Below, in pieces: positions 1-64,000 of a stretch of 64,000 nucleotides of DNA. Position 1 is the first letter of the stretch. Each line of letters opens with the position of its first letter. Under the pieces are notes generated by a model. That model was not told the origin of the DNA, ran no database searches, and saw only the letters and a program-made list of their open reading frames with translations. A program made the translations under genes and the position numbers. Source of the stretch: Cetorhinus maximus (Eukaryota); contig NC_135901.1 in NCBI RefSeq assembly GCF_964194155.1, forward strand, positions 4,898,001 through 4,962,000, written 5' to 3'.

Positions 1-149
1 AAAAAAGTTTTTAAAACACAGGAGAGCAGCGGTTTGAATCACTTTGAGAAATGAAACACAGCATTGACAAGAATTTATGTGATTTTTAAATCAATTTATC
101 TCAATTGGTAACAGAATTATTTTCTCTTCTGTCTGGAGTATCAATGGCG

Positions 150-680
150 CTGTTGTTGCCCAACATCCCCTGCGAATGTGAATGTGCCCTATTCCCTCTA
201 CAAGAGCTCAGTGCGCAGGAGCAATATTGGACTGTGTCCAGAGCATGCGCAGTGTCACTTTGGTCAGAGCCTTGTAATTACGGGAGACGCTTTTTGCAGC
301 GGGTGAGAGTCGATGAGGTGGAGGGAGGGATGGAGCCGGGAGTCGGGATGGGGAGGAAGAGGAGGCTTCATAAAGATCTGGTGTAGGCCGCAAGGCCTGA
401 ATAAAACTCTGCGGGTCCTGCGTTTACAGCTCTGGGGCTTTTTCCCGGGAAGAGGCCCAGTTTAATGGCCACCGAGGAACGGAGCGCATGCGCGGCTGTG
501 TTGGTGATGCAACAGAGGGGCGGGGCGGGGCTTCAGGGTCCCCGTGACCAGGAGAAAAAAAATAATTGACTCATCGATTTTATTCTCACTCTGCGCACAA
601 GAGCTGGTGACAGGCCCGAGTTAATTGCCACCATCTTTAGAGGGTCAAGGTGCTGCAGGGCGTTTGCGCGGCCACCCTAA
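150..680 (+). promoter_or_regulatory. CpG-island promoter / first exon of ZNF locus 1 (copy at about 55370-55910)
   Basis: CpG rich; NRF1-like GCATGCGCA (243) and GCGCATGCGC (484); GC boxes GGGGCGGGGC (about 517-530); YY1-like GCCACCATCTT (627-637). Confidence 0.7.
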
Positions 681-1700
681 GAACATCAGAAATAGGAGTG
701 GGCCACCGAGCCTGCTCTGCCATCAATAAGAACATGGCTAATCTGATTGTGACCTTAACTCCACTTTGCTGCCGGCCCCCTATAACTCCCTTGTAGATTA
801 AAAATCTATCTAACTCAACTTTGAATTTATACAATGAGCCAGACTCCATTGCTCTCTGGGGAAGAAAATTCCAAAGATTAGCAACCCTCTGAGAGAAGAA
901 GTTCCTCCTCATCTCAGCCTGAGAGGAGAGACCCCTTATTTTTAAACTGGCCCATTAATTCTAGAATCCTCTTTGAGTGGAAACACCCTCCCTGATCTAT
1001 CCTGTCAAGACCCCTGAATCTTACAGGTTTAAATAAGATCACCTCTCATTCTTCTAATCCCCAATGAGGATAAATTCAAACTGCTTAACGTTTGCATTAA
1101 AAATAAACTCCCTAATCCCAGGAATCAGCCAAGTGAACCTTCTCTGAACTGCTTCCAATGCACATATGTCCCATAAGACGTAGGAGCAGAAGTAGGCCAT
1201 TCAATGAGATCATGGCTGATCTGACAATCCTCAACTCCACTTTCCTGCCTTTTCCCCATAACCCTTGATTCCCTTACTGATTAAAAATCTAAGCCTTCAA
1301 TATACTTAGCGACCCAGCATCTACAGCCCTCTGTGATAAAGAGTTCCACAGATTGACTACTCTCTTAGAGAAGAAATTTCTCCTCATCTCTGTTTTAAAT
1401 GGGCGACCCCTTACTCTGAGATTATGCCATCTGGTCCTGGACTCTCCTACAAGGGGAGAGCATCTCAGCATGTCAAACCCCCTAAGAATCTTATATGTTT
1501 CAATAAGGTCACTTCTCATTCTTCCAAAATCCAATGATTACAGGCCCAACTTACTCAACATCTCCATATAAGAAAATCCCTCCATACCTGGGATCAACCT
1601 CGTGAACATTCTCTGGACTGCCTCCAATGCCACTATATCTTTCCTGAGATAAGGGGACCAAAATTGTTCACAATATTCTAGGTGTGGTTTAACTAGTGCT
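680..1700 (-). mobile_element. Two adjacent CR1 LINE 3' fragments (copy at about 54345-55368)
   Basis: ORFs 637-912 and 1289-1534 encode CR1 ORF2 C-terminus (RGDLIETYKI...RRNFFSQRVVNLWNSLP). Confidence 0.9.
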
Positions 1701-3319
1701 TAAGTAATCCTGGGACAGGCAGCAGGTGGAGAGAATGTTGTGAATTTCTATCCTGTACTGACGGTGATGGATTTTGGAAATCTCTTTAACAGGGGGTTAG
1801 AATGAGAGGATTTACACACAGTTAACTGAAACCAAGAGAAATATTTGTCTCTTCTAAACTTATATCCTGAACTGACATTTATTGCTTTTGTAATCTCTGT
1901 TACAGGGAGTTAGAAGATTTGAAAATTATGAGATTTTTCTCTAACTCCAGTGCTTCTGCTATCTTTTCAACTGCAGGCTCCAGCAGATTAAAATTTTGAA
2001 AACAGTGAAATTGTTTCAGAGGTGAGTATTATTGAACATTCATCTACCATTTAGAATTTTTAGTGCTGTGCTCTGGTTCCATGGCTCTGGGGCTGGTGTG
2101 GCTCCTTTACTGTGGTTCTGAATCCATGTCTATCCATTACTCTGTTTCACTCTGCCTTCCCTGACCACCTCTCTGCCATTGTCTAACTTCCTCTGCCTCT
2201 AATATTGGATGTATTTTAACCATGTTTGGTATATTACTGTTATTTCTTCCAAATGTGTCTAAATGAGGTTTCCACCGTTACTCATCCCCTGGCTATCCAA
2301 TACTGATTTACCAGCTTTATCTTCCAATGGTCAGGAATTGTTTTTCCTGCACTAAAGATCGTTTTTCTTTTGCTCATGAGCTCAAGTTGACCATCAAATT
2401 ATGCTCCATTTTTATTCTCTGGAATTGATTCTGCACATCCTGAAATGTTAACTCTCTTTCTCTCTCCACAGTTACTATCTGACCTGCTGAGTATTTCCAG
2501 CGCTTGCTCTTTTTATATCAGATTTCCAGCAACTGCAGTATTTTGCTTTTTTTTGTTGCAGGTGTTTCTCTCTGAACTGAATCGAGAAACAGAGATGGAC
2601 CAATTAAAAACTTATTTGCATCAGGGTGGGTGTTGGTTGTAGAGGTTGGTCCGTGGCCCCCAGTGTAGGTCTTTTTTATGCAGTCATAGAATGATTATAA
2701 TACAGACAGAGGCCATTTAGCTCATCATTCCCATGCTGGCGCTCTCAAGAACAAATCAGCTATTCCCACCCTCCACCCCTTTCCTCATAGCCCAGCAATT
2801 TTCCCTCTCTAGGTGCTTATTCAATTCCCTTTGAAAGCCTTTGTTGTATCAGTTTGAGCTGGAGTGGAGATGGAGGAGAAGCTGCTTGGTTTAACCCTGA
2901 GGACTTTGGAACCCAGTTGGGCCCAGCAATATCCGATGTGAAATTGTCGAGGGAGGTAGATACTAGGTGAGAACAGGTTAATAAACAGACACTGTCCAGG
3001 CAATGTAACTGTTTTAGGAACAAGGATTTCTTTTGATGCTTTTGATCTATTTGACATATGCATGTTTTTAAAATTTATTCTTGGGATTTGGGCATCACTA
3101 ACAAGACCAGCAGTATTTATTACCTATTCCCAGTTAGCTGTGGAGAAGATGATGTTTGACTTTCCTGAACCGCTGCAGTCCATGTGGTGAAGTTGCTCCT
3201 ACAATGCAGTTAGATAAGGAGTTACAGGATTTTCATACAGCAGTGATGAAGGAATGGTGATATAGGTCCAAGTCAACAACAATTTGTTGTATTTATAAAG
3301 CACCTTTAACATAGCTCCA

Positions 3320-4412
3320 GCAACTCCAGAGGTGCGGTGAGAGTGACTGCCCTTGATATCAAGGCATCAACTGATTTACTGAAGCATCAAGGAGCTCTAG
3401 CAAAATTGAAGTCAATGTGAATCAGGGGGAAAACTCTCTGCTGGTTGGAGTCATACCTAGCACAAAGGAAGATGGTTGTGGTTGGTGGAGGTCAGTTATC
3501 TCAACTCCAGGGCATCACTCCAGGAGTTCCTCAGGGTAGTGTCCTTGGCCCAACCATCTTCAGCTGCTTCACCAATGACCTTCCTTCCAACATAAGGTGA
3601 GAAGTGGGGATGTTCGCTGATGATTGCACAATGTTCAGCACCATTTGTGACTCCTCAGATACTGAAGCAGTCCATGTCCAAATGCTGCTGACCTGGACAA
3701 TATCCAGGCTTGGGCTGAAAAGTGGCAAGAAACACTCGCGCCATGCAAGTGCCAGGCAATGACCCTCTTCAACAAGATAGAATCTCTCCATTAGCCCTTG
3801 ACATTCAATGGCATTACCATTGCGGAAACCCCCACCATTTAAATCCTGGGGGTTACTATTGACCAGAAACTGAATTGGATTAGCCATATAAATACTGTGG
3901 CTACAAGAGCAGGTCAGAGGTTAGGAATCATGTGAGGAGTAACTCACTTCCTGACTCCCCAAAGCTTGCCCACCATCTACAAGGCACAAGTCAAGATTGT
4001 GATGGAATACTCCCTATTTTCCTGGATGAGTGCAGCTCCAACAACACTCAAGAAGCTTGATGCCATCCAGGACAAAGCAGCCCGCTTGATGACACCCCAT
4101 CTACAAACACTCACTCCCTCCAATACTGATGCAGTGACAGCACTGTATTCTATCTACAAGATTCACTGCAGGAACTCACCAAGACGCTTAGCATCTTCCA
4201 AACCCACGACCGCTACCATCTAAAAAGACAAGTACAGCAAATGCATGGAAATACCACCACCTGGAAGTTCCCCTTCAAGCCACTCAGCATTCTGACTTGA
4301 AAATGTATCACTGTTCCTTTACTGTCGCCGGGTCAAAATCCTGGCACTCCCTCCCTAACAGCACTGTGGGTGTACCTACATCACATAGACAGTAGCAGTT
4401 TAAGAAGGCAGT
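3320..4412 (+). mobile_element. LINE (L2/CR1 group) RT and 3' fragment (copy at about 51630-52725)
   Basis: [13 protein letters not shown] and TIYKAQV..VMEYS..WMSAAPTTLKKLDAIQDKAARL motifs. Confidence 0.85.
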
Positions 4413-4529
4413 TCGCTCTCTCTCTCTCGCTCTTTCTCTCTCCCTCTTGGTCATGGTCACTTTTCTGGTGCCTTTGTGTGTTTGTGGGTTCTCTCACTGC
4501 CTGTTTTCTGGTTTAAATCAATTTGACAG

Positions 4530-5415
<886 letters not shown>

Positions 5416-5480
5416 CTCCCGTGATTTGATTTTGCTGTTAACCACACCCAGGACTGAACCATGTTCATTGAGATCTGTTT

Positions 5481-6781
5481 TTTTCTTCTTCATCTTCCTC
5501 CCATTTTACTTGGGGTCACCACGATGCTGCTTGATCACCTTCTCCATCTCCTGTCACTCACACATTCCTCTTCCAATCCCACTGCATTTCTGTCTCTGGC
5601 CACCACATCTTTCCATCTGGCCCTTAGACCTTCCTCTTTTCCTTCTTCCTGACAGTCCCATGTCCATCACTCACCTTACCACATTTCCTCTCTCTCTCCA
5701 CAATGGATGACTAGACCATTTCAATCTCTTCTCAGCTACTTTCTTCAATGTTTCCACAATCTTCACTGACCCCCTGATATACCGGTTCCTGATCTTGTCC
5801 TTTCTTGTCACTCCACACATCCATCTCAGCATCTGTATCTCATTGTATCCAGTCATTGTTCCTCTCTTCTTGATATTGCCCAAGTTTCTGCTCTGTACAA
5901 CAAGGCCGGTCTCACAACTGTCCTGTAGATTCTTCCTTTTCAATTTCAGTGACACTTTTCGATCACATCACATTGCACTGCACTTCTTCCAATTACTCCA
6001 ACCAAAGCTAATCTGTTTCTTAATTTCCATATTTCCATCTTCTGCCATCGCTGGCCCCAGGTACTTGAAGCTACTCACATTCTCCAAGTATTCACCCCTA
6101 ATCTCTTCACCTTCACTCTGATTCTCTTCCCTAGGCTCACACCGACAGTCCATGAATTAGGTCTTTGGTTTACTAGTGAAGGAAGGATTTTCTTCCTTTT
6201 AGGGAACGAAATCGGCCGTCCTCATCCAGTCTGGCCTACACGTGACTCCAGACCCACAGCAATGTAGTCGACTCTTAACTGCCCCAGCAATGGCCTAATA
6301 AGTCAGTCAGTTCAAGGGCAGTTAGGGATGGGCAACAAATGCTGGTCTTATCAGTGATTCCGCATTTCATGAAAGAATAAAAAAAAACTAATCTTCATAC
6401 CTGTGCTTTTCTCCAGTTCCCCAGATACTCAGTCATGTTCTCATCATAGCTCAGTGTCATCTGCAAATTTCACTTCCTCTCACAGTTACAACATGCGAAT
6501 CAGGGAGAGGAGGGGATTCCGTGTCGATCCTTGGTGCAATCCAACTTTGATTTTGAAAAACTCACTCTCTCCCACACAGCTTCTTACTCTTGTCTGGAAC
6601 TCCTTGGTCATGTCCTGTAATAGTCATATATACTTCTCAGGGACTCCATGAATTCTAACACATCTCCAGACTTCCTCCCTGGGCACCTGGTCATAAGCCT
6701 TCTCCAGATCAATGAATACAATCTTCGTATTTCATTGACCTCCCCAATATTTCCCCCTCACTTGTCTCAAAATGAAAATAG
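5481..6781 (-). mobile_element. 5'-truncated RTE-clade LINE inserted in ZNF 3'UTR (copy at about 49335-50632)
   Basis: VFIDLEKAYDQVPRE, GLHQGS, FADD, MLRWMCGVTRKDKIRN motifs; (GAA)n-type tail; 15-bp TSD CATTG(A/G)GATCTGTTT at 5466-5480 and 6782-6796. Confidence 0.88.
6175..6390 (+). mobile_element. SINE fragment nested in the RTE element
   Basis: Interrupts RTE frame; ends in AAGGGCAGTTAGGGATGGGCAACAAATGCTGG...AATAAAAAAAAA tail shared with LINE 3' ends (e.g. 42090-42160). Confidence 0.65.
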
Positions 6782-6919
6782 CATTGGGATCTGTTTCTGA
6801 AAATGTTAATAAAATCTAGTCCAGTAATAGGTGTTAATATTCTAGGTAAAAGTAAAATAAATCAGCTTTATGTTAAACACACAGTGTGACGAGTCCCTTT
6901 AATATCTCTAACACAAGTT

Positions 6920-7560
6920 AGTTCCTTTTGAAAGGCTTTCCCTCTCCCCTGTCTCCTCCACCCTCACCTCAAACAGAAAGTGTGAGGAGCTCACAGATTT
7001 CCTTGTCTCCAAGCTTGAGACAATCTGACCAGCTGCCTCTGCTGCTTCCCTCCTTTCCACTTGACCATCGGGCCCAACTTCCTCTAAAGATCTGCCCGGC
7101 TCTAGCTCTGAACTCATATTTCTTTAGTTTCTCTCCGATCCCCCCTTATCCTCTCGAGAATTCATCTTGTCCATGAGACCCACCTTCTGCTCTATTGACC
7201 CTATTCCCACTAAACTGCTGTCCACAGGAGAGTTTTGAATAAGCAAACTTTTATGGAGGGTGGAAGATGGGACACCAGCCACGAGAGCATTGGAATAGTC
7301 GAATCTGGAGGCAACAAAGGCATGGATGAGGATTTCAGCAGGAAATGGGCTTCAGCAGGATGGGGACAACTGATATTACAGAGGTGGAAGGAGGTGATCT
7401 TAGTGATGGAGAAGACACGTTGTCAGTAGCTTAGCCCTCAGCTCAGGCTCAAATAGGAAACTAAGGTTGCTATTAGTCTGCTTCAACCTCAGACTGTGGT
7501 AAGGGAGGGGGCCGGAGTCGGTGATGAGGTAACAGAGTTTATGGTAGGGGTGGGGGCTTT
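6920..7560. mobile_element. L2-like LINE fragments in opposite orientations (copy at about 48560-49190)
   Basis: Minus strand about 7285-7330 reads LIHAFVASRFDYSNAL; plus strand about 7180-7220 reads PTFCSIDPIPTKLL. Confidence 0.65.
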
Positions 7561-8229
7561 TGTGGGCCCAAGTATTAAATCACCTCCTGTATGGACTCGA
7601 GCATTAATTAATCGCTATCCCTTGGAATAACATTACAGAAACAGGTCCAGTCTCGATGTGGTGATAAAATTTTTGTTCACTAATTGGACTTTAACTGACA
7701 CTGTTACAATCCATAGTTTTCCATGTGCCAGAATGTGCCCCATCAATGACTACAGGAGCCCAGTGTGATTACTCAGGTTGTACTCTGAGCATGTGCAGTG
7801 CAAGTGGTGGATGTGCAACATGGTGATCAGGAGCAAATAGGAGATCACATTGAATTACGGAGAATATGGAGTCCAGAAACTGCGTTCTGTTTAACTAATC
7901 TGCTGGTGTTTACATTTCAAACAAGACACATTCCATTCCATCTACCCTATCTGAGCTTTTCAGCTTATATTTCTTTACAGAGGTACCAGCAGTGAAACAA
8001 AAGCAAAACACTGTGGATACTGGAGATCGGAATTTTTTTAAAAAGTGATGGAAACTCAGCAGGTTGTTTCCACGAGTTTGTACCTGCACTGATCTTTGTG
8101 AATTTCAACCTTCGACATTTTTCCAATATGAAATTTCATTTGGAGGTGGGGGAGAATTGCACAGATTGTATCAGGGAGGAAGGTCCAGACATTTGGGTAT
8201 CTACACACTTCAAGTACATATTTTGTGTG

Positions 8230-8760
8230 TTGCGCCCCGGGTCCCGAACTCGATTGGGAAGCCGATACATTGAAATATGTGCTGCCAATTGAATGGCGGA
8301 TTATTTACCCAGAACGCCCCGCGCTGCGGAAAGTTCCCCTATCAATGACTTTAGGAGTCCAGTGCGCAGGTACAGTGTGGGTGTGCGCTCTGAGCATGCT
8401 CAGTTTCAGTCATGGTGACAGAGTGAGGAGGAGCGGACGGTTCGGGAGGCGGGAGGAGATTGTGGGCACAGGGTAGGAATGGAAACCGCGGCTGGACTGG
8501 GAACTGGAGCAACTTCTGGGGTAGGCCCCAGGCCCCGTGTTTACCCCGCGGTGACAGGCCCGGGGGGGAGGGAGCGATGGAGCCGGCGGCTGGACGGGGA
8601 GGATTTGGAAACACTTTGTGGATCCGCAAACCCTGAGGAATAATTATCAGCTCCTGGTTTGCAGCTGCGGGGCTTCTCCCTCCCGGGAACAGGCCCAGGT
8701 TAACGGCCGCCATCCTGGCTCAGCGAGTGGAGGATGGTTCACATCAGAGGATGGGGGAGG
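8230..8760 (+). promoter_or_regulatory. CpG-island promoter / first exon of ZNF locus 2 (copy at about 47350-47885 serving locus 9)
   Basis: CpG rich; CCAAT/ATTGG boxes, TGCGCA, GAGCATGCTCAG, YY1-like GCCGCCATCC at 8706-8715. Confidence 0.7.
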
Positions 8761-9501
8761 GGGGACAATAAATAAGAGGTTACATTTTGGGCTCAAATCA
8801 ATGAGGATCTGATCTGTGGGAAGGAAGGAAACCCTGGGAGGTGGGCGGGGAGGATTCAGAAACACCCGCTGGAGGCCCCAAACCCCCAATAAGACTCATT
8901 GATTTTATTGTCAGTCTGCAGACAGGAGCTGGAGAACTGAACCCAGGCAGAGGAGAGGGAGGGAGAAAACTGAGAGTGGAGGAAAGAAATGGTGGAGATG
9001 GTGAGATGGGTTTGGATTTCAGCCCAGGGAGGAGGGAGAGTGTGTGGGACGGGGATTTACAGCTTTGGGGAAACAAGAGAGGAAAACAAGTTCCATAGAA
9101 ATTAGAATTGTCTGTTTTGATGACTTTTGTAAACTCCCTTTACAGAATATTAGAAGGAAGGATTTGCAGATGTGAAACTCAAACCTAACATCATATCACA
9201 ATCTGGATGACTCACTTAATTCATTTGGACCTGAATATCATTGGCCTTTGAATGTGGAAAGAGAAATGTTCCTCTGTTCAGTCTGTTGGAAAAGATTTCA
9301 AACATTAGTGTGGCTGGAAAAGCACCGAGAAACACACATCCAAGTGAGTGTTCCAGTGAACTGACTGGAAAGAACTTTAACCAGTTACACAGTCTGAAAA
9401 AACATCACACCATTCACAGTGAGGAGAAACTGTACAAGTGTTGTATGTGGATGAGGCTTCACTGATTGTCCAATCTGGAGAGACACAAGCACATTGGTAC
9501 C

Positions 9502-10356
9502 ATGGAGAAACCATGGAAATGTCGGGACTGTGGTAAAGGATTCAATTATCCATCCCTTCTGGAAATTCATCAACACAGTCACACTGGGGCCAGCACCCAA
9601 GAGAAACTATGGAAATGTGAAGATTGTGGTAAAGGATTCAATTATCCATCCCAGCTGAAAAACCATCAACACATTCACACTGTGGAAAAGCCATTCACCT
9701 GTTCAGTTTGTGGGAAGGGATTCACTGGGTCATCCCACCTGCTGACACACCAGCTTATTCACACTGAGGAGAAGCCATTCATCTGCACTTACTGTGGAAA
9801 GAGATTCAGATCTTCTTCCAACCTCACTGCACACCAGCGAATTCACACTGGGGAGAGGCTGTTCGCCTGCTCGGTGTGTGGGAAGAGGTTCACTGGGTCA
9901 TCCCACCTGCTGACACACCAGCTTATTCACACTGAGGAGAAGCCATTCATCTGCACTTACTGTGGAAAGCGGTTAAGATCTTCATCCAACCTCACTGCAC
10001 ACCAGCAAATTCACACTGAGGAGAGGCCGTTCACCTGCTCCTTGTGTGAGAAGGAATTTGCTCGGTTATCCAGCCTCCAGAACCACCAGCAGGCTCACAC
10101 TGAGCAGAAGCTATTCACCTGCAGCTCCTGTGGCAAAAGGTTCAGGTGTTCATCCAGCCTTGTTAAACATCAGCGAGTTCACACTGGGGAGAAGCCATTC
10201 ATCTGCTCTGTGTGTGGGAAAGGATTCACAAAGTCCTCCAACTTGGTGATACACCAGAGAATTCACACTGGCGAGAGACCGTTCATTTGCTCCGTGTGTG
10301 GGAAGAGATTCACTCAGTCGCAACACCTGCTGAGACACCAGCAAATTCATAAATGA
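9502..10356 (+). CDS. C2H2 zinc-finger protein, 10 fingers (locus 2), no effector domain seen
   Basis: ORF 9466-10356; ATG in ACCATGG at 9502 (MEKPWKC); acceptor TTTACAG at 9145. Confidence 0.88.
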   Translation: MEKPWKCRDCGKGFNYPSLLEIHQHSHTGASTQEKLWKCEDCGKGFNYPSQLKNHQHIHTVEKPFTCSVCGKGFTGSSHLLTHQLIHTEEKPFICTYCGKRFRSSSNLTAHQRIHTGERLFACSVCGKRFTGSSHLLTHQLIHTEEKPFICTYCGKRLRSSSNLTAHQQIHTEERPFTCSLCEKEFARLSSLQNHQQAHTEQKLFTCSSCGKRFRCSSSLVKHQRVHTGEKPFICSVCGKGFTKSSNLVIHQRIHTGERPFICSVCGKRFTQSQHLLRHQQIHK

Positions 10357-10639
10357 CTGCGGGGATTGGTTTCTGCTGTTTTTGCTGCTGTGAATCAGGT
10401 CCAGCATTGGCATTCTGATGTTATTAACAACCCCATAACTGGCTGGAGTTGAATGTTCCGGAGATGTCACTGATTTTCGGGTCTGCAATGTCCCGTTTTA
10501 AAAGCACCATCTGTGATCTTTCCCCTTAGTTTAAGAAATCTCAACAAGAACCCGCTTACAATAAAATTATGAACTTTTACTTCAATCCTAAATTGATCTT
10601 TGATGAAAAATCTACAATTCAGTGTCTGAAGGGTTCCTC

Positions 10640-11585
10640 CGATTAACATCTCCAATTAGAAAGTGCTAATTAATCCTTGCTGACAATTCTTAATGACTTC
10701 CACATTTTTCATAGTGACACCTCCATTATGAAACTAAATTAAGGAACATAAACAAAACAGTAAAATATTTTACAGGCACATCAATAAAAGCTTCATCAAT
10801 CAACATTGATATTGATGAAGTTTGGAAGTCACTGATTCAATCATTTCTGACACAGCAGCAGCAACTTTTGGTAAAGGTGGAACCCACAACAAAGACTAGT
10901 TTGAGACCCACTCAGCAGAGATGGCATCTGTCATTGAAGCAAAAAGCAAAGCCCACCAGATGCACAGCATAGAACACTCAATCACTTAAAAGTATCAAGA
11001 CAGTTGTGCAAAAAGAACAGGGTGATGATGTGCAAATAAACTCTGGATCAACTTACATGAAATCCAAACCACCTGTGACAATGGTAATCTGCGTGCTATG
11101 TATGATGGGATCAAGAGCACACTTGGTCCTACCATCACCAAAGTTGCCCCCCTGAAATTGAAATTGACAGATGGTGAAGTACTCACCAACTGATGTAAAC
11201 ATATGTCCTGCTGGGTTGAACACTACTGTCAGCTGTACACCCATGAGATGGACATCTCCCAGTTTCCGTTTGACACTTTCCCACAGCTTCCTGTCAGGGT
11301 TGAGTTGGATGAGCTCAAAAAGACCATCGATTTCTTAGCAAACAGGAAGGCACCCGGCTCTTGCAGCCAAACTGCTCAAGCACAGAAAGTCCCATCTCCT
11401 GCCACACTTTCACGACCTCTGTCTCTATTGGAAGGTATGATCCCTTCGATCCGATATGTGTGATTCAAAAATCATCACAATATACAAAAGCAAAGACTAC
11501 AGGGGCATCTCACTTCTCAGTGTCACAGGGAAGACCTTCAGTAGGGTTTTGCTTAAAAGACTACATCTACATGCAGACCAGTTGG
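10640..11585 (+). mobile_element. RTE (BovB-like) LINE internal fragment
   Basis: GNLRAMYDGIK..LGP, WVEHY..LY and IITIYK..DYRGISLLSVTGK.FSRVLLKRL motifs. Confidence 0.8.
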
Positions 11586-12019
11586 GGATGGGGTGTGGGG
11601 AAGCAGCAGAGTCGAGCCTGAGACAGAAGTCTTTTGTTCTCTGGAACATTTGGAAACAGCAGCTTATTGTGAATAGTATAATTCAATAAATAAAGTACTT
11701 GTAGAAAATAGACTCTGAACAACCTTCATTAGATTAATTAGTCTTCTAAAATTAATTTAACAACTGGCTATTTCAGACTGGTACATTCTTTGTTTATAAT
11801 ATGAGTTGTTCATTGAATCAAGTTCGAATGAGAGTCCCTGACCTGTGAAGGGATTTGCTTTGACACAGAACTAGCTAGCGGGCTGGGAGCAGTGGAACCC
11901 AAGTCTTGGCTGATTATAGTGAATCAGTGCCAGTTTTCAGTCACAGTGACCTGCTCACGAAGGGTTCGATGGGGCCCCACGATGGCTCTGTATTGCTGTC
12001 AGGCTCTTGGAAAGCCGAG

Positions 12020-12300
12020 TGAGTGAGTGGGGGCATTGGGAAGAGGGGCTGCTGAATGAGTTGGGGTAGGGGTGTAGGTTGGGAAGAATTGGGGGGGTGG
12101 GGGGGGCGGGGGGCAGGGTTGAGAAGAGAAACTGCTAAATGGATGGGGTTGGTGAATGGGACTGCCGAGTGAGTGAGTGGGTGGGATTTGGAAAGAAGGG
12201 CGTGTGTGTGTGTGTGTGTAATGGGCAGGGGGGGGGGGGGGGGGGGGCGGTGTGAGGGAGCAGCTGATTACAAAGTGTGTGTGGGAGGATGGAGGTGTGA
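12020..12300 (+). repeat. G-rich low-complexity tract with (GT)n and G20 run
   Basis: G run 12228-12247, multiple GGGG tracts, GAGTGAGTGAGTGG twice. Confidence 0.85.
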
Positions 12301-13184
12301 GGAGTTTCACTGAGTTGGCTTAACCTACGAATGTGTAAAATAATATTTTTAGCAAGTTCTTTAAAAATACAGACTTTCATATTGATATGTTGATCTATGA
12401 TGTGGATTTTAACAATTATTTGCTGAATGTTACTGTGCTGCTTTATTGCTTTGTTCTTACTGGCGTCTGGGATCACGTTAATTTTCAAGAGTTTTGTTGT
12501 ATAGATGTTTGTTTATGCAATGTGGGCATCACTGGCAAGACCAACATCTGTTGCCCATCCCTAATTGCCCTCGAAGGTATTGGTGAGTTAAAATGGTGGC
12601 ACATTGGAAAATAGCTGGTGACACACTGACATAACCCTTTGCTTCACTTCGCATGTACATAACCCAGCAAGCTCATGTTGTTGTTAGTATGGACTTCATC
12701 CTGTATTACAGGCAGTAACTGCATTGAATGCTCATCTCACTCTGGTGACTTGATACAAAGGCATTGGTCACAGTTTTGATGGTAATAGAAGGTAAACAAA
12801 AGGAAAACTCAGGTTTTACCCACTTGAAGTTGAATAATTCCACCCATTTGAAGTGGGCTAGAAGAATTTGAATTTATTTCACATCATAAAAACTGCTAAA
12901 TTACATGATTCCTTATCACCAAAAGATTTTCAGACCTTTCTGTCTTTGGCTATTCTCATCCTGGTGACTGCAGCCACTTGGCAACAGGCGCCAACACTGA
13001 AAACAACAACCCACAACCCCACCTGAGAACCACTTCACATCTGACACTTGTGGCAGAACCTGCCTCCCACGGATTGGTCTCTTCAGCCATCAGTAAAAAT
13101 GAACCATATGAGGCTCCCCCATCCCCAACAGTTTGATTTGCTGTACGTCCATCATGTCATGTAGATGGAAGGATGACGATTCCG

Positions 13185-13497
13185 TTGCAGTACCAAGGGA
13201 GCACTGCACTGTCAGATGAGATCTTCAGCCGATGGGTATACAAGATCCATTGCTGCTATTTTGACGAGCAGGGAAGCTCTGCCCAGTGTCATGACCAATG
13301 TTGATCCCTTGATCAACATCACTCAAACAGCTTTTCTGGGTCTGATCATGTTGCTTCCATGGGATCTTGCTGTGCATAAATGCTGTATTTCCTACATTAC
13401 AACATGTGCTGCACTTCATAGAAATTTCATTAGCTGTTAAATGCTTTGAGATATCCTGGTGTCATGAAAGGCTCTACAGAAATACAAATCTTTCTTG
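13185..13497 (+). mobile_element. Deu-domain SINE (SacSINE1/AmnSINE1-like), decayed
   Basis: GGGAGCACTGCACTGTC...CTTGCTGTGC...TTTCCTACATTACAAC...GAAAGGCTCTA resembles the Deu-SINE body as recalled; not database-checked. Confidence 0.6.
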
Positions 13498-13756
13498 AAC
13501 GGAGGAGAAAAGGCCCAGAAATGGAACAGTTGACAACAAGATTTCAATTAGTCTCCTCTTATCCTGGAGAAAACAAATACTCCACACAGTGTGTTTGACA
13601 CCAAGCTGATTAATTTAACATTTATCCAGAATTAAACACCAGCCCAGTTATAGGGATCATTATCAGCAGAAACAAACACCTCGTATCAAAATGAACATTG
13701 TCCAGTCCTGGAGGTGATTAACTACGGTAATAACAATGGAATTCAAACCCCTGCAG

Positions 13757-14939
13757 TCACTTGTGAACATCCTGGTGTCTCTGCAGATTGGATGACACAC
13801 TGAATCCCTTCCCACACACACAGCAGATGAACAGCCTCTCCCTGACGTGAACTCGCTGGAGTGTCAGCAGAAGGAATGGATATTTGAATTCCTTCCCACA
13901 CACAGGATAGGTGTAAGGCCTCTCCCCAGTGTGTGAGCACTGGTGTTGCATCATTTGATTTCTGCTTTTAAATATCTTCCCACAGTCAGAACATTTAAAA
14001 TGTTTCTTAATGGAGTGAACTTGCTGGTGTTTCTGAAGGTGGGATGTTCATGTGAATCCCTACCCACACTCTGAGCAGGTGAATGGCCTCTCCCCAGTGT
14101 GAATTCGCTGGTATTTCAGCAGATCTGTTGGGCCTTTAAAGCTCCTCTCACAGTCAGAACATTTGAACAGTCTCTGAGCACTGTGAACAAGTTGGTGTGT
14201 CAGCAGAACAGATGATTGAGTGAATCCTTTCCCACAAATCGAACAAGTGAATGGCCTCTCGCTGGTGGGTGTTAAGATTGGATGAACTCCTGAATCTTTT
14301 CCCACAGTCAGAGCAGGTGAACGGCCTCTCCCCAGTGTGAAGGAGTTGGTGTGTCAGATCCATTTTTCTTTTGAAGCTTTTCTCATGGTCAGAACATTTA
14401 AAATGTTTGTCATCGGAATGACCAAGTTGATGTGTTAGAAGGCGGGATTACTGAGATTCACTTCCCACACACAGAGCAGGTGAATGGCCTCTCCCCAGTG
14501 TGAATACGCCAATGCATTTCCAGCAGGGATGGGGAAATGGATCCGGTTCCACAGTCCCCATATTTCCATGGTTTCTCCATGGTGTTAGTGTCCCTGTGTC
14601 TCTCCAACGGACAATCAGTTGAAACCTCATTCATACTCAGAACACCTGTACGGTTTAGTTTCTGTCTGCTGTGAATGGTGTGATGTTTATTCAAGCCGTG
14701 TAACTGGTTAAAGCTCTTTCCATAGTCAGTGCATTGGAACCCTCTCACTTGGATGTGTGTCCCAGTGCTTTTCCAGTCACACTGATCTTTGTAATATTTT
14801 TCCATAGACAGACGAGACAAACATTTCTTCCTCTACATTCAAAGGCTGATGATACTCAGATCTTGATGACTGAGGTGACTCTGTCTACTCTTGACATGAT
14901 GTTTGAGTTTCCTGTATACAAATCCTCCATTTTAATGAC
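13757..14939 (-). pseudogene. C2H2 zinc-finger locus 3, multiply frameshifted
   Basis: Finger fragments in several frames (ORFs 14458-14820, 14154-14363, 14060-14305, 13757-13954); ends HK-stop. Confidence 0.9.
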
Positions 14940-15269
14940 CTGGAAAAGGAGTTTACAATAGTCATCGCTGTAAGTCCAGGATAGAAATTCAGAAGACAAT
15001 TCTAGTTTCTTTGGAAGATATTTTTCCCTTTTGTTCTCCAAAAGCTGTAAGTCCCCATTCCACACAGTCTCCCTCCCCTTGGGCTGAAATCGAAACCCGT
15101 CTCACCATCTGCACCATTTCTTTCCTCCACTCCCAGTTTCTCCGTTCCCCTCCTCTGCCTGGGTTCAGTTCTCCAGCCCCTGTGAGCAGGATGAGAATAA
15201 AATCAATGATTTTATTATTTATTAATGATTTTTCTCTTGGTCACTGAGACCCTGAACACCCGCCCTACC

Positions 15270-15610
15270 TTTGTTGCGTCACCAAGATTGCAGCGCATGC
15301 GCTCTCCTACCTACTAAAACAAGATGGCGGCCGTTGATCTGGGCCTTTCCCCGGGAAAAAAAACTCGGAGCCTCAAACGCTGGACTGCAGGTCCTCATTC
15401 GGTGCTGGCAACCGACACTGGGTGTTATTGATACCTCCCTGCCCACCCGCCGGGTCCATCGCTCCCTTCTCCGCTTACCGGCTGCAAATGCGGTAAACAA
15501 GGGTTTATCCATCATCATCATCACTGCGCCTGCGTATTGCTGTCCCGGGGTGTGGATAGGGGGCATTCTCCACCGCGGCGGATGATGGGTAAAAGCCCCG
15601 CCATTGACAG
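15270..15610 (-). promoter_or_regulatory. CpG-island promoter of locus 3
   Basis: GCGCATGCGC (about 15293), AAGATGGCGGC (15321-15331), TGCGCCTGCG, CCCCGCCC. Confidence 0.65.
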
Positions 15611-15939
15611 TCCCGATTAGTTTATAGTTATTTATTTACGGGTGGTTGAAGGGAAGGACTCAATTCACCCCCATCCATCTGCAGGAACATTGAGTTGCAA
15701 AACTATTGCACTGAATTGAATTCCTACCCCGAGAGCTTTACAGTCCTGTCAACTGTTAAGCTTAGTGGTTGGCACAAAAGCTTAATGGTGCTACAAAATC
15801 TTTTAGATTGCCCATGCATTAAGCAGTCCCTTTTACATTTTACTGTTCTTAGACAGTAAGAAGTAAGCTTTTAATATATCTGTTGGTAGATGTTGATTAA
15901 AATGTTTCCCCTACAATTGTTTCTTAATTTTCCCAACCG

Positions 15940-16060
15940 CTCCCACTGTCCGAGAGAGAAGCCGATTGGTGTATCTGGGTCACGTGTGTGTCCAGAGGGG
16001 CCGAGCTTTGTAGCAGTACGCATGCGCAGTTATCCAGGGCCCGGAAGCAGAAAGAGAATG
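15940..16060 (+). promoter_or_regulatory. Compact housekeeping-type promoter of locus 4
   Basis: GATTGG (CCAAT), TCACGTG (E-box), CGCATGCGCA (NRF1), CCGGAAG (ETS) within about 90 bp. Confidence 0.65.
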
Positions 16061-16720
16061 TGACTTTCTGCCCAGGGCTGACAGTGATGGATTTAATAAA
16101 CTCCTTTCACAGGGATTAGGAGGGAAGACTCACGAAAACAAACAAAAGAAACCACAAATATGAAACCTATGTAAGTCAGTCATGGGCTGTATGCATTGCT
16201 GGCAAGGACAGCAGTTGTTACCCATTACTAATTTCCCTTGTGGTGGTGCTGAGCCGCCTTCTTGCACTGCTGAAGGTAATTTGATGTCGGTACGCTCATA
16301 GAGTTTTTCTCTGTCGCGTGTTTTGACACAACTGAGTGGCTGGCTAGGCCATTTCAGAGGGCAGTTGCAATCAAGCACAATTCTATGGAAATTGAGAGAC
16401 AAAAGAAAGTTCCATGGTAACTAGAACAGTCGATTCTAAATATCTGTCCTGTATTTACAATAATAAACTTTATAAATTTAATTTACAGGGTATTAGAAGG
16501 GGAGGATTTACAGAGTATGCAAACCGAAGTACCAAGACACACACACAAACCTGAGTGAGAGTATCCCAGTGAACTGACTGTGGAAACAGCATGAACCAGT
16601 TCCACAGCCTGAAAAAAACATTGAACCCTTCACAGTAGGGAGCAACTGGACACGTGTTCTGAATATAAATGAGGCTTCAACTGATCGTCCAACCTGGAGA
16701 GCCACAAAGACACCCGCATC

Positions 16721-17311
16721 GTGGAGAAACCATGGAAATGTGGGGACTGTGGGAAGGGATTCATTTGCCCATCCCAGCTGGAAGCTCATCGACGCACTCA
16801 CACTGGGGAGAGACCATACACCTGCTCCGTGTGTGGGAAGGGATTCACTCTGATGTCCAGCCTTCAGTTACACCAGCGAGTTCACACTGACGAGAGGCCA
16901 TTTAAATGTTCTAATTGTGGGAAAGGCTTTAAAATCTCACCGGATCTAATTAAACACCAGTTTGTTCACACTGACGAGAGACCATTTGGTTGTTCTCAAT
17001 GCGAGAAGAGATTCAGACAGTCATCTCACCTCATTCAACACCAGCGAGTTCACACTGGAGAGCGACCCCTTACCTGCTCCATGTGTGGGAAGGGATTCAC
17101 TTCTTCATCCAACCTGGTGAGACACCAACGGGTTCACACAGGGGAGAAGATATTCACCTGCTCTGTGTGGGGGAAGCACTTTTCTCAGTCTTCCAACCTG
17201 CTGAGACACCAGCAAGTTCACACTGGGGAGAGGCCGTTCACCTGCTCTGTCTGTGGGAAGAGATTTGCTCGTTCGTCTCACTTGCTGACACACCAGCGAG
17301 TTCACAAGTGA
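16721..17311 (+). CDS. C2H2 zinc-finger array, 7 fingers (one CxxW), family ATG mutated to GTG (locus 4); possibly a young pseudogene
   Basis: ORF 16721-17311; in-frame TGA at 16682; acceptor TTTACAG at 16488. Confidence 0.7.
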   Translation: MEKPWKCGDCGKGFICPSQLEAHRRTHTGERPYTCSVCGKGFTLMSSLQLHQRVHTDERPFKCSNCGKGFKISPDLIKHQFVHTDERPFGCSQCEKRFRQSSHLIQHQRVHTGERPLTCSMCGKGFTSSSNLVRHQRVHTGEKIFTCSVWGKHFSQSSNLLRHQQVHTGERPFTCSVCGKRFARSSHLLTHQRVHK

Positions 17312-17454
17312 TTGTAGAGGTTGGAAATTGCTGTTAATCAAGTCCTTTGTTTGTTTTTGCTGATGTTAATACCTGCTATAACAGGCCTGGAGTTTAATAT
17401 TCTGGACATTGGTCAAATGTATCAGTTTTGGGGGAAGCAGACTGCATGTCATAA

Positions 17455-18450
17455 AATCATGAGAGGGGAGCAGGAGCAGACCATATGGCCCATCGTGCCT
17501 GCTCCGCTATTCAATACCTTCATGGCTGATTGTTGGCTTCAATTGCACTTTTTCGCCCACTCCCCATTTCCTTGATTCCCTGAGAGACCAAAAATCTGTC
17601 TATCTCAGTCTTAAATATGTTCAACAATGGAGCATGTACAACCCTCTGGGGAAAGAGAATTCCAAACATTCACATGTCTTCATGTGAATAAATGTCTCCT
17701 CACCTCAATTCTAAATTAACCGGAGTGTGTGCCCCCATCTCCTAGATTCCCCAGTCAGGGGAAACAACCTCCCAGTGTTTACCCTGTCAAGCCCATTCAG
17801 AATTTTATATGTGTCAGTGAGATCACCTCTCACTCCCCTGAACGCCAGAGAATATAGGCCTCTCATCATAAGACAACCCTCTCATCCCAGGAACCAATAT
17901 AGTGCTGTACCGCCTCCCAATGCAACTATATCCTTCATTAAATCTTCATCTTCTTCAGTTCCCTGCCTGAAAGCAGGTCTGACTCACAGCACCCTGATCT
18001 CCACCCTGCACAGGGCAAGGAGGCGGGTCCCAAATCCACCCCAGCTGGAACAGGGATCAAACTCCATGCTGTTTGTACCAATCGGATCCTCACCAGCCAT
18101 CCAGCAAACTGCCCCCCTAAGGAGTCCGAGTTGCTGTGACAACATACACTTTAACATACATGTTGTAGTCCGGAGCTAGAAATAGTGATGGAAGAGACTC
18201 CAATCTTCTTTCCACCACATGGGTGACACGGACTCCCTCCCTCTCTTTCCATCTGCCATCGGTGTGAGTTGGGAGGGTTTATAAGTTGATACCCGAGCTG
18301 TTTGGCTGTGTGATGAACACACCTTCCGTGGCCAAGTCCTGGAGTGCAACTTGAACCCAGAGCCTCCGGCTCAGAGACAGGGACGTTACCCACTGCACCA
18401 CAAGACCTCCTCCTTCCTTAAATACGGAGACCAAAACTGCACTCAGTGCT
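17455..18450 (-). mobile_element. CR1 3' fragment interrupted by a SINE
   Basis: GAGATCACCTCTCA, GAGAATTCCAAA and other CR1 antisense motifs shared with other copies. Confidence 0.75.
17944..18410 (-). mobile_element. tRNA-derived SINE (possibly dimeric) with TSD
   Basis: A box TGGTGCAGTGG, B box GGTTCAAGT; GAAGAAGATGAAG tail; TSD TCCTTC(A/C)TTAAAT at 17931-17943 and 18411-18423. Confidence 0.75.
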
Positions 18451-18469
18451 CCAGTTATCCTCTTAAATT

Positions 18470-20977
18470 CTGCAGAATTAAAGGAAAGTAATTGATGTCC
18501 TTTTACTGACGCTTCCATCTTTGGACCTTTCCCCCTTTCTAACTCTAGATTATTTCAGCTCTCCTACCTTCAGTTCCTCTCATGGACAAGTCCCAGCTCC
18601 CCATACCTTCCAGACTGTCTCTCCTAGTCTTGGCACCTAGGAAATACATCACTAACACATCCAGGATTACTAAACCTAAAGCTCAGTTTGTAAAACACTT
18701 TCAGCTACTGGACACAGTGTGTGTCCCACAGCATCTCTCGCACCTTTGGTGTGTGAATAGAGCATCATGTCTGTAAACCTGGTTTAAATTGAAATTGACT
18801 CAGCAAATGTATTAACAGCCTTGTGCTCACGGTCAGAAAAATGCACAGATATCCTTGTGGTTATAGTTTGAAGATGGTCAGATCACGAATGTAGTGAACA
18901 AGTTAAAATATAAATATCTCCAGTTTAGCCACAGCTTGTTCGACCAGAGCTGGAAAGAAAGCTCTGAATCCATTGAATTATCCTCTGTTCCCCATATTGG
19001 GTAAGTATTTTTTTGATACAATATTTTATTCAAGAAATATGTTCACAGCCCAAAGGCTGAATTGCAGTGTAACTTACGTCAAAAAACTCATAAAATTCAT
19101 TTATAGACTAAGTAATCAAGTTAAAAATATGGAAATGTGACAATCACGTAATAATATGAAATAGACAAACAAATTCAGCAGGGAAGTGGTAGGTGGGATA
19201 TAAAAAGAAGGAATATCGAATTAAAATTACAGACCAATACACTTTTCCTATATTACAGTTCCTGAAGTACATATAAGTTTCATCGTTCAAATGCTTCTCA
19301 GAGGACCGGAACCATGTAAGGAATTACTCTGTCTTTATGATTGCAGTGCTGTTAATAAAGTCAGGAAAAGACAATCTGTTGTTGTGAGCTTGATTACCTG
19401 GTGTCTGAAACCACAAGATTCAACATTTAGAGTCAACAAGATGAACAAGGAAACACATCATGGCCCAATACTCCAGCTCGATATTCACAGAAGGAAGTCT
19501 GTTATCTAATGCCTCGAGTGGACAGAACAGAGAAAGATCCCAACTGTAAGACACCCTCGAATCATTTGTAAATATCTTTCAAGTGCTGACAGGTTCCAAC
19601 AGCCAGTTTCCATTACATTGAAGTCAATGGAAGGTGAGAAAGCGCTTATAAACGTTCCATACACAAATGCAACTTGTTATTGCCATAAAATGGTAGACTC
19701 AGGAATATCACACAAATTTTAAATCTTCGTACCATAATAATCATCAGACTGGAAACTTAAACCTGCTGTTTCACTCTCAGTCAGGAACAGATCACTGTTT
19801 TACACCAATCTCTGATTTGACAGCACGTTTCCAGCATTCACTGTTCTTCCCGACTCTAAACACAGTTGTAAGGGAGCCTTCTGTTCTGTGTCTACGAGCT
19901 TTGAACCATGGAAGAGAGTGGCTGTGACACATTTCTTACACACCTCACGATTAACCCACAAGTTCAATCCTGGATGTGATTAGCAGCAGCAATAACAGAA
20001 TTCAACTCCTGCAGTCACTTGTGTACTCGCTGGGGTTTCAGGCTGGATGACTGCGTGGCCTTCCCACACAAAGAGCAGATGAACAGCGTCTTTCCAGTGT
20101 GTACTCGCTGGTATTTCAGAAGCTGGTCTGACTGAGTGAATCCCTTCCCACACACACAGCAGGGGAATGGAAGCTCCTCAGTGTGAACTTGCTCATCGCC
20201 AGCTTGTCAGATGAGTAGGCAAATTTCTTCTCACACACAGAGCACCTGAATGATCTTTCTCCGGTGTGAACATGCTGGTGTGTCAACACACTGGATAATT
20301 GAGTGAATCCATTTCCACACATAGAGCAGGTGTATGGCCTCTCCCCATTCTGACTGCGTTGATCAGTTTCCAGTTCAAATGGGGAAATGAATCCCAACCC
20401 ACTGTCCCCCAATTCCACAGATTCGCCAAGGTGCCAGTGTCCTTGTGTCTCTCCAGGTTGGACGATCAGTTGAAGCCTTACACGCACAAAACAACATGTG
20501 TACAGTCTCTCCCCAGTGTGAATGGTGCGATTCTTTTTTCAGGCTGTGCACCTGGTTAAAGCTCTTTCCATAGTCAGTTCACTCTCACTTGGGTGTGTGT
20601 GTCTAGGTGCTTTTCCAGTCACACTGATGCTTGAAATCTTCTCCCATGGACAGAACAAACATTTCTCCTTCCACATTCAAAGACCGATGATATTCAGGTC
20701 CTGATGAATCGAGTTACTCTGTCAGATCTCGACATGATGTTTGTTATGACTTTCCCGTCTGGAACTCCTCCCCATGTAACCCCCTGTAAAAGGAGGTTAC
20801 AGAAATTATCTCTGTAAACACAGGATAGAAATTCAGAACTGACAATTCTAGTTTCTATGGAACATTTCCCCCCTTTCTTTCACCCAAATCTATAAATCTC
20901 TGTCCCACACACTCCTCTCCCTCTCTGCTCATTGTTCCAGATTCAGTGTCCAGTCTCCTACTTATTCTTTTCTCCTC
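18470..20977 (+). repeat. Older inverted duplication arm (partner about 42297-45640)
   Basis: AACTCTAGATTATTTCAG (18541) vs 45563-45580; CAATACTCCAGCTCGATATTCACAG (about 19466) vs about 44193-44219; TTCCAGATTCAGTGTCCA (about 20935) vs about 42323-42340. Confidence 0.88.
20015..20783 (-). pseudogene. C2H2 zinc-finger locus 5, decayed
   Basis: ORF 20116-20487 finger remnants, conserved leader and acceptor, HK-stop end. Confidence 0.88.
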
Positions 20978-21054
20978 CTGTCCTTAAACACTAATTCAGA
21001 CTGTGGGCCAGTCCCACTCGCTGATTCTAATTCTGCCAAAGAATTTGGCTCAGA

Positions 21055-21320
21055 ACTGTTTATGAGGTTGCACATAAGGCCAATGTTATAGGGCATGGAA
21101 ATGTTGGAATCGCAACACGTATATTGACCAGTGAAGGTAGACATGCAGTAGACGGTAGTAGAGATTAGCAAGTATCTCAACCACCACGATGAGGAATGGG
21201 AGCTCATTTGACTGCTCCATTTCAAAGGTAAACTCGAGCACCGGCTGGAACCCATTAAGGTGTGTAAGGAAAATCTTACATGCAGCTGCAAATTCAAGTA
21301 AAGCAAATATATCATCTATG
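21055..21320 (-). mobile_element. Penelope-like element RT fragment
   Basis: IDDIFA...LNGFQPVLEFTFEMEQSNELPFL...TTVY...TFTGQY, matching PLE RT motifs 5-7 and thumb. Confidence 0.75.
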
Positions 21321-21387
21321 CCTTGGGAATACGCAAGGGGTAGGGGTTCTCTCCAACAGGATTTCCATTGGTCTCTTTCACCATTTT

Positions 21388-21425
21388 CACCTGAAGAAGA
21401 GTCACACAGACTCGAAGCATTAACC
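21388..21425 (+). ncRNA. Degenerate minimal hammerhead ribozyme in Penelope pseudo-LTR
   Basis: CTGAAGA-A-GAGTC-acaca-GACTC-GAAGC-ATT; core mutated (GAAG). Confidence 0.6.
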
Positions 21426-21471
21426 CTGTTTCTCTCTTCATAAACGCTGCCAGACCTGCTGAGTTTTACCA

Positions 21472-22510
21472 GCGTGTAAAATTAAAGCATATGGGATTGG
21501 GGGTAATGTATTGAGATGGATAGAAAACTGGTGGGCAGGCAGGAAACAAAGAGTAGGAATAAACGGGTCTTTTTCCGAATGGCAGGCAGTGACTAGTGGG
21601 GTACCGCAGGGATCGGTGCTGGGACCCCAGCTATTCACAATATATATTAATGATTTAGATGAGGGAGCTAAATGTAATATCTCCAAATTTGCAGATGACA
21701 CAAAGCTGGGTGGGAGGGTGAGCTGTGAGGAGGATGCAGAGATGCTTCAGGGTGATTTGGACAAGCTACGTGAGTGTACAAATGCATGACAGATGGGTGT
21801 CCTCGTACACCAGTTGCTGAAGGTAAGCATGCAGGTGTAGCAGGCGGTAAAGAAAGCAAATGGTATGTTGGCCTTCACAGCAAGAGGATTCGAGTCCAGG
21901 AGCAGGGATGTCTCGCTGCAATTACTCAGGGCCTTGGTGAGACCACACTTGGAATATTATGTGCAGTTTTGGCCTGCTTATCTGAGGAAGGATGTTCTTG
22001 CTATAGAGCGAGTGCAGCGAATGTTTATCAGACTGATTCCTGGGATGGCGGGACTGACATATGAAGAGGAATTGAGTCGGTTAGGATTATATTCGCTGGA
22101 GTTCAGAAGAATGAGGGGGGATCTCATAGGAACCTATAAAATTCTAACAGGACGAGACAGGGTAGATGTAGGAAGGATGTTCCTGATGGTGGCGGAGTCC
22201 AGAACCAGGGGTCACAGTCTGAGAATATGGGGTAGACCATTTAGGACTGAGATGAGGAGAAATTTCTTCACCAGAGAGGTGGTGAGCCTGTGGAATTCGC
22301 TACCACAGGAAGTAGCTGAGGCCAAAACATTGTATGTTTTCAAGAAGGAGTTAGATATAGCTCTTGGGGTGAAAGGGATCAAAGGATATGGGGAGAAAGC
22401 GGGAGCAGGCTATTGAGTTGGATGATCAGCCATTATCATAATTAATTACAGAGCAGGCTCGAAGGGCCAAATGGCCTACTCCTGCTCCTATTTTCTATGT
22501 TTCTATGTTT
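21472..22510 (+). mobile_element. CR1 LINE 3' 1 kb, inserted into Penelope pLTR
   Basis: ORFs 21511-21789 ([15 protein letters not shown]) and 21865-22416; (TTTCTATG)n tail; pLTR resumes at about 22512. Confidence 0.93.
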
Positions 22511-22554
22511 CTGATTTTGTATTTGATGTCCAGCATCTGCAGAATTTTGCTTTT

Positions 22555-24680
22555 ATTTTCCCATCAATACCTTGTATTAATACATTTTTACTCAGTGAAT
22601 GTTTCAAACAAAAGTCTAAATCTTTTGCTAGCAATAAGTTCTGAATCGAGCCAGTGTCTCTCAGGATAACAAGCTTTCCAGGCCCTTTCTTGGACAAAAA
22701 TGTAGTGACTTCCCCTTCAAATATAAACCCTTCTTAATCCCTCATGTCTCTATTTTCACCCATGGTAAATACATTAGAAGATTAGAAGGAATGAATCCTG
22801 TTCATTCTCATATCATTTCACTTTCCAGCTCTTATGGGTTTGCAACCAGTGGTTTGTTGTCACTAAGGTGTCTGTGAGTCAAATCATAGCTATCAGCTAA
22901 AACAGCAGCTTCCCTTATAGTAAAAACATACAGTGCACCAGGTGTGTAATAATGCTGTTTTTAAATTCTTCCATTTAGATTATTTCATCCACATTCAAAA
23001 AACTCTGTAACATTTTCATTGCTCAAAATCACCTGTCAAACAACATTTCTTTTTTACGTAGCAAATTTTATGAAGGTTTGGGTCTGTCTTTTCACAAGGT
23101 CCAAAATTTTAATAGATACGATTTGGGAATGAGCTCATATGCATTAAGCACCACAGTTTGAACAGTCTCATAATTTGAAGCTTAACTTGAATAAACATCC
23201 ATTGCCTTTCCCAATAACCCCTTTGCAAAATAAAAGCCCATGCCTTCTTTGGCCACCCTAACTTTGCAACAAATTTTTCAAACAAGGCAAAATCTCTCCA
23301 ATGCCTTCTTCAGTGAAATTTAGGCACGAGGCAAATATTCCTTGCAAAATGATAACTCACAGTGGGACTCGACTCATTGTCTGAATGGTTAGTTTCTCTT
23401 TCACCACTTAACTTAAGATTTTCTTTAGCCAGTTCATAATGTTTAATTTTTTTCTCTCTTTGAAGCTCTCTGTTTCTTTCCTTATCTCTTTCTTCCCTTT
23501 CTATTTTTTCCATTTGGAATTCTAGTTCAAGCCTCAGCATTTCCATTTTTTTCTTCTTTCTTTTTCCTTTTCCTCTGCTTCATGTTCGAGATTTTGATTT
23601 TCTCTATCCCGTTGGAATTCTCACTCAAGTTTTTGATCTGCAATTGAATTCTCGGTAACTCATCTGGATTGTTATCTGAGTGAAGCTTTTCTTCTTCCAA
23701 TTCCAAATGCGGTGCTATTGCATCAACTATTTCTGTTTTTTAAGTCCCCGCTTTGAAATCCAAAAACCACTGTTTTGCTAATTCCATCAACCTCACCTTT
23801 ACTCATTGTTTCAAAACACCCAGGGATAAATCATCTCCCTGAAGACGTCTTAGCAATTAACAAAACCATTCTGCTTCTCAATAAATATGGTAAGGTTCAT
23901 TCTGAAATATTGTTAGCCTAAACCTTAGCAAAACATAGCGCACCCTTAGCAGTCTGTGGATTCGCAATCCCGAATGGGCCCCCAATATTGTTACAATCCT
24001 GATCGGGACCGTTAATGTTTGAAGAAAAATCTGAACACCCACTAATGAGCTGAATGAATTATGACACAATATTTGACATTTTGAAAAAAATAAACTTTCC
24101 TGTATGTAAAAGAATTAAACGCAGTAAGCACTACCACTTAACACCATGTTATATAAATACTAAAGTTATAAACCCGGTTCTAATTTTTAGTTCCACCGAG
24201 AGTTCCTTTGTACGTTATGAGATCCTGCAGGTTCATTCACTTCTCCTGAAACCAACCCATGTGCCACAGCCCTCTGGAATTCACTTTGATTCCTCCTCAG
24301 TATTTCCACCTACTCTTCCAAGCTACAAGATTTCCCGGGCATCTTTCCAGCAGCTTTTTGCCAATCTACCTGTCAAAATTTCTTTAAGACCTCACAACTG
24401 TGGATTCCTCCACTCAGGCTTGAGCTTCACTGCCTTCTTGCCCTGACCTTGGACAGACTGACTGCTTTTCCCCATGCTGCTCCCACAGCTTCTTCACAGC
24501 TCTTTCAAAGCTCACTGTTCAAGCTGACTCCTTTCTGCCACAAGGCTAACTGCCTTTCACTATCAGGATCATTCAAGGTTTCTTCCTCTAGCTCCAAGCT
24601 GGGCAAATCTTCCAGCTTCTTTTTCCCTCACCAACTCCAAGTGAACTGCAACGTACACAAGACCAAATCTGTAACTGTCT
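22555..24680 (-). mobile_element. Gmr1-like Gypsy LTR retrotransposon remnant: LTR, PBS, gag (SCAN-like capsid), protease
   Basis: LTR end TGTAACA at 23989; PBS TGGGGGCCCATTCGGGAT (23967-23984), close to tRNA-Pro PBS; coiled coil + LVPKF, AYELIP, EEFKN gag motifs; protease LRDTGS. Confidence 0.8.
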
Positions 24681-24685
24681 TCTAA

Positions 24686-26470
24686 AGACATAGGAAATAG
24701 GAGCAGGAATAGGCCATTCGGCCCATTGAGCCTGCTCTGCCATTCAATTAGATCATGGCTGACCATCTGTCTCAACACCATTTTCCTGCACTCTCCCCAT
24801 ATCCCCTGATGCCTTCAATATCTAAAATCTATCAATCTCTGTCTTAAATGTCCTCAATGACTGAGCCTCCACAGCCCTCAGAGGTAGAGAATTCCAAAGG
24901 TTCTTCACCCTCTAAGTGAAGAAATTCCTCCTCATCTGAGTCCTAAATGGTCTTCCCCTTATTCCGAGGCTGTGTCCCTGGTTCTAGACACCCCCGCCAG
25001 GGGATATATCCTTCCTGCATCGACCCTGTCGAGCCCTGTAGAATTTTATAGGTTTCAATGAGATCACCTCTCATTCTTCTAAGCTTTAAAGAATATAGGC
25101 CATCTCCTCAATTCCTCCTCAAAGGGCAATCCTGCCATCTCAGGAATCAGGTGGATCTCTGTTGCACTCTCTTTATGGCAAGTATAACCCTCCTTAGGTA
25201 AGGTGACCAAAATTGTACATAATGCTCCAGGTGTGGTCTAACCATGGTTCTATACAATTGCAGCAATACCTCTTTACTCCCCTCCTCAAATCCTCTTGCA
25301 ATAAAGGCCACCATGTGCCTTCCTAATTGCTTGCTGCAACTGTATGTTAGTTTTCAGTGGCTCATGAACAATGACGCCCAGGTCCTATTTATTCTAACTC
25401 TCTGTTTTCTGTCTGTTAACCAATTCTCAATCCATGCCAGTAAAGCTCCCCCAATCCCATGTGCTCTCATTCTGCTTACTAACCTCTTATCGAAAGCTTT
25501 CTGAAAATCCAAAAGCTCCACATCCACTGGTTCCCGCTTAACTATTCTGCTAGTTACATCCTCAAAAAACTCCATCAGGTTTAAACATGGTTCCCATCCA
25601 TGAATCCATGTTGATTCTGCCCAATCAGATCATTATTTTTTAAGTAACCAGCTATCACATTCTTTATAATAGATTCTAGTATTTCCCCTGCTACTGATGT
25701 CAGACTAACAGATCTGTCATTCCCCATTTACTCCCTCCTTTCCTAAATAGTGGAGTTATATTTGCCACCTTCCAATCTGCAGGAGCCATTGCAGAAACTA
25801 TAGAATTTTGGAAGATGACCACCAACGTATCCACTACCTCTACAGCCACCTCCTTCAACACTCTGGGATGTAGATTATCGGATCCCAGGGATTTATCAAC
25901 TTTCAGTCCCATTAATTTCTCTGGTGCATGTTCACTAATACTAACCTCTTTCAGTTCCTATGCTCACTAGTCCCTTGGTTCTCTAGTATCTTTGGGGCAA
26001 TTTCCGTATCTTCCTCCATGAAGACAGACAAACATTTGTTTAGTTTCTCTGCCATTTCCACATTCCTCATTTAAATTCTCCTGTCTCCACCTGTAATGGG
26101 CCCATACTTGTCTTTGCTAATCCTTTCCTTTTCACATAAAAAAAGATTTTATGGTCAGTTTTTATGTTTCTCACCAGTGTGTTCTCATATTCTATTCTTT
26201 CTTTATTTATCAGTTTCTTGGTTCTCCTTTGCTGAATTCTAAATATCTCCCAATCCTCAGGCTAACTACGTTTTAGGCCACTTACTTTGATCTAATGCAA
26301 TCTTTAGCTTCTCTTATTAACCACTGTTGCATCAACTTTCCTGTTGGGTTTTTGTTCCTGTATTAATTCCTTAAATGCCAGCCATTGCCTGTCTGCCATC
26401 ATACCTTTTAATGTAGTTTCTCAATCTACCACAGCCAACTTGCCCCTCATACCTTTGTAGTTTCCTTCTG
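24686..26470 (-). mobile_element. CR1 LINE fragment
   Basis: ORFs 25354-25575 (LDFQKAFD) and 25700-25912 (DWKVANITPLFRKG). Confidence 0.88.
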
Positions 26471-26796
26471 TGAGAAACGCCAGATAAATAAAACAAAAGA
26501 ACCTTCTAACCACCACAGCCCATTTCTGTAACAGTGGAGCATGCGTTTAAGGCGGTGAGGGGGTTCCAAACAGAAATACAAACTAGATCTCTTTTACCTT
26601 CCAAACACCAAATATCAACTAGATTTTCGCAACAAGGCTCAAAGAGCATCAGTCCACCGGAAGCAAAGTTGTGAGACCGGCCAGTCCAGCAGAAAGAAAC
26701 CCTCCGACCCTCCCACTTCACAACTGTCAGAATGAACATGGTTCAGTCCTGGGTGTAATTAACATCAGCAATAACAGCAGAATCCAACCCCTGTAA

Positions 26797-27471
26797 TCAC
26801 TTGTGAACTCGCTGGTATCTTTGCAGGTGAGATAACTGAATGAATCCTTTCTCACACATGGAGCAGCTGAATGGTCTCTCCCCAGTGTGAACTCGTTGGT
26901 GTGTTAACAGGTTGGATGACTGAGCGAATCCCTTCCCACACTCAGTGCAGGTGAACGGCCTCTCTCCAGTGTGAACTCGCTGGTGTATCAGCAGGGTGAA
27001 TAATTCACTGAATCCCTTCCCACATTCAGAGCAGGTGAATGGCCTCTCCCCAGTGTGAACCCGCTGGTGCGTCAGCAGATGGGATAACTGAGTGAATCTC
27101 TTGCCACACTCAGAGCAGGTGAATGGCCTCTCCCTAGTGTGAACTCGTTGGTGTGTTTGCAGGCTGCATAACCGACTGAATCCTTTCCCACAATCAGAGC
27201 AGGTGAACGGCCTCTCTCCAGTACGAAGTCGCTGGTGTGTCAACAGGTTCCAGGTGTGAGTGAATCCCTTCCCACACACGGAGCAGGTGAATGGCCTCTC
27301 CCCAGTGTGAACTCGCTGGTGTGTCCGCAGGTTGTTTAAATGAGTGAATCCCTTCCCACACTCTGAGCAGGTGAACGGCCTCTCCCCAGTGTGAATGCGT
27401 TGATGAATCTCCAGCTCAGATGGGGAACAGGATTCCTTCCCACAGTCTCCACATTTCCACGGTTTCTCCAT
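26797..27471 (-). CDS. C2H2 zinc-finger protein, 8 fingers (2 degenerate) (locus 6)
   Basis: ORF 26797-27558; GCACCATGG start at 27471 (alternative ATG 27531); acceptor at 27819. Confidence 0.85.
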
Positions 27472-28946
27472 GGTGCCGGTGTCCTTGTGTCTCTCCAGGT
27501 TTGATGATCTGTTGAAGCCTCGTTCACACATAGAACAACGTCTATGGTTGCTCCCCACTGTGAATGGTGCAATGGTTTTTTCAGGCTGTGTAACTGGTTA
27601 AAGCTCTTTCCAGTCAGTGCACTGGGGTGTGTGAGTCTCAGTGCTTTTCCAGTCAACTGATGTTTAAAATGGTTTGAAGCAGACAGAACAGAAACATTTC
27701 TCCTTCTAGATTCAAAGGCCAATGATATTCAGGCCCTGATGAATTGACAGACTCTGTCAGATCTTGATGTGATGTTTGATTTGAGATTTCTGTTTGCAAT
27801 TCGTTCCCTGCTAAAGTCCTGTAAAAGGAGTTTACAAAAGTCATCACTGTCAGTTCAGGACAGAAATTCAGAACAGATGATTCTAGATTCTATGGAAAAC
27901 ACTTCCCTCTCTCATTCCCCAAAATCAGTAAATCCCTGTCCCCCGCACTCTCCCTCCATTCGCACTCTGCTGTACCTAATATACACCCTCCCAAGTCTCC
28001 TGAAGGTGTTAATTGATGCTGATCAACATTCACTGCTTCCTGTCCTCGACAGAGAGATCATAAGAAAAAAGAATTGGAGTAGGCCATTCGGCTCATCGAG
28101 CCTGCTCTTCCATTTAATAAGATCAAGGCTGATCTGATTGTAGCCTTAACTTAAAATTTCCTGCCTGTCTCCCATAGTCTTTGACTCCCTTGTCAATCAA
28201 AATCTGTCTAATTCAGCCTTGAATTTATTCAATGACCCAGCCTCCACTGCTCTCTGTGGAAGAGAATTCCAAAGACTAAACACCCTTTGAGAGAAGAGAT
28301 TCCTCTTCATCTCTGTCTTAAATGGGAGACCCCTTATCTTTACACTGTGCCCCTCTAGTTCTAGATGCCCCCATGAGAAGAAACATCCACCCTGTCAAAC
28401 CCCCTCAGAAACCTGTATGTTTCAATAAGATTACCTCTGTATTGGCTCAGCCTTTCCTTGTAAGACAACCACTTCATCCCTGGAATCAGCCTAGAAAATC
28501 TTCTGTGAACTGCTTCCAATGCATATTCCTCCTCTGTAGGGAGACCAAAACTGTTCACAGTTCTCCAGGTGTGGTCTCACCAATATTCTGTACAGCTGCA
28601 GGAAGACTTCCCTACTTTTATATTCCACTCCCCTTGCAATAAAGGCCAACACTCCATTTGCCTTCTGTTATGATACAGCAGGTGGTATTTGCCAGGCTGA
28701 CCAAATCCACAAGGGAAGCTCGGCCAAGCTATCACAACGGTTTTGCAATTTGTATTAATTACGAGAAGGTTTGTGCACTGAATTCAGAAGTAATGAGTCC
28801 ACTAACCCCTTTAGCAATTTTACAAATTAAATTAAAATATTTATTAACAAAGAATAAAAATACATACGTAAGATTAAAAGATACATGGTTACATAATATT
28901 ATAACAATTCCCAAAATTCCTAATTAACCAGGCTCACAACTACACA

Positions 28947-30038
28947 ACTCACAACTGCTCCCCCTTGTCCTCACTTATCAACCCACCAGCCTCCGCGTTC
29001 AAAGAATCATCTTCCACCATTTCTGCCAACTCCAGCATGATGCCACTACCAAACACATCTTCCCTCCACCCCCCCAGGTGGCTTTCCGCAGGGATTGTTC
29101 CCTCCGGGACACCCTGGTCCACTCCTCCATCACCCCCTACACCTCAACCCCCTCCCACGGCACCTTCCCATGCAACCGCAGAAGGTGCAACATCTGCCCC
29201 TTTACTTCCCCTCTCCTCGCCGTCCAAGGGCCCAAACACTCCTTTCAAGTGAAGCAGCATTTCACTTGCACTTCCCTCAATTTAGTCTACTGCATTTGCT
29301 GCTCCCAATGTGGTCTCCTCTACATTGGAGAGACCAAACGCAGACTGGATGACCACTTTGCGGAACACCTTTGGTCTGTCCGCAAGCATGACCCAGACCT
29401 TCCTGTCGCTTGCCATTTCAACACCCCATCCTGCTCTCATGCCCACATGTCCGTCCTTGGCCTGCTGCAATGTTCCAGTGAAGCTCAACGCAAACTGGAG
29501 GAACAGCACTTCATCTTCCAGCTAGGCACTTTACAGTCTTCCGGACTTAATATTGAGTTCAACAATTTCAGATCATGAACTCTCTCCTCCATCCCCACCC
29601 CCTTTTCCAATAATTTATAATTTTTTTACAACTATTTTTTTCTTTTCCCTCAGATTTTTAAATTTATTTCGATCTATTGTTTCATCTCCACCTTTTAGCC
29701 CATTTCGATCCCATCCCCCCACCCGCACTCGGGCCATCTTCCACTAGCTTGCTTCCCTTAATATCCCCATTAGCACATCTTTTAGATAATATCACCACCA
29801 TCAACACCCCTTTGTCCTTTTGTCTCTGACATCTTTTGCAGTCTCTTCTTGGCCTCCACCTATCACTGGCCCCCTATCGAACTCTCCTGTCCCACCCTCT
29901 TTTACCAGCTTATATTTCATCTCATTTCTATATGTCTTAGTTCTGATGAAGGGTCATATGGACTCGAAACGTCAACTGCATCCCTCTCTGCAGATGCTGT
30001 CAGACCTGCTGAGTTTTTCCAGGTATTTTTGTTTTTGT
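28947..30038 (+). mobile_element. Penelope-like element 3' part: GIY-YIG endonuclease plus pseudo-LTR
   Basis: ORF 29078-29578: CNRRRCNIC, NLVYCICCSQCGLLYIGETKRRL..F.EH; TSD TCACAACTACACA at 28934-28946 and 30039-30051. Confidence 0.92.
29938..29978 (+). ncRNA. Minimal type I hammerhead ribozyme (Penelope-associated), intact core
   Basis: TAGTT-CTGATGA-A-GGGTC-atatg-GACTC-GAAAC-GTC^AACTG: stem I TAGTT/AACTG, stem II GGGTC/GACTC, palindromic ACGT stem III. Confidence 0.78.
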
Positions 30039-31929
30039 TCACAACTACACACCCCCTTTAAGGCAACAGTCCAAAATAGATTATAAATTTGTCGAGACAA
30101 TCCAGCAAGGTTACCACGAGCACCCACTCGACAGTGGAATTCCAAAGGTTTTTAACACAATTTTGGTTACTGAAACAGCAGACTTCTGCAAAGTGGCTAG
30201 AGGCGTTTCCCCAATTCTGTTTTACATGGTGTACCTTTCAGATCTTGCACAGCCATGCCCCCACACAGCCTTCCATCCTTCTTTAAATATATTTTCCTTA
30301 TTAGATTTCTAATGTTCCCCCATGTCTTTGGAATCTACTTTTCCCATAATATAAAAAATTCATGTTATCATTCTGCTCAGCGCTTTTAGGAAAAATCAAT
30401 GTAATAACCTTGTCCTATTTATTTTGCCAGTCGTAAAAACCTTATCACGTCTCGTTAAAATCCAACAACTTTTCCCCTGAGCTAAGAATGCAAATTTCAT
30501 TCATACCTTATCCGCTGACTTTACCCGAGCTCACTCATTAGCATTTCAAATGACCTTTTTACACCTAACACTTTTGATAATTTCAACCTTGCAGTTTATC
30601 CATCTCTAATTCAATTAAATTAGTCACACAGACGGAACCATCCACACACACAAAAGCCTACTTTACAAATTCCCACATTAATATTCTGGAAAAATGATAG
30701 TTTCATGACACTTCCTAATTACTTGCTGTACCTGCATGCTGACTTTTTGCACTTTCTGTACAGGGATACCCAGATCCCTCTGTTCTGCAGCATCCTGCAG
30801 TCTCCCTCTATTTAAATAATATTCTTTTTTATTCTTCCTGCCAAAGCCGACAAGCTCATATTTTCCCCACACTATACACAATCGGCCCCTTTTTTGTCCA
30901 CTCACTTAACCTATCGATATCCCTTTGCAGACTCTTTGTATCCTCTTCACAACTTGCTTTCCTACGTATTGTTGTATCACCAGAAATAATACAGTCGGTT
31001 CCTTCATCCAAGTCATTAATATGCATTGTAAATAGTTGAGGCCCCAGTACTGATCCCTGCAGGACTCCACTTTGCTAACCTGAAACTGGCTAATTTACCC
31101 CAACTCCTTGTTTCCTGTTGGCTAGCCAATCCTCTTTCCGTGCTAATATATCACCCCCAACACCATGAGCTCGTATCTTGTGTCGTAACTTTTATGTGAC
31201 CTCTTATTGAATGCCTTTTGTAAATCCAAATATGTGACATCGATTGGCTCTCCAATCACAGATGTTAAACTGAGTGGCCTGTAGTTTCCTGCTTTCCATC
31301 TCCCACCTCTCCTGAATAGAGGTGTTACATTTGTGGTTTTCTAATCCACTGGGACCTTTCCGAAGTCGAAGGCACTTTCAAAGCTGATGAAACAATGCAC
31401 CCACTATCTCTGCAAACACTTCCCTTAAGACCCGAGGAAGCAGGCCATCAGATCCTGGAAACGTGTCAGCCTTTAGCCCCATTAATTTTCCTAGTACTTT
31501 TGCTCTAGAGTTTGTAATCATTTAATTTCGTCCTTCCCTCTTGCCTCTGCTTCTCTGCTATTCTTGGGATGTTTTTGTGTCTTCTACTGTAAGACAGATA
31601 CAAAATACTTGTTCAAAATCTCTGCCATTTCCTTCTTTGCCATTATTAATTTCCCAGTTTCACCCTCTAAGTGATTGAAGTTCACTTTCACCACTCTTTC
31701 CCTTTTTATATATTTCTAGAAGCCTTTAATATCTGTTTTTATATTTTTTGCTGGTTTTCAGCCATATTCAAAATTCTCTCTCTTCATTTTTTTAGTTTGT
31801 TATCCTTTGCTGGCTTCTAAGATTTTTCCAATCTTCTGGCCTACCACTAATCTTTGCAGCACTGAAAAATCATCAAGCAGGCTGCTAGTCTTAATATGTA
31901 CATGTGTTTATAATAATGGACTGAAAGTA

Positions 31930-32210
31930 TAAGGTACAATATTGAACAGAGGTACAGGTGGGATGTGACGAAGAACTTTATTTTGGCAGCAAGTGGTCAT
32001 GTCCTGGAACACACTGTCTACAAGGATTTGGAAGCAGAGATGATCTATGATTTAAAAATGGAGTTGGATGTGCACTTGAAAGAAATAAACTTGCAGGGGT
32101 ATGGGGATGTGAAGGGAGAATGGGACTGACTGGATTGCTCTATAGGGAGTTGATATGGACTTGAGTTGCAAAATGGGCTCTTTCTGTGCCGTACTGACTC
32201 AATGACTTTC
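31930..32210 (+). mobile_element. Old CR1 3' fragment
   Basis: GATGTGACGAAGAACTTT...CTGGAACACACTG...TTGGATGTGCACTTG, tail TGACTCAATGACT. Confidence 0.6.
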
Positions 32211-32559
32211 AATACATAACATAGCTACAGTATTATATTACAAAACTAGAAATAATAAGAGATGTTCTTTATTAGATGTATTATTTATGGTTCCCCAATA
32301 TGTGCCATATAACAACACTAGTAGTTTCTCTGTCCTATATTAATTTACTGTCCCCATAATTGTCAGCCAAATCCTGGGAAACCACCCCTTTAATTGTGAA
32401 CATTAGGAATCAGGCCATCAGACAAATAAATGTGACAAGCTGAGAGTGCAAAGGATGTCAATGTCTTTGCGAGAGAGAGAGAGACCTGGGCCAACCTTTC
32501 CAGAGTCTGCACCCTCCCTGGATTCACTTCCTTTCCCTTCAGGAAGAGTGACATCACAG

Positions 32560-35500
32560 GACAGTGAGAGAGAGCGGCGGAGAGATCAGAACCAGCGCAA
32601 GTGCGGGAAAGCTTCAAAAAGTGACATCTGCACAAAGGTGAGAGCTGATTGGTGAGTGGTGGCTAAGTGTTTTTCTCCAGATTGTCCCCAGTTTAAAATA
32701 GAATAAGCTAAGAAAAGATAGGAGTTCTAGTTTTTATTTAAAGTACATAAATAATTTTACGTTTTTTAATGTGTTTAAAGTAAGGGTTTTTTTTCAACTA
32801 GAGGCATGGCAGGGCAGCTCAGTCCCGTGTTATGTACCACCTGCAACATTTGGGAAGTCCTAGATGCTCCTTGCGCTCTGACCGACCACGTGTGCAGGAA
32901 GTGCCACCAGCTACAGCTACTTGAGCTCTGAGTTTCGGAGCTTGAGCAGCAGCTGGAGGCACTGAGGTGCATCCGCGAGGCTGAGAGTTTCGTGGATAGC
33001 ACGTTTTTAGACGTGGTCATCCCACAGCTTATGGAAGTGCAGACAGAGAGGGAATGGGTGACCATCAGTCATAAGAAAGGTGTCAGGCAGGTAGTCAGGA
33101 AATCCCCAGGATGCATCTCGCTCAAGAACCGTTTATCTGTGTTGGAAAACGGTAAGAGTGGCGGTTCCTCTGGGGAGTGCAGCCACGCTCATGGCACTGT
33201 GAATGGCTCAGCTGCACGGGGTGGGGAGGAAAAAGAGGGGAAGAGCAATAGTGGTAGGAGACTCGATAGTAAGGGGAACAGACAGGCGTTTCTGCGGCCG
33301 TAGACGTGACTCCAGGATGGTATGTTGCCTCCCTGGTGCCAGGGTCAAGGATGTCACTGAACGGCTGCAGGGCATTCTAAAGGGGGAGGGCAAACAGAAA
33401 GAGATCGTGGTATATATTGGTACCAACGACAAAGGTAGAAAGAGGGATGAGGTCCTGCAAGAAGAATTTAGGGAGCTAGGAAGCAGATTAAAAAATAGGA
33501 CCTCAAACAGGCCTCAACTATTTATTTCCGATGCCACGTGCTAGTGAGTATAGAAATAGAAGGTCAGTCCAGATGAATGCGTGGCTGGAGAGATGGTGCA
33601 GGAGGGAGGGCTTTAGATTTCTGGGACATTGGGACCGTTTCTGGGGGTGGTGGGGCCTGTACAAGGCGAACGGGTTGCACCTGAACCGGAATGGAACCAA
33701 CATCCTTGTGGGGAGGTTTGCTAATGCTGTTGGGGAGGATTTAACTAACTTGGCAGGGGGATGGGATCCTGAGAGGAGGTTCAGCAGGGGAAGATGCACA
33801 GCCAAAATTAGAAGAGAGAGCAAGTGAGTCTGGAAGGCATAGAAATTATAGGCCAGTTAAGGCACAAGGGAGTTTGGCAAGGCTGGATGGTATTTATTTT
33901 AATGCAAGGATGATGAATAAGGCAGATGAGTTGAGGGCACACATTAACACTTGGAAGTATGATGTCATTGCTGTCACAGAGACAAAGTTGAAGGAGGGGC
34001 AGGATTGTCAGCTCAATATTCCAAGATATAGGGTCTTCAGGCGAGATAGGGAAGGACGTAAAAGTGGAGGGGTTATCGCAATATTGATCAAGGAATCAAT
34101 TACAGCAGTAAGGGGGGATGACACCTCCCCTCAAAGCTCCTCAAATGAAGCCATACGGGTAGAACTTAAAAACAAAAAAGGAGCAATCACATTGCTGGGA
34201 ATGTACTATTGGCCCCCAACCAATCAGAGAGAAATAAAAGAGCAGATATGTAGGCAAATTTCAGAGAAGTGTGAAAATAATAGGGTAGTAATAGTGGGGG
34301 GATTTCAACTTCCCCAACATTAACTGGGTTAGTCATAGTGTGATAGGTTTAGAGGGAACAGAATTCTTAAAATGCATCCAGGAGACCTTCTTAAGCCAGT
34401 ATGTAGAAGGTCCAACAATGCAGGGGGCGGTCCAGGACTTAATTTTAGGGAATGAAGCTGGGCAAGTGGTAGAGGTATCAATGGGGGAGCATTTTGCAGA
34501 TAGTGATCATCACTCCGTTAGAATCAAGGTTGTCATGGAAAAGGACAAGAATGGGCCAGAAATCAGAGTTCTAAATTGGGAGAAGGCCAATTTTAATATG
34601 ATCAGATATGGTTTGGCCAGAGTGGACTGGGAGCAGCTACTTGTAGGTAAATCTGCGTCAGATCAGTGGAACTCATTCAAGAAGGAAATAGGGAGAGTAC
34701 AGGGCCAATATATTCCAGAAAAGATAAAGGATGGGGCCAACAAATCCAGGGAACCCTGGATGTCAACGGATATAGAGGATTAGACAAAGAGAAAAAGGGA
34801 GGCTTATGGCGGATACCGAGGGGCTCAAAACAGTAGAAGCCCTGGAGGAGTATAGAATGTGTAGGGGTAGGGGGAAATTTGCAAAGCAAATTAGGAGAGC
34901 AAAAAGGGGGCATGAATAAACATTTGCAGGTAAAATAAAGGAAAATCCAAAGTTATTTTACAAGTGCATTAAGAGTTAGAGGATAACTAGGAAAGAGTAG
35001 GGCCCATTAAGGACCATAGTGGTCATTTGTGTGTGGAGCCGGAAGACGAAGGTAGGGTTCTAAATGAATACTTTGTGTCAGTGTTCATAAGTGAGAAGGA
35101 CGACATCAGTATGGAAATCAGGCAGAAGGATTGTGATATAATTAAGAAATTAGCATAGAAAGGGAGGAGGTTCTAAGTGATCTAGCAGACTTAGAAGTAG
35201 ATAAATCTCCAAGCCCGGGTGAAATGTATCCCAGGCTGTTGAGTGAGGCAAAAGAGGAGATAGCAGGGGCTCTGGCAATAATTTTCAATACATCTCTGGC
35301 CACAGGAGAGGTGCCAGAGGACTGGAGGACAGCCAATGTGGTACCGTTATTCAAGGGAGGAAGGAAGGGATAAACCAGGGGACTACAGGCCAGTCAGTCT
35401 AACCTCAGTGGTGGGGAAACTATTGGAAGAAATTCTGAGGGACAGAATGAGTCTACATTTGGAGAGGCAGGGATTAATCAAGCACAGTCAGCTTGGTTTT

Positions 35501-36740
35501 GTTAAGGGGAGGTCACGTCTGACCAATTTGATTGAACTTTTCGAAGAGGTGACCAGGTGTGTAGATGAGGACAATGCATTTTATGTAGTCTACTTGGACT
35601 TCAGCAAGGCTTTTCATAAGGTCCCGCATGGGAGACTGATAACGAAGATAAGAGCCCATGGGATCCAAGGCAATTTGGCAAATTGGATCCAGAATTGGCT
35701 GAGTGGCAGGAACTAGAGGGTGATGGTCGAGGGGTGTTTTTGTGACTGAATGCCTGTGTCCAGTGGGGTTCCACAGGGATCGGAGTTGGGTCCCTTGCAG
35801 TTTGTGGTACATATAAACAATTTAGACTCAAATGTAGGAGGGTTGATCAGTAAGTTTGTGGATGACACAAAAATTGGCGGAGTGATAAATAGTGAGGAGG
35901 ATAGCCTCAGATTACAGGAGGATATAGACGGGCTGGTCAGATTGGCTGATCAGTGGCAAATGGAATTTAATCCGGATAAGTGTGAGGTGATGCACTTGGG
36001 CAGGACAAACAAGGCACGGGAATACACGATGAATGGTAGGACCCTGGAGAGTACCAAGGATCAGAGGGACATCGGTGTGCATGTCCACTGGTCCCTTAAG
36101 GTAGTGGGACAGGTAGATGAGGTGGTTAAGAAAGCATATGGGATACTTGCCTTTATTAGCCGAATATAAGAGCAGGGAGGTTATGATGGAACTGTACAAA
36201 ATGCTGGTTAGGCCACAGCTACAGTATTGTGTGCAATTCTGGAATCCGCATTATAGGAAGGATGTGTTTGCTTGAGAGAGAGTGCAGAAGAAATTTACCA
36301 GGATGTTGTCTGGGCTGGAGAATTTTAGATATGAGGAGAGATTGGATAGACTGGTGTTATTTTCCCTGGAGCAGAGGAGATTGAGGGGGGACATGATTGA
36401 GGTGTATAAAATTATGAGGGGCATAGATAGGGTAGACAGGAAGGAACTTTTCCCCTTGGTGGAGGGATCAATAACCAGGGGGTGTAGATTTAAGGTAAGG
36501 GGCAGGAGGTTTAGAGGGGATGTGAGGAAGAAATTTCTTTGGTGGGAATCTGGAACTCACTGCCTGAAACTCATAACATTGAAGAAGTATTTGGATGTGC
36601 ACTTGCGATGCCATGGCGTACCAGAGCGGGCCTAGTGCTGGAAAATGGGATTAGAATAGTTAGGTACTTGTTTGACTGGCGCAGGCTCGATGGGTCGAAG
36701 GGCCTTTTTCTGCGCTGTGGACCTCTCCGACTCTGTGAGT
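32560..36740 (+). mobile_element. Near full-length CR1 LINE (ORF1 Zn-finger/coiled coil/SGNH esterase; ORF2 APE endonuclease + RT), inactivated
   Basis: ORF1 ATG 32806 (CxxC..CRKC, VVGDSIVRG, IGTND, GLHLN); APE YDVIAVTET, DSDH; RT YRPVSLTS, LDFSKAF, PQGSELGP, KFVDD; several frameshifts and stops. Confidence 0.93.
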
Positions 36741-36859
36741 TCCTGTAAATCAACAATTTACCCCCAGAATTAGAAAAGGAAGAGAAAGTGTTTTACTCAC
36801 AGATGTTGGACACAGAAGGAGGTTGCAGGCTCTGTGAAGCTCTATCTGCAGTGACACAA

Positions 36860-37200
36860 AGCCAGCGCTCTGATTGGCTGGAGGATCAAAGGCCTTCCGG
36901 TCCTCCAACTTTTTCCATTGGTCAACACCACAACATGGCAGACAAGGGCGGGCCTTCCTCCGCACATGCGCAGTTTCCCCGCTGCCTTGGACATGCGCAT
37001 TCCTGGACCGCCCGCCCGCGCGGCGGATAGTTCAGTTTCCCCAGCGCGGGCGGTTGTGGGAGATTTGACCGCCATTACCCATCCGGAGCCCAGTCGCCAA
37101 ACTCCTCAGACTGGGATGAAAGGTGGGCGTGGGGACGCAGTGACAACACCCTAACACAAAGTAAATGTGGCATTGATTGCGACGCCCCCTTAGCAAAGCG
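36860..37200. promoter_or_regulatory. CpG-island, probable bidirectional promoter of loci 6 (-) and 7 (+)
   Basis: GATTGG, CCATTGG, CGCACATGCGCA, ACATGCGCA, GC boxes. Confidence 0.55.
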
Positions 37201-37399
37201 GTTTGTTAATTTCAGGAATAAAGATTTAGACACCTGGGTGACATATTGGGGAGGGCAAGAGGTGAGTATGAAACTGAGCCTATTAGGGGAAGCGAAATGG
37301 GAAAAAGCAGGAGGAGGGATAGTAGGATGAATTGGGTTTACAAACAGTCGGGTGGAGGGAGTGTGTGGGAGACAGCGATTTATAGTTTGAGAGGGAGAA

Positions 37400-37680
37400 G
37401 GATATTTTTGACAAGTAGAATTGTTAGTTCTGGTTTTCTGTCCGGAACTTACAGTGATTACTTTTGTTTACTCCCTTTACAGGTATTAGGGAGGAGAATT
37501 TTGGACATTAAACTCAAAACAATTAGCATGTCAAGATCTGACAGTCATTCAATTCATCTGGATCTGAATATTATCAGTCTAGGAAGAAACATGTTTGTCT
37601 CTTCCATCTGAGGGCAAATATTTCAAACACCAGTGTGAATAGAAAAGCAGCGAGACTTGTGCATCCAAGTATTCCAATGT
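37400..37680 (+). pseudogene. Truncated ZNF terminal-exon leader (locus 7), finger array lost
   Basis: CTCCCTTTACAG|GTATTAGG...TCAAGATCTGACAG...CTGAATATTATC leader, then breaks off. Confidence 0.75.
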
Positions 37681-38179
37681 ATTTGCAGCGACCAGGAGGA
37701 TCAGGGAGCAGGAGGTTCAGGAAGCAGGGGTGGTGGTAGGCAGGAGGTAACTGAATTAAAAAGTTACATTTTTCATTCAAAATAAAATAAGTTGAAAAAT
37801 ATAAAAGCGATTTAATTTACCAATGTAGGAATTTAGCAATATAGAAATTGCAACTTAGAGGGTATAATGTTTCAATATTTGTTTTTTTCCTGATAAGGAA
37901 ATTCCCACAGAACCTAACTACAGTTTTAACATTGATTCCAATGGGAACCAATTATCCACTTAAAGTCGTTTGAGTTAAAGTTGTGATTTTCAGGATCACA
38001 ACCACAACTTTAAATAAATACATGTGTATTTATTATTAAGTACAATATATGATTTTGTTTTAGTTACATGCATTGCTCTGTATCATAACATCATGTAGTA
38101 AGCAATGATAATTTAGTTAAGTAGTCAATTGGCTCTCACGTTGCAGATTTTTTGTTGGAGAGACCCTTGCTTGAAAAAT

Positions 38180-39515
38180 AGTGAAGATCATTGGTGTAGA
38201 GGGTAGCACATTAGCATGGATCGAGGATTGGTTAGCTAACAGGGAACAGAGACTAAGCATAAATGGGTCTTTTTCAGATTGGCAAGATATCACGAGTGGA
38301 GTTCCACAGGGATCAGTGCTGGGCCCTCAGCCATTTACAACCTACGTTAATGATTTTGATAAGGGGACGGATGGTGTGGTTGCTAAATTTAATGACACAA
38401 AGATAGGTAGGAATGTAAGCTGTGAAGAGGACATAAGGAGGCTACAAAATTATATACATAGGTAAGGTGAATGGGCAAAGATCTGGCAAATAGAGTATAA
38501 TGTAATGAAATGTGAGGGTGTACATTTTAGCAGGAAGAATAAAAAAGAAGCATATTATCTAAATGATGAGAGATTGCAGAGCTTTGAGGTGCAGAGGGAT
38601 CTGGGTGTCCTAGTGCATGAATCACAAAAGGCTAGTATGCAGGTTCAGCAAGTAATTAGGAAAGCTAATAGAATGTTATCATTTATTGTGAGGGGAATTG
38701 AATATAAAAGTAGGGGGGTTATGCCTCAGTATACAGGGCATTGGTGAGACCACATTTGGAGTATTGTGTACAATACTGGTCTCCTTATTTAAAGAGAAAT
38801 TAAATGTGTTGGAAGCAGCTCAGATAAATTTCTTCCTGAAAAGGCAATGGATGCAGAGTCTTTGAATATTTTTAAGGCAGAAGTGGATAGATTCTTGGTA
38901 AGCAAGGGGGTGATAGGCTATCCAGAGTAGGTGGGATGCAGATTTGAAGTTACTATCAGATCAGCCAGAACCTCATTAAATGGTGGAGCAGACTCGAGAG
39001 GCTGAATGGCCTACTCCTGCTCCTTATGTTCGTAAGATTTACTAGGTAATACCTGGAATGGACGGTTTGTCTTATTAGGAAAGGTTGGACAGGTTAGGCG
39101 TGTACCTGCTGGAGTTTAGAAGAGTAAGAGGCACCTTGATTGAAACATATAAGATCCTGAGGGCTCTTGACAGGGTGGAGTTGGAGAGGATGTTTCCTCT
39201 TGTGGGAGAATCCAGAACTAGAGGTCACTGTTTTGAAATAAGGGGTCACCCATTTAAGACAGAGATGAGGAGAAAAATTTTTCTCTGAGGGTTGTGAGTC
39301 TTTGGAACTCTCTTCCTCTGAAGGCGGTGGAAGCAGAGTCTTTGAATATTTTTAAGGCAGAGTTAGACAGATTTTTGATAAGCAAAGGGGTGAAAGGTTA
39401 TCGGGGGTAGGCGGGAATGTGGAGTTGAGGTTACTATCAGGTCAGCCATGATCTTATTGAATGGCGGAGAAGGTTCGAGGGGCCGAGTGGCCTACTCCTG
39501 CTCCTAATTCTTATG
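38180..39515 (+). mobile_element. CR1 3' fragment with a short second CR1 3' end nested at about 38830-39033
   Basis: ORFs 38181-38465, 38505-38747, 39085-39288; GCAGAGTCTTTGAATATTTTTAAGGCAGA occurs twice. Confidence 0.88.
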
Positions 39516-40119
39516 AAAGATATTTACCATGTAAATAATATCCTTGATTGTACATCCCAATAACCTCCATTAAACCAATTCCCCTTTAATATTCCTGATC
39601 AACCGAGTGCAGAAACCTGGAATATGCAATGAAGAGGCTTTGTTCCATCAATCACAGCAGTGTTTACACAGGAGGCACAGTTGATCGAAATCCAGGGAAA
39701 TGCAGTCACCAGAGTCTCGGAGAGATTCCACTGGTACAGAAACTAAAGAACAGATATTTCTTATATCAGCTTTTAGTGGAAATACCACAGAAGGACGATT
39801 CAAACTCCTCATTGACCCAACAAGAAGTTATAACTTTCTTGTTCAGACAACATTGTGGTGCTGATGCTGGAGTGTATTAATATTCAGTGAGGCACTGAGA
39901 GTCAAAACCTGATGGTTCCTGTAAAATATCTCCTGTACATTCCGAGCAGACAATCTCCACCTCAGCCTCTAATCTCCTAAGCAGGTTGACTCCTTCATGA
40001 GCTATAGTTCCACAGGCACCATCCATTCTGCAGGGAAAAGGTTATTCGGGCTCTTCTGAAACCAGCTGATGTCATGCTGCTATTGATATCTCTACATAAT
40101 GCTGTGACTTTTTACTCGA

Positions 40120-40455
40120 TCATGGGATGTGGGCTTCGCTGGCTAGGGCAGCATTTATTGCCCATCCCTAGTTACCTTCGAGAAGGTGGTGGTGAGCTTC
40201 CTTCTTGAACTGCTGCAGTCCCCGGGTGTAGGTACACCCACAGTGCTGTTAGGAAGGGAGTTCCAGGATTTTGACCCAGCGACAGTGAAAGAATGGCGAT
40301 ATATTACCAAGTCAGGATGGTGAGTGGCATGGAGGGGAACTTCCAGGTGGTGGTGTTCCCATGTGTCTGCTGCCCTTATCCTTCCAGACGGTAGCGGTCA
40401 TTGGTTTGGAAGGTGCTGCCTAAGCAGGCTTGGTGAGTTCCTGCAGTGCATCCTG
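40120..40455 (-). mobile_element. L2/CR1-group LINE 3' end
   Basis: Reverse complement of the 41830-42150 tail family. Confidence 0.8.
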
Positions 40456-41384
40456 CAATAATGCTAACTTTAGCCCCTGTCTGTTAAGTAGGAATGTTTA
40501 AATCAAATTAAAAGCATCCCTGAGTATTGGAAGCAGGCTTTAGTCATTTCAGTTGCAGACAGTGATTCACTGTGGGTAGCTCTGATGATAATGAATAGCC
40601 CTTTTAATGGGACCCTCCGGCACTGCTACAAGCACAATAGGAGCTATTTCCCTTCACTCCACCCACCTCCCAGACTGAAACTGAAGGGACAACATTGTGT
40701 TTAATTCCTGTCCTGTTCCCTGTTCCGTTCACTGCTGCCTGCTCTGATGTCATGAATTAGACAATAAAGGAGCTTTCAGCAGATTGGATGAATAAGAGAA
40801 CAAAGGACCTCATTGGATACCACCTGCTGATTCTGTCAAGAATGAACCAATAGGCAGAGACATCGGATTTAACTCAACATTAACCCGCTCTTCACGAAAA
40901 CAATTTTGGGTTCAGCCCATTCTGTTCAAATCCGGCATCAACTTTCAGTAAACATGTCTTTATCTGGATGTCACGTTTCTGTTATATAATTGTCCCAGCA
41001 GTTAACAGGGTCCTGTGAACTCCTCCATCTGCAATTATAATGGAGACATTAACTGATTTATTTTCATTGGTTTTATCTTAAATTAGAATATGTCTGTCTT
41101 AAAATGATAGACTCAAGACTGTCACACAAACATGTTCAATATTCAGAGTTTAGTAACCAGTCATTTTCAAACTGGAAACTTAAACCTGCCATTTCACTTT
41201 AAGTCAGGAACAGATCACAGTTTTACACCAATCTCTGATTTGACAACACGTTTCCAGCATTCACCATTGTTCTTCCTGACTCTAAACCCAGTTGTAAAGG
41301 AGCCTTCTGTTCCGTGTCTAGGAGCTCTGAACCATGGAAGACAGTGGCTGGGACGCATTTCTTACACATCTCAAGATTCACCCA

Positions 41385-42287
41385 CATGGGGACTTTGGTC
41401 TTTCGCATCTCTCTTCACTGACACCAAAGTGCTGTTTGTCCCTCTGAGTGTTACCCTGACGGACTGCGTCCAGGCTGAAGTTCTGTTCCAGCCACGTGAT
41501 CCTCCCTGCAGATTGTCCTTTCTGAGCTCCAGCCAGGTGATATTAAACACTCAGGTGGGAAAGACAAAAATCTACAACAATATATTTAAAACAAAGCTGA
41601 TTTATTTGACATTTATCCAGAATATTAAACTCCAGCACATGTCAGAAATGTGATGGAATACTCCCCACTTGCCTGGATGAGTGCAGCTCCCACAACACTC
41701 AGGAAGCTTTATACCATCCAGGACAAAGCAGCTGGCTTGATTGGCACACCTTCCACAAACACTCACTTCCTCCACCACCGACGCACAGTAGCAGTAGTGT
41801 GTAAAATCTACAAGATGTACTGCAAGAACACATGAAGCCTCCTTAGACAGCACTTTTCAAACCCTCGACCACTACCATCTAAAAGAACAAGGAGAGCCGA
41901 CACATGGGAACACCACCATCTGGAAGTTCCCCTCAAAGCCACTCACCATCCTGACTTGGTAATATATCGCCATTCCTTCACTGTTGCTGGGTCAAAATCC
42001 TGGAATTCCCTTCCTAACAGCACTGTGAGTGTACCTACACCACCTGGACTGCAGCAGTTCAAGGCGGCAGCTGCTCACCATCCTTCTCAAGGGCAATTAG
42101 GGAAGGGCAAGAAATGCTGGCCCAGCCAGCAATGCCTGCATCTCATGAACAAATACTTTTAAAATGGCCAATTATAGGGGCATAAACATAAGAAATAAAC
42201 CCCAAATGCCAGAACGTACATGGTTCAGTTCTGGATGTGATTAACAGCAGCAATAACAGTGGAATCCGACCTCCTCAATCATTTGTG
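41385..42287 (-). pseudogene. Orphan ZNF 3' end (last codons CAC AAA TGA plus family 3'UTR and polyA signal)
   Basis: TCATTTGTG at 42279-42287; family 3'UTR motif at 42210-42265; AATAAA module at about 41595-41635. Confidence 0.75.
41645..42160 (+). mobile_element. L2/CR1-group LINE 3' end inserted in an orphan ZNF 3'UTR
   Basis: ORF 41650-41835 MEYSPLAWMSAAPTTLRKL. Confidence 0.85.
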
Positions 42288-42490
42288 AGAATCTGGAGAG
42301 GAGAAAAGAATGAGAAGGAGTTTGGACACTGAATCTGGAACAAAACGCAGAAAGGGAGAGGAGTGTGTGGGACAGAGATTTATAGATTTGAGGGAAATAA
42401 AGGGGAAAATATTCCATAGAAACTAGGATTATCTGTTCTGAATTTCCATCCTGTGCTTACAATGATAACTTCTGTAAACTCCTTTTACAG

Positions 42491-43658
42491 GGGTTTAGAA
42501 TGGGAGGAGTTCCAGCCAAGAAAGTCATCACAAACACCATGTCGAGATCTGACAATCACTCAATTCATCAGGACCTGAGTATCATCGGCCTTTAAATGTG
42601 GAAGGAGAAATGTTTCTCTGCTCTGTCTGTGCGGAAAGATTTCAAACACCACTGTCACCTGAAAAGCATTGAGAAGCACACAACCGAGTGAGAGTGTTCC
42701 AGTGCCCTGACTGTGGAAAGAGCTTTCACCAGTTACAAAGCCTGAAAAAAGATCATATCATTCACAGTGAAGAGAAACCGTACACGTGTTCTGTGTGTAG
42801 ATGATATTTTAACTTATCATCCAACAGAAAGAGACACAAGGACTTCCAAATCCTGGAGAAACTGTGGAAATGTGGGATCTGTGGGAAGGGATTCAATTAC
42901 CCATCTGAATTGGATATTCATCAATACAGTAACATTGGAGAGAAGTGTTCACCTGTTCCGAGTGTGGGAAGGGATTCATTCAGTCAGCCCACCTTTTGAC
43001 ACACTGAATCCAGACCTCTCAAATGTTTTGAATGTGAGCAGTGATTTAAAAATCAAAAGAATCTGCTGAGATACCAGTGCATTCACACTGGGAGAGGCCG
43101 TTCACCTGCTGTGTGTGGGGAGAGGGATTCACTAATTCATTCAACTTGCTGAAACACCAGTGAGTCCACACTGGGGAGAGACCTTTTAAATGCTCTGTCT
43201 GCAGGAAATGCTTTAAAAGTTCTGAGGAATTGTCAGGTCATCAACGTGTTCACAGTGAGGAGAGACCGTTCATGTGCTCTCACTGTGGGACTCAGTTCAG
43301 GCGATCATCTCATCTCACTGAACACCAGCATATTCACACTGGGGAGAGGTTGTTCACCTGCTCTGAGAGTGGCAAGGGATTCGCTTCTTCATCCAACCTG
43401 CTGAGACACCAGCTTATTCACTCTGATATGGAACTTGTTAACGTCTGTCAGGAGAAAGTTAAATATAGCATTGATCTCACGAGACAAAAACAGAGTTACA
43501 GTGGAGAGAATACATTCATCTACTCCGAATTAGGAAGGAATTCACTTGGTCACAACACCTGCAGACACATGAACACACACTGGGGAGGCCTTTTACCTGC
43601 TGTTTGTGGGTAGGGATTCATTCAGACATCCCCCCTTCTGAAGCATATTCACAAGTGA
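42491..43658 (+). pseudogene. C2H2 zinc-finger locus 8, decayed
   Basis: Acceptor TTTTACAG at 42490, leader, finger remnants with stops and frameshifts (ORF 43230-43613). Confidence 0.88.
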
Positions 43659-45240
43659 CTGCACAGGTTGGATTGTGCTGTTATCACTGCCATTAATCAC
43701 ACCAGGTCTGAACTTGAGGGTTAGCCCTGGGGTGTCTGAGAATTGTATCCCAGCCACTCTCTTCCAATGCTTCAGAGCTCCTAGACACGCAACAGAAGGC
43801 TCCTTTACAACTGGATTCAGAGTCAGGAAGAACAACGGTGAATGCTGGAAATGTCAAATCAGAAATTGGTGTAAAACTGTGATCTGTTCCTGACTGAAAG
43901 TGAAATGGCAGGTTTAAGTTTCCAATCTGAAAATGATTGTGATATTTATGGTGCGAGGATTTAAAATGTTTGTGTGACATTCCTGAGTTTACCAATGTAA
44001 GGCAATAACAAGAATTTGCCTTTCTGTGTGGAACCTTGAACCTCTCTTACCTTCCATTGACTTCAAAATAATGGAAACTGACTGTTGGAATCTGTCAGCA
44101 TTTGAAAGATATTTACAAATGATTTGAGGGTTTCTTACAGTTGGGATCTTTCTCTGTTCTGTCCACGCAAGGTGTTAGATAACAGACTTTCTCCTGTGAA
44201 TATCGAGCTGGAGTATTGGGCGGTGATGTGTTTCCTTGTTCATCTTGCTGATTCTAAATATTGAATCTTGTAGTTTCAGACACCAGATAATCAAGCTCAC
44301 AATAATAGATTGTCTTTTCTTGTCTTTATTAACAGCACTGCAATCATACAGAGTAATTCCTTACATAGTTCCGGTTCTCAATGAAGTAATTATAAATGTC
44401 ATCATTTATATACTTCATAGCCTGTAATATAGGAATGGTGTATTGGTCTGTAATTTGAATATAATTTTAATTCAATATTCCTTCTCTGAGTATCCCGTCC
44501 ATCACTTCCCTGTTACCTGCTGCATTTGTTTGTCTATTGTTATTACCACATGATTGTCACGTTTCCATGTTTTTAACTTGAGTTCTGAGGAAATGTATGA
44601 ATTTTATGATGTAAGTTACACAGCAATTCAGCCTTTGGGCTGCAAATGCATTTCTTGAATAAAATTCCATGATACTAAAAAAAATAGTTCTCCAATCTGC
44701 AGAACATTGATAATACAGTGGATTCAGAGCTCCCTTCTCCCCAACTGTGATCTAACAAGCTGCAGCTACACTGGAGATAACTATATTTAACTTGTTCACT
44801 ACATTGTTGATCTGACCCTGCTCAAAGCATAACCATAAGGGTATCTATGCATTGTTCTGAGTGTAAGCACAAGGCTGTTCACTATCACACAGAGATACTG
44901 TTTCCTTGGTTCACATCTCTATACAAAGTCCAGCTCTTTACACATCCCCTTTCTACACAATTGCAGCAGACATGAGCAAGGATGTGAGGCTCATCAATAT
45001 TCACCCACATTTCATAACAGCAAAGGTTCCACTGGGACAAAGGTCCAGTCATTTTCTATTACAGGCAAAATACAGAGCGCACAGAGTTTAACAGAGTCTC
45101 ATCAGCCTGCAGGCTCCTGTTAAATACAGAGCGATACAGGAACACACTGACAGCCTAACAGAGTCTCGTCAGCCTGCAGGCTCCTGTAAAAATATATTTA
45201 CTAAACGGATTTCAATTTAAACCAAGTTTACAGACTTGAT

Positions 45241-45344
45241 ACAAAAACAAAAATTGCTGGAAAACTTAGCAGGTCTGACAGCACCTGTGGAGGGAAAGAC
45301 AGAGTTAATGTTTTGAGTCCATACGACTCTTCTTCAGAACAGAC
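45241..45344 (-). mobile_element. 104-bp Penelope pLTR insertion starting at a degenerate hammerhead
   Basis: GTT-CTGAAGA-A-GAGTC-gtatg-GACTC-AAAAC-ATT-AAC; TSD TTTA(C/T)AGACTTGAT at 45227-45240 and 45345-45358. Confidence 0.75.
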
Positions 45345-46047
45345 TTTATAGACTTGATGCTCTATTCACACATCAAAGGTGAGAGAGATGCTGTGGGACA
45401 CACGTAAGTCCAGGAGCTGAAAGTGATTCACAGGCTGGGTTTTGTGTTCAGTGATCCTGGGTGTGTTACCGGTACCTTACCTGGATCTCAAGGCTAGGAG
45501 AGACACTCTGGAAGGTATGAGGAGCAGGGACTTGTCCCTAAGAGTAACTGAAGTTTTGAGAACTGAAATAATCTAGAGTTAGAAAGGAGAAAAGGCCCCA
45601 AAAATGAAGCAATTGGCAACAGGACATTCATTAATCTCCTTTTATATTGGAGAAATATGGAACACAACACTCTATGCATTTCCACGAAATCAGATTATCT
45701 CACATTCATCCAGAATATTAGTAAGCTCTATAATAGGGTTGGAGTTTAACATCAGCAATAACAAACAAACACAGCTCACCACCACCTTCTTGAGGGCAAC
45801 TAGGGATGGACAATAGATGCTGGCCCGGCCAGCGAAGTCCACATTCTGTGAATGAATTTTTAAACAATGATTAACAGCAGAATCCCACCCCTGTAATCAC
45901 ATGTGAATTTGCTGTCACCTCGCCAGGTGTTGTGACTGAGGGAATCCCTTCCCACACACAGAGCAGGTGAACAGCCTCTACCCACCATGAGTGCGTTGGT
46001 GCATCTGCATCTCACTCATCCTTCTCACATTCACAATATTTAAAAGG

Positions 46048-46560
46048 TCATTTATTGGTGTGAACACGTTGATGTGAAGTGAGGGTGCTTAACCGAGTGA
46101 ATCCCTTTCCACACATAGAGCAAATGAATGGCCTCTCTCCAGTGTGAACTCGCTGGTGCCTCAGCAAGGTGGATGACTGAATGAATCCATTCCCACACAT
46201 GGAGCAGGTGAATGGCCTTTTTCCAATGTGAGTCTGCTGGTGCCTCATCAGGGTGGATGACTGAGTGAATCCTTTCCCAAACACGGAGCAGATGTACGGC
46301 CTTTCTCCAGTGTGTGTGTGTTGGTGTTGCATCAGGTGGTTTCTGCTTTTAAAGCTCTTCTCACAGTCAGAACATTTTAAAGGTCTCTTGTTGGAGTGAG
46401 CGCGCTGATGCGACAGCAGGTTTTGTGACTGAATGAAACCTTTTCCGCACACAGAGCAGGTGAACGGCCTCTCCCCAGTGTGACTGCGCCTATGAATTTC
46501 GAGATGGGATGGGTAATTGAATCCTTTCCCACAGTCCTCACATTTCCACAGTTTCTCCAT
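46048..46560 (-). CDS. C2H2 zinc-finger protein, 6 fingers (one CxxF) (locus 9); decayed fingers continue to about 45897
   Basis: ORF MEKLWKCEDCGKGF..., ACCATGG start. Confidence 0.8.
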   Translation of the reverse strand: MEKLWKCEDCGKGFNYPSHLEIHRRSHTGERPFTCSVCGKGFIQSQNLLSHQRAHSNKRPLKCSDCEKSFKSRNHLMQHQHTHTGERPYICSVFGKGFTQSSTLMRHQQTHIGKRPFTCSMCGNGFIQSSTLLRHQRVHTGERPFICSMCGKGFTRLSTLTSHQRVHTNK

Positions 46561-47064
46561 GGTGTGGGTGCCCTTGTGTCTCTCCAGGTTGGATGATCAT
46601 TTGAAGTCTCATCTGCATGCAGGTCATGTGTGTGGTTTCGCCCCACTGTGAATGGTGAGATGTTTTTTCAGCTGTGCAACTGGTTAAAGCTCTTTCCAAG
46701 TTCAATGCACTGGAACACTCTCACTGTGTGTGACTTGGTGGTTTTCCAGTCATTCTGATGGTTTAAATCTTTTCCAACAGACAACAAATATTTCACCTTC
46801 CAAACTCAAAGGCCAATGATACTCAAGTCCTGATGAACAGAGTGACTCTTAAATTTTGATTTGAAGCTTGGTTTGAGTTCCCTGTCTGTAAATCCTCCCT
46901 TTCTAATGCACCTTTACAAAAGTCATTGCTGTGAGCACGGGATACCCTGTAAAAGGAGATTGCCAAAGTCATCACTATCAGCCCAGGATAGAAATTCAAA
47001 ACACACGATTCTAGTTTCTATGGCACATTTTTTTCTTCTCTTGTTCCCCCAAATCCGTAAATCC

Positions 47065-50000
47065 CGTCCCACACACTCTCCCTCCTCCCTGGGCTGAAAT
47101 CCAAACCTATCTCACCATCTCCACCATTTCTTTCCTCCACTCCCAGTTTTCTCCCTCCCTCTCCTCTGCCTGGGTTCAGTTCTCCAGCTCCTGTCTGCAA
47201 ACTGACAATAAAATCAATGAGTCTTATTGGGGGTTTGGGGCCTCCAGCGGGTGTTTCTGAATCCTCCCCGCCCACCTCCCAGGGTTTCCTTCCTTCCCAC
47301 AGATCAGATCCTCATTGATTTGAGCCCAAAGTGTAACCTCTTATTTATTGTCCCCCCTCCCCCATCCTCTGATGTGAACCATCCTCCACTCGCTGAGCCA
47401 GGATGGCGGCCGTTAACCTGGGCCTGTTCCCGGGAGGGAGAAGCCCCGCAGCTGCAAACCAGGAGCTGACAATTATTCCTCAGGGTTTGCGGATCAACAA
47501 AGTGTTTCCAAATCCTCCCCGTCCAGCCGCCGGCTCCATCGCTCCCTCCCCCCCCCGGGCCTGTCACCGCGGGGTAAACACGGGGCCTGGGGCCTACCCC
47601 AGAAGTTGCTCCAGTTCCCACTCCAGCCGCGGTTTCCATTCCTACCCTGTGCTCACAATCTCCTCCCGCCTCCCGAACCGTCCGCTCCTCCTCACTGTCA
47701 CCATGACTGACACTGAGCATGCTCAGAGCGCACACCCACACTGCACCTGCGCACTGGACTCCTACAATCATTGATAGGGGACTTTGCACAGTGAGGGGCA
47801 TTCTGGGTAAATAATCCGCCATTGAATTGGCAACTCATGTTTCAATGTGTCGGCTTCCCAATCGAGTTCGGGACCCGGGCGCGACACACAAAATATATAC
47901 TTAAAGTGTGTAGATACCCAAATGTCTGGACCTTCCTCCCTGATGCAATCTGTGCAATTCTCCCCCACCTCCAAATGAAATTTCATATTGGAAAAATGTC
48001 GAAGGTTGAAATTCACAAAGATCAGTGCTGGTACAAACTCGTGGAAACAACCTGCTGAGTTTCCATCACTTTTTAAAAAAATTTCCGATCTCCAGTATCC
48101 ACAGTGTTTTGCTTTTGTTTCACTGCTGGTACCTCTGTAAAGAAATATAAGCTGAAAAGCTCAGATGGGGTAGATGGAATGGAATGTGTCTTTTTTGAAA
48201 TATAAACACCAGCAGATTAGTTGAACAGAATGCACTGTTTCTGGACTCCATATTCTCCGTAATTCAATGTGATCTCCTATTTGCTCCTGATCACCATGTT
48301 GCACATCCACCACTTGTACTGCACATGCTCAGAGAACAACCTGAGTAATCGCACTGGGCTCCTGTAGTCATTGATGGGGCACATTCTGGCACATGGAAAA
48401 CTATGGATTGTAACAGTGTCAGTTAAAGTCCAATTAGTGAAAAAAATTTTATCACCACATCGAGACTGGACCTGTTTCTGTAATGTTATTCCAAGGGATA
48501 GCCATTAATTAATGCTCGAGTCCATACAGGAGGTGATTTAATACTTGGGGCCACAAAAGCCCCCATCCCTACCATAAACTCTGTTCCTCATCACCGACTC
48601 CAGCCCCCTCCCTTACCACAGTCTGAGGTTGAAGCAGACTAATAGCAACCTTAGTTTCCTATTTGAGCCTGAGCTGAGGGCTAAGCTACTGACAACGTGT
48701 CTTCTCCATCACTAAGATCACCTCCTTCCACCTCTGTAATATCGGTTGTCCCCATCCTGCTGAAGCCCATTTCCTGCTGAAATCCTCGTCCATGCCTTTG
48801 TTGCCTCCAGATTCGACTATCCAATGCTCTCGTGGCTGGTGTCCCATCTTCCACCCTCCATAAAGGAATGCTCATTCAAAACTCTTCTGTGGACAGCAGT
48901 TTAGTGGGAATAGGGTCAATAGAACAGAAGGTGGGTCTCATGGACAAGATGAGTTCTTGAGAGGATAAGGGGGGATCGGAGAGAAACTAAAGAAAGATGA
49001 GTTCAGAGCTAGAGCCGGGCAGATCTTTAGAGGAAGTTGGGCCCGATGGTCAAGTGGAAAGGAGGGAAGCAGCAGAGGCAGCTGGTCAGATTGTCTCAAC
49101 CTTAGAGACAAGGAAATCTGTGAGCTCCTCACACTTTCTGTTTGAAGTGAGTGTGGAGGAGACAGTGGAGAGGGAAAGCCTTTCAAAAGGAACTAATTTG
49201 TGTTAGAGATATTAAAGTGACTCGTCACACTGTGTGTTTAACATAAAGCTGATTTATTTTACTTTTACCTAGAATATTAACACCTATTACTGGACTAGGT
49301 TTTATTAACATTTGCAGAAACAGATCCCAATGCTATTTTCATTTTGAGACAAGTGAGGGGGAAATATTGGGGAGGTCAATGCAACACGAAGATTGTATTC
49401 ATTGATCTGGAGAAGGCTTATGACCAGGTGCCCAGGGAGGAAGTCTGGAGATGTGTTAGAATTCATGAAGTCCCTGAGAAGTATGTATGACTATTACAGG
49501 ACATGACCAAGGAGTTCCAGACAAGAGTAAGAAGCTGTGTGGGAGAGAGTGAGTTTTTCAAAATCAAAGTTGGATTGCACCAAGGATCGACACGGAATCC
49601 CTTCCTCTTCCTGATTCGCATGTTGTAACTGTGAGAGGGAGTGAAATTTACAGATGACACTGAGCTATGATGAGAACATGACTGAGTATCTGGGGAACTG
49701 GAGAAAAGCGCAGGTATGAAGATTAGTTTTTTTTTATTCTTTCATGAAATGCGGAGTCACTGATAAGACCAGCATTTGTTGCCCATCCCTAACTGCCCTT
49801 GAACTGACTGACTTGTTAGGCCATTGCTGGGGGCAGTTAAGAGTCGACTACATTGCTGTGGGTCTGGAGTTACGTGTAGGCCAGACTGGATGAGGACGGC
49901 CGATTTCGTTCCCTAAAAGGAAGAAAATCCTTCCTTCACTAGTGAACCAAAGACCCAATTCATGGACTGTCGGTTTGAGCCTAGGGAAGAGAATCAGAGT

Positions 50001-53000
50001 GAAGGTGAAGAGCTTAGGGGTGAATACTTGGAGAATGTGAGTAGCTTCAAGTACCTGGGGCCAGCGATGGCAGAAGATGGAAGTATGGAAATTAAGAAAC
50101 AGATTAGCTTTGGTTGGAGTAATTGGAAGAAGTGCAGTGCAATGTGATGTGATCGAAAAGTGTCACTGAAATTGAAAAGGAAGAATCTACAGGACAGTTG
50201 TGAGACCGGCCTTGTTATACATAGCAGAAACTTGGGTAATATCAAGAAGAGAGGAACAATGACTGGATACAATGAGATACAGGTGCTGAGATGGATGTGT
50301 GGAGTGACAAGAAAGGACAAGATCAGGAACCAGTATATCAGGGGGTCAGTGAAGATTGTGGAAACATCGAAGAAAGTAGCTGAGAAGAGATTGAAATGGT
50401 CTGGTCATCCATTGTGGAGAGAAAGAGGAAATGTGGTGAGGTGAGTGATGGACATGGGACTGTCAGGAAGAAGGAGAAGAGGAAGGTCTAAGGGCCAGAT
50501 GGAAAGATGTGGTGGCCAGAGACAGAAATGCAGTGGGATTGGAAAAGGAATGTGTGAGTGACAGGGGATGGAGAAGGTGATCAAGCAGCATTGTGGTGAC
50601 CCCAAGTAAAATGGGAGGAAGATGAAGTAGTAAAAAACAGATCCTAATGAACATGGTTCAGTCCTGGGTGTGGTTAACAGCAAAATCAAATCACGGGAGT
50701 TACTCATGAACTTGCTGGTGTTTAAGCAGGTTGGATGACCGAGTGAATCTCTTCCCACAGTCCAAGCAGGTGAACAGTCTCTCCCCAGTGTGAATTAGCT
50801 GGTGTACAGTGAGGTTAGATGATGTCTTGAACCCAGACCCACAGTGAGAGCACCTGAACGGTCTTTCATCGGTGTGAACACGTTGATGGGATATCAGTGC
50901 CCCAGAACTTTTAAAGCACTTCCCACAGTCTTGGCATTGAAAAGGTCTCTCATCAGTGTGAACTCGTTGGTGTATCATCAAGTCGGGTGACCGAGTGAAG
51001 CCATCTCCACACTCTGAGCAGGTGAATGGTCTCTCCCCAGTGTGAGTGAGTTTATGTAAATGCAGGTTGCCGGACTGAGTGAATCCCTTCCCACATATGG
51101 AGCAGGTGAACGGTCTTTCTTCAGTGTGAACTCGCTGGTGTCTCAGCAGGTGGGATGACTGAGTGAATCTCTTCCCACAGTCAAAGCAGATGAATGGTCT
51201 CTCCCCAGTGTGAACTCGCTGGTGATTCAGCAAGATAGATGAATGGGTAAATCCCTTCCCACAATCCCAACATTTCCATGGCTTCTCCCCGTTGTGATTG
51301 CATTTGTGTTTCGAGAGGCCAGATGTTCGGCTGATGCCTCGTCCACACACAGAACACGTATACGGTTTCTCCTCATTGTGAACGGTGCTTTTTCCTTCCA
51401 TGTTCAAAATCTAATGATATTCAGGTTACGGTAAATTGGGTGACTCTGTCAGATTCTGATGTGATGTTTGGTTTCACTTTCACGGCTGCAAATCCTCTCC
51501 TCCTAAAAACCTGTCAAATTGATTTAAACCAGAAAAAAAGCAGTGAGAGAGAACCCACAAAAACACAAAGGCACCAGAAAAGTGACCATGACCAAGAGGG
51601 AGAGAGAGAAAGAGTGAGAGAAAGAGAACGAACTGCCTTCTTAAACTGCTACTGTCCATGTGATGTAGGTACACCCACAGTGCTGTTAGGGAGGGAGTGC
51701 CAGGATTTTGACCCGGCGACAGTAAAGGAACAGTGATACATTTTCAAGTCAGAATGCTGAGTGGCTTGAAGGGGAACTTCCAGGTGGTGGTATTTCCATG
51801 CATTTGCTGTACTTGTCTTTTTAGATGGTAGCGGTCGTGGGTTTGGAAGATGCTAAGCGTCTTGGTGAGTTCCTGCAGTGAATCTTGTAGATAGAATACA
51901 CTGCTGTCACTGTGCATCAGTATTGGAAGGAGTGAGTGTTTGTAGATGGGGTGTCATCAAGCGGGCTGCTTTGTCCTGGATGGCATCAAGCTTCTTGAGT
52001 GTTGTTGGAGCTGCACTCATCCAGGAAAATAGGGAGTATTCCATCACAATCTTGACTTGTGCCTTGTAGATGGTGGGCAAGCTTTGGGGATTCAGGAAGT
52101 GAGTTACTCCTCACATGATTCCTAACCTCTGACCTGCTCTTGTAGCCACAGTATTTATATGGCTAATCCAATTCAGTTTCTGGTCAATAGTAACCCCCAG
52201 GATTTAAATGGTGGGGGTTTCCGCAATGGTAATGCCATTGAATGTCAAGGGCTAATGGAGAGATTCTATCTTGTTGAAGAGGGTCATTGCCTGGCACTTG
52301 CATGGCGCGAGTGTTTCTTGCCACTTTTCAGCCCAAGCCTGGATATTGTCCAGGTCAGCAGCATTTGGACATGGACTGCTTCAGTATCTGAGGAGTCACA
52401 AATGGTGCTGAACATTGTGCAATCATCAGCGAACATCCCCACTTCTCACCTTATGTTGGAAGGAAGGTCATTGGTGAAGCAGCTGAAGATGGTTGGGCCA
52501 AGGACACTACCCTGAGGAACTCCTGGAGTGATGCCCTGGAGTTGAGATAACTGACCTCCACCAACCACAACCATCTTCCCTTGTGCTAGGTATGACTGCA
52601 ACCAGCAGAGAGTTTTCCCCCTGATTCACATTGACTTCAATTTTGCTAGAGCTCCTTGATGCTTCAGTAAATCAGTTGCTGCCTTGATATCAAGGGCAGT
52701 CACTCTCACCGCACCTCTGGAGTTGCTGGAGCTATGTTAAAGGTGCTTTATAAATACAACAAATTGTTGTTGACTTGGACCTATATCACCATTCCTTCAT
52801 CACTGCTGTATGAAAATCCTGTAACTCCTTATCTAACTGCATTGTAGGAGCAACTTCACCACACGGACTGCAGCGGTTCAGGAAAGTCAAACATCATCTT
52901 CTCCACAGCTAACTGGGAATAGGTAATAAAAACTGCTGGTCTTGTTAGTGATGCCCAAATCCCAAGAATAAATTTTAAAAACATGCATATGTCAAATAGA

Positions 53001-56000
53001 TCAAAAGCATCAAAAGAAATCCTTGTTCCTAAAACAGTTACATTGCCTGGACAGTGTCTGTTTATTAACCTGTTCTCACCTAGTATCTACCTCCCTCGAC
53101 AATTTCACATCGGATATTGCTGGGCCCAACTGGGTTCCAAAGTCCTCAGGGTTAAACCAAGCAGCTTCTCCTCCATCTCCACTCCAGCTCAAACTGATAC
53201 AATAAAGGCTTTCAAAGGGAATTGAATAAGCACCTAGAGAGGGAAAATTGCTGGGCTATGAGGAAAGGGGAGGAGGGTGGGAATAGCTGATTTGTTCTTG
53301 AGAGCGCCAGCATGGGAATGATGAGCTAAATGGCCTCTGTCTGTATTATAATCATTCTATGACTGCATAAAAAAGACCTATACTGGGGGCCACGGACCAA
53401 CCTCTACAACCAACACCCACCCTGATGCAAATAAGTTTTTAATTGGTCCATCTCTGTTTCTCGATTCAGTTCAGAGAGAAACACCTGCAACAAAAAAAAG
53501 CAAAATACTGCAGTTGCTGGAAATCTGATATAAAAAGAGCAAGCGCTGGAAATACTCAGCAGGTCAGATAGTAACTGTGGAGAGAGAAAGAGAGTTAACA
53601 TTTCAGGATATGCAGAATCAATTCCAGAGAATAAAAATGGAGCATAATTTGATGGTCAACATGAGCTCATGAGCAAAAGAAAAACGATCTTTAGTGCAGG
53701 AAAAACAATTCCTGACCATTGGAAGATAAAGCTGGTAAATCAGTATTGGATAGCCAGGGGATGAGTAACGGTGGAAACCTCATTTAGACACATTTGGAAG
53801 AAATAACAGTAATATACCAAACATGGTTAAAATACATCCAATATTAGAGGCAGAGGAAGTTAGACAATGGCAGAGAGGTGGTCAGGGAAGGCAGAGTGAA
53901 ACAGAGTAATGGATAGACATGGATTCAGAACCACAGTAAAGGAGCCACACCAGCCCCAGAGCCATGGAACCAGAGCACAGCACTAAAAATTCTAAATGGT
54001 AGATGAATGTTCAATAATACTCACCTCTGAAACAATTTCACTGTTTTCAAAATTTTAATCTGCTGGAGCCTGCAGTTGAAAAGATAGCAGAAGCACTGGA
54101 GTTAGAGAAAAATCTCATAATTTTCAAATCTTCTAACTCCCTGTAACAGAGATTACAAAAGCAATAAATGTCAGTTCAGGATATAGGTTTAGAAGAGACA
54201 AATATTTCTCTTGGTTTCAGTTTGCTGTGTGTAAATCCTCTCATTCTAACCCCCTGTTAAAGAGATTTCCAAAATCCATCACCGTCTGTCCAGGATAGAA
54301 ATTCACAACATTCTCTCCACCTGCTGCCTGTCCCAGGATTACTTAAGCACTAGTTAAACCACACCTAGAATATTGTGAACTATTTTGGTCCCCTTATCTC
54401 AGGAAAGATATAGTGGCATTGGAGGCAGTCCAGAGAATGTTCACGAGGTTGATCCCAGGTATGGAGGGATTTTCTTATATGGAGAGGTTGAGTAAGTTGG
54501 GCCTGTAATCATTGGATTTTGGAAGAATGAGAAGTGACCTTATTGAAACATATAAGATTCTTAGGGGGTTTGACATGCTGAGATGCTCTCCCCTTGTAGG
54601 AGAGTCCAGGACCAGATGGCATAATCTCAGAGTAAGGGGTCGCCCATTTAAAACAGAGATGAGGAGAAATTTCTTCTCTAAGAGGGTAGTCAATCTGTGG
54701 AACTCTTTATCACAGAGGGCTGTAGATTCTGGGTCGCTAAGTATATTGAAGGCTTAGATTTTTAATCAGTAAGGGAATCAAGGGTTATGGGGAAAAGGCA
54801 GGAAAGTGGAATTGAGGATTGTCAGATCAGCCACGATCTCATTGAATGGCCTACTTCTGCTCCTACGTTTTATGGGACATATGTGCATTGGAAGCAGTTC
54901 AGAGAAGGTTCACTCGGCTGATTCCTGGGATTAGGGAGTTTATTTTCGATGCAAACGTTAAGCAGTTTGAATTTATACTCATTGGGGATTAGAAGAATGA
55001 GAGGTGATTTATTTAAACCTGTAATATTCAGGGGTCTTGACAGGATAGATCAGGGAGGATGTTTCCACTCAAAGAGGATTCTAGAATTAATGGGCCAGTT
55101 TAAAAATAAGGGGTCTCTCCTCTCAGGCTGAGATGAGGAGGAACTTCTTCTCTGAGAGGGTTGCTAATCTTTGGAATTTTCTTCCCCAGAGAGCAATGAA
55201 GGCTGGCTCATTGTATATATTCAAAGTTGAGTTAGATAGATTTTTAATCTACAAGGGAGTTATCGGGGGCAGGCAGCAAAGTGGAGTTAAGGTCACAATC
55301 AGATTAGCCATGTTCTTATTGAATAGCAGAGCAGGCTCGGTGGCCCACTCCTATTTCTGATGTTCTTAGGGTGGCCGCGCAAACGCCCTGCAGCACCTTG
55401 ACCCTCTAAAGATGGTGGCAATTAACTCGGGCCTGTCACCAGCTCTTGTGCGCAGAGAGAATGAAATCGATGAGTCAATTATTTTTTTTCTCCTGGTCAC
55501 GGGGACCCTAAAGCCCCGCCCCGCCCCGCCCCGCCCCTCTGTTGCATCACCAACACAGCCGCGCATGCGCTCCGTTCCTCGGTGGCCATTAAACTGGGCC
55601 TCTTCCCGGGAAAAAGCCCCAGAGCTGTAAACGCAGGACCCGCAGAGTTTTATTCAGGCCTTGCGGCCTACACCAGATCTTTATGAAGCCTCCTCTTCCT
55701 CCCCATCCCGACTCCCGGCTCCATCCCTCCCTCCACCTCATCGACTCTCACCCGCTGCAAAAAGCGTCTCCCGTAATTACAAGGCTCTGACCAAAGTGAC
55801 ACTGCGCATGCTCTGGACACAGTCCAATATTGCTCCTGCGCACTGGGCTCCTGTAGAGGGAATAGGGCACTTTCACATTCGCAGGGGATGTTGGGTAACA
55901 ACAGCGCCATTGATACTCCAGACAGAAAAGAAAATCATTCTGTTACCAATTGAGATAAATTGATTTAAAAATCACATAAATTCTTGTCAATGCTGTGTTT

Positions 56001-56051
56001 CATTTCTCAAAGTGATTCAAACCGCTGCTCTCCTGTGTTTTAAAAACTTTT
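47065..56051 (-). repeat. Right arm of large inverted segmental duplication
   Basis: Reverse complement of 3-9050; near-identity drops at GGGACGGG(G)ATTTAC (about 9050/47065). Confidence 0.96.
50700..51401 (-). CDS. C2H2 zinc-finger protein, 8 fingers (locus 10), intact paralogue of locus 1
   Basis: ORF 50700-51407, ATG 51401 (MEGKSTVH), acceptor at 51511. Confidence 0.88.
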
Positions 56052-56269
56052 CTGACTCTATCTCCTCCTCTGAAGGTGTTGATTCGGGCTGGCTGCAATC
56101 CCACAGTAGCTGCTTCCTCTCTCTTGATCTCGCTATCCCCGATACTGAATATTCACAGTTTTATAGAATGATACAACACAGATGGAAACCATTAGGCCCA
56201 TCATGCCTGTGCTGACTCTTTGGAAGATCTAAACAATTAATTCCTCAGACCTGTTGGCACTGTCAGAAC

Positions 56270-58100
56270 AATGTATATCTGCTGTAGAGATGGAAGCGGT
56301 GAATGGAAAAGTTGGCTACGTATCAGACACACTCACCACTGTGGAATGATCAATTGTCCAGTTTATTACGCAGAATTGAGTGTTCACTGGTTGGTTAAGC
56401 ACACAGAGTATTTGGTGGTGTTAAATTCAAAAATTCTACACACCCCCATATACTGCAGTGACATTATTAGTTAAAGGCCAAGGCAAGGGAATATCCTTGG
56501 TGTGATAGAGTAAATGAATTGAGATACAAAGCAATGACATTAACATCATAAAACTGAAAAAATTACCAATTGGCTGGAATGTTGCAGTATGAAGGAACCC
56601 CACATACTTGTCAGGTGAAAGAGGCCATATACAATGGACCTATTAAAGCCACACCACTGTTAGGCTCCACTGGGGTTTATGTGGATGAGTCTTGGTTTTA
56701 TGAACAGGGACCATATTAGACCGGTACTACATCTTTGATTCCCCATGACAGCCGTAGTATCCTTAGTAAATGCCCACCACAATACTTAGTCCAGAAATCT
56801 GAGGTTATTGTGATCAAAGCCCTTAAAACCGTCACTGATTGAATCAGCAACTATTCTGAAACCTCCTTGGGTTGTAACTCCTTCAGGGAAAACCCATTTC
56901 TCTGGCAAAAAAAAACATAACAGCAAGGAAACCACTCACCCACCACTCCAAACTCCGAATGATTTGGGATATTGCTGGTAAGTGTCCGGGGCAATTTGCT
57001 ATTTGTAAGGCGAAGGTACACCAACAGCAGGAGTTAGTGAAGAGGGTAAAAACCAGGCAGACTGACTCACTAGGAAAGCTGTTGGGATGTGCTAGGGATC
57101 CACCCAAAACTCCATCATTGGCACCGATATGACAGACTCCAGTTAAACCTGATTTTAAAATTTGTCAGGATCCTGACCCTGATGTGACTATAGTCAAAGA
57201 TGCCGTACACCATAGGAGACTTTACCTCATCCCTCAAAGCAAGTAAGGACTCGCTCATCCGACATGACGAGGTTTTTCTATTACAAGGATGACTCTAATT
57301 TGACTTGAGTCACACCTCAATGGCTCAGAAAAGGATTCATTTTGTTTGTGGGTCAAATTGGGGACATGTTTCTCTTTTTCAAGTCATCGATATGTTATAC
57401 AATTACTATTGGTGGCAGAGGATGCACCAGGTGCACCAGGATGTCCATCATAACCGGAACATGTGTCTCCTCTGTGTCCAAATCAATCCAGATCTTCAAA
57501 ATTTAAGGTTCCAATGGACACATTCCACCTGAATGATGTTCCTAGGAAGCTTTGCAGATTGATTATACAGGTTCATTATGCACATAAAAGGAAGGGATTA
57601 GGATATCATGGTAATTATAGATACGTTTACTCGGTGGATTCAAGATTTCTTGGTATGTAATAATGATGAGTCACTACAGCCAATATCCCATGGGAATAGA
57701 TCTTTACCAGATGGGGCTTTCTGAAAAGGATAGAGTGATATTGATTCTCATTTCACAGCAGAAGTAATGCAACAGCTCTGTCATCTTATGGGTATGTAAC
57801 TACATTTCCACATCCTCTACCGCCCAAAGTCCGGTGGGATGCTCGAGAGCTTTAATCACTCTGGATAAACAACACTGAAAAAAGCTGTCATGGAGGGAGC
57901 CTATTCAACACCTGCAGGGAGAACAACCTCATCTGTTACATTATCTCCTAAATGGGAGATGAAGTAATGTTTAAAAAAAATTGTGAAAAGAGGTAGGGCT
58001 AGGAGGCTATTTGGGAAGATCCATATGATGTTCTGGATAATTGGGAGAATAAAATCTTATATTATTTAATTGGAAATGAGGAAGGGAAGCACAATATCCA
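56270..58100 (+). mobile_element. Decayed retrovirus-like pol (RNase H + integrase)
   Basis: GVYVDESW (56671), CKAKVH..GKNQAD, YYWW..M..D....CLLCVQIN, LQIDYTG, IIDTFTRW, SD..SHFTA, FH..YRP.S.G..E. Confidence 0.8.
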
Positions 58101-58485
58101 AGTTACTATGGAGATCAGTGTAAACAGTACAAAATGAAAAGGTCAGATAACCACATGGGGAATAAACGCTTGTGTTTGATTTTACCCAACAGGGACTTGA
58201 TGTGGATGGTCATCGTGCTGCTGGACTGTGTCCAGGTTGAAGCCCTATGCATTTCCCCCAGATTATCCTTTCTGAGCTCCAGCCAGATGATGCTAAACAC
58301 TCAATTGAGAAAGACAAAAATCTACAACAATGTGTTTAAACCAAAGTTGATTTATTCCACATTCAAACAGAATATTAAACTCAAGCCCAGTGATGGGATT
58401 ATTACCATCCGAGACAAACCCTGATTCTCACAAGGAACGTGGTTCAATCCTGCCTGAGATTAAAAGCAGATTCCAGCCTCCACAG

Positions 58486-59416
<931 letters not shown>

Positions 59417-59779
59417 CTGTAAAATGAATTTAAAACAGGGCAAAGGGAGTGAGGGAGAACGCACAAAAGCACAGATAGGTGATGAAACTGAACTGAATGA
59501 ATTTTAGTCATTTGTGGAGCCAACACGAGGAAAAAGTGACCATGAAAACTGTTGGATTGTAAAACCTAACTGAGTCATTGATGTCAATCAGGGTAGGGAA
59601 GCTGCCACCCAATATTGACCTACAATAAGACTGTGGCCTCAACAGAAGCAGATAGACAGGTAGAAGGTTTCGGGCTGTGGCGTGGGAATGATACTGAAGG
59701 AGAGGGGTCTTATGCATTGACATGTCGACAAGAACTTAGACATGACCTCCTAAAACTGTGTCTTCCACCCACTTTAAAG

Positions 59780-60455
59780 ACAATAACAGCAGGTGCATGT
59801 GGAAAACTTCATGTTCATTTCAAGTCACACACACCATCCTGACTTGGACTCTGTTTCTTCATCATTGCTGGGCGAAAATCCTGCAATCCCTTACCTAACA
59901 GCATTGTCAAAGTGCCTTCAGCACAAGGACTGCTGTGGACAAAGAAGGCCCAGAATCAATTTCGTGTGGAGCAGGTTGGATTTCACGGGATGTGGCCATT
60001 GCTGGCGAGGCCAGCATTTATTGCCCATCACTAATTGCCTTTGAGAAGGTGGTGGTGAGCCACCTTCTTGAGCTACTGCAGTCTATGTAGTGTAGGCACA
60101 CCACACTGCTGCTGGAAAGGAGTTCCAGGATTTTGATCAGCTGATAGTGAAGGAACGGTGATATAGTTCCACGTCAAGATGGTGAGTGGCTTAGAGGGAA
60201 AATTGCAGGTGGTGGTGTTCCATGAGTCTGCTGGCCTTGTCCTTCTAGGTGATAAAAGTCGTGTGTTTGAAGGTGCTGTCGAACAAAACTTAGCGAGTTG
60301 CTGCAGTGCATCTCATAGATGATACACATTGTTGCCACTCTGCAATGGTGGTGGAGGGAGTGGATATTTAAGCTGGTCGGTGGAGTGTCAATCACGCAGG
60401 CTGCTTTGTCCTGGATGTTGCCAAGCTTCTCGAGTGTAACTGGAGCTGCACTCAT
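59780..60455. mobile_element. Two L2/CR1-group LINE 3' fragments (+ about 59780-59935, - about 59980-60455)
   Basis: ORF 60174-60455 MSAAPVTLEKL..IQDKAA. Confidence 0.75.
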
Positions 60456-60877
60456 CCGCTATATTTGCTGGCCTTGCTGGCAAAAGCCTACACACCAAGA
60501 ATTAATTTGAAAAACTAAATGGAAATGAATTAAAAGCCTTTACTGAAATTATTGCTCTGAAGAGAATACTTGTTTATTTTGTAGGGGCTGTGTCTGTTTA
60601 GCAACCGAACATCCCAGAGGAATCTATCTCCCCTGGCAGTGCACACATTGGGAATTTTGAGGCTTAACTGGGCAGAAAACTACACAGAAGATTCTCCCCC
60701 ATCCACATTCCTTTTCAAACTGATACAACAATAAAGATCCACTCAGGAGGCCAGGGACAGGCAAAGGCATCCAACTCCAATCCTGAGGCAAATACTGGAA
60801 ATATTATGTTATTTATGTGCAGAGAGAACCGAAAAAGAATTCCATTCTGTTGAGTTTTTGCCAGGATGCAGGAAAAC

Positions 60878-61260
60878 ACTTACCTGCAGCTGTTCATTAA
60901 TGGTGGCCAGCCCTCCCACAAATCCCCGCGCCCCAGAAACCGCTCTATCCAACTCGCTCCTTTCTCCAGGCGCTTAGAGTGCGCATGCTCCCCAGGGCCA
61001 GCCGCGGGGCATTCTGGGCGGCTCCTTTGTTGTGAGTCGGACTCGGTGGAAATTGGAGAAGAAACCGGAAAGCGGCGGCGAGGATGGGGGAGGCGCTGCA
61101 GCATCGCTTTGATGGGCAGCCCAGCCCGGGGAGATCACCGCACGGCCGCCGGGCCCGGCCGCTCTCATTCGGCCTCTGAGAGCCGCACTCGCTGTTCCTG
61201 AGGCTGCGCTCGCCCCCCGCTCAGTTTCTCCATTGAATCCTGTTTCTCTCCTTGTTTCTC
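60878..61260. promoter_or_regulatory. CpG-island bidirectional promoter between loci 11 (-) and 12 (+)
   Basis: TGCGCATGC (about 60980), CCGGAA, high CpG; minus-strand donor CAG|GTAAGT at 60878-60886. Confidence 0.65.
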
Positions 61261-62015
61261 CCAACTCAGATTCACCGCCTCATTTTCTTTTCTTCCTCTG
61301 AGCCCCTGAACTCCATCTGACAGGGTCATGTTGGAGAGCGGGCATTGACTGTCCTGGGAAACAACAGCAAGAGGAGCTCAGAGGCCGGAGGAACAAAGGA
61401 GCAGCGAGTTCAGTCACCAATCGGGGGGGGATTGAGGACTGGATCCTGAGTCAATCAAATCAGGGGAGTCGGAGTGAACCCCTGGGGAATCATTCATCTC
61501 TGAAAAATTAAATGAGTATCTCTTTAATCAAAAATACAATTTAACATTTATCAGTTTAATTTTTAAAAATTCTTTGTTATCTCAATCCTAGGACATCGCT
61601 GCAGGAATTCCTCAGGACAGTATCCTGGGCCCAACCATCTTCAGCTGCTTTATCAATAACCTTTTTTCCATCATAAGTCAGACTTGGGAATATATTGCCG
61701 TTCCTTCATTGTCGCTGGGTCAAAATCCTGGAACTCCCTTCCTAACAGCGCCGACACCACATGAACTACAGCAGTTCAAGGAAGTGAACAGGAAGATTTG
61801 CTGACAGGAAACTCAAACCAAAAATCACGTCAAAATCTGACAGATTCACTCAATACATCAGGTGCTGGATATCATTGAACCTTTAATGTAGAAGGAGAAA
61901 TGTTTTAACCAATTGCACAGCGTGAAAAAACATCTAATCATTCACAACGGGGATAAACTGTGTACGAGGTTTGGTCTGACCATCCAACATGGACAGCCAC
62001 GAGGACACCGGCACC

Positions 62016-62858
62016 ATGGAGAAACCGTGGAAATGTGGGGACTGTGGGAAGGGATTTGGTTCCCCGTCAAAGCTGGAAATTCATCAACGCAGTCACACTG
62101 GGGAGAGGCCATTCACCTGCTCCGTGTGTGGGAAGGGATTCACTAGTTCATCCAACCTTCTGAGACACCAGCACATTCACACTGAGCAGAGTTCAGTCAT
62201 CTGCTCCGTGTGTGGGAAGGCAATCGGTCATTCATCAAACTTTCTGAGGCACCAGCAAACTCACAGTGGAGAGAGGCCGTTCACCTGCTCTGTGTGCGGG
62301 AAGGGATTCACTCAGTCATCCTACCTGCTGACACACCAGCGCATTCACACGAGGGAGAGACCGTTCATCTGCTCCTTGTGTGGAGAGGGATTTAACCAAT
62401 TATCCAGGCTTCTGAATCACCAGAGAATTCACACTGGGGAGAGCCCATACACCTGCTTTATCTGTGGCAAGGGATTTCATCGGCCTTCCAAACTACTGAC
62501 ACACCAGCGAATTCACACTGGGGAGAGGCCATTCACCTGCTCCATGTGTGGGAAGGGATACACCAATTCATCTGACCTGTTGACACATCAGCGAGTTCAC
62601 ACTGGCGAGAGGCCATTCACATGTTCCGTGTGTGGAAAAGGATTCATTCGGTCATCCCACCTTCTGACACATCAACTTGTTCATACTGATCAGAGACCTT
62701 TTAAATGTTCTGAGTGTGAGAAGACCTTCAAAAGTGAAAAGGATCTGCTGACACACCAACGAGTTCACACTGGGGAGAGGCCATTCACCTGCTTTGTGTG
62801 TGGGAAGGGATTCACTCAGTCATCCACCCTGCTGACACATCAGCGAGTTCACAAGTGA
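62016..62858 (+). CDS. C2H2 zinc-finger protein, 10 fingers (locus 12)
   Basis: ORF 61989-62858; GCACCATGG at 62016 (upstream in-frame ATG 61989). Confidence 0.9.
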
Positions 62859-62959
62859 CTATGGGGATTGAAATCTGTGGTTACTGTGGCTGTTAATCCT
62901 GTTCAGGATTGAATTCTTTCATTCTGGCAGATGGAGTTTGTTTCTGCTGAAATATAATT

Positions 62960-64000
62960 GTGCAAAGATGAGTGGCAGCTCAGAAGACTGGACAGAATTT
63001 AAAAAAAGAGGATGACTGAAAGATTAATAAAGAGGGAAAAATTCGAATATGAGAGAAAGCTAGTTAGAAATATAAAGACAGATAGTAAGAGTAAATATTG
63101 ATATTTAAAAATGAAAAGTTAACAAAGTGAAGGTTGCTCCTATAGAAAGTGAATCAGGGGAGTTATTAATGGAAAATAAGGAGATGGCAGATTAATTGAA
63201 GAGGTATTTTGCATCGTCTTCACTATAGAGGGTACAAGTAACTTGCCAGAAATGGCTGTAAATCAGGAATTGGAAGGGAGGGAGGAACTCAAGAAAATTA
63301 TAATCACCAGGGAAGTGGTATTGAGCAAATTGTTGGAGCTGCGGGCTGACAAGTCCCCCTGTCCTGATGGATCCTGGGGTCTTAAAAGAAGTGGCTAGTG
63401 AGATAGTTGATGCATTGGTTTTAATTTTCCAAAATTCATTAGATTTGGAGAAGGTTCCATCAGATAGGAAAAGAGAAAATGTAACTCCTTTATTCAAAAA
63501 GGGAGGGAGACAGAGAGCAGAAAACTATAGGCCAGTTACTTAACTTCTGTCATAGGGAAAATGTTAGAAGCATTATAACAGGGCACTTAGATAAATTCAA
63601 GGTAATCAGGCAGAGTCAACAAGGTTTCGTGAGAGGGAAATCATGTTTAACCAATTTATTGGGGCTCTTTGAAGAAGTAATAGGTGCCGTGGATAAAGGA
63701 GAACTGGTGGATGTACTGTACCTATATTTCCAGAAGGCATTTGATAAGGTGCCTCATTAAAGGTTATTGCGGAAAATGAAATCTCATGGTGTAGGGGGTA
63801 ACATATTGACATGAATAGAAGATTAGCTAGCTAACAGGAAGAAGAGAGTAGGCATAAATGGGTCTTTTTCTGATTAGCAGGATGTGATGAGTGGTGTGCC
63901 ACAAGGATCAGTGCTGGGACCTCAACTCTTTACAATTTATATAAATGATCTGGATGAAGGAACCGATGGTACGGTTGTTAAATTTGCTGATGACACACAG
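62960..64000 (+). mobile_element. CR1 LINE ORF2 fragment running off the window
   Basis: [39 protein letters not shown]. Confidence 0.9.

Follow-up and report, generated by a model that had tools for sequence, protein, structure and literature searches.

A probably untranslated, finger-derived leader in a shark zinc-finger gene family, with a stop codon probably inherited from one ancestor and a slowly changing block of about 90 nt

Why does a TGA lie exactly 39 nt ahead of the start codon in several neighboring C2H2 zinc-finger genes of Cetorhinus maximus, and is the finger-like sequence in front of that start maintained or dead? In this study, we analyzed a window of 64,000 nucleotides (the whole stretch examined; contig NC_135901.1, positions 4,898,001 to 4,962,000) together with homologous loci elsewhere in the genome. 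The main exon of locus 2 starts at 9146, directly after an acceptor AG at 9144-9145, and opens with a fossil linker (9146-9274, forward strand), which is followed by three frameshifted fossil C2H2 fingers (9275-9501, forward), with an in-frame TGA (9463-9465, forward) at the -1 helix position of fossil finger 3. The ORF behind them (9502-10356, forward) encodes 284 amino acids with 10 C2H2 fingers, and its ATG occupies the Gly slot of an HTGEKP linker. In the majority sequence of the family, a linker of 43 codons can be read, followed by three C2H2 fingers with 84-nt spacing apart from a variable CA repeat, in agreement with the consensus proposed for the leader in the original prediction.

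The TGA and an ATG 39 nt apart were found in three window loci, all in ACCATGG context: locus 2 (9463/9502), locus 9 (46599/46560; long leader at 46560-46946, reverse strand) and locus 12 (61977/62016; medium leader at 61780-62018, forward). Three further loci carried the TGA in a different setting. In pseudogene 3 (long leader at 14580-14939, reverse) the TGA at 14617 and the ATG at 14580 are 37 nt apart; locus 4 (internally deleted leader at 16489-16723, forward) has the TGA at 16682 but a GTG at 16721; and pseudogene 5 (long leader at 20429-20783, reverse) has the TGA at 20468 and a TTG at the ATG position, 20429. Other codons were present in locus 6 (long leader at 27471-27818, reverse; AGA at 27510), in pseudogene 8 (long leader at 42491-42855, forward; TTA at 42814 and CTG at 42853), and in loci 1 and 10, whose short-type exon starts (4530-4752, forward, and 51290-51510, reverse) have CGA at 4711 and 51329 and their own ATG, that of locus 10 at 51401. 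Thus, the leader itself proved real and the codons described for pseudogenes 3 and 5 and for loci 6, 1 and 10 were all seen, but the claim that most cluster members have a TGA exactly 39 nt before a Kozak ATG was too broad: the third fossil finger is retained at 11 window loci, of which 6 had the TGA and only 3 the exact arrangement. Likewise, a TGA 13 codons before the MEK(P/L)WKC start stood for loci 2, 9 and 12 and failed for locus 4, where the start codon is missing. What had been treated as one undivided cluster was in fact a merger of two subfamilies, a long-leader MEKPWKC type (7 loci, plus 1 with an internal deletion) and a short-leader MEGKSTVH type (3 loci), the genes of which lack fingers 1-2 and use another ATG.

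The two types were also seen in a family-wide sample totaling 1,864,000 bases, which contained 130 loci. Of its 16 blocks, 10 were placed blindly at round coordinates, 5 were taken around top matches and 1 around the window. The long type (67 loci) had TGA in 58 and TAA in 4, with the exact TGA-39-ATG in 38, and the blocks at blind coordinates alone gave a long-type TGA in 30 of 36; the medium type had TGA in 5 of 5. The short type (58 loci) showed CGA in 26, CAA in 19 and TGA in 4; these loci lack about 144 nt (fingers 1-2) and have their own ATG, so that finger 3 is translated. These TGA counts are far beyond chance as evidence of homology, yet they reflect shared ancestry and not independent recurrence. 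None of 59 long leaders was open in the frame of the ORF, each having 3 to 9 stops. The long-type ATG falls in the Gly slot of the HTGEKP linker, and its ACCATGG context (22 of 30 intact loci) arises because that slot supplies the sequence. The short subfamily (e.g., window 4530-4752) has an in-frame TAA of its own 27 nt before the ATG (22 of 34 loci) and few upstream ATGs, unlike the long type.

Searching the 3.99-Gb genome with the leader returned 3,456 first-look candidates, most of the best matches being on the 65-Mb contig that holds the window. An exact 22-base pattern for the MEK[PL]WKC start occurred 1,044 times genome-wide, and a 24-base leader pattern 519 times; since the latter detects 15 of the 67 sampled long-leader loci, roughly 2,300 long-leader loci may be estimated. 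A second, smaller cluster of the family (L216-L225) was observed on contig C22 at 9-11 Mb and 29-30 Mb.

With regard to gene structure, a CpG-rich promoter region and a short, likely non-coding first exon of locus 2 lie at 8300-8520 (forward), ending at a donor GT (8521-8522). A joint from 8521 to 9212 was present in contigs of two of three presumed-RNA runs (two studies) and absent from the large run X16; in a separate presumed-RNA contig the match starts at 9145, with 52 other letters ahead of it, and continues through the ATG. Exon 1 is short and variable, and its ends share no common ATG or phase across 39 homologues. In addition, in two dispersed, intronless copies (L213 and L214) the family homology starts at the acceptor with an exon-1-like end directly ahead (matching in 10-11 of 20 and 15 of 20 letters, respectively); a pattern search for further spliced-junction copies returned none. 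On the basis of the contig joints, the intronless copies and an exon 1 without a shared ATG, the message likely consists of a short non-coding exon and a single exon that holds the leader, the ORF and the 3' UTR. Reading exon 1 as helix-like coding sequence in phase with the fossil frame was rejected, this feature being specific to the locus-2 lineage.

Several other features of these upstream regions were observed. A conserved module just inside intron 1 (8561-8720, forward) is family-wide, with homologues upstream of many loci of both subfamilies, and a possible but weak optional non-coding exon lies at 8922-9000 (forward; AG 8920-8921, GT 9001-9002), for which one run (X10) showed loose contig ends at positions 8922 and 9003. 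Motifs at 8300-8720, which in our view resemble NRF1, YY1 and ZNF143 sites, occur on both strands and suggest a two-way promoter. Tandem duplicates of the acceptor and linker start are found upstream of many genes (e.g., L088-L089, and window 1735-1835 and 54211-54311) and may serve as extra non-coding exons. The window also contains an inverted segmental duplication, about 3500-9120 versus 47100-52500, which includes loci 1 and 10 and the promoters of loci 2 and 9. The dispersed intronless copies L212-L215 (contigs C3, C4, C5 and C10) are likely processed, with neither poly(A) tails nor target duplications seen in the flanks examined; L212, a short-type copy, seems to have taken up a portion of the intron-1 module as an exon, and L214 and L215 have an unusual finger array in common.

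Is the leader as a whole kept by selection? Rates were obtained from 49 of the 67 long loci, after removal of 7 top matches, 9 incomplete loci and 2 near-duplicates. The tree of a 37-locus subset was star-like, and the distance to the majority sequence is therefore a fair measure of change. Non-CpG divergence was 0.123 for the leader versus 0.119 for the adjacent intron, a ratio of 1.03 (CI 0.81-1.35) on the 41 loci left after 8 of the 49 without an alignable intron were dropped, the comparator being 110 nt of a short intron that could itself be constrained. A cruder first pass, before such loci were removed, had given 0.82. In the short type, the leader value was about 0.09, compared with 0.09-0.11 in the intron further out and 0.04-0.07 nearest the acceptor. 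A pairwise comparison of leader and distal intron was left out of the rates because its loci had been picked by leader similarity and included mosaic pairs. Thus, the leader as a whole diverges like the intron, which is the outcome named beforehand as refuting the proposal of a retained leader.

Coding constraint begins at the ATG. The pN/pS ratio was 0.90 (0.75-1.09; 49 loci) for the leader, 0.96 (0.77-1.22) for the fossil linker and 0.82 (0.53-1.26) for the structural codons of the fossil fingers, as compared with 0.18 (0.11-0.32; 49 loci) for the structural codons (Cys, His, Phe and Leu) of the first two ORF fingers; DNA-contact codons of the ORF fingers gave 1.09-1.29. Between the TGA and the ATG, the observed/expected ratio was 0.70 for non-synonymous and 0.77 for synonymous changes, and after the ATG it was 0.30 and 0.70, respectively. 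The 19 intact loci had 58 indels in the leader outside the CA repeat, only 6 of them multiples of three, and 2 at the ORF start, both multiples of three. With no open leader, a pN/pS near 1 before the ATG and a short non-coding first exon, the idea that sequence which formerly encoded the front end now belongs to the 5' UTR, leaving finger-only proteins, is supported. A mutation rate of 7 x 10^-10 per base per generation (PMC10587355) implies that 0.13 changes per site need on the order of 10^8 generations, and dead sequence would therefore stay readable without selection.

Within this otherwise neutral leader, however, one sub-block is reproducibly slow. Sliding windows revealed a trough at model columns 295-390, which corresponds to about 90 nt from the end of fossil finger 1 through finger 2 (the locus-2 copy, columns 300-390, lies at 9306-9390, forward). 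Pooled counts were 353/4551 in the block and 2015/14970 in the rest of the leader (ratio 0.58), and the block was the slower part in 58 of 66 loci. The ratio was 0.59-0.66 and the scan p 0.0003-0.0023 under five masks (including three CpG masks and transversions only), and hidden CpG sites were rejected as the cause since the block was slow under every CpG mask; the scan p from tree-based counts was 0.0002. In a younger clade (16 loci), 19 changes fell on 73 block sites, or 0.26 versus about 0.46 changes per site (p 0.01). An independent set picked by the ORF start only, in which 17 of 30 loci were used and 13 skipped as incomplete or duplicate, gave 117/1165 versus 575/3888 (ratio 0.68; 14 of 17 loci; p 1e-5). 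The exception is the locus-2 lineage, which is not slower there than in the rest of the leader; its close paralogue L233 has 10/68 in the block versus 21/229. At locus 6 the block shows no change at all from the majority sequence, and in the smaller cluster on contig C22 the ratio was 0.76 (6 loci). Most of the block is absent from the 63 of 130 loci that belong to the short or medium type and, within the window, is deleted from locus 12. For a comparison across species, two protein models, one from a catshark (27/30 in the block versus 18/29 in the linker) and one from a white shark (18/23 versus 25/37), were too few to count. It appears that the earlier suggestion of a cis element in the leader survives only for this sub-block, which had not been singled out, and not for the leader as a whole.

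Taken together, the leader probably represents the untranslated remains of a coding linker and three fingers, with a stop inherited from a single ancestor and a block of about 90 bases that is a putative, weakly selected binding site. For the block itself, we see about even odds that it is under sequence-level selection by a putative bound factor and not by way of RNA structure or a peptide; such a factor might be a multi-finger protein on the DNA or an RNA-binding protein on the message. The choice between selection on the primary sequence and a mutation cold spot is near even.

The most serious competitor, which we rate somewhat below an even chance, holds that the leader is neutral throughout and that the block is a local mutation cold spot or has been partly homogenised by gene conversion. 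It would account for the block being as slow in broken genes as in intact ones (0.60 versus 0.57, p 0.39), although this test has little power because the sampled pseudogenes are young (decay <=0.087). All substitution classes but one fall together in the block, as do paired and unpaired sites (0.50 versus 0.52), and a transversion at column 357 has 11 carriers in 10 steps, all of which suits a neutral cause. Exchange between loci is shown by mosaics: loci 2 and 9 are 1.1% apart in their upstream DNA and 18.5% apart in their leaders, which places a recombination or conversion edge near the acceptor. On the other hand, the alleles in the block form a star-like spectrum, with 5 of 126 found in at least five loci, which is unlike that of ongoing conversion. 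Donation from the short subfamily is insufficient, as stretches outside the block that this subfamily lacks are fast (0.157 and 0.127 versus 0.070), and hairpin-templated repair is unlikely with only 2-3 double compensatory changes. Thus, equilibrium conversion, short-type donation and hairpin-templated repair all fit the slow block poorly.

Selection on RNA structure, namely on a three-way junction in the 5' UTR with a closing stem of 10+5 base pairs, which would tune scanning or shunting, seems unlikely. In the fold of the majority sequence, columns 302-311 are predicted to pair with columns 381-390 (probability 0.97-0.98), coinciding with the block edges, and the mean folding z was -1.79 in 47 real copies versus +0.17 to +0.45 in four control windows; 18 of the 47 copies were below z -2, and stability was better than in shuffles at the block only. 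However, covariation was absent, with every measure within shuffles (e.g., 245/500 for the covariation score), and changes that keep pairs were not favored (observed/expected 0.36, versus 0.55 for those that break them). No consensus structure was returned by RNAalifold and no family near threshold by Rfam, the 3 weak matches of which were far below the gathering score, outside the block and in one locus. Pairing of the block with the 3' UTR of the same gene was no better than in controls, and its position was not fixed.

More doubtful still is the view that the TGA and the upstream ATGs form a conserved upstream ORF or insulator that controls the translation of the whole family. In ATF4-type conserved upstream ORFs, upstream ATGs and stops precede a strong main ATG, and the same elements are present here: intact long-leader genes have a mean of 3.6 upstream ATGs (22 loci), and the in-frame stop 27 nt before the ATG in the short subfamily could be taken as a parallel. 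Unlike in the ATF4 type, neither the upstream ATG, nor the length, nor the peptide is conserved. The upstream ATGs drift in place, frame and length, with overlapping out-of-frame upstream ORFs in 7 of the 22 intact genes; the one at column 260 is kept in 30 of 46 loci (31.5 expected) and a second in 18 of 48. There is no avoidance of new ones, as ATG-creating CpG sites show 24 ATG versus 17 ACA, and codon bias in the slow block is absent in every frame on both strands, without clear synonymous excess in 12 frame-segment tests. As a separate observation, the finger-1 stop of locus 2 is TGG, and an upstream ATG opens a 32-codon ORF there (9266-9364, forward) with one complete-looking C2H2 finger; TGG at this position was seen in 2 of the 67 long loci, likely by chance.

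Retention of the stop itself is slightly in excess, which such a control device would lead one to expect: the TGA is unchanged in 40 of 49 loci versus 33.6 expected (context-free matrix, p 0.03), and any stop is kept in 44 of 49 versus 37.4 expected (p 0.014), each being one of several tests. However, the 12 TGA triplets of the majority sequence are kept at 0.61-0.94, and the -39 TGA, at 0.82, is mid-range; a T-to-C change at this TGA makes a CpG and would presumably tend to revert. A stop before the first ATG is, moreover, partly true by definition. Genome-wide, 44 exact-flank matches had TGA in 35, TAA in 6, TTA in 2 and TGG in 1, that is, a stop in 41 of 44 copies that are not independent. 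Neither the TGA nor an upstream ORF thus holds up as a kept control device.

The same stops were found in named gene models of other sharks: the Pristiophorus models P0001 and P0002 and the Heterodontus model P0008 terminate at the finger-1 stop, and the Carcharodon (white shark) model P0004 at the -39 stop, where the Heterodontus model P0003 has Arg. It is therefore likely that the stops arose before the major shark lineages diverged. Because retention of the TGA does not exceed that of other TGA triplets and a white-shark model terminates there, the stop common to the family is likely due to descent from one ancestral gene and not to selection, and simple descent, one of the alternatives originally listed, holds. 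Although a stop common to hundreds of paralogues resembles a device, descent in a slowly mutating lineage explains it. Repeated origin by CpG decay in separate genes, the other alternative listed, did produce the TGA in 4 of 58 loci of the short type, in which this codon is otherwise mainly CGA or CAA. As a general account it is very improbable, and for the long type it was refuted by the absence of a CAA class: of 72 long- and medium-type loci, 63 carry TGA and a single one CGA, whereas genuine CpG sites elsewhere in this leader are still CG in 41-65% and have otherwise become either TG or CA.

For a leader that descends as dead coding sequence, the following course may be proposed. An ancestral gene would have undergone a CGA-to-TGA change in finger 3; an ATG in the following linker, already in strong context, would have allowed translation to move to MEKPWKC, and this finger-only gene would then have expanded before the living shark orders split. 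To arrive at the main start codon, ribosomes would have to pass about 3-4 upstream ATGs that are not conserved, either by leaky scanning or by reinitiation. Tandem-finger translation stalls ribosomes in zebrafish (PMC11620358), and such stalling might be a reason to damp initiation.

The linker search gave 37 matches among 1.84 billion representatives; the 30 that were looked up comprised 21 named shark models, 7 unnamed sequences and 2 unrelated ones (low-complexity or chance). Inspection of 28 sequences showed no common N-terminal domain, and fossil finger 2 retrieved one lizard ZNF only. Two window proteins contain 10 and 8 PF00096 stretches with HTGEKP-type linkers. KRAB was found neither among the Pfam matches of the linker, all of which were finger families (7 of the 7 shown), nor among the best 25 matches for two ORFs. 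Shark models P0001, P0003 and P0005 have unrelated upstream ORFs, including histone H2A, spliced onto the leader acceptor and are likely annotation chimeras; gene models that read into the leader are likely artefacts.

The genes themselves are ordinary tandem C2H2 genes. Like the lineage-specific tandem C2H2 expansions described in PMC10547256, they form clustered arrays in birth and death with conserved structural codons and contact codons free to change; unlike in those, no accessory domain exon was found here, and a fossil coding leader lies within the finger exon. In the cyprinid FiNZ-ZNF and tetrapod KRAB-ZNF genes of the same source, too, a single large finger exon is joined to a short exon upstream. 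In contrast to these, the upstream exon here has no shared ATG or phase, and the protein would therefore be fingers only; nor was a conserved coding first exon, such as that for the 28-aa acidic N-terminal domain of the FiNZ type, found in the 39 homologues. KRAB has been lost in cartilaginous fishes (PMC8455134), and these fishes would have to control thousands of finger-only genes without it. Human ZNF finger exons carry ZNF274/SETDB1/ATRX domains (PMC4939920), where finger-coding DNA acts as a family-wide binding platform, and by analogy the slow block could be another; the human sites, however, lie in live coding repeats and depend on KRAB/TRIM28, whereas the case here is drawn from sequence. 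Similarly, miR-181a sites in ZNF coding regions (PMC2978345) offer an analogy for family-wide control at the RNA level through finger-type sequence, but those sites are seed-sized and within coding repeats, in contrast to a 90-nt block in a 5' leader. No account of this leader was found in the openly accessible main texts covered.

What is new here is the slow block of about 90 nt in a leader that is otherwise neutral. It matters more than the correction concerning the TGA, being a discrete 90-nt element that one subfamily possesses and that the other has lost by natural deletion. A bolder possibility, which we consider less likely than not, is that a remnant of zinc-finger coding sequence, no longer translated, was co-opted as a control element common to some 2,000 shark genes, the 90-base platform in the 5' leader being bound by a finger protein of the family or an RNA-binding factor, so that a KRAB-less vertebrate might jointly control, or shut down, the zinc-finger genes of an entire chromosome.

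Finally, the window also contains broken ORFs of LINE-type retrotransposons, with endonuclease and reverse transcriptase fragments, at 33200-36640 and 21865-22416, which we take to be CR1-like.
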